DNA of 64,000 nt from contig CP011216.1 in the NCBI GenBank assembly GCA_001029795.1, positions 279,128 to 343,127 on the forward strand, in the 5' to 3' direction. Shown piece by piece: positions 1 to 64,000 of the stretch. The stretch's first letter is position 1. Each line of letters opens with the position of its first letter. The notes beneath the pieces are model-generated. The model saw only the letters and a program-made list of their open reading frames with translations, did not search any database and was not told the origin of the DNA. Both the position numbers and the translations under genes were made by a program. Origin of the DNA: a candidate division Kazan bacterium GW2011_GWA1_50_15. Its GTDB lineage: Bacteria; Patescibacteriota; Kazan-3B-28.

Positions 1-613
1 TGCGATTGGCTTCGATCACCGCCGCTCCCCGACCCAGGACTGAACCGTTGCCAAAAAAATCTATTAACAATTCACTCTTAACCAGTGAGTGCATTCGGGT
101 GCCGTTATCGATCAGGCGGGTTAGTGACTTATCCTTCTTGATCACGAATAGAGCAGGTTTGTGCCCTCGGCTTAGAACTGCCGCCGCCTCGGCCACGGCC
201 CGGATCATGGTTTGAACATCGCCCACGCTAGCTCGCGGCTGATCGCCAAACGATGGCAGTTTGGGCCCAGTGGTTTCCAGCACACCCTTGATCTCTGGGG
301 CGTAGAGAGCGGCGATGGCCAACAGCGCCACAACAGTCAGACTACTGGTAACAATAAAGAGAGCCCACAACCCAAGAGTGCGAGCAAGTAGAGCTAGTAA
401 TAGTAGAAAGAGAATTTTCGGGAAGATCTTGATCAGGTCGCTCCGACGGAGACGGCGATAGAGCCACCACAGCAACCCAAAAACCAAGAGGATGTCGATC
501 AGCCCCCAGAGGGTAAATTGAGCAGCCGCGCTCTGCCAAAACAACCCCGCGGTACCGGCGGCCGTATCCCAACTGAGCTGGATCTGGTCAATCAACTTCA
601 ACCACAAGTTCAT
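1..613 (-). CDS. cdaA: Diadenylate cyclase CdaA (DAC domain); C-terminus runs off the window start
   Basis: Minus-strand translation from the ATG at 613 (cat 611-613) gives 3 TM helices, then YAPEIKGVLETTGPK and GHKPALFVIKKDK...SELLIDFFGNGSVLGRGAAVI. These match the CdaA linker and DAC core (cf. B. subtilis FQPELRRALEQLGRG and RRIGALLTIERD...SELLINIF). It is absent from the ORF track because it is open to the window edge. Confidence 0.8.
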   Translation of the reverse strand, partial: MNLWLKLIDQIQLSWDTAAGTAGLFWQSAAAQFTLWGLIDILLVFGLLWWLYRRLRRSDLIKIFPKILFLLLLALLARTLGLWALFIVTSSLTVVALLAIAALYAPEIKGVLETTGPKLPSFGDQPRASVGDVQTMIRAVAEAAAVLSRGHKPALFVIKKDKSLTRLIDNGTRMHSLVKSELLIDFFGNGSVLGRGAAVIEANR

Positions 614-687
614 TCACTCTCCCTGTGTTTAACTTATCCTTCGATGCGACTCAGGACTTGTTTATAATACGACAAAAGGCAGGGATT

Positions 688-726
688 GAGAAAAGCCCCT
701 CCCCGATGTGTAGACCAGGGAGGGGC
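688..726 (-). terminator. Stem-loop (9-bp GC stem gcccctccc/gggaggggc) with a 3' U-tract on the minus strand, in the cdaA leader
   Basis: The minus-strand RNA reads gcccctccc-14nt-gggaggggc followed by uuuucuc. It is immediately followed by a TTCTCA-17-TATTAT promoter-like sequence and the cdaA SD GGGAGAG. Confidence 0.4.
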
Positions 727-835
727 GGTGTCAGTTGCCACAGCTGGGACAGCAGTGGCCAACGATACGCCCCGTCAGGGACGCGAAGAACTTGCGCCTC
801 AAGGTGCACCTCCTTGGGGAAAAATGGGTCGAGGT

Positions 836-857
836 CAGAAAAACGGCCTGGAGGCCG
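836..857 (-). terminator. Rho-independent terminator candidate downstream of the 1008-1274 gene
   Basis: The minus-strand RNA reads cggcc-ucca-ggccg followed by uuuuuc. Confidence 0.45.
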
Positions 858-1007
858 TCGCAGTTCCCTACTTTCTAAGTATAACAAAGTCGTCAAGACC
901 CCCAATCTCATCTTATCTGTCATCCTGAACTTGTTTCAGGATCCAGATGCTGGACTAAATTCAGCATGACGGGACTAGAGAGGGACATTGACGATATAAG
1001 AACCAAA

Positions 1008-1274
1008 TTACTTCTTCTTGGAGACCCAGTTGTAGACCCCGGCAAAAATCCAGCCGATGATGTAGCCAAAGACGAAGGCCACAACCAGAAGCCACAGAGC
1101 GGTGCCCCACGAGAACACACCAAAAGTTGTAGGTGCGGTCACCATATGCAGGCCCATCATCCAAGTCGCGAACTGTTGGCCCATACCGCCAGCCAAAATC
1201 AGGACCCAGATGAAGTGCATAACTACGGCAAACCACGCCACTGTTAGAGCGACCTTATGTTGGAATGCTTTCAT
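1008..1274 (-). CDS. Small membrane protein (2 predicted TM helices), unknown function
   Basis: 88-aa ORF that is strongly hydrophobic and ends in a KKK tail. No recognisable family. Confidence 0.55.
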   Translation of the reverse strand: MKAFQHKVALTVAWFAVVMHFIWVLILAGGMGQQFATWMMGLHMVTAPTTFGVFSWGTALWLLVVAFVFGYIIGWIFAGVYNWVSKKK

Positions 1275-1373
1275 AGCTCCCCCGATAAATAATATAACTG
1301 CTTTGATTATACATCAAAAAAGAGCCCTACCTGTATTCTTATCCCCCAGCGTTAAACTAGAACGACTTAACTC

Positions 1374-1407
1374 AAAAAACAGCGCCCGGAGGGATAGCCG
1401 GACGCTG
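1374..1407 (-). terminator. Rho-independent terminator after the 1486-1938 gene
   Basis: The minus-strand RNA reads cagcguccggcuaucccuccgggcgcug followed by uuuuuu. Confidence 0.5.
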
Positions 1408-1485
1408 TTGTTGTGGGGGGATGGTGGGTGGATAATATCTCCAACCCATCATAGCTATCAACAGAATTGATTAGTGCAAGCAGGG

Positions 1486-1938
1486 TCAGGCGTCAGCATG
1501 AACGGTTGTGTCAGAACTCACACCGTGACCAAACCCACCGCCGAAACCACCCACCAAGTAGAGGTACTTAGTGTCGATCCTGTTTTCAACGGCCCACTCC
1601 AGTAGCGCTTGGTGATCGGTTCGCACCCGCAGGTCCAGCTGGGCCTGGCGCTCGTCTGGCGTCATCGTTTGCCACTCAGCCGACTTGGTGAGATCGAAGT
1701 TGGCTTGGGCTTGTGTCCGAAGCTTATCCCTCTCGGTCAAGATGGCTTGCTTCTGGGCCTCGGTCAAATCGCCGCCGGCCACTAGCGCATCCAGTTTTGA
1801 TCCTAGAACGATCTCAACTCTGGCGCCGTGGCTGGTGTCAGCCCCACCTGCCGCCCGGGTGTCGGACGAAACAGTCATTCCGAATGCGGCGAGACCAGTG
1901 AGCGCTATGATCGGGAAGAAAGTAAACAATGTACCCAT
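1486..1938 (-). CDS. Secreted hypothetical protein (N-terminal signal peptide, Gly-rich C-terminus)
   Basis: 150-aa ORF whose N-terminus MGTLFTFFPIIALTGLAAFG looks like a signal peptide. A GGAGGT SD lies upstream. Confidence 0.55.
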   Translation of the reverse strand: MGTLFTFFPIIALTGLAAFGMTVSSDTRAAGGADTSHGARVEIVLGSKLDALVAGGDLTEAQKQAILTERDKLRTQAQANFDLTKSAEWQTMTPDERQAQLDLRVRTDHQALLEWAVENRIDTKYLYLVGGFGGGFGHGVSSDTTVHADA

Positions 1939-2021
1939 TTCGGTTACCTCCGCTTACTGATATGAGCATCGACCCCTGCAAAATTAAGTCCGCAGGGGTG
2001 GTCGCTCACATTACATCCCGA

Positions 2022-2417
2022 TCATTCGCTGGTTTTGCCATCGAACTCTTCCGGCTGGGCTTGAGCGTCCGCCTTGGTTGCCCTCACCGTGCCGTCGATG
2101 TGTTCTGGGGGTGAATAGAGGGTGTAAAGTTTCAAGTCCACTGCTCCGGTATTGATAACATTGTGGTTGGCGCCGGCTGGAATGATGCCTGCGTCGCCGT
2201 CTTTGACCTCGTAGATGTTACCATCAATGACCAACTGCCCGCTCCCCGCCTCAAAGCGAAAGAATTGGTCAATATCGGGATGAACCTCGGCGCCAATTTC
2301 CTCTCCGGGCTTTAAACTCATCAGCACCAGCTGGGTGTGATGGCCGGTATATAAGACCCGCCGAAAGTCGGTGTTTTGAATGGTTAGTTGTTCGATATTG
2401 TCGTAGTATCCCTTCAT
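2022..2417 (-). CDS. Cupin-fold protein
   Basis: 131 aa; G(x)5HxH...E...H-like cupin motifs (GHHTQLVLMSLKPGEEIGAEVHPDIDQFF...GANHNVINTG). Confidence 0.6.
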   Translation of the reverse strand: MKGYYDNIEQLTIQNTDFRRVLYTGHHTQLVLMSLKPGEEIGAEVHPDIDQFFRFEAGSGQLVIDGNIYEVKDGDAGIIPAGANHNVINTGAVDLKLYTLYSPPEHIDGTVRATKADAQAQPEEFDGKTSE

Positions 2418-2463
2418 TACAAAATGATTAGCGGTATGACTTTTTTATTATAGCCCCCGGATA

Positions 2464-2496
2464 AGAAAAAGGGCGGCCGATAAAAATCGGCCGCCC
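2464..2496 (-). terminator. Rho-independent terminator after the 2507-3340 gene
   Basis: gggcggccga-uaaaaa-ucggccgccc hairpin with a U-tract on the minus strand. Confidence 0.6.
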
Positions 2497-2506
2497 GTTG
2501 AATGTA

Positions 2507-3340
2507 CTATCCCAAGTCGGCGCGAGCTAAATCACAGAGCTTGGCCACGCCCGCTAGTAAGGCAAACTCCTGTGGGAAGCAGTCCACGTTGTGGGGGCCT
2601 AGGCAATACCCGTCGTTCGGGTCAACGGGGCCGCCGCCGCCTAGCTCGCAGGCGTTCCCGGGACAACGAAGGTAGACACCGAAGTACTGGCCGAAAGAGC
2701 AGCAACATTCATGGCCTAGCAACTCAAGTTTGCCACCTACCATCCAGCGATACATACTGGCGATGGCCTGCTCGACAATGGGAACCCGCTGGGTTTGGGG
2801 TTGGGCAGCGATCCATCTGGCCAGAGTGGGAGTGATGCTAATGCCCACCCCCAATTCGTTGTAGCCCCCCGTGTAACAGATGTCTTCCACTACGACCAGC
2901 TGTCTGTGGCGACCCTTGGGCTTGGGGATGTTGTCATCGCCCCCTATCAGCCAAAGAGAATTACACAGCCAATTGAGAGTCGTGGCATGAGCCCGTCCCC
3001 GCTCTTTCTCCTGATGCCCGGGTAAGTAAAACCGGCACACCCAGCCCTGCTCGTCATGTTGATAGGAGAAACAGGTATTCTGAAAACCGAATGCCCCGTC
3101 GGTCTCCTTGGGTTCCGTTAACGAGGGTAGCGTAAACTGTTCGGCTATCCTTATCATCTTTTCCCGGTAGAGGTTAGCTGGTGGCTCTGCCTTTTTCTCG
3201 CGCAAGGAACTAACTCGCTTTGTCAGACTACCTACCACTGCCGGCCATATGGTGGGATGAACTGTGACGGCAATAACATTCGGTTCTTCAAAAGACAAAC
3301 CATACCATTCGGGCCTGTCCCAGGCACTGTTCGCGTGCAT
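2507..3340 (-). CDS. Cys-rich hypothetical protein, possibly metal-binding
   Basis: 277 aa; the C-terminal third has HECCCSFG...RCPGNACELGGGGP...YCLGPHNVDC. A GGAGGTG SD is upstream. No family recognised. Confidence 0.55.
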   Translation of the reverse strand: MHANSAWDRPEWYGLSFEEPNVIAVTVHPTIWPAVVGSLTKRVSSLREKKAEPPANLYREKMIRIAEQFTLPSLTEPKETDGAFGFQNTCFSYQHDEQGWVCRFYLPGHQEKERGRAHATTLNWLCNSLWLIGGDDNIPKPKGRHRQLVVVEDICYTGGYNELGVGISITPTLARWIAAQPQTQRVPIVEQAIASMYRWMVGGKLELLGHECCCSFGQYFGVYLRCPGNACELGGGGPVDPNDGYCLGPHNVDCFPQEFALLAGVAKLCDLARADLG

Positions 3341-3409
3341 CTATACACCTCCATACAAATTTTGAAGGGACAGCTTGCCCCCTCCAAGACACCGACATTG
3401 TACCACGGG

Positions 3410-4135
3410 CTACAGACCAGCCAGACGGATAACCAAGAACAGAACGCCGGCACCAAGCAAAGTCATCAGCGTGGTCAAAAACTTCGGATGAGCGTGGTGA
3501 CTCTCGGGGATAAGATCGCTCGCCCCGATGTAGAGAAAGAAGCCGGCAAAGACGGCTAAGATGACACCGAGCAGATGTTCGGGTAGAGCGAAGAACAAAG
3601 TCGATGTGATACCCGCTACCGGCGCGACGGCATCCACCATTAACCACTTGAAAGCCATGCGACTATCTTTGGAGTGCTTCAGTAAAACATTGACCGTGTT
3701 GATGCCATCGGAGAAGTCATGGGTCAAGACCGCCACAGCGACTATCAGCCCGACTGCGGACGAGACCTGAAAGCCGACACCGATAGCCACACCGTCTAAG
3801 AAACTATGCACGGCCAGCGTGCTGCCGCCTAAAATCCCACGTCGAGGAGCCGTATGGCCGTGTTCGTCGCTGTCATGATGATGCAATAACACCCACCGGT
3901 CCAAAACTAAGTAGGTCAAAAACCCTGTGGCGATGAAGGCAGCGATAGCGGAGGTAGAGTAAAACTGCTGACCGAGATCCACGGCCTCGGGGATAAGGTC
4001 AAAGAATGCCACCCCGATAACAGCCCCGGCCGAAAACCCCAAGATGAGATGGAGTTTATCCTTGAACCGCAGTGCCAACCAGCCACCCAGCAGGGTAGCG
4101 GCAAATGCGGCGATGGCGATCAAGATTAACATCAT
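3410..4135 (-). CDS. zupT: ZIP family divalent metal transporter (ZupT-like)
   Basis: 241 aa with a His-rich loop HHHDSDEHGH and HSFLDGVAIG / HDFSDG motifs typical of ZIP/ZupT. Confidence 0.8.
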   Translation of the reverse strand: MMLILIAIAAFAATLLGGWLALRFKDKLHLILGFSAGAVIGVAFFDLIPEAVDLGQQFYSTSAIAAFIATGFLTYLVLDRWVLLHHHDSDEHGHTAPRRGILGGSTLAVHSFLDGVAIGVGFQVSSAVGLIVAVAVLTHDFSDGINTVNVLLKHSKDSRMAFKWLMVDAVAPVAGITSTLFFALPEHLLGVILAVFAGFFLYIGASDLIPESHHAHPKFLTTLMTLLGAGVLFLVIRLAGL

Positions 4136-4158
4136 CGGTACTTAGAACTTATCACATC

Positions 4159-5460
4159 TTATTCGTACCGCAGAGCGTCGATAGGGTTTTTCCGGGCGGC
4201 TCTAACGGCTGGCGAGACACCGGCCAAGAATGCTACCGCGATAATGGCGGCAATAATGCCGGCTATTAGCGTGATCGGGAAAGCCAGTAGGTCGAGCCCG
4301 GGGAAATCCTTCAGAAAACCGTTTGAGGCAATACGATTAATTATCATGGCCGAACCGATGGCCGCGCCGGTACCCAACACACTCCCCCAGAATCCCAAGA
4401 GAGCCGCTTCGGTGCTGAACAGTAAAAATATCCGCGACCCGCTCATGCCCATAGATTTCATCAAGCCGATCTCCTTGGTCCGCTCCTGCACCGCCATTAG
4501 AAGAGTGTTGATGATGCCAAAGGCAGCGGCCAAAAGCGCGATCAGACCGAACATATTGAACACTACCACAATGCCATCCACCACCTGCCTGACGATACCG
4601 ATACGGTCCGACACGGTCTGAGGTAGATAACCCTTATTGGTCAGCCGTTGCTTTAAAGCCGTCAAGTCGTCCGAACTAATGTTTGGGTCAATATGAGCGC
4701 TGGCCGCTGCGTACCGTTTGGCTAGATTCTCTGGTAACCCCTCAGTTTGTAGATTAAATAGTCCTTGGGCAGCGGCTGTGTTAAGGCCCACTCCAGTGGC
4801 CAAAGAGATAAGAGTTTTTTGTTGGACCCCAGCTACCTCCGCATAGACTTCAACTACCTCACCAGTTGGTTTGGTAATCCCGATCATGACCCGGCCACCT
4901 ACTGCCGCATCGTTGTCCGCAAACCCTAGTGAGTTCACAAAACTGACTGGCAGGACCACTTGATAATCCTTGGCGGAGTGGTCGGGCTGACTGCCTGACA
5001 GTAGGTCGAGTTTGGCGCCGCGCGGATAGAGCGAGGCCTGCAGTTGGTATTTGTGATTATTGGGCCCTTCAATATAGTCCGGGGCCACCGAGAAATACGG
5101 CTGGACCTCGGCCAGGTCCGGGTCCTCTTCAAGGATAGCCAGATCATTAGGGGTAAGCATATTAAAAGCCACTCCCGGACCGGCGACGGTGCTGGCCTTC
5201 TGTTTGGACGGGTTGTAGCGTTTGGGCGCTTCGCCAGAGGAGAAACTTTGGCTCTCCTGTTGGGCTTGGATGATAAGCAGGTCTTTGGGTCCGACATTGC
5301 CCAGCTGGCGGTCGATGTAGTCAGAGATACCGGCGCCAACCCCGTTAGTCAAAGTCAGGGTAAAGGTGCCGATAAAGATGGCCAGGATAGTCAGGGCAGT
5401 TCGGGTCTTGTTCCGACCGAGATTGCCGGCGGCCGTTAAAAAGATATCAAATAGTTTCAT
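4159..5460 (-). CDS. ABC transporter permease, FtsX/MacB-like (N-terminal TM, large periplasmic domain, C-terminal 3 TM)
   Basis: 433 aa; the N-terminus LGRNKTRTALTILAIFIGTFTLTLT and the C-terminal FtsX-type TM bundle. It overlaps the upstream ATPase gene by 4 nt. Confidence 0.8.
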   Translation of the reverse strand: MKLFDIFLTAAGNLGRNKTRTALTILAIFIGTFTLTLTNGVGAGISDYIDRQLGNVGPKDLLIIQAQQESQSFSSGEAPKRYNPSKQKASTVAGPGVAFNMLTPNDLAILEEDPDLAEVQPYFSVAPDYIEGPNNHKYQLQASLYPRGAKLDLLSGSQPDHSAKDYQVVLPVSFVNSLGFADNDAAVGGRVMIGITKPTGEVVEVYAEVAGVQQKTLISLATGVGLNTAAAQGLFNLQTEGLPENLAKRYAAASAHIDPNISSDDLTALKQRLTNKGYLPQTVSDRIGIVRQVVDGIVVVFNMFGLIALLAAAFGIINTLLMAVQERTKEIGLMKSMGMSGSRIFLLFSTEAALLGFWGSVLGTGAAIGSAMIINRIASNGFLKDFPGLDLLAFPITLIAGIIAAIIAVAFLAGVSPAVRAARKNPIDALRYE

Positions 5461-6149
5461 TGCGCCACCTCCGGTAGCAGTTGACCGTCACGCATATCCA
5501 GTCGGCGATGGCACCGGCGGGACAGGTCTTCGTCATGAGTAACGATAACCAAAGTAATCCCCTGCTGGTTCAAACTAAACAGCAGGTCTTCGATCAATCG
5601 GCCGGTGGCGCTATCGAGATTGCCCGTCGGTTCATCCGCGAAGATGACCAATGGATTATTGATCAGCGCCCGAGCGATGACTAGCCGCTGTTTTTGGCCG
5701 CCGCTCAAATGATTAGCCCGGGCATTGGCCTTATCCAGTAGTTCAACTGCCCGCAATGCCTCCAGCCCTCTTGTCCGCCGTTCCCGCGCTCCCACGCCAG
5801 CGATCTTGAGCGGCAAAATCACATTTTCCAAAACCGTATTGTCAGCGTTCATAAAAAACTGCTGGAAGACAAACCCAAAATGCTTGTTCCGAAGATTATC
5901 CAATAGACGTGGCTTGGCGCGAGTGATGTCTCGGCCCCCCACCAAGACCGCCCCGTTAGTCGGTTTGTCCAGCGAGGCCAAAATATGCATTAGCGTGGAT
6001 TTGCCGGAACCGCTTTTACCAACAATGGCAATACTCTCCCCGCTGGCGATGCTCAAGGACACGCCTCGAAGGGCCGGGAACGCAAACTCGCCCGTTCCGT
6101 AGATCTTGGTCAGGCCTCTGGCTTCAAGAATGGGAGTGTTGTTGGACAT
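5457..6149 (-). CDS. ABC transporter ATP-binding protein (MacB/LolD-type)
   Basis: 230 aa with Walker A GKSGSGKST, signature LSGGQKQR and Walker B VIFADEPTGNLD. Confidence 0.85.
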   Translation of the reverse strand: MSNNTPILEARGLTKIYGTGEFAFPALRGVSLSIASGESIAIVGKSGSGKSTLMHILASLDKPTNGAVLVGGRDITRAKPRLLDNLRNKHFGFVFQQFFMNADNTVLENVILPLKIAGVGARERRTRGLEALRAVELLDKANARANHLSGGQKQRLVIARALINNPLVIFADEPTGNLDSATGRLIEDLLFSLNQQGITLVIVTHDEDLSRRCHRRLDMRDGQLLPEVAQ

Positions 6150-6267
6150 AAGAGAAAAACCTAATCCGACTAGCGCTGGGAGATACTCCCCCGCTATCCG
6201 TCAACGGCTCCCAGTATAACACAAAAAAGACCTTCTGGGAAAGGGTTTCTAGGAGCTGTGGGGCTAG

Positions 6268-6441
6268 TTAACCGGCCAAGAAACGGAATGCTTGGTAGAC
6301 CAAGAAGGCCGGCCAGACAAGGGCTTTAAGAAAGCCCAGTACTCCGCCCCAAAAAGTGGTGGCAGCACCAATAAAATAGACAGCAGCTCCTATCAGTCCG
6401 AGGCTGTAGACAGCACTGCTGGCATGATGCATCTTTGTCAT
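6268..6441 (-). CDS. Small hydrophobic protein (57 aa), start trimmed to avoid tRNA-Trp
   Basis: The track ORF 6268-6519 overlaps tRNA-Trp. The internal start MTKMHHASS at 6441 gives a 2-TM miniprotein. Confidence 0.35.
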   Translation of the reverse strand: MTKMHHASSAVYSLGLIGAAVYFIGAATTFWGGVLGFLKALVWPAFLVYQAFRFLAG

Positions 6442-6469
6442 AGTTATGTTGGGGAGAGATTGTACGAGT

Positions 6470-6543
6470 TGGCAGGGGCGGCAGGAATCGAACCCGCATT
6501 CTGGATTTTGGAGACCCATGTCCTACCATTGAACGACGCCCCT
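6470..6543 (-). tRNA. tRNA-Trp (anticodon CCA)
   Basis: Manual fold: acceptor AGGGGCG/CGCCCCU, anticodon loop CUCCAAA, T-loop UUCGAUU, discriminator G, CCA encoded. Confidence 0.85.
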
Positions 6544-6653
6544 ATAGGCATAGCATACAGTATGCAGGGGTTAGTATCTAGTCAAGAAACCAGCTTCTGA
6601 CGCTGGTTCCTGATGCTCCCCCGTATTAGATACTAGATACTGAATGCTAGATA

Positions 6654-6836
6654 CTATTTGGTTTCTTTATGCGGAGTGCGTTTCTTGCAGATAGTGCAGA
6701 ACTTGCTCCGCTCCAAACGATCCGGGGTGTTCTTAGGGTTCTTGCGGGTTGAGTAAGACGCCCGTTTGCAGACGGTGCACATCAGCTTGATAATGGGGCG
6801 CTTAACTTTTCTGGTGACTTTGCCTTTTTTGGCCAT
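6654..6836 (-). CDS. rpmG: 50S ribosomal protein L33
   Basis: 60 aa with a CxxC...CxxC Zn-ribbon (CTVCKR...CTICKK), typical of L33. Confidence 0.85.
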
Positions 6837-6894
6837 AGGAGTGGTATATCCTGATCCGCCAGCTGGCGGAAAGTTCAGGATGACAATATGAGGG

Positions 6895-7650
6895 TTATAC
6901 TTTCTTAACCTGCAGGAAGTCCAGTTCTACTGGGGTTTCACGGCCGAAGATAGAGACCAGCACTTTGATCTTGCCGCGCTCTTCATCCACCTCGGAAACC
7001 GTGCCGTCGTAGTTCTTGAAGGGACCGTCGTTGATGTGAACCAAGTCTCCCACCCGCAGGTCGATCTTGTACTTGGGCTCCTCCACCGCCATCCGTTTGA
7101 GGATGGTCTTAATCTCGGTATCGGAGACGGGCACCGGCACTGTACCGGAACCGATGAAGCCGGTAACATTCGGGGTATTGCGGACGACATACCAGCTATC
7201 TTCCGTCACGTTCATATTCACCAGCACATAGCCGGGAAAGATCTTTTTCTCCACGGTCTTGCGCTTGCCAGCCCGGATCTCGATCTGGTTCTCTTTGGGG
7301 ACTAGCACGTCAAAAATCTTATCCTGCATATCCAGGGAAGCGATACGCTGTTTTAAGCTCTCGGCCACCGCATCTTCGTAGCCGGAGTAGGTGTGCAGAA
7401 CATACCATTGGCCCGGCCATTTGGTGCTGGCAGTGGAGGCGTCCACCGCCGGAGCGATGGTCGGCTCGGGAGCGACCTCCTCCTCGTCCTTTTCTAAGGT
7501 ATCTCCTCCGTTCGTCGGAGAATCATTATCAGCGATCTCTTCTGGTCCCGGGGCTGGCGCCGCTTCCTCCATTGGTACTACATCATCCCCTATGACAGGG
7601 GTCGCTGTCTCGTCTGCGGGCTGGATGGGTTCTAACTGATCGTCGTTCAT
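6895..7650 (-). CDS. nusG: Transcription antiterminator NusG with a ~75-aa acidic N-terminal extension
   Basis: The NGN domain ([11 protein letters not shown]) and KOW ([18 protein letters not shown]) are recognisable. The N-terminal 75 aa are D/E/P-rich low complexity. Confidence 0.9.
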
Positions 7651-7658
7651 AAAACTAC

Positions 7659-7919
7659 TTATTGGGCTGGTGTGGTTTGGATGTCCCCAACATTGATGTC
7701 GGGGGCGGTAACGGTTTGGCCGCTGGAGCTTTGCGACAAGGTGGTCAGATATTTAACTCCGGCAGTGAACAGGTAGTCTACGCCGCCGGTAAAGATAGTA
7801 AACAACAACGAGATGCCCAACACGGCCAGCGTCAGGTTTATGACTGTGCGTTGGCTTGGCCAACTGACTTTGCTAAGCTCGGTCCTGGCTTCGTGCAAAA
7901 ATTTGATGATAGGTTTCAT
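7659..7919 (-). CDS. secE: Preprotein translocase subunit SecE
   Basis: 86 aa with a single C-terminal TM helix; it sits immediately upstream of nusG. Confidence 0.8.
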
Positions 7920-8060
7920 CCCAAATCAGAATAATGAATTATGAATAGTGAATTATGGATAAACCGTAAACCACAGAAAAAAGAAAGAGATTCTGAACGA
8001 TTAAGATTGATGCTTCTGATATTAACCATGATTCCTAATTCGTGATTCATGATTCCAGTA

Positions 8061-8474
8061 TTATCGCTTGGAAAACTGCGGCGCACGGCGGGCGCGCTTC
8101 AGACCGAATTTCTTGCGTTCTTTGGCGCGGGCATCGCGGGTTAATAGACCAGCCTTTTTCAAAGAGGTTTTTAGGTCAACGTCGAAAGCGACTAAGGCCC
8201 GAGCTATCCCGTGCCGGACGGCTTCAGCCTGCGCGGCGATGCCGCCGCCCGAAACTCTGGCTGACACATCAAATGATTTTTGCATTCCTGTCAGCTTGAG
8301 CGGTTCGATTACCACCTCGGTCAGATGGGCTGGGTTGAAATAATGATCGCCTTTTTGATTATTAACGACTAATTTACCGTCTTTACCTTTATATAATCTA
8401 ACTCGCGCGGTGGCGGTTTTGCGACGGCCAGTGCCGTAAAAATACTGACCTGTAAATACGTGTGTACTTTCCAT
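8061..8474 (-). CDS. rpsI: 30S ribosomal protein S9
   Basis: [10 protein letters not shown] ... ends in KR. Confidence 0.9.
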
Positions 8475-8476
8475 AG

Positions 8477-8911
8477 TTATAGTTTCACTTGAACCGGCTG
8501 CTGGCCCTCGTGCGGGTGGGCAGCATCTGCGTAGATCTTGAGTCTCCCCAACATTACCTTTCTCAGCTTATTTTTTGGCAACATTCCGGAGACGGCCTGT
8601 CCCAATACCTTGGTTGGCTGTTTGGCCATCATCATCGCAACCGAGCGAGTTTTAAGATGGCCCAAATAACCGGTGTGGTGAGAATAGGTTTTGTCGCTAG
8701 TTTTCTTACCGCTGAACTTGACTGCTTGGGCATTGATCACCACCACGTTAGTCTTGGCATCCACCGCTGAATTGTACTGGGGTTGGTCCTTGCCCATCAA
8801 TAGTTTGGCAATGGCGGTAGCCACTCGCCCCACGATCTGACCATCGGCGTCGACTAACAGCCAACGCTCTGGTAGCAAGGGAGATGAGATGTGGGGAGTT
8901 GATTTATACAT
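8477..8911 (-). CDS. rplM: 50S ribosomal protein L13
   Basis: [25 protein letters not shown] motif. Confidence 0.9.
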
Positions 8912-8913
8912 AG

Positions 8914-9267
8914 CTAGACGAATTCAATGATGGCCACCGGAGCGGCATCGCCAGCCCGAAAGCCTTTCTTGACTACCCGGACATAGCCACCGACCCGATC
9001 TTTGTAGCGAGGAGCTAAAACCTGAGTCATCTTTTTGACCACGATTTGATTATTGTACAACTCCTTCAGCAACCGCTGTTTGGCCGCTAGGCTACCCAAT
9101 TTAGCAGTGGTCATTAGTTTTTCAATATGAGGCTTCAGGGTTTTCGCTTTAGCCTCCGTAGTTTCGATCCGCTCGTGCAGGATGAGGGCAGTTAGAAGAC
9201 TGCGCACCAAAGCTGTGCGCTGACGCCTTACCCGACCTAGTTTTCTGCCTGCTACGCGGTGTCTCAT
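8914..9267 (-). CDS. rplQ: 50S ribosomal protein L17
   Basis: MRHRVAGRKLGR...LLTALILHERIETT. Confidence 0.9.
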   Translation of the reverse strand: MRHRVAGRKLGRVRRQRTALVRSLLTALILHERIETTEAKAKTLKPHIEKLMTTAKLGSLAAKQRLLKELYNNQIVVKKMTQVLAPRYKDRVGGYVRVVKKGFRAGDAAPVAIIEFV

Positions 9268-9270
9268 GGT

Positions 9271-10215
9271 TTATTCTTCAGAATTACTAGATGCATCGAA
9301 GTGCAAACCAAGTTCATCTAGTTTAGACATGATCTCGTCCAGAGCTTTAGCCCCTAGACCTTTCAAACCCTGCAGTTTATCTGGGCCAAGCTCTAGAATA
9401 TCACTGATCTTTTTCGCCCCATTGTTGATCAGAGCGTTGGTAGTCCGGATGGACAGGTTGATCTCGTCCACGTTGAAATCGCGGACATCGCCAGTAACGG
9501 CCTCCTGTTCTGTGACTGGCACCTCAACGTCAGACGGCGTGGCCCCAAAAGTACCGAGCTGGTTACTGAGGATTTGGGCGCTTTGCTTAATAGCTTCGTC
9601 CGGGGCCATAGTGCCATCAGTGAGAATGTCGATGGTCAGCTTATCGTAATTAACCATCTCGCCTACCCGGGTCGGCTCCACTTTAAACGCCACTTTTTGT
9701 ACCGGGGAGAAAGCCGCATCAATAGCGATAGTGCCAATAGAGAAACTCTCATCGTCCATCTTCTCGCTCGGCAGGTACCCGCGGCCTGAAGTAACAGTGA
9801 TATCAATATCGAGAGTTGCTTTGTCGGCGAGAGTTGCTATCTCGACTTCAGGGTTAACCAACTCGGCCGAACTGGGTATCTGCAAATCCGCGCCAGTGAT
9901 CGCCCCTGCTTTGGTGGCGTGAAGTTTGACCGATACCGGACCCATCTCGTGCAGTTTAAACCGGAGCTGTTTGAGGTTCAGAATCACTTGCACGGCGTCT
10001 TCTTTCACGCCAGGGATGGGAGAGAACTCGTGGTCTATCCCAGAGATCTTGGCCGCGACGACAGCCACCCCGGGCAAAGAACCCAATAAAATTCTCCGTA
10101 GGGCGTTACCGACCGTGGTGCCGTAGCCTGGGAAAAATGGCTCGACCACAAAGACAGCGCGATTACCGGCTTTTTCTTCTATTTTGATACTTGGCAAGTT
10201 GATGTCGTTCATCAT
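9271..10215 (-). CDS. rpoA: DNA-directed RNA polymerase subunit alpha
   Basis: 314 aa with an N-terminal dimerisation domain and a C-terminal aCTD (NCLKRAGI-like INLSIRTTNALINNGAKKISDI). Confidence 0.9.
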   Translation of the reverse strand: MMNDINLPSIKIEEKAGNRAVFVVEPFFPGYGTTVGNALRRILLGSLPGVAVVAAKISGIDHEFSPIPGVKEDAVQVILNLKQLRFKLHEMGPVSVKLHATKAGAITGADLQIPSSAELVNPEVEIATLADKATLDIDITVTSGRGYLPSEKMDDESFSIGTIAIDAAFSPVQKVAFKVEPTRVGEMVNYDKLTIDILTDGTMAPDEAIKQSAQILSNQLGTFGATPSDVEVPVTEQEAVTGDVRDFNVDEINLSIRTTNALINNGAKKISDILELGPDKLQGLKGLGAKALDEIMSKLDELGLHFDASSNSEE

Positions 10216-10237
10216 AAACAGTTCCCCATAAAAATTA

Positions 10238-10864
10238 TTACTTTGAGTAGAATTCGATTATTAATCTTTCATTGAACGGAACTTCGATCTCGTCACGCGT
10301 GGGTACGGATGTCATTTCAATCTTCAGCTGTTCCGGGTCGACCTTGAGCCAACTGACAGGTTTATTCCCGCGGGCTAGCTCCTGCAGCTTAGTTTTTAGA
10401 GCCGGGCGTGAACTAACTCCCGTAATCACGTCTCCGGGTCGAATATGGATCGAGGGGATATCGACTTTACGGCCGTTAACCGCAAAGTGGCCATGACTGA
10501 CTGCTTGACGAGCCATGGGATGCGAATCGGCAAGACCGGCCCGGTAGACGATATTGTCGAGACGACTTTCAAGACCGGCTAGTAGCGCTATGTCAGTTGA
10601 GTCGGTCTGCCGTTTGCCGGCGGTGTAGTATTTTTTCATCTGCTTCTCGGTCAGATGATAAAAGACTCTGGCCTTCTGCTTCTCTTTGAGCTGTTGACCA
10701 TAACCGGTCGTCCGCGTAAAGGTCCTCTTCTTACCATGAGACCCGGGCGGCTGCTTGCGATGGAGTTTGGTGTATTTAACTCCGACTGCACGATCAGCGC
10801 TCAAGGCGAACTCTTCGCCCAGGCTTCGCACCTTCTTCATGGTTGGTCCAGTATATCTTGCCAT
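10238..10864 (-). CDS. rpsD: 30S ribosomal protein S4
   Basis: MARYTGPTMKKVRSLGE...; S4 domain. Confidence 0.9.
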   Translation of the reverse strand: MARYTGPTMKKVRSLGEEFALSADRAVGVKYTKLHRKQPPGSHGKKRTFTRTTGYGQQLKEKQKARVFYHLTEKQMKKYYTAGKRQTDSTDIALLAGLESRLDNIVYRAGLADSHPMARQAVSHGHFAVNGRKVDIPSIHIRPGDVITGVSSRPALKTKLQELARGNKPVSWLKVDPEQLKIEMTSVPTRDEIEVPFNERLIIEFYSK

Positions 10865-11329
10865 TTAGACTCTCCTTGCTTTACGCGGTCTGGGACCGTT
10901 ATGCGGGATGGGCGTAACATCCTTAATCGTGGTTACCTCTACCCCCGCCTGCGCGATGGAGCGGATAGCCGCGTCTCTGCCAGTTCCAACGCCCTGAACA
11001 AAAATTTGTATCTTCTGCAGTCCCATCCCAACCACTCGATTAATCGCCGCGCTAGCCGCTTTGGACGAGGCAAACGAGGTAGATTTCTTAGAGCCCCTAA
11101 ACCCCTGCTGTCCAGCTGAGCCGGTGGATAGCACCGCACCGGCGCTATCAGTAATAGTAATTAAAGTGTTGTTAAAGGTAGATTTAATGTAAGCTCTGCC
11201 CTCTAATACAGTTCGCTTGACCCGTTTCTTCTTAGGCTTGGCGGCCGCCTTAGCAGCGATGGCTTGCTGCTTGACTTCGGCCTTCTTGCCTTTCTCGGCC
11301 TTCTTTTGTAGACGCTTCTTTCTGCTCAT
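10865..11329 (-). CDS. rpsK: 30S ribosomal protein S11 (Lys-rich N-terminal extension)
   Basis: GRAYIKSTFNNTLITITD...RSIAQAGVEVTTIKDVTPIPHNGPRPRKARR. Confidence 0.9.
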   Translation of the reverse strand: MSRKKRLQKKAEKGKKAEVKQQAIAAKAAAKPKKKRVKRTVLEGRAYIKSTFNNTLITITDSAGAVLSTGSAGQQGFRGSKKSTSFASSKAASAAINRVVGMGLQKIQIFVQGVGTGRDAAIRSIAQAGVEVTTIKDVTPIPHNGPRPRKARRV

Positions 11330-11332
11330 GGT

Positions 11333-11719
11333 TTATGTCTTATCACCCGTCTTCTTGCGGCCACTACCCATTGTGACCCGCTTGCCGCGCTTGGTCCGTG
11401 CGTTAGTCTTGGTCCGTTGACCATGAACGGGGAGTTTTCTGGCATGGCGTTGACCCCGATAGCTGCCGACATCTTTCAGCCGTCTAATATTAGTTGATAC
11501 CTCTCGTCTCAGGTCCCCCTCGACCGTCAGGCGTTTTTCGATCATATCACGCAGTTTAGCCTCCTCCGCTTCAGTCAGATCTTTGACCTTGGTAGTGGGA
11601 GCGATTTTGGTATCACGCAGTACCTGGGCGCTGAGGGACCGACCGATACCATAAATCGCTATCAGCGCGATGTCGATCTTCTTGTTATCATCCAGATTTA
11701 TCCCAGCTAGGCGTATCAT
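11333..11719 (-). CDS. rpsM: 30S ribosomal protein S13
   Basis: MIRLAGINLDDNKKIDIALIAIYGIG. Confidence 0.9.
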   Translation of the reverse strand: MIRLAGINLDDNKKIDIALIAIYGIGRSLSAQVLRDTKIAPTTKVKDLTEAEEAKLRDMIEKRLTVEGDLRREVSTNIRRLKDVGSYRGQRHARKLPVHGQRTKTNARTKRGKRVTMGSGRKKTGDKT

Positions 11720-11721
11720 AT

Positions 11722-11835
11722 CTATCCTTGTCTTTGCTTGTGCTTCTTGTTGGTGCAGATTACCCTAACCACCCCGTCCCGTTTGATCACGCGACATTTT
11801 TTACAGATCGGTTTGACAGAGGCGGCTACCTTCAT
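11722..11835 (-). CDS. rpmJ: 50S ribosomal protein L36 (37 aa; not in the ORF track)
   Basis: Manual translation gives [37 protein letters not shown], the classic L36 Zn-ribbon, between infA and rpsM. Confidence 0.8.
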
Positions 11836-11868
11836 GGGTGGATTAAATTATTTCGAATTATCTAATAT

Positions 11869-12090
11869 TTAGGCTCTGTGCCGGTAAGTGATCCGGCCTT
11901 TCTCTATATCATAGGGGCTCATCTCGACTGACACCTTATCGCCAGGCAGAATCTTGATATAGTGCATTCTCATCTTGCCGGAGATATGCGCCAGGATGGT
12001 GTGGCCGCCCTCAAGCTCCACCTTAAAGGTGGCGTTTGGGAGGGCTTCGACCACGGTCCCCTCAAGTTCAATTACCTGCTTGTCGGCCAT
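11869..12090 (-). CDS. infA: Translation initiation factor IF-1
   Basis: 73 aa S1-like OB fold ([18 protein letters not shown]...[13 protein letters not shown]). Confidence 0.9.
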
Positions 12091-12136
12091 AAAAATTACT
12101 TTGCTATTATTCTATTTTTCGCCTAATTAGTCAAGA

Positions 12137-12898
12137 TTAATGGCTCCCAATGAGCGTTTCCAGGGGGGTAATCACCTCATAGCCAGTGGGGGTTACCAGT
12201 ACCGTATGCTCGAACTCAGCTGCCGGTCGGCCGTCCGCGGTTCGGGTGCTCCAGCCGTCGGCCTCAGTGATCACTTCGTCAGTGCCCAGCCCCGTGATCG
12301 GTTCGATGGCAATAGCCATGGCGGAGGTCAGCGTGGGGTCTTGGCCCCGGTCGACAAAGTTCGGGATCATCGGGCTTTCATGGAGTTTACGACCGACTCC
12401 GTGGCCAACGAACTGACGAAAGATAGTCAGACCGCGAGCGGTCAAAGTTTTCTCGATTGCACGAGAGATGGAGCTAACCTTGGCTCCAGCACGCACTTCA
12501 TTGGTCCCAGCTAGCAGCGCCGCATAGGCACCATCCAACAGCCTGGTAACGGATGGGCTAACTCGTCCCACCGTCCAAGTAACCGCCGCGTCAGTGTGAA
12601 GCCCTTGATAGTACAGACCCATGTCCACGGTGATAATGTCTCCGTCTTTGAGCTGGATATCGCGTGGCAAACAATGAACCACTTGGTCATTAACACAGAG
12701 ACACACTGGCGCCGGATAGCCTTCAAACCCTTGGAATGACGGCAGCCCTCCCTGGCGTTTAGCTTCGGTCTCAGCCAGTTTGGCGAGTAACCGTAAGTTA
12801 GTGCCTGGTTTAATTTCTTGACGCAATCGTTCCAGAACCAGCACTAACCGCCGGCCGCCCTCGCGCAGATAATTGATCTCTTCAGGGGTAAGCGTCAT
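12137..12898 (-). CDS. map: Methionine aminopeptidase type I
   Basis: 253 aa with metal ligands in DGDIITVDMG...HGVGRKLHE...AIEP. Confidence 0.9.
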   Translation of the reverse strand: MTLTPEEINYLREGGRRLVLVLERLRQEIKPGTNLRLLAKLAETEAKRQGGLPSFQGFEGYPAPVCLCVNDQVVHCLPRDIQLKDGDIITVDMGLYYQGLHTDAAVTWTVGRVSPSVTRLLDGAYAALLAGTNEVRAGAKVSSISRAIEKTLTARGLTIFRQFVGHGVGRKLHESPMIPNFVDRGQDPTLTSAMAIAIEPITGLGTDEVITEADGWSTRTADGRPAAEFEHTVLVTPTGYEVITPLETLIGSH

Positions 12899-13470
12899 AG
12901 ATCTAGGGCTTGTTTAATGGCTTTATGCACTGACGATCTTGGTCTATCGCCATCGATTACTTTTAATGAGCGATTCGCCCGATAGTGAGCTAGGAGCTTG
13001 CGTGCCTGCTGATTGAAGATCTGGACGCGCCGATTGATAGTCGTCGGGTTTTGATCGTCTAAGCGATTCTCAAGTTTGGCCCGATGCAGCAGTCTGGCTC
13101 GCATAGCCCTGACTGGGAGTTTCAGATAAACCATCGTTACCCGACGCTTGGATTGCCGCAGCAGTTTGTCTAGTTCGCTGGCCTGGCGCGGGCTACGGGG
13201 GTAGCCGTCGAAGATCACCGGCCGCGCACCAGCCAAACGCAGGTGCTGCCTGGCTATCTGGGTGGTGATACCGATCGGGATCAGTTTGCCGGCGTTCATT
13301 AATGATCTGACTGCCCGCGACTGGGCTGAACGACCGCGGGCTAAACACCTGATCTGGGCTCCCATATCAACATGGTGGGCGCCTAATTTTTTAATTAACA
13401 ACTGGGCTTGCGTTCCTTTGCCGGAACCCGGCCCGCCGTACAGGATAATATCGGAATTAAATTTCGTCAT
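12895..13470 (-). CDS. adk: Adenylate kinase
   Basis: P-loop GGPGSGKGTQA; NMP-binding and LID regions. Confidence 0.85.
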   Translation of the reverse strand: MTKFNSDIILYGGPGSGKGTQAQLLIKKLGAHHVDMGAQIRCLARGRSAQSRAVRSLMNAGKLIPIGITTQIARQHLRLAGARPVIFDGYPRSPRQASELDKLLRQSKRRVTMVYLKLPVRAMRARLLHRAKLENRLDDQNPTTINRRVQIFNQQARKLLAHYRANRSLKVIDGDRPRSSVHKAIKQALDL

Positions 13471-14731
13471 ACTGCTTCATGATCAGTTGAGCTCTGATCT
13501 GACGCATGGTCTCCAACGCTACCGACACGACGATCAGCAGACCGGTTCCACCCAGACTCAATGTGGTAATCCCGGTGGCGGCTTGAGCCAGCAGCGGCAG
13601 GATAGCGATCAGACCCAAAAAGATAGCGCCAGCCAGCGTGATGCGATTGGAGACAAAGGTAAGAAAGTCCACGGTCTGCTTGCCGGGACGGATCCCGGGG
13701 ATGAACCCCCCCGACCGCTGAATGTTTTCAGCGACGTTGTCGGGCCGGAAGATAACCCAGGTATAAAAATAGGTAAAGAAGACCACTAGGACAAAATAAA
13801 GCACTCCATAAAAGAGTTGGTCTTGAAATAGTTTTTGAATAAAGTCAGCCGCTTGTGCGATCCAAGGAGTCCGCGCCGCCGCGAAGAATGAGGCGATCAG
13901 GCCTGGGAAAAGCAGCAGCGACAAGGCAAAGATGATCGGGATGACTCCGGCTTGGTTAACTCGGAGCGGCAAGTGATTGGTCTGACCTGAAAATAACCGG
14001 TTGCCGCCACCGCGCCCAGCGTAGGCGATGGGGATATTGCGCTGCCCCTCGGTGATATAGACCACAAAGTAGATGGTAATAATGGCCAATAACCCAAAGA
14101 TAATGATGTTAACCAATTTCCCCACATCAAATAGCGCAATGGTGCCAGACAGGGCTGACGGCAGAGCTTCTAATATACCCACAAAGATGATCAGTGATAC
14201 CCCGTTGCCGATACCCATCTCGGAGATCAGCTCCCCTAACCACATCAACAGCATGGTCCCGGCGGTGACTACCATTAGAATAGCCATTAGCCGCAAGGGA
14301 GAGATATCGCCTAAAATAGAGACGTCCGAACGCTGTAATAAACTAACCATCCCCCAGGACTGCAGCAGCCCTAATGGGACTGTCAGCAGACGAGTGTACT
14401 GGTTGATCTTGCGCCGGCCGTACTCCCCTTCCTTTTGAAGCGCTTCAATGCTGGGGATAGCCATTGTCATCAACTGCATAATGATCGAAGCGTTGATGTA
14501 GGGCGCCACGCCCATCATAGCGATGGAGAATTTATTGAGAGCACCACCAGAGAACAGATCGACTAGGCCGAGGAACTGGTTACTAGAGAAAACCTGCTGC
14601 AGCGCTTCTAGATTAACACCCGGCATCGGGGTATGGACCACCAGCCGGACGATCACTAGTAGAAGCAGCGTCATCAAGATCCGATTCCGCAGATCCTTAT
14701 GTTTCCAGATGTGAGTAATGGTAGCTAACAT
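13457..14731 (-). CDS. secY: Preprotein translocase subunit SecY
   Basis: 424 aa with 10 TM helices, in the conserved position after rplO. Confidence 0.9.
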   Translation of the reverse strand: MLATITHIWKHKDLRNRILMTLLLLVIVRLVVHTPMPGVNLEALQQVFSSNQFLGLVDLFSGGALNKFSIAMMGVAPYINASIIMQLMTMAIPSIEALQKEGEYGRRKINQYTRLLTVPLGLLQSWGMVSLLQRSDVSILGDISPLRLMAILMVVTAGTMLLMWLGELISEMGIGNGVSLIIFVGILEALPSALSGTIALFDVGKLVNIIIFGLLAIITIYFVVYITEGQRNIPIAYAGRGGGNRLFSGQTNHLPLRVNQAGVIPIIFALSLLLFPGLIASFFAAARTPWIAQAADFIQKLFQDQLFYGVLYFVLVVFFTYFYTWVIFRPDNVAENIQRSGGFIPGIRPGKQTVDFLTFVSNRITLAGAIFLGLIAILPLLAQAATGITTLSLGGTGLLIVVSVALETMRQIRAQLIMKQYDEI

Positions 14732-14732
14732 A

Positions 14733-15182
14733 TTACTGAATGATCTCCACTTTCCCGCCAGCCGCTTCGATCTGTTTGCGGGCGGATGCGGATATAAAAT
14801 GCGTTTGAACAGTAAGATTGGCTTGCGCTTCGCCTTCGCCGAGTACCTTAACTTTGGTCCCGGATAAAACCAAGCCCCTTTGTTTTAATCCTTCAAGACT
14901 AATCTGACCATCTACAGCATAACGCTTTAGATCTTTTAAGTTCAGCCTAAAGACACTAAATTTGCGGTTAGCCCGAAAACCTTTCTTCTTGGCAATGCGC
15001 TGCACCAGCGGCATCTGACCGCCTTCGAACTTAGCTGAGAGCTTTTTGCCGGTACGCGCCTTCTGGCCCTTAGTCCCCCGGCCTGAGGTACTCCCCCGTC
15101 CAGCACTGTCGCCGCGGCCAGAGCGGGCTTTGGTTTTATATCGGCCGCTGCCAACTATATTGTGTAGATTAGTCTCGTTCAT
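14733..15182 (-). CDS. rplO: 50S ribosomal protein L15
   Basis: Gly/Arg-rich N-terminus (GRGDSAGRGSTSGRGTKGQKAR). Confidence 0.9.
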   Translation of the reverse strand: MNETNLHNIVGSGRYKTKARSGRGDSAGRGSTSGRGTKGQKARTGKKLSAKFEGGQMPLVQRIAKKKGFRANRKFSVFRLNLKDLKRYAVDGQISLEGLKQRGLVLSGTKVKVLGEGEAQANLTVQTHFISASARKQIEAAGGKVEIIQ

Positions 15183-15751
15183 GATGGTGATTCCGCTTTA
15201 GATTTGCCGGCTGGCCGGGCCACACCTCGGCTTTCCCAGATAGCTTGCGGGGATGTGATACGGCCGAGAGCGTCAACCGTGGCAACAATATTACTGATTT
15301 TGTTGCTCGAGCCTAGCATTTTAGCTACCGCATCCTTCACTCCTGCCAGATCCAAAACGATCCGAACCGGGCCTCCCGCGATCAACCCAGTCCCAGGCTG
15401 GGCAGGCTTGATCAACACTTGGGCGCTCTTATGTACGGCCATTATTTGATATGGCAGGGTACCTTTTTGAAGGTAGACCGCTTTAACATCTTTCTTGGCG
15501 TCAGTAACTGCTTTAGCGACGGCGGTGGTCACGTCTGCTGCTTTGCCTAAACCATAGGCTACCCGGCCCTGTTTATCGCCGATCACCACCAGCGCGCGGA
15601 AACGCATGCGTTTGCCGCCCTTAACTACTCGGGTAACCCGATTGATCTCAACTACCCGTTCGTCAAACTCTTTGGGGGCTGAGATCGGCCGCGGCCGGCG
15701 ACCGCCGCGTTGTCCGCCTGACATTGATCTAGTTGAAGAAGTGTTTTCCAT
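15179..15751 (-). CDS. rpsE: 30S ribosomal protein S5 (directly abuts L15; no L30 gene between)
   Basis: INRVTRVVKGGKRMRFRALVVIGD. The stop overlaps the rplO start, leaving no room for rpmD. Confidence 0.9.
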   Translation of the reverse strand: MENTSSTRSMSGGQRGGRRPRPISAPKEFDERVVEINRVTRVVKGGKRMRFRALVVIGDKQGRVAYGLGKAADVTTAVAKAVTDAKKDVKAVYLQKGTLPYQIMAVHKSAQVLIKPAQPGTGLIAGGPVRIVLDLAGVKDAVAKMLGSSNKISNIVATVDALGRITSPQAIWESRGVARPAGKSKAESPS

Positions 15752-15757
15752 ACAAAC

Positions 15758-16105
15758 TTAGAAGCTTAACCCCTGTTCACGGACAGCGTCAGCCAGAGCG
15801 CGCACTCGGCCGTGGTATTGATATGCCCCCCTGTCAAATACAACTTCGGTAATACCAGCCGTTATCGCCAACTTGGCGATATTCTCGCCTACTTGGCGGG
15901 CGGCTTCAGTTTTCGTTTTAGCCTTAGTCTTCAGACTATCGGCGGCGGCTAGCACCTTGCCAGATGCATCGACGATCTGGGCGTAGATCGCTTGGTTGCT
16001 GCGGAATATCGACAGCCGAGGCCGAGCCGCGCGCGAACCGATCCGCGCCCTGGTCCGGGCCTTACGCCAGTGCCGCCTTTGAATAGTTTGTCGTTGTTCG
16101 TTCAT
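15758..16105 (-). CDS. rplR: 50S ribosomal protein L18
   Basis: RLSIFRSNQAIYAQIVD...GRVRALADAVREQGLSF. Confidence 0.9.
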   Translation of the reverse strand: MNEQRQTIQRRHWRKARTRARIGSRAARPRLSIFRSNQAIYAQIVDASGKVLAAADSLKTKAKTKTEAARQVGENIAKLAITAGITEVVFDRGAYQYHGRVRALADAVREQGLSF

Positions 16106-16120
16106 AGTCGATTATCTCAA

Positions 16121-16666
16121 TTAACTCGACGCGGTCTTGGCGGCTTTCCCAGCTTTGCGCCGGACCATCTCATCGCTGTAGCGAATACCTTTCCCTTTGT
16201 ATGGTTCCGGCTTTTTCACGGCTCTGATCAATGCAGCCATATGCCCGACTCTTTGCTTGTCGATCCCCGAGATGATCAGTTGATTCTTGTCTTGCTTGAC
16301 CTCAACCCCGTCAATGATATCGAGAACAACTGGGTGAGAGAAACCCACATTGAGTACGATCTGGCTGCCCCGGACTTCCGCTTTGAAGCCAACCCCAGTG
16401 ATCTCCAGCGTGCGGCTAAACCCATCAGTTACCCCTCGTAGATTGTTAGCCAGCAACGAACGGACGAGACCATGGAGCGAGCGAGTGGGCTTATCGTCGC
16501 TCAGACGCTTGACCAATAGCTCAGCGTCTTTTTGCTCAACCGTGATCCTATCCGGGATAGCGATGGATAGTTCGCCCTTACTTCCCTTAATAATAACCTG
16601 ACCGCCACTGATGGCAGCTTGGGTTCCACTAGGAAGACTAATTGGCATTTTACCGATCTTAGACAT
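16121..16666 (-). CDS. rplF: 50S ribosomal protein L6
   Basis: MSKIGKMPISLPSG...two L6 alpha/beta repeats. Confidence 0.9.
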   Translation of the reverse strand: MSKIGKMPISLPSGTQAAISGGQVIIKGSKGELSIAIPDRITVEQKDAELLVKRLSDDKPTRSLHGLVRSLLANNLRGVTDGFSRTLEITGVGFKAEVRGSQIVLNVGFSHPVVLDIIDGVEVKQDKNQLIISGIDKQRVGHMAALIRAVKKPEPYKGKGIRYSDEMVRRKAGKAAKTASS

Positions 16667-16669
16667 AAA

Positions 16670-17071
16670 TTACCAAACTTTAAATAAGACTTCACCGCCT
16701 AAATTTGCCCGTCTGGCTTGGGTGTCGGTCATGATCCCCTGGGAGGTGGATACCACCATCACCCCTACTCCGCCCAGGACCCGATGTAGCCGGTTTACGG
16801 GAGTGTAGACGCGCTGACCGGGCCGGCTCATACGTTCGAGTCCGCGGACCACGGGGCGGCCGTTAGTATATTTCAAAACAATCTTGATCTGCTCGAACTG
16901 ACCAGTTTTGCTGGGGATAGTAGCGACCTCACTAACGTAACCGCTAGTATGCAATAGCCTAGCTATCTCCCACTTGATCCGCGAATACGGCACCAGCACA
17001 AAATCTTTCCGCACACTAAGCCCGTTGCGCACTCTGGTCAATAAGTCTGAAATTGGATCGGTCATCGTCAT
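16670..17071 (-). CDS. rpsH: 30S ribosomal protein S8
   Basis: MTDPISDLLTRVRNG. Confidence 0.9.
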   Translation of the reverse strand: MTMTDPISDLLTRVRNGLSVRKDFVLVPYSRIKWEIARLLHTSGYVSEVATIPSKTGQFEQIKIVLKYTNGRPVVRGLERMSRPGQRVYTPVNRLHRVLGGVGVMVVSTSQGIMTDTQARRANLGGEVLFKVW

Positions 17072-17092
17072 AGTTATTGATTGGTTAACATC

Positions 17093-17278
17093 CTACCAAC
17101 TCGCTTTTTTAATTCCTGGGAGTTTACCTGTCCGAGCTAGTTCCCTAAAACAGATCCGGCAAATCCCGAAATCTCTTAAAAAACCATGTCGCCGGCCACA
17201 AATCGAGCACCGGTTCATCTGGCGGGTGCTGAACTTGGGTTTCTGCTGAGCCTTATTAACTAATGCTTTTCTTGCCAT
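17093..17278 (-). CDS. rpsZ: 30S ribosomal protein S14 type Z (Zn-binding, 61 aa)
   Basis: [23 protein letters not shown], a C4 Zn-ribbon. Confidence 0.9.
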
Positions 17279-17283
17279 ATGAT

Positions 17284-17844
17284 CTAAATCCTTTCACCTT
17301 TGCCTGGAACGTTAGCTTGAAATGGGAAACCTAATGCGCGGAGCAGATGTCGGGTCTGGTCTTGGTTTTTGGCGGTAGTAACTATTGATATCTCTAGACT
17401 AAATACCTTGTCGATATTCTCAAAAACGATCTCTGGGAAGACGACGTGTTCGGTCAACCCAAGAGTGTAGCCACCCCGACCATCAAATCCCGCCGACGGA
17501 TTTAAGCCCTGGAAATCTCTTACTCGCGGCAGAGCGACCTGAACTAATTTATCCAGAAAGTCATGCATTCTGCCCCCGCGCAAGGTAATCTTGACCCCGA
17601 CCGGATCGCCTTCGCGGACTTTGAATCCAGCAATTGACTGCTTAGCTTTGGTGATCACGGGCAGCTGACCAGTAATCCGCTTTAGTTCGTCGGCGATGGC
17701 CCCGATCGCTTTGGTGTCACCGGCTAGCTTCCCAACCCCAACATTCACTACCACCTTCATGATCTTCGGAACAGCCGAAACCGACTTGAGTCCAAGCTCA
17801 GTTTTTAGAGTGGGCAGTAGATTTTGGTAGTTACTTTTTGACAT
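17284..17844 (-). CDS. rplE: 50S ribosomal protein L5 (start placed at MSKSNYQ to clear rplX)
   Basis: The track ORF runs to 17877. The internal Met at 17844 gives a canonical L5 N-terminus ([15 protein letters not shown]) without overlapping rplX. Confidence 0.85.
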
Positions 17845-18154
17845 CTTCGATGATAGCCTTACAAACCCTACAGACACGCTTTTTAACCTCCCCTATCCGA
17901 TGATACCCGACGCGGGTTGGGTGATTGCAGCTGGGGCAGATCAACATAACGCTCTCGACCGGCATCGCAGCCACCACTTCAACGATCCCGCCGGGCTGAC
18001 GATTCTGCCCGCCGCGACGCTGATGCCGCTTATGGATGTTCACACCCTCAACCTTCACCTTGCCTAACTGGTGGTCGGCTGACGCCACATGCCCGCTCTT
18101 GCCGCGGTCACGTCCTTTAATGACTAATACTTTGTCGCCTTTTTTAACCTTCAT
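17831..18154 (-). CDS. rplX: 50S ribosomal protein L24 with a C-terminal CxxC...CxxC zinc-ribbon extension
   Basis: KOW core MKVKKGDKVLVIKGRDRGKSG, then the extension LICPSCNHPTRVGYHRIGEVKKRVCRVCKAI. Confidence 0.9.
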   Translation of the reverse strand: MKVKKGDKVLVIKGRDRGKSGHVASADHQLGKVKVEGVNIHKRHQRRGGQNRQPGGIVEVVAAMPVESVMLICPSCNHPTRVGYHRIGEVKKRVCRVCKAIIEDVKK

Positions 18155-18165
18155 TACAATACCTC

Positions 18166-18270
18166 TGGTGAATTATCTCGAGAGGGCAACCAAGAGTTTC
18201 CCTCTCGACGCTCGTCGGCGAAGCCAAGTTCGTCAGCTGACGAACTAAGCTCACTGCTCTCCCTTCCTCG
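18166..18270. repeat. Copy C of a ~95-nt hairpin-rich structured repeat (inverted relative to copies A/B), in the rplX-rplN spacer
   Basis: ctcgagagggcaaccaagagtttccctctcgacgctcgtcggcgaagccaag...aagctcactgctctccc aligns with the reverse complement of 28020-28120 and 52990-53095, with compensatory changes. Confidence 0.7.
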
Positions 18271-18309
18271 GATTGTTGGATATTGATTGTTCATAGGGGT
18301 ATTAAACAT

Positions 18310-18678
18310 TTATAAAACTTCAGGCGCTAGTGACACTATCTTCATAAAGTTGCGGTCGCGCAGTTCGCGAGCGACGGGACCAAATACCCGAGTGCCGCGG
18401 GGTTGCTTGCTAGCATCAACTATCACAATGGCGTTCTCATCGAACCGGATCCAACTGCCGTCGGGCCGGTGGGTGGCTCTGACCGTTCTTACCACCACGC
18501 CTTTGATTATTTCTTTCTTCTTCACTACACCGGTCGGTGAGGCCACTTTAACGGCGCACACCACAATGTCACCCAAACCGGCGTACCGGCGGCGGCTGCC
18601 GCCGAGCACCTTAATGCATCTAACCGCTTTGGCGCCAGTGTTGTCCGCTACTCTTAAATTAGTGCCAGCTTGAATCAT
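18310..18678 (-). CDS. rplN: 50S ribosomal protein L14
   Basis: [17 protein letters not shown]. Confidence 0.9.
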
Positions 18679-18684
18679 AACAAT

Positions 18685-18957
18685 TTAATCTATGGAAACC
18701 TCTGGTGACTTAGATGTTATTTGGATGATCTCCCAATGTTTAGTTTTACTGATCGGCCTAGTTTCGCCGATTACTACAGTATCCCCCGCCTTGACGGCGT
18801 CGGCTTGATCGTGGGCCGCAAACCGCTTCGTCTGCCGGATACGTTTCTTATATAAAGGATGTGGCACATAAGTATCCACCCGCACAATGACGGTCTGTTT
18901 TCCGGCCCGACTGATGGCGACACCGGTTTTCTGTTGTCGATACGATTGTTTATTCAT
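18685..18957 (-). CDS. rpsQ: 30S ribosomal protein S17
   Basis: GKQTVIVRVDTYVPHPLYKKRIRQTKRFAAHD. Confidence 0.9.
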   Translation of the reverse strand: MNKQSYRQQKTGVAISRAGKQTVIVRVDTYVPHPLYKKRIRQTKRFAAHDQADAVKAGDTVVIGETRPISKTKHWEIIQITSKSPEVSID

Positions 18958-19177
18958 GAGGTTGGATACTGGCTAAGATAACTTTTTCTTGCTGTACAGT
19001 TTTAAGCCTGGCTAGTTCTTGCTTGGTTTTGCGGATCAGCGCGTGGTTGGTTAGTTTGCGGATAGCAAGTTCGGCCTGAAGCTCCTGCAACCGATGTCTG
19101 GTCTCGGCTATCTTTTTCACCAACGCCTCTGCGTCCAGTTTACGATAATCTTGGATGATGATCTGCGACTTGGCCAT
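18950..19177 (-). CDS. rpmC: 50S ribosomal protein L29
   Basis: 75-aa all-helical protein; LRKLTNHALIRKTKQELARLKT. Confidence 0.85.
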   Translation of the reverse strand: MAKSQIIIQDYRKLDAEALVKKIAETRHRLQELQAELAIRKLTNHALIRKTKQELARLKTVQQEKVILASIQPHE

Positions 19178-19590
19178 TATCCTTCTCCTTTAGTGATAAC
19201 TTTAGTCTTCACCGGCAGTTTGTAACCGGCTAACCGCAAGGCTTTGGTGGCGACATTGGCTGGCACCCCGTCCATCTCGAACATGACCGTACCTGGTTTC
19301 ACCGTGGCTACATAGTGGCTAACCGCGCCCTTACCGCCGCCCATCCGAGTTTCGTTCGGGGTAGCTGTAACGGCTTGATGCGGGAAGATCCGGATCCAGA
19401 CCCGCCCTTCGCGTTTAATAAAGTGCGTGATGGCACGCCTAGCCGCCTCAATCTGCCGCGAGGTAATCCAGTTGGCATCCAGGGACTTAAGACCATATTT
19501 ACCAAAGCTAACCAAATTAGTCCGGGTCGCCACGCCCCCGCGTTTGCCTCGATGCTGTTTTCTGAATTTAACTTTCTTAGGTAGTAGCAT
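19177..19590 (-). CDS. rplP: 50S ribosomal protein L16
   Basis: MLLPKKVKFRKQHRGKRGG. Confidence 0.9.
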   Translation of the reverse strand: MLLPKKVKFRKQHRGKRGGVATRTNLVSFGKYGLKSLDANWITSRQIEAARRAITHFIKREGRVWIRIFPHQAVTATPNETRMGGGKGAVSHYVATVKPGTVMFEMDGVPANVATKALRLAGYKLPVKTKVITKGEG

Positions 19591-19595
19591 AACGA

Positions 19596-20243
19596 TTATC
19601 CGTTGGTTGGTTGATCAGTCGCGGTTGATTCCTGATTTAAGATCCAAACCTTAATCCCGATCGTCCCGTACGTGGTATAGGCAACCCGAAAAGCGTATTC
19701 AATCGGCTGCTTGATAGTATGCAAAGGTACTTTGCCAAAACTGAGCATTTCTGTCCGGGCGATTTCAGCGCCGTTCAACCGGCCCGCGACCACAATCCGG
19801 ACACCCTGCACTCTGGCTTGCTTAGCGGCGTCAACCGCCTGCTTGATCACGCGACGAAATGGGATGCGCCGCTCGATCTGCTCAGCGATATTGGTAGCGA
19901 CTATCGCCGCGTTACTTTCTGGATTACGTACCTCTTGAATATTTACTTCAACCGTCGTCTTGGTCAGCTTGACCACTTCTTTTTTGAAAGTCTCCACCCC
20001 GGCTCCGCCCCGACCAATAATCACGCCTGGTCTAGAAGAATGAATGGTGACGGTCGTAGCGTTGGCAAATCTCTCGATCTCCACATCGGCGATCGCTGCC
20101 TTTTTGAACTTGGCGAAGGCCAACTTTCTGATCTGGTAGTCTTCGACCAACCACTTAGCGTATTTGCGCGTATCAAACCAGCGCGACTGCCATTTTGCAC
20201 TCGTGCCCAAGCGGAAGAGTTGTGGATGGATCTTTTGTCCCAT
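19596..20243 (-). CDS. rpsC: 30S ribosomal protein S3 (start placed at MGQKIHP)
   Basis: The track ORF starts at 20378 and would overlap rplV. The conserved S3 N-terminus MGQKIHP begins at 20243 (cat 20241-20243). Confidence 0.85.
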   Translation of the reverse strand: MGQKIHPQLFRLGTSAKWQSRWFDTRKYAKWLVEDYQIRKLAFAKFKKAAIADVEIERFANATTVTIHSSRPGVIIGRGGAGVETFKKEVVKLTKTTVEVNIQEVRNPESNAAIVATNIAEQIERRIPFRRVIKQAVDAAKQARVQGVRIVVAGRLNGAEIARTEMLSFGKVPLHTIKQPIEYAFRVAYTTYGTIGIKVWILNQESTATDQPTNG

Positions 20244-20247
20244 AGGA

Positions 20248-20775
20248 TTATTTGTTAGTCGTCCGGGGAGTAAATATTTTACCCAGACCGCGTCGACCGG
20301 CGGCCGATCTGCCCTTATCCGGCAGCTGGTTAAACCCGGCTGGGCTGGCCTTAGGAGTCGGCTCAGCGGTAGAGGCAACTTCCGTAGGCTGGGCTGGCTT
20401 AGCCGTAGGCGGCTGGACGACTGGTTTCTTGACCCGGCTAGGCTTGATCTCGGTTAGAACGACTTTCAGATGCGCGGTCCGCTTTAACAGTTTATCTGAC
20501 CCGCCGTGAGAACGGAACCAGTATCGCTTATAAACCGATCCAGCGTCGACCGTCAGATGTTCTATCTTGAGATTGTCTTCTTTTAGGTTGTAGTTATTCA
20601 CAGCGTTCTGGATAGCTGATCGGATAACCTTGGACAGCAAGACGGCTGATTTACTCTGATGATACCGTAACCGCTCAACCGCGGCCTTAGCCGGTAGGCT
20701 CCGCAAAATATTGGCCAGTGGCCGAATTTTTTTCGGGCTCATCCGAACAGATTTAGCTGTAGCTTGGATCTCCAT
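20248..20775 (-). CDS. rplV: 50S ribosomal protein L22 with a Pro/Ala/Lys-rich C-terminal extension
   Basis: L22 core (SPKKIRPLANILRSLPAKAAVERLRY) plus a ~60-aa low-complexity tail. Confidence 0.9.
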   Translation of the reverse strand: MEIQATAKSVRMSPKKIRPLANILRSLPAKAAVERLRYHQSKSAVLLSKVIRSAIQNAVNNYNLKEDNLKIEHLTVDAGSVYKRYWFRSHGGSDKLLKRTAHLKVVLTEIKPSRVKKPVVQPPTAKPAQPTEVASTAEPTPKASPAGFNQLPDKGRSAAGRRGLGKIFTPRTTNK

Positions 20776-20777
20776 AT

Positions 20778-21122
20778 CTATTTCTTCTTTTTACTTGCCG
20801 GTCCGGCTGGTTTAGCAGCGGCTGGAGCTGGCGCAGCGGTTGCGGTCTTGGCCTGTTCTTTGGCCATCTTCCCGCCGTGGCTGCGGAACTTCCGAGTGTG
20901 AGCGAATTCGCCCAGCTTATGCCCGACCATATTTTCCGTAATGTAGACCGCGATGTGCTCTTTGCCGTTATGAACGCCGATCGTGAGACCAACCATCTCG
21001 GGAGAGATACTGCTGGCTCGGCTCCAAGTTTTGATACTCTTAGCCCCGCTGGCTTTGGCTGCCATCACATGCTTCATCAGGCGCTCATCAATATAGGGAC
21101 CTTTAATGCTTGATCGACTCAT
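20778..21122 (-). CDS. rpsS: 30S ribosomal protein S19 with an Ala/Pro/Lys-rich C-terminal tail (start at [10 protein letters not shown])
   Basis: Canonical S19 N-terminus [12 protein letters not shown]...; the track ORF start at 21167 would overlap rplB. Confidence 0.85.
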
Positions 21123-21126
21123 AGGA

Positions 21127-21981
21127 TTACTTCTTTCTGCCCTTCTTGCGCGGACGCGGTTTAACAATAAGTTTGTTACTCGATTTCTTGCGATCGCGGG
21201 TCTTATAGCCGAGGGCTGGTTTGCCGGTGGGGGTTTTAGGATGTTTCATACCGATCGAGGACCCGCCCTCGCCTCCGCCGTGGGGATGGTCAACTGGGTT
21301 TTTAGCTTTACCCCGGACCCGCGGCCGGCGGCCCATCAGCCGATGGCGGCCAGCTTTACCGATCTTAATATTCATATGTTCGCCATTTGAAACCGCTCCG
21401 ATACTAGCGTAAGCTGTCGCGGGTATCCGGCGCACCTCCCCGGATGGTAGTTTTAAAAGCGCGTAGCCGCTGTCCAGCCCCATCATGGTAGCGCTCGAAC
21501 CAGCGGAGCGGACGATCTGACCGCCCTTGCCAGGGACTAGCTCAACATTATGCACGGTTACCCCGGCTGGCATGGCCGCGAGCTGCATGCGATTGCCCAG
21601 CTTGATCTTGGCGGTTGAGTTAGTAATGACCCGGTCGCCCACTTTGAGACCTTCGGGAGCCAACATGTAGGCCTGCTCGCCATCGCTAAAGATGACATGA
21701 GCGATAAAGGCGGTCCGTCTTGGGTCATAGGCGATCGCTCTCACCGTCGCGGGGATGCCGAACTTTTTCTGATGCAGATCAACTGTGCGCATCAGCTGCT
21801 TGGCGCCGCCGCCGCGCCGCTGCGAGGTGATCACCCCCCGGCTGTTGCGGCCGCTGCCTCGTTTAGCTCCTCGCACTAATCCTTTGACTGGGCGATGCTT
21901 ACTGGTTAAAACTTCTCGGTAGACAAGAACTCGCATACCGCGCTGGCCGGGCGTAACTGGTTTTAATAGACGAACTGTCAT
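21127..21981 (-). CDS. rplB: 50S ribosomal protein L2
   Basis: 284 aa; [16 protein letters not shown]...HPHGGGEG. Confidence 0.9.
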
Positions 21982-22266
21982 TTATTTATTCTCCTCAAAT
22001 AGAGCGATCCGATCTCCGGATTTCAGCGTCACCACGGCCTTCTTGCGGTCTGATCGTTTAGCTAGCACTCGCCGGAATCGTTTGAGTTTACCGCGCTGAT
22101 TAATTATCCGCACATCTTCAACGGTCACCTTAAATAATTTAGCGATAGCGTCGGCGATCAGGGGCTTACTGGCGCTTTTATCCACAACGAATGTATATTT
22201 GTTGACCGTACCTTGCGAGATACTTTTTTCCGAAATAACCGGTCGATGAATGAGTGTCTTAGCCAT
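21982..22266 (-). CDS. rplW: 50S ribosomal protein L23
   Basis: 94 aa; the position and composition fit L23. Confidence 0.85.
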   Translation of the reverse strand: MAKTLIHRPVISEKSISQGTVNKYTFVVDKSASKPLIADAIAKLFKVTVEDVRIINQRGKLKRFRRVLAKRSDRKKAVVTLKSGDRIALFEENK

Positions 22267-22894
22267 GTGATCTATTTATTCTCCGTAAAAGCTGCTGTTT
22301 ACCTTCACCAACTAAGACTATCGACTGAGCGGACAGAATATTTAAAGCGGTAACTCGAGCGGCTGAGACCACCCATACATTTGGCAGATTGCGCAGTGCC
22401 CGCGCTGCTCCTAAGTCCGACACGATCAGGAGCGCGCGTCTAAGAGCGTCCAGTTCAGGGACTTGTCTTGCGGCATCAGCGGTCTTGTTGATCCCGGCTG
22501 GCAAGTCCATCTGGTAGATAGCACCGGCCTGAGCTTTTGCGAGCAGAGCACCTTGAAACGCTTGGTATTTGGTCTTAGCTGGCATCCGTTGATAAAAGTT
22601 ACGTTCCTTGCTGGGACCAAAGATAACTCCGCCACCCCGCCACAGTGGAGTCCGGCTCGACCCGACTCGGGCCCGGCCAGTACCCTTCTGACGCCACGGC
22701 TTGCGCCCGCCGCCACTTACTTCACCCCGCGTCTTAGTGTGAGCCGGAGATTGGCGTTGGTTGCTTTGGTAGGCCAATATCACCTGGCGCAGCGCTGGGT
22801 GATTTAGTTTGGCTTCGTTCAGCGACAGATCGGCCGGGGTTTGGACGACCAAGACGCTAGCGGGTTGAGTTGTGGAGGGGTTAGCTTTAGCCAT
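22259..22894 (-). CDS. rplD: 50S ribosomal protein L4
   Basis: 211 aa; GGGRKPWRQKGTGRAR motif. Confidence 0.9.
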   Translation of the reverse strand: MAKANPSTTQPASVLVVQTPADLSLNEAKLNHPALRQVILAYQSNQRQSPAHTKTRGEVSGGGRKPWRQKGTGRARVGSSRTPLWRGGGVIFGPSKERNFYQRMPAKTKYQAFQGALLAKAQAGAIYQMDLPAGINKTADAARQVPELDALRRALLIVSDLGAARALRNLPNVWVVSAARVTALNILSAQSIVLVGEGKQQLLRRINRSHG

Positions 22895-23468
22895 GTTTGC
22901 GGATCGCGACTAGACCTTGGCGGGTGCCAGGAACGGCGCCAGTCACAGCTACGAGATTATTTTTAGGATCAACGGCAACTACCTCAAGGTTGCGAACAGT
23001 AACCTGCACGGCTCCCATATGCCCGGACATCCGGCGGCCCTTAGCCACCCTGGGCATCCCCATATCCCCAATAGAACCGGGCGCGCGATGATGGTCGTGT
23101 CCATGCGTCATGGGACCGCGATGAAACTTGTGCCGCTTAACGGTACCGGCAAATCCACGTCCCTTGCTAGTAGCGGTCACGTAGACCTTGTCACCGACCG
23201 TAAATATATCGGCTGTTACCCGTTGGCCAGCCTGATACTCACCCTCGGGGTAAGTAAATTCACCAATGCGCCGCATTCTGGGTTTGCCGCCGCGGGCTGG
23301 CTTGGCGTTGGGCAGACCTAGCTGGATCGCCGAATAACCGTCCTTGTCAGCGGTTTTAATTTGGGTGATGACGTTGGGTTCCGCCCGCAGGATGGTGATA
23401 GCCTTGGCTTTACCGTCTGGCCGGATCATCTGCGTCATCAAAAGTTTTTGAGCGAACATACCTGACAT
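22887..23468 (-). CDS. rplC: 50S ribosomal protein L3
   Basis: 193 aa; FTVGDKVYVTATSKGRGFAGTVKRHKF. Confidence 0.9.
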   Translation of the reverse strand: MSGMFAQKLLMTQMIRPDGKAKAITILRAEPNVITQIKTADKDGYSAIQLGLPNAKPARGGKPRMRRIGEFTYPEGEYQAGQRVTADIFTVGDKVYVTATSKGRGFAGTVKRHKFHRGPMTHGHDHHRAPGSIGDMGMPRVAKGRRMSGHMGAVQVTVRNLEVVAVDPKNNLVAVTGAVPGTRQGLVAIRKHG

Positions 23469-23558
23469 ACTGAAACAATTACTTCTGGCCTCATTAAGGG
23501 GAGGTTCCAGAGGTTAATTAGTAACTAAATTGGTAGGTAATCCCTCGGTAAGCTCGGG

Positions 23559-23918
23559 TCACATCTTCACTTCGATACTCACTCCGGCTGGCAGACTAAG
23601 ATTAGTCAGTGAGTCGATGGTTTTTGGAGTAGGATCCACGATCTCGATCAACCGCTTGTGGATCCTCATCTCGAACTGATCGCGGGAATCTTTATGCACG
23701 AATGTTGATTTCAGAACTGTGTAGATCTTTTTTTCTGTAGGGAGCGGCACTGGGCCCAACACGACCGCGCCAGTCCGCTCAGCAGTTTCAATAATGAGAC
23801 GGGTTGAACGGTCTAAAATCCGATGGTCATACGCTTTCAACCGGATACGAATCCGCTGTTTGGCGTCTTTGGCCTTGTCGGTCTTTTTCTGGCTAGTAGT
23901 TTTAGAGTCTTGTGCCAT
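23559..23918 (-). CDS. rpsJ: 30S ribosomal protein S10
   Basis: [15 protein letters not shown]... Confidence 0.9.
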
Positions 23919-23965
23919 CGGCTGTCAAACAACAACTTTACTTGAACCTATATGAAGGTTTTGAA

Positions 23966-24001
23966 CTCCCCCACCTGCCATTCGATAACAAGGTGGGGGA
24001 G
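23966..24001 (-). promoter_or_regulatory. 11-bp GC hairpin between tuf and rpsJ (partial terminator/attenuator candidate)
   Basis: cucccccaccu-13nt-aggugggggag followed by uucaaaacc on the minus-strand RNA; it lacks a strong U-tract. Confidence 0.35.
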
Positions 24002-24018
24002 ATTTTCTCATTTGTTCA

Positions 24019-25206
<1,188 letters not shown>

Positions 25207-25296
25207 ACAGGTTCCTCTTTGCTTAGGTGATTATTAGGTATAAAGTGATACTTTTAGAAAATACACAAAAAGGAGAGGTAATGCAAGGGTTTTCCC

Positions 25297-25332
25297 ACAA
25301 AAAAGCCCCCAAAGGTATAGACCAGGGGGCTT
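25297..25332 (-). terminator. Rho-independent terminator after the 25354-25785 gene
   Basis: The minus-strand RNA reads aagcccccuggucuauaccuuugggggcuu followed by uuuuugug. Confidence 0.6.
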
Positions 25333-25353
25333 AAGGTGTTGAGGACGATAACA

Positions 25354-25785
25354 TCAGTCATCTCGCAAGTCGTTCAGGTATTTCTGGCTGAAGTGTTCTG
25401 GGTGCGCCTTAGCGTGCCAGGACTCTCCCATCTTCCAGACGACCAAACACGTTAGGCCGGTCAGGGTCATGCCCAGGAGTTGATATGGCCAATCTGCCCA
25501 GGGTACCGGGGCAAAAATGAGGGGGACGGCTGTACCCCCTCCCAGCCGTTCGAGTTCTGAGGGAGTGAGAGTATTGCTGGCCCATGCGATCAGAAGCCAC
25601 AGCCCCCAGCCCGAGAACATTAGCTTCCAGGCCGCGCTATTCCAGAACCCGGCCAGGGTCATAGAGCAGAAAGCCAGGATGATGTAGGTCCCGATGATCG
25701 AGACCCATACCCACGGGATAACCCTAAAAGCCAGAATTGCCCAAACGATCAGGCCAGCGCCGACTAAAATCCGCTTAAGGTTCAA
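25354..25785 (-). CDS. Integral membrane protein (4 TM), unknown function, between fusA and tuf
   Basis: 143-aa hydrophobic ORF with no recognisable family. Confidence 0.55.
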   Translation of the reverse strand: MNLKRILVGAGLIVWAILAFRVIPWVWVSIIGTYIILAFCSMTLAGFWNSAAWKLMFSGWGLWLLIAWASNTLTPSELERLGGGTAVPLIFAPVPWADWPYQLLGMTLTGLTCLVVWKMGESWHAKAHPEHFSQKYLNDLRDD

Positions 25786-25854
25786 GGCAGTTTACCTCCT
25801 TTAAAGGTTGCCTAAAATCGCCCCCAGCATAGGTCATCTGGGGGTTCCAGTCAA

Positions 25855-25885
25855 GCAAAAAATCCGCCTCTGAGGCGGATTTCTC
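25855..25885 (-). terminator. Rho-independent terminator downstream of fusA
   Basis: The minus-strand RNA reads aauccgccucagaggcggauu followed by uuuuugc. Confidence 0.65.
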
Positions 25886-25896
25886 TCTTCACCTTT

Positions 25897-25925
25897 ATTA
25901 TACCACTAAATCGCTTTGGTGTCAA
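25897..25925 (-). promoter_or_regulatory. Perfect-consensus sigma70-type promoter TTGACA-17-TATAAT on the minus strand
   Basis: Revcomp of 25920-25925 is TTGACA and of 25897-25902 is TATAAT, with a 17-nt spacer. It lies between the fusA stop and the terminator hairpin. Confidence 0.5.
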
Positions 25926-25934
25926 TTAAGGGGA

Positions 25935-28016
25935 CTACTTTCCACCCATCCGTTTGGCGATCAGCTCGATCTGAATGTTGGCCGGCACCTTCTCGTACTG
26001 GGCGAACTCCATCGTATAGGAAGCCCGGCCCTGCGACATTGACCGCAAGTTAGTGGCGTAACCAAACATCTCCCCTAACGGCACATAGGCCCGAATAACT
26101 TTGGCGTTGCCCCGCTCGGTCATCCCTTCGATGCGGCCGCGCTTAGAGTTCAAGTCCCCCATCACATCACCGGCAAAGTCTTCAGGAGTAACCACTTCCA
26201 CGCGCATAATGGGTTCCAGTAAGGCCGGGTTGCCTTTTTTGACACCCTCCTGCAGAGCCATGCTGCCCGCAATTTGGAAGGCCATCTCGTTGGAGTCAAC
26301 TTCATGGAACGAACCGTCGAACAAGGTCGCTGAGATATCCACTACCGGATAGCCAGCAATAACCCCCCGGCTCATAGCCGCTTCGATGCCTTTCTGGACT
26401 GGCGCAATGAACTCTTTGGGGATAGTCCCGCCAACGATCTTATTAACGAACTCAAATCCGCCATCTAGTTTGGGCGCGAAGCGGACTACCGCGTGGCCGT
26501 ACTGGCCCCGGCCGCCAGTCTGTTTGATGTATTTGGCTTCGGCGACGGCTTCTTGCGTGATAGTTTCGCGGTAGGCCACCTGGGGTTTGCCGATGTTGGC
26601 CTCTACCTTAAACTCGCGCTTCATCCGGTCGACAATAATATCCAGATGCAGTTCGCCCATCCCCTCAATGATGGTTTGGCTGCTCTCGGCATCGGTGTGG
26701 ACTTTAAAAGTTGGGTCCTCTTCGGCTAGCTTGGCCAGAGCCAGACCCATCTTTTCTTGATCGGCTTTTGATTTCGGCTCCACCGCAATAGAAATAACTG
26801 GTTCGGGGAACTCGATCGATTCCAAGATGACCGGATGAGCTTCGTCACACAGGGTATCACCCGTCGTCACGTTCTTTAGCCCCACAATAGCACCAATTTC
26901 TCCAGAGAAAATTTCGTCAACCTCCTCGCGATGGTTGCTGTGCATCCGAAGGATCCGGCTTACCCGTTCTTTAGTGTCCTTGCTTGCGTTCAGCACATAA
27001 GACCCAGATCTCAATTTGCCGGAGTAAACCCTGAAGTAGATCAGTTTACCGACAAAGGGGTCAGTGGCGATCTTGAAGGCTAACGCGGCGAACGGCTCTT
27101 CGTCGCTGGCGTGGCGCACCAATTTGTCCTCGGTGCCAGGTTTCAGTCCTTCAACCGGCGGGATATCTAAGGGGCTAGGCAGATAGCTAACCACTGCGTC
27201 CAATAGTTTCTGCACGCCCTTGTTCTTGAGGGCTGAACCGCACAATACCGGCACAAATTTGTTGGCGATGACCGCCACGCGAATAGCCCGCCTGATCTCG
27301 TCTTCGGTTAGGGCTTGGTCAGCTAAAAACTTTTCCAAAAGCTTGTCTTCGGTCTCGGCCACTTTTTCTAGGAGCTGATGGCGGTACTCTTTGGCCTGGG
27401 CCTGCATATCCTCCGGGATGTCTGTTTCGGTGATCTCTTTCCCCATATCATCTTCGAAGATATAAGCCCGTTCCGTGATAAGATCGACAACGCCCTTGAA
27501 GGTCTCGGCCGCACCGATAGGCAACTGTACCGCGACGGCGTTAGCGCCCAGACGATCGATGATAGTTTTAAAACAAAAATAAAAGTCGGCGCCCATCCGG
27601 TCCATCTTATTAACAAAACAGATACGGGGGACATGATACTTCTCGGCTTGGCGCCAAACGGTCTCGCTCTGCGGCTCCACGCCGGCTACGCCGTCGAAGA
27701 CCACGACACCGCCATCCAAAACACGGAGACTGCGCTCCACCTCAACAGTGAAGTCCACATGTCCAGGAGTATCGATGATGTTGATGCGGGTATCGTCCCA
27801 AAAACAAGTGGTGGCAGCGCTCGTTATGGTAATGCCCCGCTCGCGTTCCTGCTCCATCCAGTCCATTACCGCTTCACCTTCGTGCACTTCGCCTATCTTG
27901 TAGGTCTTACCCGTGTAGTACAAAATCCGCTCGGTAACGGTGGTCTTGCCAGCGTCGATATGAGCGATAATGCCGATGTTCCTGGTTTTGTCGAGCGAAT
28001 ACTGCCGTTCAGTCAT
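25935..28016 (-). CDS. fusA: Elongation factor G
   Basis: 693 aa; [21 protein letters not shown]; domains II-V. Confidence 0.95.
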
Positions 28017-28019
28017 AGT

Positions 28020-28120
28020 GTTTTAATTAGGTGAAAAGGAGAGTAGCGAGCTTGGTTTTGGCTTGCCAAAACTCGGCTTCGCCGACGAACGTCGAGAGGG
28101 AACCCACTGGTGCCCTCTCG
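28020..28120. repeat. Copy A of the ~95-nt hairpin-rich structured repeat, in the rpsG-fusA spacer
   Basis: aggagagtagcgagcttg-[gttttgg ctt ccaaaac]-[cggc ttc gccg]-acgaacgtcgagaggg-loop-ccctctcgagatgttaaaa. It has the same architecture as 52990-53095 and is the inverse of 18166-18270. Confidence 0.7.
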
Positions 28121-28125
28121 AGATG

Positions 28126-28599
28126 TTAAAACCGAGCGAAGTGGGCGAAGGCCTGGTTGGCCTCGGCCATCCGATGTGTTTCTTCTTTTTTCTTCACAGC
28201 GTCACCGGTGTTATTAAAAGCGTCGATAAACTCCTGAGCTAATTTTTCAGCCATTGGTTTGCCTTTTTTCTTGCGTGCCACACTCACCAGCCACTGGAAC
28301 GCCAGTGCGACCCGACGCTCACCAGAGACCTCGGTCGGGATCTGAAGGTTAGAACCGCCCATCCGGCGGGATTTTAGCTGGACTGAGGGAGACACATTGC
28401 GCACCACCGCTTCAAACACTTCAACCGGGTCCTTACCGGTTTTCTGAGCAGCCGTCTGTAGAGCTGAATACACCGTTCTCTCGGCAACGGTTTTCTTGCC
28501 ATTCAACATGATCTTATTAATAAACCGACCGATCATAACATGGCCGTATTTCCGGTCCGGTTCGTGGGTTTTGCGTAAAGTGATCTTTTTTCTGGGCAT
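28126..28599 (-). CDS. rpsG: 30S ribosomal protein S7
   Basis: MPRKKITLRKTHEPDRKYGH... ; S7 fold. Confidence 0.9.
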   Translation of the reverse strand: MPRKKITLRKTHEPDRKYGHVMIGRFINKIMLNGKKTVAERTVYSALQTAAQKTGKDPVEVFEAVVRNVSPSVQLKSRRMGGSNLQIPTEVSGERRVALAFQWLVSVARKKKGKPMAEKLAQEFIDAFNNTGDAVKKKEETHRMAEANQAFAHFARF

Positions 28600-28610
28600 A
28601 GATGAACTAA

Positions 28611-29060
28611 TTAACCGCTGATGGCCGCGGCCGTTGCCGTGGTGGCGCCACTCTTCTTGGTTCCGTATTTGCTTCGGCCTTGTTTGCGATTAGTGGTACC
28701 CGCTGTATCCAAATGCCCCCGTACGATATGGTAGCGAACGCCGGGGAGATCTTTGACCCGGCCGCCTCGGATCATAACGATCGAGTGCTCCTGCAAGTTA
28801 TGGCCGATCCCCGGGATGTAAGCCGTTACCTCCATCCGATTAGTCAACCGCACCCGAGCGATCTTCCGCAGAGCGGAGTTAGGCTTTTTGGGAGTGGTCG
28901 TAGTTACCTTAACACAGACCCCCCGCTTGAACGGGGAACCTTTTGGCAGTTTGACCGGCCGCATCTTCAGAGTATTAAACCGCCGCTGCAGGGCCGGCGA
29001 CTTGCTTTTCTTGGCCGCTACTGTCCGCTTCTTCCTAAGTAATTGATTGATCGTTGGCAC
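28611..29060 (-). CDS. rpsL: 30S ribosomal protein S12 (short N-terminal insertion and Ala/Thr-rich C-terminal tail)
   Basis: [18 protein letters not shown]...[30 protein letters not shown]. Confidence 0.9.
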
Positions 29061-29080
29061 AGAAGTCAGTTTAGAGGAAG

Positions 29081-32000
29081 TTAATCAGCTTTGTCAATCA
29101 GATGAGCGGGGTGATGGCGGAAGCCAGTCCCAGCTGGGATCAGCCGGCCAACGATAACGTTCTCTTTCAAACCCTTCAGATAGTCTACCTTACCGAGCAC
29201 GGCCGCGTTGACCAACACCCGGGTCGTCTCTTGGAATGAAGCCGCCGAAAGGAAACTTTCAGTATTAAGGGCTGCCTTGGACACACCCAAAAGAAGATGG
29301 TCGGCTAGAGGCGGTTGCTTGCCTTTAGCCACCAATGTGGCCGCGAATCGTTCGAACTTCAACCGGTCGATGATCTCACCCAGCATAAACTCACTGTCCC
29401 CTTCGCGCTCGATCCTGACCTTAGAAAACATTTGGCGGACTACCGCCTCGACATGTTTATCGTTAATGTTCTGGCCTTGAAGCGAATATATTTTCTGGAT
29501 CTCATCGATCACATAACGTTGGGTCGCCTCCAGACCTTTCAGCTTCATTAGATCGCGCAGATTCAGCTGACCTTCAGTGATCTGCTGGCCCCGAGTGACC
29601 TTGTCTCCGTCCTGAATTCGCAGGAATGTCCGATGACCAAGCGGGTACTCGTAGGCTTCTTTTTTGCGATACGCTATTCCAAGGGTTAGGTGATCCAGTG
29701 TAACTGTTCCGCTAGCCGGGGCCTTGACCTCTTCCTGGTCGGATGTATAGAGCGGGTCGCCTTTTTTGATCTTGTCGCCGGCTTTTACTAGCGGTTTGTC
29801 GTCGGCTGACAATGTAATCTCCCAGCGAGCTTCTTCTTCGGTCTGCAGACGGAGGAACTTTTTGTTCCCTACTTCCATGATATTGGCCAATCCGTCCGCT
29901 GGCGCCATAATCGCTTCCGCTTTGGGAATGCGGGCCTCGAACAGCTCTTCTACCCGCGGGAGACCTTGGGTGATATCAGCCGCTGAAGCCACCCCGCCAG
30001 TGTGGAAGGTTTTCATAGTTAACTGAGTGCCTGGCTCACCAATACTTTGGGCCGCGACAATCCCTACCGCTTCACCCATCTCAACTAACCGTCCCGTGGC
30101 TAGATCTTTGCCATAGCAGTGCTGGCAGACTCCCCATTCTGATTCACAGGTGATCATTGATCTTACTTTCACAGTGGGCACGTTAGTCTCGGCGATGGCT
30201 CGCCCTAAATCTTCAGTAATGTAGTCGTTAGCCGAAGCGACAAGCTTGCCCTTAGCGTCTTTGACGTCCTCAGCCAGGAACCGGCCATCGATCCGTTTGG
30301 CGAACGGGTCGCCCAACATATCGTCAGTGTTGGCGTAGATGGTTACTCCTCGAGTCGTATGACAGTCTTCTTTGGCTACCACGATGTCTTGACACACATC
30401 AACTAACCGCCGAGTTAGATAACCAGCGTCCGAGGTGCGTAGAGCTGTGTCGGACAGACCCTTTCTGGCACCGTGAGTGGAGAGGAAGTATTCGAGAGAG
30501 TTCAACCCCTCTTTGTAGTTAGATTTAACCGGCAGCTCAATAATCTGACCGGCTGGGTTGACTTTCACTCCAACGATCCCAACCGTCTGGTTGAGTTGTT
30601 CTAGGCTACCACGGGCACCAGAGGAAACCATCATGGTAATGGGGCTGAGCGGCCGCGAGGCGGTTTGAACCTTCAAGAGCATTTCGATCTCATGTTTAGT
30701 CTTGCCCCACAAATTAGTAACTAACCGCCGCCGTTCATCGGCAGTGATCAGACCCTCTTTGAACTGGCTCTTAATATTTTCAACTTTAGCATCCGTATTA
30801 CTGATCAAGCTCCCCTTCTCGGTCGGGACATCCAGGTCGCCAACACTAAAGGTAGCACCAGACAATGTAGCGTAGCGGAAACCGAGATCCTTGATACTGT
30901 TTACGAGCCTGACCGACGCTTCGTCGCCCAAAAGCTTGTAGCAGTCGTTAATCACTCGCTTAAGGGCTTTTTTATCGATCACCTCATTGACATAGCCCAG
31001 GACTTCGGGGATAGGTTCGTTGAAGATCAACCGGCCCAATGTGGTGTCTACCATCTTACCTAACAGCGGGACCTTGAGCGCCGTGTGCAGCCCAATGGCG
31101 CCAGCTTCGTAAGCTAGTTTAGCCTCGTCGATATCCCGGCAGATATATGATTTGGCGTTCCCAGCCGTTGGCGCAATAGTCAGATAATACACTCCCAAGA
31201 CGATGTCTTGGTCTGGCAACACGATGGGGTCGCCAGTGGCTGGCTTGAGAAGATTCTTAGTCGAGAGCATGATCTCCCGAGCCTCGAGCTGGGCTTGGGC
31301 AGAGAGAGGTAGATGGATAGCCATCTGATCTCCGTCGAAGTCGGCGTTGAAGGCGGTACAGGTCAATGGGTGCAGCTGAATAGCGTTACCTTCAACTAAA
31401 ATTGGCTGGAAGGCCTGGATACCAAGCCGGTGCAAAGTTGGCGCCCGGTTTAAGAGAACGTGATGCTTGCTAACCACTTCTTCGAGCGCGTCCCAGACCT
31501 CGTCGATCTCTTTTTCCACCATTTTGCCGGCGGTTTTGACGTTGTGAACCAAACCGTCACGCAGCAAGACCGAGATCACAAACGGCTTGAACAGCTCGAG
31601 GGCTATCGATTTAGGTACGCCGCATTCGTCTAACCTTAAGTTAGGACCGACCACGATGACCGATCGGCCGGAGTAGTCCACCCGTTTACCCAATAGATTT
31701 TGGCGGAAACGACCTTGTTTCCCCTTGAGTAAGTCACTCAGGGATTTCAGTTTGCGCTTAGCTGTAGCCGTAGTGGAGGTCTCCCGGGCTGTAATATCAA
31801 ACAATGAATCGACTGCCTCCTGCAGCATGCGCTTTTCGTTTCTAGTGATCACTTCCGGCGCGTCGATCTCGATCAGTTTCTTTAATCGGTTGTTGCGATT
31901 GATCACCCGACGGTAGAGATCGTTGAGATCCGAAGTGGCAAATCGGCCGCCGTCCAGCTGCACCATTGGCCGCAGGTCAGGCGGGATAACTGGCAGAGTG

Positions 32001-32872
32001 GTGATCAGCATCCAAGATGGGTGCAGACCAGCCTTAATAAATCCTTCCAAAAGCTTAAATCGTTTTTGTAGACGCTTATATTTCTGACCAGCCGCGGCCT
32101 TGAGCTGGGCTTTGATCTGCTTTACCTCATCCTCTAGATCCATATCTTTGATCATCTGGTAGACCGCCTCCGCGCCGATACTAGCCCTGAACACCTGACC
32201 GTACTTCAATGACAGATTACGGTACTCGTGTTCGGAAACGATCTTCTTGAGATGGAGTTCTTTAACCTCAGCTACCGCGGTTTGATAGGCGACCTTCAGC
32301 TTGGCCAACCGTTCCTCTAACTCGGCCTCGCCGGATCCGGTCTGTTTAATATCGTTCTTGATGTTCTTAACGTGCGACTTGTACTCCTGCTCCAACTGTT
32401 CTTGCGCATTCTTGCGCGCGTCTTCATCGATATGAGTAATGATGTAAGCCGCAAAATAAATGACCTGCTCCAAGCGTTTGGCTGGGACGTTTAGGGCCAA
32501 CCCTAGTCTGGAGGGCGTACCTTTCAGATACCAAATATGGCTGACCGGCGTCGCGAGCTGAATATGGCCCATGCGTTCACGCCGCACCACAGCGCGAGTA
32601 ACTTCAACTCCGCACTTGTCACAGACGATGCCCTTATAGCGGATCTTTTTGTACTTGCCACAGTAGCATTCCCAATCTTTAGTCGGTCCGAAGATGCGTT
32701 CGTCGAATAGACCATCTTTTTCCGGCCGCAGGGTCCGATAGTTGATAGTCTCCGGTTTGGTGATCTCGCCATGAGACCAAGCCAACATCTGTTCAGGCGA
32801 GGCGACTCCAATTCTGACCGCTAAAAAGTCAGCTTGGTCGGCGTGGGAATGGGTTGATTCGGTAGTACGCAT
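29081..32872 (-). CDS. rpoC: DNA-directed RNA polymerase subunit beta'
   Basis: 1263 aa; Zn-binding CxxC motifs near the N-terminus and the catalytic NADFDGDQM. Confidence 0.95.
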
Positions 32873-32879
32873 AGAAATC

Positions 32880-35800
32880 TTATTTATGCTTCGCTCTGGG
32901 CGTGATTTTATTAGCGCTGATCCCGACCTCCCCGATCGGCCGGCTCAGCTCTTCGGCCGAGTTAAGCACCTGAACGTTAAGGCCAAGACCTTGCAGCTCT
33001 TTGACGATAACGTTGAAGGCTTCGGGAGTTTGGGGTTTCTGGATCTCTTCACCCTTAATGATCGCTTCGTAGGTTCGCGACCGGCCCTGAACATCGTCAG
33101 ATTTAATAGTCAACATCTCTTCTAGAGTATGAGCCGCCCCGTATCCCTCCAACGCCCAGACCTCCATCTCTCCAAATCGCTGGCCCCCGAGTTGAGCCTT
33201 ACCCCCTAGCGGCTGCTGGGTGACGAGAGCGTAGGGTCCAATGGAACGAGCGTGGATCTTGTCGTCGACCATATGAATTAATTTCATCATATAGGTGACC
33301 CCGACTGTGGTTTCCTGGCCGAAGGATTGGCCGGACCGGCCATCGTAAAGCTGGGTCTTACCACTCTGGGGCAGGTTGGCCGCAGCCAACTCTTCTGTGA
33401 TCCCTTCCATATCAGTTCCTTCGAAGACTGGGTTAATCGCATTAAACTTTAAACTTCCAGCTGCCCAACCCAAATGGGTTTCTAGGATCTGACCTAGGTT
33501 CATCCGAGCGATCACTCCCAACGGGTTTAAGATGATATCCATCGGCGTGCCGTCTTCCATGAACGGCATGTCGGCCTGCGGCACTACCTGGGCGATAACA
33601 CCCTTGTTCCCGTGACGGCCAGCCAGTTTGTCACCGACCGAGATCTTGCGCATTTGGGCAATAAAGACGTATATCTTCTTCAACACCCCTACTTCTAATT
33701 TATCGCCCTTACTAGAATCAAATATTTTAACGCCAATCACTTTGCCGTAGCCGCCGTGCGGCATCCTGAGCGAGGTGTCTTTGACGTCTTTGACCTTTTC
33801 ACCAAAGATGGCGCGCAGCAGTCTCTCCTCGGCAGTGAGTTCAGTTTCACCCTTGGGCGTGATCTTGCCGACCAATATATCCCCGCCCTTAACTTTGGCA
33901 CCGATCCGAATGATCCCGTCTTCATCAAGGTCGGCCACAGCATCCTCACCAACGTTGGGAATATCTCGGGTAGTAATCTCTGGACCTAGTTTGGAGTCGC
34001 GGACGTCGACCTCCTCTCGTTTAATATGGATAGAGGTAAAGACGTCGTCTTTCACCAACCGATCCGAGATAACGATAGCATCCTGATAGTTGGCACCGCC
34101 CCACGGCATAAAAGCCACCAGAACGTTGCGGCCTAGGGCCAAGTGCCCGTCTTTGATGGCCGGCCCGTCGCAGAGCGGCTGGCCTTTTTTCACTTTTTGC
34201 CCCACCGACACGATCGGGTTCTGATTGAGGTTAGTCTCATGGTTGGAACGAACGAACTTCGTTAACAAGAACGTAATAGTATTCCGTTTCCCTTCCGGCT
34301 GGAACTCGATCCTGGCGCTGTCAACGTATTTGATCGTCCCCGCTTCCGGTGCGGTGATGACCCAGCCAGAACCTAGCGCGGCGTCATACTCCATCCCAGT
34401 ACCAACTATCGGCACCTGGGGTTTAACTAACGGCACAGCCTGGCGCTGCATATTCGAACCCATTAACGCCCGTTTGGCGTCGTCGTGCTCCACGAACGGA
34501 ATCAGGGCGGTCGTAACGCTCACGATCTGTTTGGGCGAGACGTCGGCATAGCTAACCCGACCGATCGAAACAGTGCTAGGCTCGCCTGACTGCCTGGCGG
34601 GAACTTGGGCGGACAGAACTTGGCCATGCGTATCAATTGGGATGTTGGCCTGCGCGATAGTTAGCTCCTCTTCGACATGCGCGTCTAGATATTCAACTTG
34701 ATTAGTAATAAAGGTTCTGACCGATAACTCCTCGATGTCTTTAAGGCGAACCAACCGGTCAGCCAGCGCCTCGTCGATGATCGTACCGGCCGGCGCGATA
34801 ATGTTGCGGCTTTTAGGGTCCACTATATCCTTATACAGGGTCCGGCCGACGCCGGCCTTCCCATCGTTAGGAACAACTGAAACGATCTTGCGGTAAGGGG
34901 TTTCAATAAAACCGTAGTCGTTAATGTTGGCGTAGGTAGCCAGATGACCGACCAGACCGATGTTTTGGCCCTCGGGGGTCTGGATGGGACAGATCCGACC
35001 ATAGTGGCTGGTGTGCACATCGCGAACATCAAATCCGGCCCGTTCGCGCGACAGACCGCCTGGCCCCATGGCGCTTAACCGCCGCTTATGTTCTAGTTCG
35101 GCCAAGGGATTGGTTTGATCCATGAACTGACTCAACTGCGACGAACCAAAAAACTCCTGCATGATCGCTGAAACGGGACGAGCGTTGATGAGTTGCGCCG
35201 GGGTGATGGTATTAATATCAGAGACACTCATTCGGTCTTTGACTATTCGCTCAACCCTCAAAAGACCTGTGCGGAATTTCATCTGCATCAGTTCGCCCAC
35301 CGCGCGCACGCGGCGATTTTTCAAATGGTCAACATCATCCGCTGCCCCGCCGCCGTTATCTAACCGGATGATCTCCCGGATGATCGAGATTAAGTCTTCT
35401 CGGGTCAATACACGATGTGATCTGTCATTCTTAGTCGCCAATTTCAACCGTTTGTTCAACTTGTACCGCCCCACCGCCCCCAAGTCATAACGACGAAAAT
35501 TCTGGAAGGTATTCACGAACAGCGTCCGGGCATTATCGACAGTAGCTAGATCTCCTGGCCGGATCTTTTTGTAGACCTCCAACAGAGCCTGGTCAGCCGA
35601 CTTGGCGGGATCCTTCTCGATAGTAGTTTTAATAAAGCTCATCTTGGGATCGTTATCTATGTCCGCGAACGCCTCGATGAGCTCTGAATCGCTACCCATG
35701 CCAAAAGCCCTGAGTAGAGTAGTAACAAAGGTCTTGCGCTTTCTGTCGATCTTGACCGATATCACACCCTTGCTGTTGGTCTCAATCTCAAGCCAAGCTC

Positions 35801-36317
35801 CCCGCTCGGGGATGATCTTCACACCGTACTGACCATGGCGCAACCCTTCTTCGCGAGTAAATAGCACACCGGACGAACGGACTAGCTGAGAGACGATGAC
35901 CCGTTCCACCCCATTGATCACGAATGTGCCCGAACCGGTCATCACTGGGATGTCACCCAAGAACACTTCTTGTTCTTTGATCTCTCCGGTATTCTTGTTC
36001 ACCAGCCGCAGTTTGACTCTAAGACTAGCTTCGAACGTAGTGTATTGATCGCGCGCCTGCTCTTCGGTGTATTTAGGTTCCTCTAAATAGTAATCGACAA
36101 AGTGTAGCTCTAAGTTCTTTCCGGTCAGGTCCTCGATCGGGCTGATCTCGTCAAAAAGATCCCTGAGACCTTCGCGCAGGAAGTGATCATAGGAACGACG
36201 TTGAAGACTGTTGAGTTCAGGAAGAGGATGAACTTTTTTGGGATCCGCATACCATTTATCTTGGTATCGTTCATTCTCAGTAATTAAAATGTGGGGCTCG
36301 AGGGCTTTTTTTGACAT
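32880..36317 (-). CDS. rpoB: DNA-directed RNA polymerase subunit beta
   Basis: 1145 aa; conserved beta-subunit blocks (GEMEVWALEGYGAAHTL etc.). Confidence 0.95.
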   Translation of the reverse strand: MSKKALEPHILITENERYQDKWYADPKKVHPLPELNSLQRRSYDHFLREGLRDLFDEISPIEDLTGKNLELHFVDYYLEEPKYTEEQARDQYTTFEASLRVKLRLVNKNTGEIKEQEVFLGDIPVMTGSGTFVINGVERVIVSQLVRSSGVLFTREEGLRHGQYGVKIIPERGAWLEIETNSKGVISVKIDRKRKTFVTTLLRAFGMGSDSELIEAFADIDNDPKMSFIKTTIEKDPAKSADQALLEVYKKIRPGDLATVDNARTLFVNTFQNFRRYDLGAVGRYKLNKRLKLATKNDRSHRVLTREDLISIIREIIRLDNGGGAADDVDHLKNRRVRAVGELMQMKFRTGLLRVERIVKDRMSVSDINTITPAQLINARPVSAIMQEFFGSSQLSQFMDQTNPLAELEHKRRLSAMGPGGLSRERAGFDVRDVHTSHYGRICPIQTPEGQNIGLVGHLATYANINDYGFIETPYRKIVSVVPNDGKAGVGRTLYKDIVDPKSRNIIAPAGTIIDEALADRLVRLKDIEELSVRTFITNQVEYLDAHVEEELTIAQANIPIDTHGQVLSAQVPARQSGEPSTVSIGRVSYADVSPKQIVSVTTALIPFVEHDDAKRALMGSNMQRQAVPLVKPQVPIVGTGMEYDAALGSGWVITAPEAGTIKYVDSARIEFQPEGKRNTITFLLTKFVRSNHETNLNQNPIVSVGQKVKKGQPLCDGPAIKDGHLALGRNVLVAFMPWGGANYQDAIVISDRLVKDDVFTSIHIKREEVDVRDSKLGPEITTRDIPNVGEDAVADLDEDGIIRIGAKVKGGDILVGKITPKGETELTAEERLLRAIFGEKVKDVKDTSLRMPHGGYGKVIGVKIFDSSKGDKLEVGVLKKIYVFIAQMRKISVGDKLAGRHGNKGVIAQVVPQADMPFMEDGTPMDIILNPLGVIARMNLGQILETHLGWAAGSLKFNAINPVFEGTDMEGITEELAAANLPQSGKTQLYDGRSGQSFGQETTVGVTYMMKLIHMVDDKIHARSIGPYALVTQQPLGGKAQLGGQRFGEMEVWALEGYGAAHTLEEMLTIKSDDVQGRSRTYEAIIKGEEIQKPQTPEAFNVIVKELQGLGLNVQVLNSAEELSRPIGEVGISANKITPRAKHK

Positions 36318-36443
36318 AAAAATCTCTCTTTTTGAAAAGCTACCTTATCAAAAAGTCGGGCTGAGACCTGCTTTTAACGCGGGGTCATAATGAGACAGTA
36401 GCGAAAATTAACGAAACCGTCAAGGCTAACAAAAACTCTCTCC

Positions 36444-36472
36444 ATTATAGGTAGACAAAAAGTGGTCTGCAA
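36444..36472 (-). promoter_or_regulatory. sigma70-type promoter TTGCAG-17-TATAAT upstream of rpoB
   Basis: Revcomp of 36467-36472 is TTGCAG and of 36444-36449 is TATAAT, spacer 17. This gives a ~120-nt leader to the rpoB ATG at 36317. Confidence 0.55.
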
Positions 36473-36480
36473 GCCTTTTT

Positions 36481-37302
36481 TTATTGAATAATTTGAAAAG
36501 TCTGGGTCCGGGCGGTGACTCCCCCTGCCCTCACCGTCACCTCGAATGTGCCGACTGGCCAGAGTTTGTCGCTCCAGAAGCGACCAAATCGTTCACGGGG
36601 CAGAGTGAACATCAGGGGGTCGGTCCCGGTTGGCACAGTGGTAAATGTAGTGATAATCTGGTCGCTTTTAACGTATCGAACGCTAGTCTGGATCGTCACA
36701 CCAGATAGGGTAGTGTCCAGCCCAACTTGGATGTAGATCGTATTAGTGGACCGGCCAAAACTTAAGCGAGACTCCCCTAACCGCCCCTGGTCGGCACTAT
36801 CTGAAAAAGTAATGCTTTTGACGGTATGTTGGGCCCGCAGCTGCTCAGCTTCAGCGTCGCTTACCACCTGGAAGAATACTGTTTTGGCAAGTTTACCGTT
36901 TAACCAGACTTCTGCTCGGTACTCGCCCATATCCCAGCTGACACCGGGCCGTTCTAGCCTGGAGGCTAGCGAACTAAGACTTTTGCTGCTATCAAAGTCA
37001 AATCGGTTACTGTCGCCATGACGGCCGTCAAAATCCTCGCTAGCTAACAGCTGATTAGGCAGCTTAAACCACCGCACCCTGATCTGAGTGGATGACATTG
37101 GGTTAGATACCGCGGCCGCTAAGTATATGACTGGTACGCTAGTCGGTACCTCAACGAGCCGACTAACTGGTTCGTTGGTCAAACTCACCTCGCCGGCGAT
37201 CATGGCCGAGTCGACCTGAGGGCTCAGTTCACTAGAACAAGCCACTGCCGACAGCGCCACGAATACTATTCCCCCAAATAGTCCCAGGCGGTTGTGGCTC
37301 AT
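36481..37302 (-). CDS. Lipoprotein, unknown function (lipobox VAC)
   Basis: 273 aa; signal peptide FVALSAVAC|S; Ser/Thr-rich beta-type sequence. Confidence 0.6.
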   Translation of the reverse strand: MSHNRLGLFGGIVFVALSAVACSSELSPQVDSAMIAGEVSLTNEPVSRLVEVPTSVPVIYLAAAVSNPMSSTQIRVRWFKLPNQLLASEDFDGRHGDSNRFDFDSSKSLSSLASRLERPGVSWDMGEYRAEVWLNGKLAKTVFFQVVSDAEAEQLRAQHTVKSITFSDSADQGRLGESRLSFGRSTNTIYIQVGLDTTLSGVTIQTSVRYVKSDQIITTFTTVPTGTDPLMFTLPRERFGRFWSDKLWPVGTFEVTVRAGGVTARTQTFQIIQ

Positions 37303-38183
37303 AGGTTCATCGACCGCAAAATTTTAATTCGTTCTTCGATCGGCGGGTGGGTGGAGTAAAGCGTACCTAAACTGCGATTAAGCTGCGGGAATGGATTGGC
37401 GATAAAAAGATGGGCGGTGGCTCGATTAGCCGATCGCATCCCGGATGCGTAAGTGGCGATCTTTTCGAGCGCGCGCGCTAATCCTTCGGGATAACGGGTT
37501 AACATCGCCCCCGAGGCATCGGCCAAAAATTCTCGTTTGCGCGAAACTGCCAAGGCTAGCAGACGTGCGAACAATGGGGCGAGCAGGGCTAACACGATCC
37601 CAATTACAACTAAGATACCGCTGCTGTCTCGATCGTTACCATTGCGATACCATCGGGCCCGCACGAACCAATCGGTTAATAAAGTAATGATCCCGACCAG
37701 AGTGACGGCGATGGTTGAGAGTAAGATATCCCAGTTACGTACATGGGACAGTTCGTGGGCCAACACCCCTTCTAGCTCAACCTTGTCCAATTTTTCAATG
37801 AGACCCGTGGTTAGGGCGATGCTGGCATGTCGAGGATCGCGGCCGGTCGCAAAAGCGTTAAGCGCTTGGTCATCGATAATGTATATCTTCGGCATCGGAA
37901 CACCAGCGGTGATACTGAGATTCTCAACTAGATGTGAAATCTTCTTCTCCTGCAAAGATCCATCCGTCCGCAGGGGCCTAGCTCGTGACGCAGCCAGCGC
38001 TAATTTGTCGCTGTTAAAGTAGCTGACCCAACTCATCACCACGCTAAATCCTACCGCCCAGATAAGAATGGTGCTGCTTTGGTAGACCAGCGAAAACACA
38101 TACCCAAGGCCAATGACCAGCACCAAGAATATGAAGATCAAAAAGGCGGTCCGACGCTGGTTGGCGATAATCTCCCGATACAT
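37299..38183 (-). CDS. htpX: M48 family Zn metalloprotease HtpX-like
   Basis: 294 aa; N-terminal TM helices and HELSH (HExxH) with a downstream E ligand. Confidence 0.85.
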   Translation of the reverse strand: MYREIIANQRRTAFLIFIFLVLVIGLGYVFSLVYQSSTILIWAVGFSVVMSWVSYFNSDKLALAASRARPLRTDGSLQEKKISHLVENLSITAGVPMPKIYIIDDQALNAFATGRDPRHASIALTTGLIEKLDKVELEGVLAHELSHVRNWDILLSTIAVTLVGIITLLTDWFVRARWYRNGNDRDSSGILVVIGIVLALLAPLFARLLALAVSRKREFLADASGAMLTRYPEGLARALEKIATYASGMRSANRATAHLFIANPFPQLNRSLGTLYSTHPPIEERIKILRSMNL

Positions 38184-38191
38184 AAATCTAA

Positions 38192-38752
38192 CTAAAACTT
38201 CACCTCCGGGACCGACCTCTCAGCGATATCTTCTAACTCGAACAGATCACGGTGCTTGAAGTTGAACATGTTAGAGAAGATGTTGACCGGAAATATCTCT
38301 CGGCGAGTATTGTAGTCCCGCACGTTGGTGTTGTAGAATCGCCGAGCCGACATAACTTTGTTCTCGGTGTCGGCCAATTCTTCCTGCAGGTCACGGAAGT
38401 TTTCGCTAGCTTTGAGCTCGGGATAGTTCTCCGCTACCGCGAAGACGCTTCTCAAGGCGTGAGTCAGTACATTCTCGGCCGCGGCTTTACCTTTGAGATC
38501 GCCGCGTTCACCCGCGCTAACCGCCTGGGCGCGGGCGACAGTAACTTTCTCAAACAATTCTCGTTCGTGGCTAGCATATCCCTCTACCGCCTTGATTAGA
38601 TTTGGGATCAAATCGTGCCGACGTTTGAGCTGGACATCAATATCGCTGGCAGATTCGTCCACTCGGTTCTTCAGAACCACTAAACCGTTGAACATGCTGA
38701 TCATCCAAACGGCCACGGCGATAATAATTAAAATAATCCAAGTCCACACCAT
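38192..38752 (-). CDS. lemA: LemA family protein
   Basis: 186 aa; N-terminal TM then the LemA core (VDVQLKRRHDLIPNL...RRFYNT). Confidence 0.85.
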   Translation of the reverse strand: MVWTWIILIIIAVAVWMISMFNGLVVLKNRVDESASDIDVQLKRRHDLIPNLIKAVEGYASHERELFEKVTVARAQAVSAGERGDLKGKAAAENVLTHALRSVFAVAENYPELKASENFRDLQEELADTENKVMSARRFYNTNVRDYNTRREIFPVNIFSNMFNFKHRDLFELEDIAERSVPEVKF

Positions 38753-38803
38753 ATTTGCTCCTCTTCAATTTAAGGGTTAAATCCTACCCAGTATACGCTC
38801 CTT

Positions 38804-39379
38804 TTAGGTCCTCGGGAAGGCGAAGGATAGATAAGTAACCTTGGTCAGCTCCGTCCAGGTGAGATGACGAGCCCACGCGTTAGTCCACCAACCATTCTTG
38901 CGCCAGGCTGAATCGGTGGACGAATGATTAACAATTGGAAAGCCCGACCCCAGAAAGTGGCGGAAAGCAACTAAGGCCCGACGCTGATGATACGGCGAGG
39001 TGACCAGGATAATCGAACCGATGCCATGGTCACCGATAAGCGCCCGGACATTTTGGGCGTTACTGATAGTGTCGCGCGCTTCTTCGTCCAAAATTATCTT
39101 GTCGGCTGGGACTCCGGCGGTAATTGCCAATTTACGCATGGCCGCCGCATTGGACGGTCCTTCGTCGCGAGCCGCCCCTGACATAATTAAAAGCGGGGCC
39201 CAGCCAGCCCAATAGAGCTCTACCCCTTCATTCACTCGCTCAGCTGTCTCCCCTCCGCTGATCACCACGATAGCGTCACTAGACCGAAGCTTGTCTTGCG
39301 GCGACAAGTAGAAACCGGCACCGAGCATTAATCCGATGCCGACCAGTATCACCCACCCGATCCTTACAAGATACTTCAC
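38804..39379 (-). CDS. DUF218 (YdcF/ElyC/SanA-like) domain protein
   Basis: 191 aa; AIVVISGGE...LIMSGAA...ILVTSPYHQRRA. Confidence 0.75.
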   Translation of the reverse strand: MKYLVRIGWVILVGIGLMLGAGFYLSPQDKLRSSDAIVVISGGETAERVNEGVELYWAGWAPLLIMSGAARDEGPSNAAAMRKLAITAGVPADKIILDEEARDTISNAQNVRALIGDHGIGSIILVTSPYHQRRALVAFRHFLGSGFPIVNHSSTDSAWRKNGWWTNAWARHLTWTELTKVTYLSFAFPRT

Positions 39380-39783
39380 GGCAGTTGCAGTTCCTGGCCA
39401 ACCGATAGACTATAAGGCGCCTCAAGATGGTTGAGAACGGCCAGATCCTTCCAATCCAACTCTAGAGCGGCAGCAATCCCTGCTAGCGTGTCGCCCTCCC
39501 GGACAGTGTAAGTCCCCGTACTTTGCAGTTTGAGAGTGGACTGATTACCGGCCGAGTCCGTAGCTGTATCGTCTGGATTGGTTGTTACATCGAACTGGTA
39601 TGTACCAGGATTAATCACCCCGATCGGCTTAATGAACATCGTGGCGATCAACCCGCGAAAAGCAAATATTAAAAAGATGGCGCTAAAAAACAACGCGTAC
39701 AGCACGATGATTGAAAATGGGTCCTCCCGAAACCGCTGTTTCAGACGATACCCGTACCGCCGAGTTCTATGCGACATCTCCAT
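39376..39783 (-). CDS. Membrane-anchored LysM domain protein
   Basis: 135 aa; N-terminal TM and a C-terminal LysM (YTVREGDTLAGIAAALELDWKDLAVLNHL...VGQELQLP). Confidence 0.75.
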   Translation of the reverse strand: MEMSHRTRRYGYRLKQRFREDPFSIIVLYALFFSAIFLIFAFRGLIATMFIKPIGVINPGTYQFDVTTNPDDTATDSAGNQSTLKLQSTGTYTVREGDTLAGIAAALELDWKDLAVLNHLEAPYSLSVGQELQLP

Positions 39784-39804
39784 AGGTATATTTTACTATC
39801 TTCT

Positions 39805-39892
39805 GGTGGGCAGGGTGGGATTCGAACCCACAAGCCGTATTACCGGCAAAGGATTTTAAGTCCTTCGTGTATACCGTTCCACCACCTGCCCT
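39805..39892 (-). tRNA. tRNA-Leu (anticodon TAA), class II
   Basis: Manual fold: acceptor GGGCAGG/CCUGCCC, 3-bp D stem, anticodon loop CUUAAAA, long variable arm, T-loop UUCGAAU, CCA encoded. Confidence 0.85.
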
Positions 39893-40050
39893 GATGGGCG
39901 AGAGAGGAAGTGTATCCCCACTGGTGTGGGGCCCCGCCATTCGCCGCTTTACGGTAAACCCAACATATTAATTATACCCTGCTCCGCAGGGAGCGACCCC
40001 ATGCGCGCACCTTAGCTTGCGCCAGCTTCTCCCCAACCATCACCGGCCAT

Positions 40051-40075
40051 AAGAAAAAATCGGACAGGCCCGATT
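40051..40075 (-). terminator. Rho-independent terminator after tRNA-Leu(CAG)
   Basis: The minus-strand RNA reads aaucgg-gccugu-ccgauu followed by uuuuucuu. Confidence 0.55.
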
Positions 40076-40084
40076 CTTTCCTTT

Positions 40085-40170
40085 TGGTGGGCGAGAGAGG
40101 AATCGAACCTCCATGAGATTGCTCTCACTACGACCTGAACGTAGCGCGTCTACCGTTCCGCCACTCGCCC
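40085..40170 (-). tRNA. tRNA-Leu (anticodon CAG), class II
   Basis: Acceptor GGGCGAG/CUCGCCC, anticodon loop UUCAGGU, long variable arm, T-loop UUCGAUU, CCA encoded. Confidence 0.85.
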
Positions 40171-40244
40171 TGGAGGCCCGAGGCGGAATCAAACCGCCGT
40201 ACGGGGTTTTGCAGACCCCTGCCTAATCACTCGGCCATCGGGCC
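40171..40244 (-). tRNA. tRNA-Cys (anticodon GCA), U73 discriminator; directly abuts tRNA-Leu(CAG)
   Basis: Acceptor GGCCCGA/UCGGGCC, anticodon loop CUGCAAA, unusual T-loop UUUGAUU, CCA encoded. Confidence 0.7.
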
Positions 40245-40422
40245 CTCGTCAGGATGGACTCGACTTGACGCTATCCCGCCATCGTCTGCACACGGCGGGA
40301 TGCTTTTGGGTCTCGTCATCCTTCCTCTCAATCCGCCAACTGGCGGACACAAATAGTCGCTTGCACTCCTTAGTCCGCGAATTTGGGTTTGAGATCTAAC
40401 AAATTATTAATCCATTTCGGTC

Positions 40423-40497
40423 TGGAGCGGGTGAGGAGAGTCGAACTCCCGTCTCTACCTTGGCAAGGTAATATAATAACCGTTATACGACACCCGC
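40423..40497 (-). tRNA. tRNA-Gly (anticodon GCC)
   Basis: Acceptor GCGGGUG/CACCCGC, U73, anticodon loop UUGCCAA, T-loop UUCGACU, CCA encoded. Confidence 0.8.
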
Positions 40498-40499
40498 AT

Positions 40500-40574
40500 T
40501 GGTGCCGAGGGACAGAATCGGACTGTCAACACCACGCTCTTCAGGCGCGTGCTCTACCATTGAGCTACCTCGGC
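40500..40574 (-). tRNA. tRNA-Phe (anticodon GAA)
   Basis: Acceptor GCCGAGG/CCUCGGC, D-arm GCUCAAUGGUAGAGC, anticodon loop CUGAAGA, T-loop UCCGAUU, CCA encoded. Confidence 0.8.
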
Positions 40575-40605
40575 CCTACATCAACCATAATATAGTAAGT
40601 TGCTG

Positions 40606-40681
40606 TGGTGGACGATGCAGGATTCGAACCTGCGACACCTCGGATGTAAACCGAGTGCTCTAACCACTGAGCTAATCGTCC
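40606..40681 (-). tRNA. tRNA-Val (anticodon TAC)
   Basis: Acceptor GGACGAU/AUCGUCC, anticodon loop UUUACAU, T-loop UUCGAAU, CCA encoded. Confidence 0.85.
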
Positions 40682-40774
40682 AAATCTTATGCGGGGCAAT
40701 TCCCAACCGAGTGTTCCCCGCCCGACTGAACGATTCCAGTCGTTCGGACGGGTAACCAGCTGAGCTATGTGCCA
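40682..40774 (-). ncRNA. tRNA-like remnant: canonical tRNA 5' acceptor/D-arm (UGGCACAUAGCUCAGCUGGUUA) fused to two stable hairpins, with no T-arm or 3' acceptor
   Basis: It fills exactly the gap between tRNA-Leu(AAG) and tRNA-Val(TAC). The D-stem closing GAGC is replaced by a 12-bp hairpin (ccgacugaacga..ucguucggacgg) and a 6-bp GC hairpin (gcgggg..ccccgc). Confidence 0.4.
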
Positions 40775-40861
40775 TGGTGGACGAGAGAGGACTCGAACCT
40801 CCACGGGTTTTACCCCACAGCGCCCTTAACGCTGCGCGTATACCAATTTCGCCACTCGTCC
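40775..40861 (-). tRNA. tRNA-Leu with the unusual anticodon AAG (A34), class II
   Basis: Acceptor GGACGAG/CUCGUCC, 3-bp D stem, anticodon stem CAGCG/CGCUG with loop UUAAGGG (U33 then AAG, G37), long variable arm, T-loop UUCGAGU, CCA encoded. Confidence 0.7.
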
Positions 40862-42540
40862 TACTTAGTTTTAATATACCATTCCTGAATGTTGGCGAAC
40901 CGATCAGACAAAGATGAGAGATTAATCCGATCAGTTACCCCCTTCACCTTAGCGTCCACTAGATAAACATACCTAGGCTGATAAAGCAAGATGGCCGGCA
41001 CCAGATCGGCGAAAGCGGTCTGGAACTTGTGGTAGTTAGCGATGGTCTGATTCAAACTAGTGCTTACTCTGGCGGTCTCTAATGAGTTATCAATGTCCTT
41101 GTCGAACTCCACGGCTAGAGCTAAACCGGGGTCTTGGATCTGACTACTATGCCAATAGACGTAGGGATCGGAGTCGGTACCCAGGTCTTGACCAAAAATC
41201 AGCACTTCGTAGTCGCGTGGCCGGATCACCTCTTTGATTAGAGTAGCAGCGTCAAGCTGCTCTACCACAACATCAACCCCAATAGCTTTCCAGCTGCGCT
41301 GGAGAGATTCGGCGATCTGTTTGGACTGAGCATCATCGCGAACGACCATCCGAAAGTTTAGGCGAGTCCCGTTCTTGTCCAGGACCCCATCCCCGTCCGC
41401 ATCGACCCAGCCTGCTCGCTTTAAGACTTCGGCGGCCTTGGTAATACTAAAATCATATTTGGCAATATCTGGGTTATGCCCCCAGAAGCCCGGCAGGACC
41501 GGTGAATCAACCCGATCCGCCGCTCCCCCCTCGACCTGGTCGATGATCTGCTGTTTATTGACCGCGTAAGCCAGAGCCTGGCGCACCGTTTTATCTTTGA
41601 TAGCATTGTTGTCGTTCAGCTGGTTAAAGAAGATTGCCTTATACTGTGGCAAAGAATAGATGTAGCGCACATCGTTCGGGGTGAGATCACTGCCACTCGG
41701 GTCAATATCGATAAAACCAGCGGCGCTGACCGTCCGATTTTTGAAAGCGGCCAAGAGGCTCTTTTCGCTATCGAAGAAAAAGAAGACTAAGCGTTCAATG
41801 TAGGGGGCTTGACCGTAGTAGTGCTTGAACCGAGTTAAGGCGACTGACTCTCCGGGGCTATCTTTCTCTAGCCGGTAAGGCCCGGTCCCGATAATCTTGT
41901 CATCACCGTACGTGGTCTTGAACTCAGACACCGGAATGTCGCGGTAGATGTGTTGAGGAATAATAGGCAACGACATATCGTACAGAAAGAAAGCCGACGC
42001 GCTCGGCAATGTGAATCTAACCGTATAGTCATCGATCTTCTCCGCCCCTACCCCAGCAAATCCCGACTTCAACACACCACGATAATCATCGTTCTGCAAA
42101 ACGTTAATGGTGTAGACGACGTCATCGGCCGTAAATATCTCGTCGTCTTGCCAGAGCACATCGCGACGCAAATGGAAGACATAAGTCTTGCCCTGATCGC
42201 TGATATCCCAAGTCTCGGCCAGGTCGGGCAGCACTTCTCGGCCCGGACTGATACGAGTCAAGCCCGAGTAGACTAACCGAACTAGATCGCGATCAACGCT
42301 GTTGGTCTCTGCCAGTAACGGTTGGAGATAGCGCAGGGTACCAACTAGTCCTTCTACCTGTACGCCCCCACTGGTTGGTTGGCGCTCACCTATCCCCCCA
42401 GGATCGGCGGCCATAATGCCGCTCACCGCGATGACAGTAGCTAGACTTAAAAGCACCCAGCGCTCTGAACGACTGAATTTACGGCTCAACCGACCCAACC
42501 ACACGAATAATCGACCCAGAGCGGCCTGTAAACCGGCCAA
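40861..42540 (-). CDS. ABC transporter substrate-binding protein, family 5 (oligopeptide/dipeptide/nickel type)
   Basis: 559 aa; N-terminal signal/TM then an SBP_bac_5 core (LAETWDISDQGKTYVFHLRRDVLWQDDEIFTADDVVYT). Confidence 0.8.
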   Translation of the reverse strand: MAGLQAALGRLFVWLGRLSRKFSRSERWVLLSLATVIAVSGIMAADPGGIGERQPTSGGVQVEGLVGTLRYLQPLLAETNSVDRDLVRLVYSGLTRISPGREVLPDLAETWDISDQGKTYVFHLRRDVLWQDDEIFTADDVVYTINVLQNDDYRGVLKSGFAGVGAEKIDDYTVRFTLPSASAFFLYDMSLPIIPQHIYRDIPVSEFKTTYGDDKIIGTGPYRLEKDSPGESVALTRFKHYYGQAPYIERLVFFFFDSEKSLLAAFKNRTVSAAGFIDIDPSGSDLTPNDVRYIYSLPQYKAIFFNQLNDNNAIKDKTVRQALAYAVNKQQIIDQVEGGAADRVDSPVLPGFWGHNPDIAKYDFSITKAAEVLKRAGWVDADGDGVLDKNGTRLNFRMVVRDDAQSKQIAESLQRSWKAIGVDVVVEQLDAATLIKEVIRPRDYEVLIFGQDLGTDSDPYVYWHSSQIQDPGLALAVEFDKDIDNSLETARVSTSLNQTIANYHKFQTAFADLVPAILLYQPRYVYLVDAKVKGVTDRINLSSLSDRFANIQEWYIKTK

Positions 42541-42625
42541 CCGGATCAGGGCTGGATGGGCGCGGGAAGTTAATTTGGAACGTTGGACGATACGAATGGC
42601 GTTCTCCGATTACCTTTAAGGTGAA

Positions 42626-42847
42626 TTAAAGGAAAAGGACTACAAAAGACAAGAGAACAAAGACGACCGCCAGGCCAATCGTAATCAGATACAAGGTCTT
42701 CTCCGGACCGCGGCGATTGCCGTAGAAAACACCGCTGCCGCCAAAGGTTTCCCCCAGCCCGGTCCCCCGTGACTGCAACAGGACGGCGGCGACAAAGAGG
42801 ACGCCGACCAAAACCTGAATAATAATAAAAATCTTGGCTAGTGACAT
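42626..42847 (-). CDS. secG: Preprotein translocase subunit SecG
   Basis: 73 aa; two TM helices flanking LLQSRGTGLGETFGGSG, which resembles the SecG signature. Confidence 0.7.
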   Translation of the reverse strand: MSLAKIFIIIQVLVGVLFVAAVLLQSRGTGLGETFGGSGVFYGNRRGPEKTLYLITIGLAVVFVLLSFVVLFL

Positions 42848-42916
42848 AGATTTAGGTCTTAGAAGTCCTACTCATTCTAAGGAAAGACCCCCCAAAAGTA
42901 AAGGTATTCTCAAGGG

Positions 42917-42945
42917 CTTTACTTACCAAGTTTTTAGGGTATAAT
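42917..42945 (+). promoter_or_regulatory. Promoter candidate CTTTAC-17-TATAAT, 13 nt upstream of the bactofilin ATG (near-leaderless mRNA)
   Basis: TATAAT at 42940-42945 and a weak -35 at 42917-42922; ATG at 42959 with no SD. Confidence 0.4.
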
Positions 42946-42958
42946 TGGGTAGTTTTCT

Positions 42959-43384
42959 ATGAGTAAAACCAGGGCAGATTTTGCGGACTTTACTAACCCC
43001 GACACTATCGTCGGGGATGGTGTGATGGTGGATGGTACCCTGAAGACTGCGGGCGATATTCAGATCAATGGCCGGTTCAAAGGAAAACTGATCACTGACG
43101 GCGATGTGGTAGTTGGTGAACGAGCCCAGATCTTAGCTAACATCAATGCTCAAAACGTATATGTGGCTGGCGAGGTGGTTGGAAACATTAATGCGCTGGG
43201 CAAGCTAGAGATCATGGAGACCGGTTGCGTGGAGGGTGATGTCAGCAGCTCAGCACTGGCGATCGAGGCCGGCGGTGTGCTTAAGGGCAGCAGCGCCATG
43301 CACGACACCGAGCGAGAGAAACCGCAGGTCACGCCTACTTATGAAGTAGAAAGTTCCAGGGAACCGGTTGGGGTGGACGGATAA
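42959..43384 (+). CDS. Bactofilin (DUF583) polymer-forming cytoskeletal protein
   Basis: 141 aa; repetitive beta-helical G-rich pattern (IVGDGVMVDGTLKTAGDIQINGRFKGKLITDGDVVVGE...). Confidence 0.75.
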   Translation: MSKTRADFADFTNPDTIVGDGVMVDGTLKTAGDIQINGRFKGKLITDGDVVVGERAQILANINAQNVYVAGEVVGNINALGKLEIMETGCVEGDVSSSALAIEAGGVLKGSSAMHDTEREKPQVTPTYEVESSREPVGVDG

Positions 43385-43394
43385 CACTCGATCC

Positions 43395-44195
43395 ATGTAT
43401 CTCTTTCTTATTAATCCAGAAGCAGGTAATAGGAGGTTCGCTCGGGTCGAGCAACAGATGCATCGGCTATTAAAACGGTACGGCGTTAAGTACCGTTTTA
43501 TTATGATCGACAACTTAGATCGGGTAGCTGAACTGATCAAGCAAAACCTGAAAAGTACCGACCATGGTGTAGTGGCCGTTGGCGGCAACGCAACGGTCAA
43601 CGCAGTGATCAACGCGCTGGTTGGCGAGGATGTCCCGGTCGGGATCATCCCGATGAGCAAAACTAACCACCTGGCCTATAGTCTGGGGCTAAAACGTTTG
43701 CCGGCCGCAATCAAAGCCCTAGCCGAACATGATCTTCGGTCTGAGCGTTTAGGCAAGATCGGTCAGCACTACTTCGTCGGCAGTGTCGAAGTAGCCGCTC
43801 GGGCTAGTCTATTGACCCAATATCTCCGCAAAACTAATCCTTGGCTCAAGTTCTTGGGGTTGGCTAAACCCGTTACACCAGAGGATGGAACACCGACTTT
43901 GATCGAGCTGGATGACGAGGTTCAGGTCAAGAGCCGAGCCCATCGGCTTCAGATCCAATTGAACGGAGTAAACAACGACAAGAAGCTTAAACTTACCCTG
44001 TTCGCCTCCCCCAACCCTGACACGGCCAGCATTCTGCACAGTGACGCAGTGGCGATCGAAAGCGATATTAAGATGCCGGTGATCATCGGCAACGAGACGG
44101 TGGCGCACACACCAGTGGAGATTAAGGGACTGACCAAATACGTCCGCTTGATAGTTCCCAAAGAACCCAGATTGACCGCCACGGAGAGCTCATGA
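43395..44195 (+). CDS. Diacylglycerol/lipid kinase catalytic-domain protein (YegS/DagK-like)
   Basis: MYLFLINPEAGN...VAVGGNATVNAVINAL...GIIPMSKTNHLAYSLG. The track ORF start at 43368 overlaps bactofilin, so the start is placed at the Met at 43395. Confidence 0.7.
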   Translation: MYLFLINPEAGNRRFARVEQQMHRLLKRYGVKYRFIMIDNLDRVAELIKQNLKSTDHGVVAVGGNATVNAVINALVGEDVPVGIIPMSKTNHLAYSLGLKRLPAAIKALAEHDLRSERLGKIGQHYFVGSVEVAARASLLTQYLRKTNPWLKFLGLAKPVTPEDGTPTLIELDDEVQVKSRAHRLQIQLNGVNNDKKLKLTLFASPNPDTASILHSDAVAIESDIKMPVIIGNETVAHTPVEIKGLTKYVRLIVPKEPRLTATESS

Positions 44196-44210
44196 TAGCG
44201 TGGAATTAGA

Positions 44211-44750
44211 TTGAGAAGAATATCCAAACCCAGACCGCGTAGTTTTTCCATCCGAATTCGGGCCAATGAATGGATCCGAGTTCCGGAGGTTTTTTTGATC
44301 GATGAGGTTGGTACTGCTCGGGGTGTATTGCCGACCAGTGAGGCATTGAAACTGGCTCGCGCGGCCGAGCTGGACCTAGTGGAGGTCTCCCCTAACGCCA
44401 AACCGCCAGTGGCTAAGATATTAGATCTCGGCAAATATAAGTATGAACAGAGTAAGGCCCAGCAGCGCCAACGGCGCGGACAGAACGATGGAGCCGTCAA
44501 AGAAGTGCGCTTGAGCGTTAAGATCAACGACCACGATCTAGAGGTGAAGGCCAAGCGGGCAGAGAAGTTTTTGGAGGACGGCCACAAGGTCAAGGCTGGG
44601 ATCATGTTCAAGGGTAGAGAGATAGTCCACGCTCACCTGGGTGAGGCTCTGGTCAATCGTTTTATTGACAGGTTGTCAAAGGTGGCTAAAATAGAACAAG
44701 TGCCCACCAGACAAGGTCGGAGCATCCATACGATTTTATCTCCTAAGTAG
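44211..44750 (+). CDS. infC: Translation initiation factor IF-3; the track start is TTG at 44211, with an in-frame AUU at 44205 two codons upstream
   Basis: IRANEWIRVPEVFLIDEVGTARGVL...KEVRLSVKINDHDLEVK...IMFKGREIVH. Confidence 0.85.
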   Translation: MRRISKPRPRSFSIRIRANEWIRVPEVFLIDEVGTARGVLPTSEALKLARAAELDLVEVSPNAKPPVAKILDLGKYKYEQSKAQQRQRRGQNDGAVKEVRLSVKINDHDLEVKAKRAEKFLEDGHKVKAGIMFKGREIVHAHLGEALVNRFIDRLSKVAKIEQVPTRQGRSIHTILSPK

Positions 44751-44945
44751 ATGCCGAAATTAAAGGTTCATCAGGGTACAGCGAAACGGATCCGGATAAC
44801 CAAGAGCGGTAAGTTAAAGCGCCGCCAGGCGATGCAGGCCCACAAACTCACTAAAAAATCTGCCGCCCGCAAACGACGGTTGGCGCGGCCGGCTGATGTT
44901 ACTCGGGCGGACGAGGGTAGAATTAGGCGGCTACTAGGCCGCTAG
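44751..44945 (+). CDS. rpmI: 50S ribosomal protein L35
   Basis: MPKLKVHQGTAKRIRITKSGKLKRR. Confidence 0.9.
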   Translation: MPKLKVHQGTAKRIRITKSGKLKRRQAMQAHKLTKKSAARKRRLARPADVTRADEGRIRRLLGR

Positions 44946-44964
44946 ACAGAAAGGACTCAAACCG

Positions 44965-45309
44965 ATGCGCATAAAAAGAGGGACTACCGTTCGAGCCAAG
45001 CACAGAAAGCTGATCACTTCGGCCAAGGGTTTTCGGACGCTCCGGCGGACTAACGTCAAACGAGCTCGGGAGGCGATCTTAAAGGCAGGCCAGTACGCTT
45101 ATCGTGATCGTCGGAACAAGAAACGCAGCTTTAGATCGCTTTGGATCAATCGGATTAATTCGGCGCTGACGGGGATGGGGATCAAATATAACCGGTTCAT
45201 CAAAACGATGACTGATAAAAGTATCGAACTCGATCGCAAGATCTTAGCCCAACTAGCAGCCCAACACACCGATGTGTTTGAAAAGATAGCCCGAGAGATC
45301 AGCCAATAA
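44965..45309 (+). CDS. rplT: 50S ribosomal protein L20
   Basis: MRIKRGTTVRAKHRKLI...YRDRRNKKRSFRSLWI. Confidence 0.9.
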   Translation: MRIKRGTTVRAKHRKLITSAKGFRTLRRTNVKRAREAILKAGQYAYRDRRNKKRSFRSLWINRINSALTGMGIKYNRFIKTMTDKSIELDRKILAQLAAQHTDVFEKIAREISQ

Positions 45310-45324
45310 ACTAATACAGAAAAA

Positions 45325-45350
45325 GTCCCGCTCAAGTAGCGGGACTTTTA
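45325..45350. terminator. Bidirectional rho-independent terminator (ends infC-rpmI-rplT; also faces the 45366-45719 gene)
   Basis: gtcccgct-caagt-agcgggac flanked by aaaaa / tttta. Confidence 0.7.
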
Positions 45351-45365
45351 GTTGACCGGCCGGAT

Positions 45366-45719
45366 CTATCCAACCCCAACGGCTTCGCGCGGGGTGGGCT
45401 CCAGACAGCCCCATATGCCGGACTGAAAAGCTACGTAGCGTGATGAGTTGGCCGTAACCTGGATGCGATAGAGCCCGTCATCGGACCGGAGTTCGTTCAT
45501 CCGGCGAGACTCTTGAAGCTGCCTCGCTTCGGCCGCCGTCGGGGGCGGGAGTTCAGAGCTAATGGCCGCTAAGGCCTCCGACTTGGACCCCGCCATCACC
45601 ACGAAAGTGCGCCAGGAAAAGTACTCCCCGGCGGGAACGTTCGGCGACACGATCCCTCCATCGTAAGTAAACCGGTCAACTGTGATCACGAACAATGAAA
45701 GAGCAAACGGCATAAGCAA
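45366..45719 (-). CDS. Secreted hypothetical protein
   Basis: 117 aa; N-terminal signal peptide MLMPFALSLFVITV. Confidence 0.5.
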   Translation of the reverse strand: MLMPFALSLFVITVDRFTYDGGIVSPNVPAGEYFSWRTFVVMAGSKSEALAAISSELPPPTAAEARQLQESRRMNELRSDDGLYRIQVTANSSRYVAFQSGIWGCLEPTPREAVGVG

Positions 45720-45771
45720 TACCTCCTTGGGAAATAGCCGCGCTCAGTATGCCGAGTTTCGCTGTCCTAGT

Positions 45772-45812
45772 CAACCAAAACCAGATCCGCCCGGCCGAAG
45801 CCGGGCGGATCT
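45772..45812 (-). terminator. Terminator candidate after the 45829-46227 gene (13-bp GC stem)
   Basis: cagauccgcccgg-cuucgg-ccgggcggaucug followed by guuuugguu on the minus-strand RNA. Confidence 0.55.
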
Positions 45813-45828
45813 GATAATCAATCGCTGT

Positions 45829-46227
45829 CTAGTACATTGGCACGATCGTCTGCCAAAAGAAGATACCCAACAGAATAGCAACAATGCCGGCGAACATGGT
45901 CAGACCGCCCGCTTTGCAGTAGGTTTTCATCATTTTGGTCCCCATCTTTGGCCACCACATTAACCAGACTCCCTTAATGATAGCCGCCCAGCCTAGAAGC
46001 GGCATGACCCAGGCGTAGCCAGCCCAAGTGATGACGTAGCCGGTCCAGGCCAGAATGAGTACGCCAAAGGCTAATACCCACAACCCCCAGCTCCACACGA
46101 GAGCGGTCTCATCAGCAAAGTCGCCAATGACCTGACAGGTACCTTTATTATTGAAGGCAAGGGCAACGCCCAAAACCACTAGCCAGACCGCGAAGATCAT
46201 AGCAATAATTTCTAGAGTGCTTACCAC
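45829..46227 (-). CDS. Integral membrane protein (4 TM), unknown function
   Basis: 132-aa Trp-rich hydrophobic ORF. Confidence 0.55.
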   Translation of the reverse strand: MVSTLEIIAMIFAVWLVVLGVALAFNNKGTCQVIGDFADETALVWSWGLWVLAFGVLILAWTGYVITWAGYAWVMPLLGWAAIIKGVWLMWWPKMGTKMMKTYCKAGGLTMFAGIVAILLGIFFWQTIVPMY

Positions 46228-46238
46228 AGCAACCTCCG

Positions 46239-48296
46239 TCAGTTTACTTGTATAATATCGACCCCGACGCTCAGATCGGCATTTAGCTCCCCATTAAACA
46301 ATGGTTTGGTTTTAGTACCAGCTTCGTCAGCAATACCAAGTGCTGGCGACAGCTTCAGCACACTAACTAGTGTGGTATTGTTGGCTCCTGGCTGTTTCAT
46401 CACATCAAGCTGGTAGTGACTAGTAACTTTGTGAGGCAAACGGTAGTTCACCGTAACGGTCTGGCTCGCACCTGGCTGGGTGGTGAGCCAAAGCCCAAAA
46501 ATGGTTTTATCCCCTTCTTCGATTTGGTCTACCTCGGTGCCATAGTCTTCTCCATCAACCGATATGCGCAGACTACCTTGAGGCACATAGATACGGATGT
46601 AGTCCTTATTGGGACCATCGGGGAAAACATTAACGCCGGTGTGGGTATACTTAAGTTCCACTGACACCGTCACGTCTCCGGTCAGATTCACGTTGGCTGT
46701 GTGATGGATTTCCTCGGCTACTACTTGACTGCTTTTGCGTCCACCGAGATTAGATCTGACCACCGCCAGAAAATCTCCGCCAGTATCGACCGGGACCGTC
46801 CCGGCGACTTGGAGCTGTTCCATCACCGACTGCATTTTAGGACTTCTCATATACAACATCACGTCCTTAGACCCTAACCGAGCCAGGAGGGCCGAACTGA
46901 TCCGCTTCATCTCTTCGCCATTGGCATTTAAGAGTCGGCCTAGAAGTATCGGCGCAAACTCATTTAAGACTTCTTTGGGATTGGCTTTGTCTTTGTCGAT
47001 CAGTTCGATCTGCGCTTGGGTGGCAGTCACAAAGTTATCGGCGGTCAGGGTGAGATCCTTGCCGGCCAAATAGGTTGGTCCAAAGATAGTTAATAAATCT
47101 TTGATCGCCTCGGGATCAATAGCGATAATCCCATCGGCAGTGCCGCCGCCTGCTTCCTCATAGAGCTTTTGGAAAGTTTGAGCCGAGGTCGGGAAATCTA
47201 AGTACCAATTAGCGTCGCGGGTACCGAACGAGGATGTAATGGTCGTAAGCGGCGCCGGCAAAGGCAGTGAGGTGTTGGGGTTTTGACCGTCGATGCGCTG
47301 GGTCATATCGACTAACACGCTTTTGAGTTGACCTTTGTAAACTTCAACCAACATGTAACTCCCAACAAACCCACCGGTAGCTCGGAGTTCGTTATTGTTT
47401 TGATTCAATATCAAATATTGTCTAGGATTATTAAAACCTAGTGCGCCGGGGAGCTCTTTGGCCAGAGTCGCCAGAGTCATAACGGTCGCCTGGAGGGTGG
47501 CAGTTTTAGTTTGAGCGTCGGCGAGCGCTGTGGCATATGCTGGGTCGACTAGGGCTGGGTTAACCGACGCCAACAGAAGATTGGCACGCGAGACTTGGGT
47601 TAACACTCGGTCAAGATTTTGCGAGCTCTTCCCCATCAACCCAACGATCTGAGTTGCTAACTGCTGCGGCTGGTCATTAGCACTCTCTAACCCGTTAAAG
47701 TACTGCCAAGTTGGGGTGAGTGTGTCGACTAGGGTCCGCCCGGCTTGAGCTAGATTATAGCCGCTGTCGATCAGCTTCTGACCAGCGACTACTTTAGAGG
47801 TATCGCTGCCCAACCCAGACAGATAGAGGTTAGTCTGCCCAAGACCGAGAAGTTGTTTTTGGGCTGTGCCAAACAGATTTTCGGCAGCGATGAAGTTGTC
47901 ACGAGCGGCCGAGACATCTTGAGCTAAAACAGCCGCTGAAGCTGCTTCGAGCTTGCTCATCCCCCGACCTGCCAGTTCAGTGATTTGACCCTGGACGCTG
48001 CCCGCTGCTTGAGAGACTAGACCGCCGCCAACGTACAGGGCGATTGCCAGCACCGCTAAGATAGCCAAGCGCAGTCCCATCCACAGCCAAGACAGCGCTG
48101 GGGCCGATACGGCCGCTTCGCCGAAGCTCATGTCGAGCGTGGAGCGGGCGACCTTACGCGTCCGGACCGCCGGGGATAACCCAGGTTCACGAAAGCCCAC
48201 CCCCGAGGCGGTTTTTGGTTTGATGTAATAGTATCGCTTAGTCCCCTTTGGCATGAGCCGCTTGTTCAATGACCGCCAACGTCTGATGGGCAGCAT
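46239..48296 (-). CDS. DUF4012 domain protein (N-terminal TM, large extracytoplasmic domain); start uncertain (alternative Met at 48131)
   Basis: 685 aa; the core RQYLILNQNNNELRATGGFVGSY...DGIIAIDPEAIKDLL is diagnostic of DUF4012, which is often found beside polysaccharide/glycosylation genes. Confidence 0.75.
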   Translation of the reverse strand: MLPIRRWRSLNKRLMPKGTKRYYYIKPKTASGVGFREPGLSPAVRTRKVARSTLDMSFGEAAVSAPALSWLWMGLRLAILAVLAIALYVGGGLVSQAAGSVQGQITELAGRGMSKLEAASAAVLAQDVSAARDNFIAAENLFGTAQKQLLGLGQTNLYLSGLGSDTSKVVAGQKLIDSGYNLAQAGRTLVDTLTPTWQYFNGLESANDQPQQLATQIVGLMGKSSQNLDRVLTQVSRANLLLASVNPALVDPAYATALADAQTKTATLQATVMTLATLAKELPGALGFNNPRQYLILNQNNNELRATGGFVGSYMLVEVYKGQLKSVLVDMTQRIDGQNPNTSLPLPAPLTTITSSFGTRDANWYLDFPTSAQTFQKLYEEAGGGTADGIIAIDPEAIKDLLTIFGPTYLAGKDLTLTADNFVTATQAQIELIDKDKANPKEVLNEFAPILLGRLLNANGEEMKRISSALLARLGSKDVMLYMRSPKMQSVMEQLQVAGTVPVDTGGDFLAVVRSNLGGRKSSQVVAEEIHHTANVNLTGDVTVSVELKYTHTGVNVFPDGPNKDYIRIYVPQGSLRISVDGEDYGTEVDQIEEGDKTIFGLWLTTQPGASQTVTVNYRLPHKVTSHYQLDVMKQPGANNTTLVSVLKLSPALGIADEAGTKTKPLFNGELNADLSVGVDIIQVN

Positions 48297-49419
48297 CTGT
48301 CCAATTGAATTGGCGAGCGCGTAATCTACCGCGTTCGATCAGCCGCTGGCGCAAGATCGGATCGTTTATAATCGTTCGCATATGCTCGGCCAAACCGGCC
48401 ACGTCTGTTGGGGCGATGGTGAGCGCAGCATCTCCCGCCACTTCGGGCAGAGCCGAGACATCGCTGGTAATGACCGGGCAGCCGCTAGCAAAAGCCTCTA
48501 GCACCATTAGGCCGAAACCTTCGTAAAACGAGGGGAAGACCAACGCTGTGGCTGAAGCCAACAGAGCGATCTTTTCAGCCTCACTGACTTGCCCGGTAAA
48601 GACTATCCGTGTCTGCAAACCCAGATCTTGCACAAGTTGATAAAGGTCTGACGAAAGCCAACTTTTACTGCCAGATACTACCAGATTTATTGTATCAGAA
48701 TAACGCTGCTGCAGTTCGTGCATAGCTCGGACTATCAACTGCAGATTTTTACGAGGTTCGACACTGCCGACGTAGTAGAAATAGCGTGCTGGGACCTGGA
48801 ACTTCTCTTGCACTAATGTGACTTGCTGGGGCGTGGGCGGGACAAAATACTCTTCGCCTACTCCTTCATAGACACGAACTATCTTGCCCTCTGGCACGTG
48901 CAATAGACGGACCAGATCTTGTTTAGTAGATTCAGATACAGCAATGACCCTATCCGAGGTGCGCGCCTCGTAAGGATAATTCATCTGCCATTGCCAGATA
49001 CGGGATGAGAGCGGGTAGAACTGGGGGTAGATATAAAATATTAGATCATGAAAGGTCGTTACCTTAGCGCATCGTCTCGAGAGTGGCAGCAACATAGGCG
49101 AAGGCATCCACATGACGTTAAGTCCCCCGCAAACAACGTCTGCCTTGGGCCAATCCAATGGCTTAAAGACCGCGTGCAAGAGGATAGGAAAGTTCACCCA
49201 GCGCAATTTTTTTACCTCCACATTGGCAGCCCGCAGATAGGGCTGCTCGGCCAACAGTTTATCAAGGCGTTGGTCGATATCCTTGTACGATACATAGAAC
49301 AGTACATATGTATTGCGAGTATCGATAGCTAACAAGTGGCGCAAGAGCTGCAGAGTGTACTGTTCAACTCCGCTGATCTTGCCAGTCAGTAAGCCTCTGA
49401 TATCGACTCCGATGCGCAT
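48238..49419 (-). CDS. Glycosyltransferase family 4 (GT-B); start placed at MRIGVDIRG
   Basis: YYVGSVEPRKNL...SFYEGFGLMVLEAFASGCPVITSDVSALPEVAGDAA. The track ORF (to 49491) would overlap the upstream GT4 gene by 62 nt. Confidence 0.8.
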   Translation of the reverse strand: MRIGVDIRGLLTGKISGVEQYTLQLLRHLLAIDTRNTYVLFYVSYKDIDQRLDKLLAEQPYLRAANVEVKKLRWVNFPILLHAVFKPLDWPKADVVCGGLNVMWMPSPMLLPLSRRCAKVTTFHDLIFYIYPQFYPLSSRIWQWQMNYPYEARTSDRVIAVSESTKQDLVRLLHVPEGKIVRVYEGVGEEYFVPPTPQQVTLVQEKFQVPARYFYYVGSVEPRKNLQLIVRAMHELQQRYSDTINLVVSGSKSWLSSDLYQLVQDLGLQTRIVFTGQVSEAEKIALLASATALVFPSFYEGFGLMVLEAFASGCPVITSDVSALPEVAGDAALTIAPTDVAGLAEHMRTIINDPILRQRLIERGRLRARQFNWTDAAHQTLAVIEQAAHAKGD

Positions 49420-49429
49420 ACGTGGTGAA

Positions 49430-50584
49430 TTATGAATTAGGGGTTGGGGCTGACAGTCGGGACAGATGTTCGGCCCATTGGGTTTCGACAAATTCCCGTA
49501 TCTGCCGTTGGAAGTGAGCCTGGTCGAATTGCTCGGCGTGAGCCCGGATTATGGATGGCGAGAAACTCACTAGCTCGAACCGACGGACAGCGTCCGCTAA
49601 CGAGCCTGGGGACTGTTCAGAGAAGAAGATGCCGGTCTGGCCTTCTACTACAGTTTCCAGCGCCCCGCCCGCTCGGTAGGCTATCACTGGCTTACCGGCG
49701 GCCATGGCCTCCAGGGGGACAATACCGAAGTCCTCTTCCTGCGGGAACAACACAGCCTTGCATCGCAGAAACTGCTGGGCGGTCTCTTCGTCTGACAACC
49801 GACCCAAAAATTCAGTCTTGGGAGAGCGGGCTAGTTTTTTGAGGCGGGCTATCTCCGGCCCTTCGCCGATAATCTTCAGCGGCAGTCCCAATCCATTGAA
49901 TGCCTGCACCGCGATATCGGTGCGCTTGTATCCGATCTGCCGGCCGACTACGAGATAAAAATCACCGGGGGTACTTTCACCTTGGAATCTAGCAAAGTCT
50001 ACCGGCGGGTAGATAACCGTGGATTCGCGCTCATAGTATTTTTTTATCCGTCCGGCAGTATTTTTTGAGTTAGCTACGAATACGTCCACTCGGTCAGCGG
50101 CAACTCGGTCCCAGATGCGTAAGCGATGCACCAGCGAGGGCATAGCCAATTTTATTAATGGGTCTAGAACCCCTAACTGCTTTTGGCGCAGATATTCATG
50201 GTAGTGACTCCAATAGTAGCGAGTGGGGGTGTGACAGTAGCAGATATGAAGGGTTTCTGGCTTAGTCAAAATCCCCTTAGCCTCGGCGTGGGCCGAGGAG
50301 GTCACTAGGTCGTAGCCGTCTAGGTTAAACGATTCGAACACGGCCGGCCGAATGGCCGGAAAGAGTTGCTGTTTGTAGCGGAGGGGTGACTTTTGCAGAT
50401 AACTCGTAATGACCCGCCGGCCGCGGAGCTCCGGAAAGGCCTCGGCCTTAAACACTGATGTAAAGATATCGGCCCTAGGGAAAATTTCGGCAAAGTTTAA
50501 AATGACGCGTTCGGCCCCGCCTCGACTGGTCAGCCAGTCGGCCACGATCGCTACCCTTAATTCGTCAAATTGTTTCATCCCCAT
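49430..50584 (-). CDS. Glycosyltransferase family 4 (GT-B)
   Basis: 384 aa; EDFGIVPLEAMAAGKPVIAYRAGGALETV with the E-x7-E motif. Confidence 0.8.
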   Translation of the reverse strand: MGMKQFDELRVAIVADWLTSRGGAERVILNFAEIFPRADIFTSVFKAEAFPELRGRRVITSYLQKSPLRYKQQLFPAIRPAVFESFNLDGYDLVTSSAHAEAKGILTKPETLHICYCHTPTRYYWSHYHEYLRQKQLGVLDPLIKLAMPSLVHRLRIWDRVAADRVDVFVANSKNTAGRIKKYYERESTVIYPPVDFARFQGESTPGDFYLVVGRQIGYKRTDIAVQAFNGLGLPLKIIGEGPEIARLKKLARSPKTEFLGRLSDEETAQQFLRCKAVLFPQEEDFGIVPLEAMAAGKPVIAYRAGGALETVVEGQTGIFFSEQSPGSLADAVRRFELVSFSPSIIRAHAEQFDQAHFQRQIREFVETQWAEHLSRLSAPTPNS

Positions 50585-50621
50585 TCTCCATCATTCATGA
50601 TTCATCATTCATAATTCGTGC

Positions 50622-52001
50622 TTAATAGCTCCCCTTCCGGGTTAAGACCGCGCCGATGGTCTGCAGGATAATTTTAATATCAAGAAGTGGCGACCAGTGT
50701 TCAATGTAGAAAGTATCGAGCCCCACATACTCGTCGAACGAGATATCGCTCCGACCGGAGACCTGCCACGGGCCGGTCAGACCGGGCTTAACCAATAACC
50801 GGCGGCGGGCGGCATCACTATACTCTGCCACTTCGTTGGGTAGCGCCGGCCGGGGACCGACCAAGCTCATCTCGCCTTTCAACACATTAAACAACTGGGG
50901 CAGTTCATCTAAGCTGGTTTTACGAATAAACTTACCCACGCGGGTTATCCGCGGGTCATCTTTGAGTTTAAATAACGGGCCATCCGCCTCGTTGCGTTCC
51001 CTAAGTTCCTCCAGCATCCGCTCGGCCCGCTCGCCTCCCAGCCCCGGACTCATCTCGCTGTACATCGATCGAAACTTATAAAAAGTGAACGGTTCGCCCA
51101 ATTCGCCAATCCGCTTCTGGGCATAGATCACTGGGCCTTTCGAATCCAGTTTAATAGCAACAGCGACCACCGCCATTACCGGCAGAGCCACGACCATTCC
51201 GATACATGTAGCCCCGATATCAAATAAACGCTTTGCTACCCTCCCCCAGCCAGAGAGCGGAGTAGGTGAAAGTTCGATAATGGGATAGCCTACCAATGTG
51301 TCCACCGTGATGTGGGAGGTGTAGAGACCAGTCAAGCTTGGCACATACTGCAGAGTCACATCGTGGTCCTCACACCAGCGAATGAATTTTAACATCTGTT
51401 CGCCGGTAAGTTCATGGCCGATAATGACGCGATCAGGCCGATGCTGGGCCAAGACCGAGAGGTCCAGCTCGGCCATCACTCCAACTAGTTTCTGCCCCGG
51501 CTGCGCGGATCTGACTTGGCCGCCCAAATCATCAGCCATCTTCCCGCTAGCGATCAGGGCAACTCGCTCAACACCAGTGCCGGCGTACTGCAGCCACTGT
51601 TTGAAGTAGTTGACTATGGCTCGGCCTAGAAGTACGAACACTACACTAAACACCCAGAAGTAGGTCACGATCAGGCGCGAGAAGAAACTGGTCTTGGCGA
51701 TAAATAAACCGATAACAAAAACGGCCAATGCCACCGAAGTGGCGATCAAGACCTTCCCGGCCAGCTCCCAAGGGTTCCTAAACCCGCGGAATCGGTACAA
51801 CCCAAACCCAAAGAACGACACTAGCCAGAGAGGGGCCAACTCCATCACCAACCGGAGGTAGTCCGGAAATGGCAGAATATAGATGATAGGCACAAATTGC
51901 CACTGGAGCCGGAGCCAGTAGGCGCCAACAAAAGTCAGTACCACCATGACATAATCGAGCGGTACCAATAGCAGGGTGAAAAATTGATTGAATCGTCTCA
52001 T
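50622..52001 (-). CDS. Polyprenyl-phosphate sugar phosphotransferase (WbaP/PssY-type bacterial sugar transferase); start placed at MRRFNQ to clear tRNA-Val
   Basis: C-terminal catalytic domain ...YKFRSM...DELPQLFNVLKGEMSLVGPRP...KPGLTGPWQVSGRSD. The track ORF (to 52073) overlaps the tRNA. Confidence 0.85.
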   Translation of the reverse strand: MRRFNQFFTLLLVPLDYVMVVLTFVGAYWLRLQWQFVPIIYILPFPDYLRLVMELAPLWLVSFFGFGLYRFRGFRNPWELAGKVLIATSVALAVFVIGLFIAKTSFFSRLIVTYFWVFSVVFVLLGRAIVNYFKQWLQYAGTGVERVALIASGKMADDLGGQVRSAQPGQKLVGVMAELDLSVLAQHRPDRVIIGHELTGEQMLKFIRWCEDHDVTLQYVPSLTGLYTSHITVDTLVGYPIIELSPTPLSGWGRVAKRLFDIGATCIGMVVALPVMAVVAVAIKLDSKGPVIYAQKRIGELGEPFTFYKFRSMYSEMSPGLGGERAERMLEELRERNEADGPLFKLKDDPRITRVGKFIRKTSLDELPQLFNVLKGEMSLVGPRPALPNEVAEYSDAARRRLLVKPGLTGPWQVSGRSDISFDEYVGLDTFYIEHWSPLLDIKIILQTIGAVLTRKGSY

Positions 52002-52028
52002 AAAATCTAAGCCCCCAGACCGGCTCTC

Positions 52029-52105
52029 TGGTGGGCTCGCCCAGATTCGAACTGGGGACCTTCCCCACGTCAAGGGAACGCTCTAACCAACTGAGCTACG
52101 AGCCC
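52029..52105 (-). tRNA. tRNA-Val (anticodon GAC)
   Basis: Acceptor GGGCUCG/CGAGCCC, D-arm GCUCAGUUGGUUAGAGC, anticodon loop UUGACGU, T-loop UUCGAAU, CCA encoded. Confidence 0.85.
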
Positions 52106-52120
52106 CGAACAGGGCTTATT

Positions 52121-52756
52121 TTACTGGGATTCGCCCAACACTTCAAGGATGCGCGCCCGGACCGTCTCCAGGGCATCCTGGAGAGCGTCGCGGCTGCCGT
52201 TGTTGTTGATGATCAAGTCGGCTTCATCTTTACCCGGTTCGACATACTTATCGTGCATCGGCTGGGCCGAAGTCAGGTACTGATTCAACGATTCTTGGAA
52301 ACTCCGGTCGCGTTCGCCCACATCCCGTTCCAGCCGGCGGGCTAGTCGGATATCGCCATCTACTTCCACAAACAGGGTCAGATCCAAGAGGTTAGCCACC
52401 CGCTTGTCGGTCAGGATAAGGATTCCCTCTACAATAATGACTGGTTTAGGTTCAACATACACGGTCATTGGTTTGCGAGTGTGGGTCTCAAAGTCGTACT
52501 GGGGCATGTTGATGGGCCGGCCGGCCTTTAGATCGGTCAGATGCTCAAAAAACAACTCCTCGTCGATGGCTTGGGGTTCGTCATAGTTTAAGTCCTTGCG
52601 ACTCTCAAGTGGGATATTGCCGCGGTCTTTATAGTAGTTGTCGTGCGAAAAGATGAGGACTTTGGCCGGATCGGACTTCTGCAATTCTTGGGCGATGTAG
52701 GTTTTGCCTGAGCCAGTGCCACCGGCGATACCGATCAAAAAAGGTGATTTTTCCAT
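52121..52756 (-). CDS. udk: Uridine kinase
   Basis: 211 aa; P-loop GIAGGTGSGKT, then LIFSHDNYYKD...YDEPQAID...VIIVEGIL. Confidence 0.8.
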   Translation of the reverse strand: MEKSPFLIGIAGGTGSGKTYIAQELQKSDPAKVLIFSHDNYYKDRGNIPLESRKDLNYDEPQAIDEELFFEHLTDLKAGRPINMPQYDFETHTRKPMTVYVEPKPVIIVEGILILTDKRVANLLDLTLFVEVDGDIRLARRLERDVGERDRSFQESLNQYLTSAQPMHDKYVEPGKDEADLIINNNGSRDALQDALETVRARILEVLGESQ

Positions 52757-52813
52757 AGACCCATTATGCCACAGTTCACCTTGACTGGGGCGGATAAATT
52801 AGTTATATTGGCT

Positions 52814-53352
52814 CTGCTCTTTGCCAGTGTGCGATTGCCTCTCCCCAGTTTTGGGGAAGGGAGGAAAGTCCGGACACCACCCTGGAACAGAAAAGTCGCT
52901 AACGGCGACCCCTCGATGTATTTCGGGGAGGGAAAGTGTCACAGAGACAATACTAAACTTTCTTGAGAGGCATCTTATGGTTTTCTCTTAGCAGGGAAGG
53001 AGAGCAGCGAGCTTGTCCTAACTCTGTCAGGATGGGCTTTTGCCCACGAGTGTCGAGAGGAAACCGTAGGTTGCCTCTCGAGATTGTTAAAAGGTGAAAA
53101 GCGGTAGGGTGTTGAAATGTTGGAAAGCGGGCCAATCCCGCCAACCGGCCTCCAAGCTACCTACCGGGCTCCGTCGCGAGACGGATGTTCTGGTAAACCC
53201 TTTTCGGTGCAAGTTGGGCTGGACCGTTCATATCAATTGGTTTGTTCCGGGCAAGGTATGAAGGGGCCCCAACGCTTGATCCTGTCAGCAATGGCAGGGC
53301 TAGATAGATAATCGCTAAAACAGAATCCGGCTTACAGCTGGCAAAGAGCATT
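52814..53352 (+). ncRNA. rnpB: RNase P RNA (bacterial type A-like) with ~150 nt of extra sequence in the specificity domain
   Basis: P4 5' strand GGAGGAAAGUCCGG (52850-52870) and P4 3' strand ACAGAAUCCGGCUUA (53320-53335). P1 gcucuuugccag/cuggcaaagagc closes the molecule. A GGUGAAAAGCGGUAGGG block follows the repeat. The track ORFs across it look spurious. Confidence 0.8.
52990..53095. repeat. Copy B of the ~95-nt hairpin-rich structured repeat, embedded inside rnpB
   Basis: aggagagcagcgagcttg-[tcct..agga]-[gggc tttt gccc]-acgagtgtcgagagg-loop-cctctcgagattgttaaaa. It is collinear with 28020-28120 and carries paired (compensatory) substitutions in every stem. Confidence 0.7.
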
Positions 53353-53427
53353 GAAGAATGTCTGTGTGTAATGTTAATACCGCCACTATTCACGACCGTG
53401 AACAGTGGCAATATTAGTGTGCCCCGA

Positions 53428-53916
53428 TTAACGAACGAGGCGACCGATATAAAGAGAGACGAAGTCCCCCACCTGATGATAGCCAATCAACCACTCGATC
53501 CAGTCCTCACACTGATACTGGCTGACCCAGACACTCTGCTGATGCCGTTTGAATCCAAGCAGTTTGATGTGGTACCTAAATCTGTCTCGCAGTTTCCGAC
53601 GCGATTCGGGGATATCAAAAACCAAAATTCGTGTGTTGCCGTCCGTGGCTTTGACCAGACGCAGGACTGGCAACAATCGTACCGCGCCCAAATCTGTCAG
53701 ATAATACTTATCCTTGCCTCGTCTCTCCAACTCGCCTTCGTGAACCAAGCTGTTGATTATTTTCTGAACAACGACAGGTCTCAGCTGAAACATTCCTTTG
53801 TACCGCGCCATTAATGGAATGGCGGCTAATTCAATCAGCTGGGCACCAGCGTACTTCAAAGAACGGAGGACGGCCCGCCGGATGATGATTCGTTTGGTGT
53901 TGGTCAGCTTTGGCAT
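53428..53916 (-). CDS. Putative transcriptional regulator: N-terminal winged-helix plus C-terminal Cas2/VapD/PaaX-C-like ferredoxin-fold domain
   Basis: 162 aa; wHTH-like LRSLKYAGAQLIELAAIPLMARYK...VQKIINSLVHEGELERRG. The C-terminus RILVFDIPESRRKLRDRFRYHIKLLGFKRHQQSVWVSQY recalls the Cas2 beta-alpha-beta pattern. No cas genes or CRISPR array nearby. Confidence 0.4.
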   Translation of the reverse strand: MPKLTNTKRIIIRRAVLRSLKYAGAQLIELAAIPLMARYKGMFQLRPVVVQKIINSLVHEGELERRGKDKYYLTDLGAVRLLPVLRLVKATDGNTRILVFDIPESRRKLRDRFRYHIKLLGFKRHQQSVWVSQYQCEDWIEWLIGYHQVGDFVSLYIGRLVR

Positions 53917-54038
53917 ATGATATTGTCAAAATCAACGGCCGTGAGGGGTGACAATAACATTCTAGTTCGTTTCTTGTTTAGCTCCAATCCCATTTGCCGG
54001 TCAAGGGACAGAACCAGGAGTATCTTTGCGTCCCCTTA

Positions 54039-54058
54039 TCCGCTCGCAGAGCGGTTTT
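54039..54058 (+). terminator. Plus-strand terminator-like hairpin in the divergent spacer upstream of the large lipoprotein gene
   Basis: ccgctc-gca-gagcgg followed by ttttt; a TGGACA-17-TATGGT promoter-like sequence follows at ~54066-54094. Confidence 0.35.
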
Positions 54059-54130
54059 TGGGTGGACAGGCACCTCGTTTTATGCTATGGTGAGCGTGGT
54101 TCTTTGATAATTTAATCTCTCAAAAAGGAT

Positions 54131-56569
54131 GTGGTAAAAATGAGGTTTGCCCTCTTGGTAGTCATTCTTTTGGTGGGCTGCCAGAGTGGCGGCCCCAAAG
54201 TTGCCGGTGCGCCATCGAAAATTGTCGATGGTGATTTGGTCGCCTCGCTCACCCAGCAGTTCTGGGCGGAGCGGGAGAGAATCATCTCTGGCGGCATCCA
54301 ACCGCCACCGGGAGCCGACCAAGTAACTGATTTGGTTTGTGACGGCACAACTCTGACTTGGTCCTATGTTAATCTTGGTGACTACAACCAAGACGGCGAG
54401 GCAGGTATCGCCGACCTTACTTCCATCGCCCTGCATTTTGGGCACAAGCAGGATCCGGCATTCCCGGACTTGCTGGACGAGGTCATCGACGGCGATAAAA
54501 GTACAGAGGTCGGCGTTTCTGACATTACTCCTATCGCTCTGAACTATTTGGCGACCGTTGCCAGATATTCCATACAGGGGGCTAACGCTCCCGATGGAAG
54601 TTTTGGCGAGGTCGGCAGTATCAGCCGTTCGGCCGGCAGTGGGTTAGGTCGGTTGCAGTTTGTAGCCGAACTCCCTGTTACCGAACTGTTGTTCTTCCGG
54701 ATAGTTCCGGTCGACGGTGGCGGCTCGCTCGGAGCCCCGTCCAATGTAGTGGCGGGACCGAACGCTAGGCCAGTCATTACTACGATCTATGTGGAGCCGA
54801 CCGAGACCTACACCGGCCAGCCGGTCACTTTCTCAGCTGAAGTTAGCGGCACAGAGCCGTTCTTCTACGGCTGGGATTTTGCCGGAGCAACTAATCCTCT
54901 GTCCTCCGCCGAAACCTCCCCTACGGTCACCATTACCGCCGGGGTCGGTATCTACAATGCTACCCTCACAGTCGCCAACGAATATGGCGAAAGCGAGTTC
55001 GGATTTCCCATTGATGTGCGGATGCCCGTCCCGCCTGACATTGTTGAAATTATACCGACATCGGGCGTGGCAGGGACACAGATAACATTCCAGGCCACCA
55101 TAACGGGTGAACCAGCCCCCGCTTATGCGTGGGATTTTGGTGGAGCGGCTATCCCTAATATCTCTGCGGATATATTCCCAACCGTAACCCTGTCCGCGAC
55201 CGACGATTATACGGTGTCACTCACGGTTACCAATTTGGCCGGAGAGGGTAGCTTACAATTGCCGTTCGTCGTCGTTCCCCCGCCACAGCCGCCGGTCATT
55301 TCCGGCGTGACAGCGCCGAACGGTATTGTTGGCACCAACGCAAGTTTCAGCGCGACGGTGAGCGGCGACGAACCCCTCACCTACGCTTGGGATTTTGGTG
55401 GCGGCGGGCTACCCAATACCTCCGCTGACACTGACCCGGTTATAACTTGCGAGACGGTCGGCAATTTCAACTGCCATCTTGAGGTTAGTAACGCGGTTGG
55501 CACGGATGGATATAATTTCTTCTGGGAAGTCCGTGGGGGGACTTGGAATGCGGTGTCTTTAGGAGCGATCGGACGCGGCACCGCACCGATCATTGCCTAC
55601 GGTTACCCGGCCGTGGCCTACACTGATGGGCAAACCACCGAAGTCAAATTCGTTCGAGCAACCGATCCATTCGGCGACGCTTGGGGAACAGCTACCACCG
55701 TCGCCAATTGGGGCAGTGGTCTGTCGGCTGTGGCGGTTAACGGTCATCCAGCCATTGCTTTCTACGCTGATGATGCTTTGCATTATATTAGGGCGTTGGA
55801 TGCGGAGGGCAGTAGTTGGCCACTCACCGACATTGTCGTTGACAGCGGCGGTTGGCTATTATTGCCTTCACTCATAGTCGTCAATGGCAATCCGGCCGTG
55901 GCGTATTATGACTACGCCAATGAGCGAGTCAAATACGCTCGAGCCGCTGACGGTGACGGTGACACTTGGGGTTCACCCCAAGTCATCGACGATGGGCTTG
56001 GTATCTACGGCGGCCAACCGACGCTGGCAATGGTTAATGGCCAGCCAGCCATCGCCTACGCCGATTACACTGCGGGGGTGCTACAGTTCGTGCGCTCGAT
56101 TGACGCGTACGGCGACAACTGGAACGCTCCCCTCGCACTGGACGGTGAGGGCTACTCTCCTCGCATCGCCACAGTGAACGGCCAGCCAGCCGTTAGTTAC
56201 ATTACCGGTAGCGGAGCATTGAAACTCATCCGCTCGATCGATGTGGATGGACAGAACTGGGGTCCATCGACCGAAGTGGTGGCGGCTCCCGGCGGCGAGT
56301 GGGTGTTGGGCAAGCACTCACTAGCTATTATCGCCGGCCGGCCGGCCATTGCCTACGCCATGAACACGACCGGAACCCCGCAGGAACGGGATATTCGGTA
56401 CATCCGGGCGTCAAACACCGAGGGCACCGACTGGAGCGAAACAGCAAGTCAGCTGTGGCCGCTTGGTGGATTTGAGCCGGGATTGGCCAGTATCGGCGGC
56501 CGGCCAATGGTCACTTTTTCCATCCCCGGGCCGGGAGTCGAACCCTTGTTCGTCGCGCACCTCGAATAA
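54131..56569 (+). CDS. Large surface lipoprotein: dockerin-like Ca-binding repeats + 3-4 PKD-like domains + C-terminal BNR/Asp-box beta-propeller
   Basis: 812 aa; lipobox LLVGC. Dockerin-like GDYNQDGEAGIADLTSIAL and DGDKSTEVGVSDITPIAL. Three ~85-aa repeats carry WDFGG/YAWDFGG (PKD signature). The C-terminal half has 6-7 repeats of NGxPAxAY...IR..D..G..W (DGDGDTWGSP, DAYGDNWNAP, DVDGQNWGPS). Confidence 0.7.
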   Translation: MVKMRFALLVVILLVGCQSGGPKVAGAPSKIVDGDLVASLTQQFWAERERIISGGIQPPPGADQVTDLVCDGTTLTWSYVNLGDYNQDGEAGIADLTSIALHFGHKQDPAFPDLLDEVIDGDKSTEVGVSDITPIALNYLATVARYSIQGANAPDGSFGEVGSISRSAGSGLGRLQFVAELPVTELLFFRIVPVDGGGSLGAPSNVVAGPNARPVITTIYVEPTETYTGQPVTFSAEVSGTEPFFYGWDFAGATNPLSSAETSPTVTITAGVGIYNATLTVANEYGESEFGFPIDVRMPVPPDIVEIIPTSGVAGTQITFQATITGEPAPAYAWDFGGAAIPNISADIFPTVTLSATDDYTVSLTVTNLAGEGSLQLPFVVVPPPQPPVISGVTAPNGIVGTNASFSATVSGDEPLTYAWDFGGGGLPNTSADTDPVITCETVGNFNCHLEVSNAVGTDGYNFFWEVRGGTWNAVSLGAIGRGTAPIIAYGYPAVAYTDGQTTEVKFVRATDPFGDAWGTATTVANWGSGLSAVAVNGHPAIAFYADDALHYIRALDAEGSSWPLTDIVVDSGGWLLLPSLIVVNGNPAVAYYDYANERVKYARAADGDGDTWGSPQVIDDGLGIYGGQPTLAMVNGQPAIAYADYTAGVLQFVRSIDAYGDNWNAPLALDGEGYSPRIATVNGQPAVSYITGSGALKLIRSIDVDGQNWGPSTEVVAAPGGEWVLGKHSLAIIAGRPAIAYAMNTTGTPQERDIRYIRASNTEGTDWSETASQLWPLGGFEPGLASIGGRPMVTFSIPGPGVEPLFVAHLE

Positions 56570-56572
56570 CTT

Positions 56573-56616
56573 AAAACCGTCCCGCCATCACTTGTGTATG
56601 GCGGGACGGTTTTTTC
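56573..56616. terminator. Bidirectional rho-independent terminator between convergent surface-protein genes
   Basis: aaaa-ccgtcccgcca-tcacttgtgta-tggcgggacgg-tttttt. Confidence 0.75.
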
Positions 56617-56635
56617 TTGTGAACAACTTGAAATT

Positions 56636-59600
56636 TTAAATAATGGTGATAGTCAGGGTACCACTGTAGTCGCCCACCGTGCGGGACTCGAGATCAGCTA
56701 GGTCAATGGTCGGTAAGAAATAGAAACCGCCCTTGCCGTTGATATAGGTACTACCCGGACCGGTATAGGCGTTCCTGTCAGCATCCAGCGTGGCGCCAGT
56801 TTGGCCGGTCATATCGGTTTTGCTGGATGCGAATGAGCCGTTTAATACTGTAGTCGTTGATTTCCAAGTAATGTCGGTACCGGGGATGGTGTCGCCGCCA
56901 CCGCTTTTCGGCATCGACATTGAGCCGACCGATACAGTGTAACTGGTTTGATTGCCTCGTTTATCCCAGAAGACAAATTCCTCGCCAGCCTCGAAGGGAT
57001 AACTTAGTGTCCCCCCACCGCCCTTGGTGTAAGCCCCTAAATAAACATCGGCCGGGGCGGTAGCCATCTCCAGATCGGTGGCCGCCGAGGTGGTCAGCGC
57101 TGGATAACTATTGTTCGAATCCTTTGACACTGTCGCCCAACTGCCACCGGCCGCGGCGCTGTTTTCCATATATTGCAGACGGAAATAATAGGTAGTACCG
57201 GGCGCGACTATCACGCCGGGATTACGTTGGATAGTAAACTCGTGTTCGTAGTTGGTCGAGGCCGCCGGGTCAAAGGTACTTCCCGACCCAGCCCCGGTGC
57301 CGGAATCCTCATTGTGCCGCCCGGCCGTGGGCGAGTTGTTAGTCAGCCGGACATTGACGATGGCGTCGTCATCGGTCACGTTGGCTCCATTGTAGTAGCG
57401 CCAGGCTACCGTGTTCCCGCCCTGCGCCTCGACATCGGTGGCACCAGTAAAGCTGGTTGAGGTATCGAACTGGAGTTTGTATTTCACATCCGTCGCACCC
57501 ACGCCGTTGGCTTCGCCCACCACAACCCGTAGTTTGATGGCATTCCCCGGGTAAACAATGCGAGTGCTGCTGGGTGGGGTGCTGGTCGAATCATTGTCTT
57601 CATCGCTCAAGGCATCTCCGGTTGTCGTCTCGCCGCCATTAGTGGTATTGGGGTCGGCCACATCTTCGGCGTCGAACCAACGCCAGTTTTTGGAGCCGGG
57701 TTTGTAGGGCTTGCTTTTAGCGATGACCGTGTCAACATAGGTCGGTAAATTATCAGTGTCGGCAATGGTGACCGGCGCGCTGTGTGTATGGTCGTCCACC
57801 GCTATAGTCACGCCGGGCGGCGGGGCGGGCATATCGAAACCGGCCGATGACGAAGCGCCCCCGGTCGTAATATCGGAAACCGTGTGGCTATGCGAACTAG
57901 CCCCGCCCGAGCCGTCGGCGGTATACGATGATTGAGCCTCTAGATACCGGCGGTTGAAAGTCTGCGAGCTGCCGGAACTTACCGTCCAAGCGCTCCCGGG
58001 GTCGGCCGTGAACATCGCTACCAGATTAGCCGGGATAGCACCCGTGCTATCCTTTTTGCCCATGATCACCTCAACATGAATCGGTACATGGTTACCGGTG
58101 GTCGAAGTGCCGCTACCGGTATGATTATGGGCGGCGGCGGCTCCAGTAAAAGGCGGTCCGGTTGTACCGCCCACGGCACCGCCGGATGTGACTGTGCCAC
58201 CAGTGAGCGTGATGTCGTGATCGTGGGCAGTGTTTGACCCGCCGGTGGTTTCCCCATCCGGCCCGCCCCGAACAAAAGTATTATCCTGTGCCGAGTATCG
58301 TGTCCAGCCAGTTGGGACAGTAGCATCGAACATGGCAATGATGTTTTGCGGTAGCGTGCTGGGCATCCCGCTGTCGTACTGGACTACCTGTAATTCGCGG
58401 TAAGACGGTAACAAACTCTTAGATGAGGCTGTGGCACTCCAACTGTGCGTGTGTTGATCGCCGGCCACTGTGGTGCCCGATTGGGAGATGCTCAAAGACA
58501 AATTGTCAGTAATCGTCCCTGGCGTGGCGGTGGGGGTATGGGTATCGGCTCCGCCCCACGGACCGTAAGCTGAATTGCCTCGCGGGAATTTTTGGTAAAA
58601 GATATCGGTCGCGTCATTGGAAACCGAGCTCCACCCCGCTGGCATCGTGATCAATGTCCCATCCCAAAACAACATCATTCTAACCTCGGCGATATCCAGA
58701 GCCGACGTGTCGGTGAAATTGACTCCCAGCATATCGGCGTTGGCGCTATCATACCAGGTAGCAAATATCTTATACGGCGTAACGCTCCCGGCTCGAACAT
58801 AGATATAGTTGCCAGCGGAACTGCTGACCGGTCCCTGCTCGCTCCCCCAGGTTGAGCCGCCAGTGGTGGATTTTTTGTAATAGACACTCATCGAGCTGGC
58901 TACCGTACCGCGCAAATAAAAGGCGTAAAGATCGCCATTCTGCTGGTCGATGGCCACAGCGCCACCAAGTCCGGCAGTACCGATGTCGGTGTAGACATTT
59001 GTGTTGGTACTCCAACTCCTACCCGACTCGTCGTACCAATAGGTTTCAATGTCCCCGCCACTAGTGGCCGGATCGTTATTGCCCACCACATAGATGTCGC
59101 CGGTATTTTTGTTTAGTGCCCCGCCCCAGGCCACATCGTAGGTGGTGTGATAGGCAAAACTACTATCGATGGTGGTCCAACTCCCGTCCCAGGTTGGCGC
59201 GCTAGCATCGTAGACCATCGAGACTAGATCGGTGGCGCTGGTATCGTGAACCACTATCATCACATCTCCGCCAGACAGCGGGAAGATCTGCCCGTGGTCG
59301 ATGCCGCCAGCCATAGAAAAGCCGGTATCGCTCCAACTACTGCCACCAACGTCGGCTGCCGAGTAAACTTTGTAGCTGGCCGTGGCATCGCCCCAGAACC
59401 ACAGTGCATACAATTTGTTGTCGGTAGACTTGATAATCGAGGGCGATCCGCCCGAGGCATAGACCATGTCAACCGTGTTGTCGCCTATCTTGGTCCAGGT
59501 CGTGCCGGTGGGTGAGAGAGTGTCGCTAGCAGTATCTAGCCGCTTGAAATAGACATCGTCATCGTTCGTACCCGCCGTTTCGTGGGCCACCATATAGATA

Positions 59601-59974
59601 TAAGTGCCGCTGGTGTCCCCCGGCGTCCACTGGTCGTACCAGACGGCAATGTCCATCCAATCTTGGTCAGTCCCTAGCTCCACCTCTCCGCCCCAACTGG
59701 CGCCACTATTGGTGGTTTTTTTGTAAGCGGGCGTATCGGTGGTGTCATCAATATAAAAAGCGTAGCCGGTAGTATCGGACACCCAGACCACCGATGGGCT
59801 GGGACCGTACTGGCCAGTCAGATTGAATAGATCGCCGTTGATGGTGATTTGGGTGGCTTGGGCTGGCAGGACATTGAATCGCAGAGGGGCGAATTGAAAC
59901 CCGCCAAACACCATAACTACCGTCAAGACAACGGTCATCAATCGCCCGATTGTACCTATCCATCTCCTCTTCAT
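56636..59974 (-). CDS. Giant secreted protein: N-terminal BNR/Asp-box beta-propeller, central Gly/Thr-rich region with repeated His-x-His motifs, C-terminal Ig/FN3-like beta domains
   Basis: 1112 aa; signal peptide. Asp-boxes TTNSGASWGG, SAADVGGSSWSD, STTGGSTWGS. HxH repeats AHDHDITLTGG, AAHNHTGSG, NHVPIHVEV, SSHSHTVSD, DDHTHSAPV. Confidence 0.7.
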   Translation of the reverse strand: MKRRWIGTIGRLMTVVLTVVMVFGGFQFAPLRFNVLPAQATQITINGDLFNLTGQYGPSPSVVWVSDTTGYAFYIDDTTDTPAYKKTTNSGASWGGEVELGTDQDWMDIAVWYDQWTPGDTSGTYIYMVAHETAGTNDDDVYFKRLDTASDTLSPTGTTWTKIGDNTVDMVYASGGSPSIIKSTDNKLYALWFWGDATASYKVYSAADVGGSSWSDTGFSMAGGIDHGQIFPLSGGDVMIVVHDTSATDLVSMVYDASAPTWDGSWTTIDSSFAYHTTYDVAWGGALNKNTGDIYVVGNNDPATSGGDIETYWYDESGRSWSTNTNVYTDIGTAGLGGAVAIDQQNGDLYAFYLRGTVASSMSVYYKKSTTGGSTWGSEQGPVSSSAGNYIYVRAGSVTPYKIFATWYDSANADMLGVNFTDTSALDIAEVRMMLFWDGTLITMPAGWSSVSNDATDIFYQKFPRGNSAYGPWGGADTHTPTATPGTITDNLSLSISQSGTTVAGDQHTHSWSATASSKSLLPSYRELQVVQYDSGMPSTLPQNIIAMFDATVPTGWTRYSAQDNTFVRGGPDGETTGGSNTAHDHDITLTGGTVTSGGAVGGTTGPPFTGAAAAHNHTGSGTSTTGNHVPIHVEVIMGKKDSTGAIPANLVAMFTADPGSAWTVSSGSSQTFNRRYLEAQSSYTADGSGGASSHSHTVSDITTGGASSSAGFDMPAPPPGVTIAVDDHTHSAPVTIADTDNLPTYVDTVIAKSKPYKPGSKNWRWFDAEDVADPNTTNGGETTTGDALSDEDNDSTSTPPSSTRIVYPGNAIKLRVVVGEANGVGATDVKYKLQFDTSTSFTGATDVEAQGGNTVAWRYYNGANVTDDDAIVNVRLTNNSPTAGRHNEDSGTGAGSGSTFDPAASTNYEHEFTIQRNPGVIVAPGTTYYFRLQYMENSAAAGGSWATVSKDSNNSYPALTTSAATDLEMATAPADVYLGAYTKGGGGTLSYPFEAGEEFVFWDKRGNQTSYTVSVGSMSMPKSGGGDTIPGTDITWKSTTTVLNGSFASSKTDMTGQTGATLDADRNAYTGPGSTYINGKGGFYFLPTIDLADLESRTVGDYSGTLTITII

Positions 59975-60039
59975 GCTAAATATTTATGCTTATTGCCTGA
60001 GTCCGCCAGCCGGCGGATCGAAGGCCTACCACAACTTAT

Positions 60040-60064
60040 CACTTGTCACTTGTCACTTGTCACT
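60040..60064. repeat. Heptamer tandem repeat (CACTTGT)x3.5
   Basis: cacttgtcacttgtcacttgtcact in the spacer between 60074-61294 and the giant protein gene. Confidence 0.8.
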
Positions 60065-60073
60065 ATCTGCCAT

Positions 60074-61294
60074 TCACTTCCTCCCTCCCGGCCGATACAG
60101 CGAAGTTCTGCCAGAAACTAGATACCGCCACCATGCCGGCATGGGTTCGCGTCGTCGTTTTTCGGATAATTCACTCGGCGACAACAACCCCACCGGAATA
60201 AACAACTTATCTCCTGCGTTAATGGCGTGCGGCCAAGTTAACTGATTAAACCGGATCAGCTGTTGCGGCAGAACATTGGTATGCTCCGCAATGTGCATTA
60301 CCGTCTCGCCTTTTTGGACAGTGTGCGTAATTGTCTTCAGGCGATACTTCCGTCGGTCCAGCCACCACACCCACCAGCGGTACTTCAGCCAAGCCAGCCC
60401 CAACCCTAAGAGCCACCAGCCAAGATATTTGGTTCCCACCCAAAAGCTAAATTTATATTCGAACCGTTCGTCCGGCAATTTTTTGACCGTACCGTCTAGT
60501 TGCACTTCGTCCACTGTCCAAGTGTGAGCTACAACCGCAATCCGGTAGTAGCCGAATTTGGGCGCTGGTCTATCCCACACTTTGGTAATGTTCATCACAC
60601 TCCCCGGCAGATAGGTACCATTCTCATTCATCTCTTCGGTACGACTGCCGAATATGCCCTGCAGTTTAATATCCAGCGCTGGCTCAATGTTGATATTGCT
60701 CTCGTTCTTGGCGGTGATGTTAAAAGTTAGTCCGCTTTTGTCAATTTTGTAATCAACTTTATCAAAACTAAGTTTGCGGGTTATCTCCCCCGGCACGGTG
60801 ATATATACCCGAGCCCCGACTCGGATCTGGAAATTGATGTTGCCGCCGGCTTGACCGCCCGCTCTTTCATAAATCACAATCCCACCACTGTGCTGACCCG
60901 GCCCGGTGTCCCCCGGCACGGTAATAGTAAAGGGGACCTCGGCGCTGGTATTCGGCGCCAGTATCAAGTTAGTTTGCTCTAATTTAATCCAGCTCCCCAC
61001 CTCCCGATTATCGGCGGCGGTTTTCACCAGTGTATATCCGCCCTCGGTGGTATTGACGGCATCAAGCGCTTCCACAACCACGGATTTAGTTCTGGGAGAA
61101 TTATTATTAATAACTAATGTGTCGGTCGTACTCTCTCCCGGCCGGAGAGTATGGACAAACCAACTCCGGGGTGGCTGGCCCTCCACTGGCTTAGGGATAA
61201 CCCCCACCCCACCGGTTTGGGCCAACGCAAAAATTGGCAGCCACCATGCTGCCAAAACTGCCGACAGAGCCATTCCGATCACAGGTTTAGTCAT
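60074..61294 (-). CDS. Surface protein paralog 1: signal peptide - ~300-aa beta-rich domain (DUF916-like) - TM helix - one C-terminal LysM
   Basis: 406 aa; SP MALSAVLAAWWLPIFALAQT, ...PRSWFVHTLRPGESTTDTLVINNNS..., TM WWLLGLGLAWLKYRWWVWW, LysM HTVQKGETVMHIAEHTNVLPQQLIRFNQL...GDKLFIPV. Confidence 0.65.
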   Translation of the reverse strand: MTKPVIGMALSAVLAAWWLPIFALAQTGGVGVIPKPVEGQPPRSWFVHTLRPGESTTDTLVINNNSPRTKSVVVEALDAVNTTEGGYTLVKTAADNREVGSWIKLEQTNLILAPNTSAEVPFTITVPGDTGPGQHSGGIVIYERAGGQAGGNINFQIRVGARVYITVPGEITRKLSFDKVDYKIDKSGLTFNITAKNESNINIEPALDIKLQGIFGSRTEEMNENGTYLPGSVMNITKVWDRPAPKFGYYRIAVVAHTWTVDEVQLDGTVKKLPDERFEYKFSFWVGTKYLGWWLLGLGLAWLKYRWWVWWLDRRKYRLKTITHTVQKGETVMHIAEHTNVLPQQLIRFNQLTWPHAINAGDKLFIPVGLLSPSELSEKRRREPMPAWWRYLVSGRTSLYRPGGRK

Positions 61295-62769
61295 CGCTTC
61301 CGTTGGCGCTTATTGGATTTGGGCGGGATTTTAATTTGCTGGCCCGGCCGCAACTTATACGGCGGCTTAATTCTGTTGTATTCGGCCAGCGCGGTCATCG
61401 GCACACCGGCAAAATCAGCTACATCCCCTAAAGTGTCTCCAGTTTCAGCGATTAATACCGTGGGCTTAGCTGAACCCCCGGAACGACCGGGTTTGCCTAG
61501 TGTATCCACCATCGCATGGGATGTGCGCCGACGGAAGAGGTGCCCAACAATACTCAACGCAAATTCCTTATCCGAGAACATCTCCCGCTGTTTGACGGTC
61601 CATTCGGCCCCGCGATGATATCCAATCGGCACCAACAGTACATCCCCAGTTTTAAGTTCGTAAGGCCATTTCAGCAGATTGAACTTAGCCAATACCCGCG
61701 CATCCACTCCCAATTTGTTAGCCACCTTCATCAAGGTATCGCCGCTGACCACTTTGTACATCTCGGTCTTCACCCGCAAGCGCCGCATAATAATGGTGTA
61801 CAGCCACACCGATCGGATAAGATAGAGCACCAGTACGACCAGCAGAATGGTCATCAGCTCGCGCCACGGCCAGAGCCAGAAAATGTAGGTTTGCTTAATA
61901 ATCTCATCCGGCAACATTGTCTTGGTGCCGTCTTTGTTAAACTGCTCCTTCTCGCCCGTGTGGATGTCGAACTCAGCTTTGAATCTCCCAAAATAAGCTG
62001 CCCGCTTCATCCATTTTACATCCACATTCTTGGTCTCACCGCGGGAGACGGCGGTGGTCTGAACGGCCTCTTGTTTACCGACACTACCAAATATCCCCCG
62101 TATGGTGGTATCAATGATTGGAGCGATGGCTACGTTGCCATGGTTAGAGACATTAAAGGTAAGGAATAGCGCTCGCCGATTGCCGTAGTCAATCCGGTGA
62201 GTGATTTTATTGATCTGCAGATCGCGATTGATCTCACCCGGCACATTTACTACTAGCATTGCACCGATATGCACTCGCACCTTTACTCCTCCACCCTTGG
62301 TCTCGCTCGGCGGGGACTTTTCTTGGATGAAGATACCGCCGACATGCTCCCCTACATTGGCAGTTGATGGAATTTTTAAAGTCAGCCCGATCTGAACCGC
62401 GCTATGGGGGGCTAGGGACACTTCACTACGGTCCAACTCTAGCCAATAGCCCGGCTCGGGTTTTTCTGGCGTGTCGGCTCCGGCTTTGACAATATTATCT
62501 TCCTCATCAACCGTATAGCCGGACGGGAAGATCAGGACGGTGGCGGCCTCGTCTTTATTGTTATTAATGATCATCTGGTCTCGCACCTCGGTGCCTTCAG
62601 CCGCGGTATAGATGAACCAACTTCTGGCCTTACCTTCTTTGTCTGGTACCGGAAAGATGGACAGCCCACCTACACCCAAAGCGTTGGCTGATGACGCACC
62701 CACAAACAGGCCCAAATTCAGGGCCAATAGCCACCAACCGAATTTCTGCTTCAATCGTAAACCGGCCAT
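61291..62769 (-). CDS. Surface protein paralog 2: signal peptide - DUF916-like domain - TM helix - two C-terminal LysM domains
   Basis: 492 aa; same architecture as 60074-61294 (ARSWFIYTAAEGTEVRDQMIINNNK...), TM LMTILLVVLVLYLI, LysM1 YKVVSGDTLMKVANKLGVD, LysM2 VLIAETGDTLGDVADFAGV. Confidence 0.65.
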   Translation of the reverse strand: MAGLRLKQKFGWWLLALNLGLFVGASSANALGVGGLSIFPVPDKEGKARSWFIYTAAEGTEVRDQMIINNNKDEAATVLIFPSGYTVDEEDNIVKAGADTPEKPEPGYWLELDRSEVSLAPHSAVQIGLTLKIPSTANVGEHVGGIFIQEKSPPSETKGGGVKVRVHIGAMLVVNVPGEINRDLQINKITHRIDYGNRRALFLTFNVSNHGNVAIAPIIDTTIRGIFGSVGKQEAVQTTAVSRGETKNVDVKWMKRAAYFGRFKAEFDIHTGEKEQFNKDGTKTMLPDEIIKQTYIFWLWPWRELMTILLVVLVLYLIRSVWLYTIIMRRLRVKTEMYKVVSGDTLMKVANKLGVDARVLAKFNLLKWPYELKTGDVLLVPIGYHRGAEWTVKQREMFSDKEFALSIVGHLFRRRTSHAMVDTLGKPGRSGGSAKPTVLIAETGDTLGDVADFAGVPMTALAEYNRIKPPYKLRPGQQIKIPPKSNKRQRKR

Positions 62770-62778
62770 GCGGACCAG

Positions 62779-62805
62779 ATTATATTTTTACCTTTTCATT
62801 TTCAA
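62779..62805 (-). promoter_or_regulatory. Promoter candidate TTGAAA-15-TATAAT directly upstream of the paralog-2 ATG (leaderless)
   Basis: Revcomp of 62779-62784 is TATAAT, 8 nt before the start codon at 62769, with no SD. The 15-nt spacer is short. Confidence 0.35.
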
Positions 62806-62822
62806 CTAATTAACCGCTATTT

Positions 62823-63989
62823 TCAAGATGATACTTTGCGCCAGACCACGGCCAGCGCGTCACTGTAGACCGCCTCCCAGCCACCACTGTCATTCAGATA
62901 TTTATTCAGCGGTCGCCCGCTGCCGGTGAAGACAGTATCAACCTGCCATTTTGCCAATGTCACCAATGAGGTTTCGGCGTCATTGATATTACTGATGTTT
63001 TTGAACTCATCAAAGATTTTAACTGTAGGTGTCGTCCAGATGGCCATGCGCCCGTCAATGAATACTTGCCTCTCCGGCAACTGCCAGACCAAATAGCCGC
63101 CCCAATTGTATTCGTTGTACATCCGCTCTCCTCCGGGATGCTCTTTCAGATACTGGACAGCGTCATAAGGGTAGCCGTAGGATCGGCCATACACCGCCGG
63201 ATCAAACATCACCGGCGAAAGTCGCGCCCACTGCCATGCCCCCACTCCACCGACCACCAGCACCAGTCCCAGTACCCCGACCGTGGTCTGGAGGAGCTTT
63301 GGCATACCGTGCCTGAGCACCCCGTCCAGTTGTTCGGCCAAAAGCGGCATCGCGGCGATCGCGAAAAGGGGCAGATGGCGCCAAGCGGTTGTACTGATAA
63401 AAAATACCGTAATGGCCAACACCAGCTTGGTCAGATCGAACTTCCAATGATTCGCCCATAGCAACCCCAGCAACAGAATAACTACTAGTACTACATTGTA
63501 ACTACCGACATTGGTCAAACTCAGCGGTAGCCATTCGGAGATATTGGCCAATACATCTTTGTCGGTGAAGGTCTGCCATAGCTCCAGATAGACCCGCCAG
63601 CCATTGGGGTTAAATAAAGTAGCTACCACACTCACGATCGCCACCCCGGCCAATTGCCACAGTTGGCGCCAATTGAGTAGTTCGACAGATAAACGGGTTG
63701 GCTTTTTACCCCGTAAGATGTGCCGCAGTACCTCTCCCGCCCAGAAAATTCCGATAATCAAAAAGCCGGCCGAGAATCCGCCGTGCAGGTTTGCCCATGC
63801 TGCAAAAATTAGCGGGAGCCAGTAAATTAATTTACTGACGGGTTGGCGGCGCCAAGTGAACAGAAGATAGAGTACCCCTACCAACCCCAACAAGGTGAAC
63901 ATTTGCGGCCGCACCCCCACCACGAACCACGACACCAAGAATCCAGCCAGTGCGACAATAATTCGAATTAGCGGCGAGGTCTTCACCAC
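62823..63989 (-). CDS. Polytopic membrane protein, GT-C-like (PMT/ArnT/DUF2079-type) glycosyltransferase candidate; N-terminus may continue beyond the window
   Basis: 388 aa (in window); 8+ TM helices then a soluble C-terminal domain (YGYPYDAVQYLKEHPGGERMYNEYNWGGYLVW). Confidence 0.55.
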   Translation of the reverse strand: MVKTSPLIRIIVALAGFLVSWFVVGVRPQMFTLLGLVGVLYLLFTWRRQPVSKLIYWLPLIFAAWANLHGGFSAGFLIIGIFWAGEVLRHILRGKKPTRLSVELLNWRQLWQLAGVAIVSVVATLFNPNGWRVYLELWQTFTDKDVLANISEWLPLSLTNVGSYNVVLVVILLLGLLWANHWKFDLTKLVLAITVFFISTTAWRHLPLFAIAAMPLLAEQLDGVLRHGMPKLLQTTVGVLGLVLVVGGVGAWQWARLSPVMFDPAVYGRSYGYPYDAVQYLKEHPGGERMYNEYNWGGYLVWQLPERQVFIDGRMAIWTTPTVKIFDEFKNISNINDAETSLVTLAKWQVDTVFTGSGRPLNKYLNDSGGWEAVYSDALAVVWRKVSS

Positions 63990-64000
63990 ACCGGCCGCCA

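Follow-up and report, generated by a model that had tools for sequence, protein, structure and literature searches.

Two adjacent genes in a candidate division Kazan genome raise a question of membrane topology. Each encodes a protein that begins with an apparent cleavable signal peptide and carries its LysM domain or domains after its only transmembrane (TM) helix, an arrangement that would leave in the cytoplasm a module that is overwhelmingly an extracytoplasmic wall- or chitin-binding one. The preliminary description of the locus named three ways out: that the hydrophobic N terminus is something other than a signal peptide, that the LysM domains act inside the cell, or that they face a different compartment. 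All positions refer to the window, the whole stretch of 64,000 nucleotides that was analyzed.

A tandem pair with WxLIP-like ectodomains

The pair consists of two minus-strand open reading frames, with coordinates exactly as first described:

61291..62769, minus strand, P2 (paralog 2 of the preliminary description), a 492-aa WxLIP-like protein with two LysM domains after the TM helix
60074..61294, minus strand, P1 (paralog 1 of the preliminary description), a 406-aa WxLIP-like protein with one LysM domain after the TM helix
61870..62679, minus strand, P2 ectodomain (aa ~31 to 300), two beta-sandwich domains, one like the WxLIP PGBD and a second Ig-like

The two-LysM gene (P2) is transcribed first, and its stop codon overlaps the start of the one-LysM gene (P1) by 4 nt (ATGA). 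Their products are 31% identical over 366 aa (BLASTP, E = 3e-55), in an alignment that extends across the TM helix and the first LysM domain, bearing out their description as tandem paralogs. The sequence of P1 agrees at 100% identity with a partial NCBI entry, which comes from a Patescibacteria group bacterium. Scanned for promoters and terminators, the 56- to 64-kb region yielded a weak promoter-like site in the gap that precedes P2 and was otherwise uninformative.

The Pfam model WxLIP_PGBD/DUF916 (PF06030; cutoff, 27.3 bits) matches P1 with 33.6 bits and P2 with 24.6 bits, slightly under the cutoff, and relatives score up to 59.9 bits. A family profile matched the EfmWxLIP1 sequence at an E value of 6e-7. 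The AlphaFold2 (AF2) model of P2 (pLDDT 80.5) has strands at residues 36 to 176 and 184 to 299, and its top Foldseek matches are the Enterococcus faecium WxLIP structures 9i25_C and 9i1y (E = 1e-15), aligned over about 272 columns to 251 to 267 target residues. The second beta-sandwich (residues 184 to 299) has no Pfam match to the DUF3324/HBD model. The RSWF...NNN motif singled out in the preliminary description is present and conserved in the family alignment, and both the DUF916-like, beta-rich nature of this region and its likeness to the DUF916 proteins of Firmicute WxL loci were upheld by these searches. Sequence and predicted structure together strongly support the view that the ectodomain is a WxLIP (DUF916) homolog, and there is similarly strong support for assigning P1 and P2, as predicted type I membrane proteins, to a Patescibacteria (CPR) branch of this family.

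The C-terminal LysM domains

Four features make up the C-terminal parts of the two proteins:

61618..61773, minus strand, P2 LysM1 (aa 333 to 384), a Pfam LysM domain that begins directly after the TM helix
61321..61464, minus strand, P2 LysM2 (aa 436 to 483), best Pfam stretch 443 to 482, model pLDDT about 88 to 90
61294..61320, minus strand, P2 polybasic C-terminal tail (KSNKRQRKR); K/R-rich C termini are conserved across the family
60194..60325, minus strand, P1 LysM (aa 324 to 367), Pfam match over positions 1 to 43 of the 43 in the profile (32.9 bits)

A different identity for these domains would have dissolved the question of topology. By Pfam they are bona fide LysM domains (PF01476; cutoff, 20.9 bits), in the numbers originally given: a single match of 32.9 bits in P1 and two stretches totaling 68.8 bits in P2. 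A profile search of the PDB returned LysM matches with E values down to 4.5e-17, and the best matches of this part of the proteins were the glycan-binding LysMs of Ecp6, YaaH, and NlpC/P60. In the AF2 model of P2, the order strand-helix-helix-strand is predicted at 333 to 384 and again at 437 to 481, with pLDDT values of about 80 to 90. The LysM core motifs are retained (GDT or GET, the conserved Asn, and the P-Y loop), a pattern that appears compatible with glycan binding without proving it. The P1-type orthologs have GET instead of GDT, as well as an extra conserved C-terminal motif, MPxxWRYLLSxxxSLYHP.

The tail that follows the helix is 169 aa long in P2, with a net charge of +17 and a pI of 10.3, and about 94 aa long in P1. 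Among close homologs, the tails of all 18 examined carry net charges of +12 to +35 (pI 10.0 to 11.4). A high pI is common in extracellular LysM domains too, and the overall charge of the tail is therefore not by itself informative about location.

Signal peptides and membrane spans

The segments that determine the topology are as follows:

62680..62769, minus strand, predicted P2 signal peptide (aa 1 to 30), with a basic n-region (R5, K7, and K9), a hydrophobic core, and predicted cleavage between ANA and L
61220..61294, minus strand, predicted P1 signal peptide (aa 1 to 25), with a hydrophobic core (Kyte-Doolittle 1.99), an AxA site, and predicted cleavage between ALA and Q
61777..61866, minus strand, P2 TM and juxtamembrane helix (aa 302 to 331), with a hydrophobic core at 305 to 327 followed by RRLRVK
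60359..60427, minus strand, P1 Trp-rich TM helix (aa 290 to 312), followed by DRRKYRLK

The predicted AxA sites are A28-N29-A30 before L31 in P2 and A23-L24-A25 before Q26 in P1. In the family alignment, the -3/-1 rule holds at one column in 16 of 16 complete N termini, and the P1 signal peptide is conserved in its orthologs. The combination of a basic n-region, an h-region, and an AxA site kept at that column supports the original reading of the N termini as probable signal peptides.

Each protein has one hydrophobic segment after the ectodomain. The P2 core (305 to 327) has a Kyte-Doolittle value of 2.43 and a Hessa sum of -1.47, with four K+R on its C-flank versus two on its N-flank, and the AF2 model renders residues 302 to 331 as one continuous 30-residue helix that leads directly into LysM1 at residue 333. 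The P1 segment scores poorly on the Kyte-Doolittle scale; its Wimley-White octanol value is -14.6 kcal/mol versus -13.8 for P2, and in the P1 orthologs this position is occupied by conventional hydrophobic helices. The two proteins had been described as having a single, Trp-rich TM helix: the single helix stands for both and the Trp richness for P1, but the Trp residues of P2 lie mostly in FWLWPW, just before the helix.

Hydrophobicity scans of the P1 and P2 tails detected no second TM-grade segment. A candidate second span in the linker of P2 (FALSIVGHLF) contains no more than about 10 hydrophobic residues and misses every threshold, and the apparent two-helix hairpins before LysM in representatives P0116 and P0143 each proved to be a single, uncharged stretch of ~29 residues that includes the conserved pre-TM strand. 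A sortase-type signal (LPXTG, a terminal TM helix, and a short basic tail) was also rejected: the upstream "LPDE" is situated ~15 residues before the helix, is not kept as L-P in relatives (VKDE and KPDV), and precedes a helix that is not terminal. On the family alignment, exosortase signals and other types of C-terminal sorting signal were rejected as well.

Location of the LysM domains across the family

A profile search with the ectodomain only recovered 13,613 relatives, and a LysM domain follows the TM helix in 114 of the best 150 cluster representatives. Counted in this way, the predicted WxLIP-TM-LysM order is no isolated case but the architecture of most members of a large CPR clade. 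In the literature searched, there was no description of this fusion, or of cytoplasmic LysM domains in bacteria. Among the 114 LysM-bearing representatives, the median distance from the hydrophobic core of the TM helix to the start of LysM1 is 12 residues, and the 15 residues after the helix contain on average 5.32 K+R, versus 1.68 before it. The number of K+R is higher after the helix than before it in 106 of these proteins, equal in 8, and lower in none.

A further arrangement, with the order SP-WxLIP-TM1-LysM-TM2-C-terminal domain, occurs in 19 representatives. At TM2 the charge bias is reversed (K+R, 5.16 before and 2.89 after). The domain after TM2 is LytR_C in 8 of the 9 proteins scanned, and one homolog has a T2SSG pseudopilin domain in this position. 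In LCP ligases, no TM helix separates LytR_C from the extracytoplasmic LCP domain that precedes it (PMC11481543). Separately, representative P0077 may carry LysM domains both before and after a second, weak hydrophobic segment.

Because the signal peptides are conserved, the positive charge is one-sided, and TM1-LysM-TM2 variants exist, the LysM domains of P1, P2, and their relatives are very probably on the cytoplasmic side of the membrane. This placement is drawn from sequence statistics and domain parity, and none of the evidence puts the LysM domains outside. In the variants, LysM would lie inside, flanked by the WxLIP ectodomain on one side and by an extracytoplasmic LytR_C or pseudopilin domain on the other. 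Of the three ways out of the paradox, this evidence favors intracellular LysM domains. The first, which denies the N-terminal segment the role of a signal peptide, is disfavored by the conserved features of that segment, by the homology of the ectodomain to an extracytoplasmic protein, and by the charge distribution.

Gene neighborhood

Two large neighbors flank the pair:

62823..64000, minus strand, upstream polytopic membrane protein, cut by the window end, with about 106 N-terminal residues missing
56636..59974, minus strand, downstream 1112-aa surface protein with an N-terminal hydrophobic anchor or signal

Synteny was compared among 12 genome loci from candidate division Kazan and other Patescibacteria. 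The conserved four-gene cassette runs from the polytopic membrane protein through the two-LysM WxLIP and the one-LysM WxLIP to the large surface protein. In 11 of the 12 loci, the gene for the polytopic protein directly precedes the P2-type gene (37 to 45% identity); its reading frame in the window has no in-frame stop before the window end. The protein had no match in Pfam, NCBIfam, or the PDB (single-sequence phmmer, and a 12-sequence profile against the PDB); from a conserved DPD motif in its first loop, one might guess at a GT-C-like glycosyltransferase.

A gene of the 1112-aa type is downstream in 9 of the 12 loci, with conservation between loci over the C-terminal ~700 aa of the protein. 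Its single Pfam WxL (PF13731) match is below threshold (E = 0.012; 16 bits versus a cutoff of 25) and absent in 13 relatives; the scan of this family for WxL covered C-terminal pieces of 259 and 199 aa and 10 to 14 homologs. On the same question, family profiles A3 and A7 found nothing relevant among PDB sequences, an hhalign comparison of A3 with A7 was not significant, and an AF2 model from five sequences was unusable (pLDDT 44). At distant loci, proteins of ~225 aa and >1,000 aa share a C-terminal domain that contains W-x-L motifs and has no significant Pfam or PDB match. The 1112-aa neighbor may end in a WxL-like domain. A cluster for glycan assembly on a lipid carrier (Bac_transf, two GT4 genes, and DUF4012) is present 8 to 14 kb from P1 and P2; there are no mur genes within the 64-kb window.

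A possible function and its alternatives

The overall explanation that we favor, whose chances we put slightly above even, is of an exported WxLIP ectodomain joined by a single span to a cytoplasmic, juxtamembrane LysM part that binds a lipid-linked wall precursor, all encoded in a conserved cassette. The topology and the cassette are the strongly supported parts of this explanation: a cleavable signal peptide would export the two-domain, Ig-like ectodomain, and the single helix would span the membrane, leaving the LysM domain(s) and the polybasic tail in the cytoplasm, about a dozen residues past the hydrophobic core. On the outside, the ectodomain would hold or chaperone the large surface protein of the cassette on the wall, in the role that WxLIP has toward WxL proteins. 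On the inside, at the inner leaflet, the membrane-hugging LysM would bind a GlcNAc-containing lipid-linked precursor such as Lipid II or another undecaprenyl-PP-glycan, and this binding could place or regulate the surface complex at sites of wall or glycan precursor synthesis. Such a precursor is the most likely ligand by analogy with the LysM domain of SpoVID, which is described as binding Lipid II from within the mother cell, at the outer forespore membrane (Delerue et al. 2022, as cited in bioRxiv 10.64898/2026.07.09.737436).

The alternative that survives best, unlikely but worth serious consideration, keeps the same topology, and all the evidence for it, and dispenses with the glycan: the cytoplasmic LysM tail would be a protein-protein adaptor or a basic tail that binds membrane or nucleic acid. 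The tails are extremely basic (pI 10.0 to 11.4) and end in K/R runs, and the P1-type orthologs have both the change from GDT to GET and the additional conserved motif. Kbp, a cytoplasmic BON-LysM protein whose LysM is part of a K+-binding fold, is among the weak PDB matches (7pvc, E = 0.078) and provides a precedent for a cytoplasmic LysM that does not bind glycan; by analogy, the tail could be a docking site for a cytoplasmic partner or a regulator of the complex. Against this, the LysM core motifs are well kept with Pfam scores normal for glycan-binding LysMs, the best PDB matches are the glycan-binding ones, and the strict juxtamembrane placement (median, 12 residues) suits a ligand anchored in the membrane better than a partner in solution.

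Far less probable is that the LysM domains are extracellular after all and bind peptidoglycan, either because the N-terminal segment does not function as a signal peptide and the helix has a Nin-Cout orientation or because the tail is translocated by some unconventional route. Although LysM is generally an extracytoplasmic wall or chitin binder, and basic LysM domains are typical of wall binders, such an orientation would put into the cytoplasm a WxLIP ectodomain that is homologous to a secreted protein and, in the three-TM variants, the LytR_C or pseudopilin domain as well. It would also leave the conserved signal peptides with their AxA sites unexplained and contradict the positive-inside bias of 106 of 114 relatives, none of which is reversed, and the strong hydrophobicity of the TM helices marks them as stop-transfer segments. 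A life attached to host cells is common among Patescibacteria, and in such epibiotic CPR the whole protein might be exported and its C-terminal helix inserted into the membrane of another cell, where LysM would contact the host wall or interior. We consider this the least credible reading: insertion of the WxLIP helix into a host membrane, in place of the bacterial one, has been argued for Firmicutes only as an in silico proposal, itself speculation (PMC10599100), whereas a helix of 23 residues with an RRLRVK-type cluster after it constitutes a classical Sec stop-transfer signal, and three-TM variants with alternating charge bias could not plausibly be delivered in this manner.

If the LysM domains do face the cytoplasm, as is very probable, a textbook extracellular module lies inside the cell, against the membrane, in the majority architecture of a large clade of poorly understood CPR bacteria, and the automatic label "LysM peptidoglycan-binding domain-containing protein" implies a location that is probably wrong for WxLIP-TM-LysM proteins. 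The finding would also carry WxLIP/WxL surface display, known until now almost only from Lactobacillales and Bacillales, into the Patescibacteria. More tentatively, and against the odds as we judge them, LysM may have a widespread, unrecognized intracellular role in Patescibacteria, in which the LysM of a surface scaffold reads out or captures Lipid II or an Und-PP-glycan at the inner leaflet and so physically couples precursor supply inside to the placement of adhesins or surface complexes outside. In the LytR_C variants, a single polypeptide would then touch the precursor inside and the wall outside. Were the tail to bind lipid-linked precursors, the isolated SpoVID-Lipid II precedent would become a common strategy of precursor sensing or capture, and there would be a hint of how ultra-small, host-dependent bacteria position their surface machinery.

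Comparison with known systems

The closest known proteins are the WxLIPs of Lactobacillales and Bacillales WxL loci (e.g., EfmWxLIP1, PDB 9i1y and 9i25), which, like P1 and P2 as predicted, have a signal peptide, two Ig-like beta-sandwiches, and a single TM helix and are encoded next to a large surface protein. Firmicute WxLIPs comprise three parts only: the PGBD, the HBD, and the C-terminal TM helix (PMC10599100). In contrast, the CPR proteins continue into a basic tail of 100 to 250 aa with one to three LysM domains, or into LysM-TM-LytR_C, and P1 and P2 lack a Pfam DUF3324/HBD match. The CPR cassette differs further from WxL loci in having two paralogous WxLIPs and a conserved polytopic membrane protein, with a WxL partner that is not demonstrable, and in its lineage, Patescibacteria as opposed to Firmicutes.

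After WxLIP, the next-best Foldseek matches of the P2 model (E = 1e-9 to 1e-11) are the chaperone-usher chaperones PapD, FimC, CfaA, and Caf1M, which have the same two-Ig-domain fold and share with WxLIP the beta-strand complementation of a partner. Unlike P1 and P2, they are soluble periplasmic proteins of diderms, with neither a TM helix nor LysM, and the likeness is at the level of the fold only (9 to 14% identity). Canonical LysM proteins (AtlA/AcmA-type autolysins, NlpD, MltD, YneA, and the fungal Ecp6) resemble P1 and P2 in their Pfam LysM matches with normal scores and in the predicted beta-alpha-alpha-beta fold. Their LysM domains, however, follow a signal peptide or a Nin-Cout anchor and are outside, whereas those of P1 and P2 follow a Nout-Cin helix and would be inside.

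SpoVID, a spore-coat morphogenetic protein of Bacillus subtilis, differs in being cytoplasmic and soluble and in lacking a signal peptide, a TM helix, and a WxLIP domain, and the SpoVID equivalog model TIGR02907 scores a CPR protein at 23.1 bits against a cutoff of 169.85, with only the LysM module matched. Its likeness to the arrangement proposed for P1 and P2 would lie in position, with a C-terminal LysM domain on the cytoplasmic face of a membrane, beside a lipid-anchored peptidoglycan precursor.

Two adjoining genes encode WxLIP-LysM proteins

The span assigned to tandem paralogs in the preliminary description corresponds exactly to two minus-strand open reading frames (ORFs) recovered by ORF calling:

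61291-62769, minus strand: P2, ORF of 492 aa
60074-61294, minus strand: P1, ORF of 406 aa

The P2 stop and P1 start overlap by four bases (ATGA), which suggests that the pair is cotranslated. Their paralogy is borne out by an alignment (E 3e-55; 31% identity across 366 residues) covering the ectodomain, the hydrophobic helix, and the first LysM. Pfam likewise returned the predicted DUF916-like domain with one LysM in P1 and two in P2: P1 contains WxLIP_PGBD (DUF916; 33.6 bits, over the 27.3 cutoff) and a single LysM (32.9 bits), and P2 contains LysM in two stretches (68.8 bits in total) and WxLIP_PGBD at 24.6 bits, slightly under that cutoff. Searches of NCBIfam with P1 and P2 gave solely LysM-module matches, all far under family cutoffs. 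P1-type proteins have a conserved motif, MPxxWRYLLSxxxSLYHP, after LysM (P1 aa 368-406; window 60074-60193, minus strand) that is absent from P2-type proteins, in which a conserved EW...GxLFRRR linker joins the two LysM domains.

P2 was modelled with AlphaFold2 from an alignment of 18 family sequences; the model is confident (mean pLDDT, 80.5) and has the following order:

aa 36-176 and 184-299: beta-sandwich domains
aa 302-331: single uninterrupted 30-residue helix
aa 333-384: LysM1, followed by a helical linker
aa 437-481: LysM2

Foldseek ranked the WxL-interacting protein (WxLIP) of Enterococcus faecium first in the PDB (9i25_C and 9i1y; E 1e-15 over ~272 columns), and the family profile matched the EfmWxLIP1 sequence directly (E 6e-7); the ectodomain of this family is therefore a genuine WxLIP homologue, its second domain being recognised at the fold level only. 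The next matches were the chaperone-usher pilus chaperones CfaA, PapD, FimC, and Caf1M (E 1e-9 to 1e-11), with which a chaperone-like, strand-complementation mode for WxLIP ectodomains would fit.

The fusion is the norm of its clade

A partial NCBI protein assigned to a "Patescibacteria group bacterium" matches P1 at 100% identity. The window is chromosomal, since it contains ribosomal-protein, SecY, EF-Tu, EF-G, tRNA, and RNase P RNA genes; two very large ORFs downstream of the ribosomal-protein, SecY, and EF genes are presumably rpoB and rpoC. The full layout is common to 16 full-length homologues, and 12 genome loci come from metagenome-assembled genomes of candidate division Kazan and other Patescibacteria, one a 560-kb chromosome.

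A profile of the ectodomain and transmembrane (TM) helix, LysM columns excluded, was searched against 1.84 billion cluster representatives and matched 13,613 proteins at E <= 1e-3, 812 of them at E <= 1e-30. When the same fusion was sought among the best 150 of these 13,613 (all E < 1e-50), LysM directly followed the helix in 114, as called by a custom LysM HMM and confirmed with Pfam on subsets. The commonest form is P1-like, with one LysM and ~380-400 aa. The WxLIP-LysM fusion is thus the norm of the clade and not peculiar to the window. Six representatives (P0050, P0052, P0055, P0057, P0109, and P0119; ~570-630 aa) end in a TM without LysM; in these, the WxLIP unit matched by the profile is preceded by an N-terminal part of ~230 aa, with hydrophobic segments in between. 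P0050, alone among the six in Pfam scans, contains two WxLIP_PGBD stretches, and hence a tandem duplication, at least in that protein.

LysM domains are very probably cytoplasmic

The apparent paradox of LysM lying beyond the sole TM of a signal-peptide protein persists family-wide under three independent kinds of sequence evidence: signal peptides, the positive-inside rule, and domain parity. In all 16 complete N termini, the n-region is basic, the core is hydrophobic, and the -3/-1 residues, in one alignment column, are small. Among the 114 LysM-bearing representatives, K+R within 15 residues averages 5.32 after the helix versus 1.68 before it; the C-side count is never the lower, exceeding the N-side count in 106 and equalling it in 8. 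Tail net charge is +12 to +35 in 18 of 18 close homologues. A second strong TM follows LysM in 19 representatives, with the charge bias reversed (K+R of 5.16 before versus 2.89 after), and the region beyond it ends in LytR_C in 8 of the 9 scanned. In LCP-LytR_C wall-glycopolymer ligases, LytR_C follows an extracytoplasmic LCP domain with no intervening TM (PMC11481543). The TM-LysM-TM variants hold LysM in a positive loop between two helices, with extracytoplasmic-type domains on both outer flanks. Judged on these sequence features, the LysM domains very probably lie in the cytoplasm.

The Trp-rich helix of P1 scores poorly on the Kyte-Doolittle scale yet reaches -14.6 kcal/mol on the Wimley-White octanol scale (P2, -13.8), and P1 orthologues have ordinary hydrophobic helices in its place. 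Hydropathy scales revealed no second TM-grade segment in either tail. A TM hairpin was considered for two proteins with extra-long hydrophobic stretches and rejected, each being a single span. In P0077 (500 aa), a weak hydrophobic segment, ILPIPNILVYLFAPVV (Kyte-Doolittle, 1.82), separates two LysM domains, which would lie on both sides of the membrane if it spans.

Eight representatives (P0054, P0060, P0062, P0087, P0091, P0104, P0124, and P0171) run from signal peptide through WxLIP-TM-LysM-TM and 150-250 aa to LytR_C, potentially joining a surface scaffold, a cytoplasmic LysM loop, and an LCP-ligase-type C-terminal domain in a single polypeptide. P0126 and P0173 share this layout minus LysM. 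In P0213 (567 aa), a T2SSG pseudopilin globular domain takes the place of LytR_C; its second helix showed no canonical prepilin-peptidase motif.

A conserved cassette surrounds P1 and P2

The cassette is conserved at 30-50% identity across loci: upstream, 11 of 12 loci encode a polytopic membrane protein of ~500 aa; a P2-type gene is present in all 12; a P1-type gene occurs in four (L001, L003, L004, and L005), as in the window; and downstream, 9 encode a protein homologous to the last ~700 aa of the 1112-aa protein. Because both gene types recur in this conserved cassette, the P1/P2 duplication is old and maintained. The upstream gene runs past the window end, and its product matched nothing in Pfam, NCBIfam, or PDB. 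Other features of the window are as follows:

39804-40861, minus strand: seven closely packed tRNA genes (Leu x3, Cys, Gly, Phe, Val); the gene immediately upstream of them encodes an SBP_bac_5 solute-binding protein (40861-42540)
46239-48296, minus strand: DUF4012 protein, glycan assembly cluster (46239-52073)
48238-50584, minus strand: two GT4 glycosyltransferases, same cluster
50622-52073, minus strand: Bac_transf phosphoglycosyl transferase, same cluster
52819-53350, plus strand: RNase P RNA, bacterial class A (173.6 bits)
54131-56569, plus strand: predicted lipoprotein, 812 aa (LLVGC lipobox, three PKD, Ig-like domain, repetitive C-terminal half)
56636-59974, minus strand: 1112-aa surface protein

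With the TTG codon listed as its start, the Bac_transf ORF overlaps tRNA-Val (52029-52105), and translation therefore probably begins at a later codon. RNase P RNA occupies 532 nt against 367 model positions and therefore contains sizeable insertions. The lipoprotein gene is convergent with the cassette and not syntenic in related loci.

The conserved center of the 1112-aa protein (aa ~480-760) has five spaced H-x-H motifs (QHTHS, AHDHD, AHNHT, SHSHT, and DHTHS) that could be metal sites, and its N-terminal ~430 aa, a part absent from several 700- to 726-aa orthologues, has BNR/Asp-box-like SxxGxxW motifs; neither region matched Pfam. WxL homology could not be confirmed: PF13731 gave a single subthreshold match, to the large protein of the window (E 0.012), PDB and profile-profile comparisons gave no match, and the structure model was too poor to use (pLDDT, 44). 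In distant loci, a single-LysM WxLIP adjoins two other proteins:

L013, 7305-7988 and 3333-7238: ~225-aa secreted and >1000-aa proteins
L014, 2219-2887 and 4047-7097: ~225-aa secreted and >1000-aa proteins

The larger proteins are 1000-1300 aa; the C-terminal ~200 aa form a domain common to both kinds (48-72% identity), with two W-x-L motifs (GWTVSL/NWTLSL and DWTL/HWEL) and no significant match to Pfam WxL or PDB.

Proposed working and comparison with known systems

Our results strongly support P1 and P2 as type I membrane proteins whose WxLIP ectodomain lies outside the cell and whose LysM lies within it. On the model of the WxLIP-WxL complex in 9i25, the ectodomain may scaffold or chaperone the coencoded surface protein. 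LysM starts a median of 12 residues past the hydrophobic core (114 proteins) and is thus held against the membrane, where its most likely ligand would be a GlcNAc-containing lipid-linked precursor in the inner leaflet; the lipid-carrier glycan assembly cluster, 8-14 kb away in the same window, is suggestive only. The main rival keeps LysM cytoplasmic in a nonglycan role, either protein docking or binding of anionic lipid or nucleic acid by the very basic tail. Neither an extracellular LysM nor insertion of the helix into the membrane of a host, as speculated for Firmicute WxLIP (PMC10599100), agrees well with the charge and domain-parity data; were LysM outside, the signal peptide, WxLIP domain, and LytR_C would all have to be cytoplasmic.

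The WxLIP and LysM building blocks are already known, and one precedent has been studied for LysM on a cytoplasmic face. Neither a DUF916/WxLIP-LysM fusion nor this CPR family turned up in full-text literature searches, and the database names of the family are generic ("LysM peptidoglycan-binding domain-containing protein" and "DUF916 domain-containing protein"). The LysM placement is unexpected, family-wide, and directly testable. The precedent is SpoVID, which, as outlined in a preprint, uses its LysM to bind Lipid II on the cytoplasmic side, that of the mother cell (bioRxiv 10.64898/2026.07.09.737436); the wall-precursor binding at the cytoplasmic membrane face that we propose for P1 and P2 would be of the same kind. 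The distant CPR loci resemble in arrangement the Firmicute cluster of small WxL, large WxL, and WxLIP (PMC10599100), and their ~225-aa and >1000-aa proteins could, by this analogy, correspond in CPR bacteria to the small and large WxL proteins.
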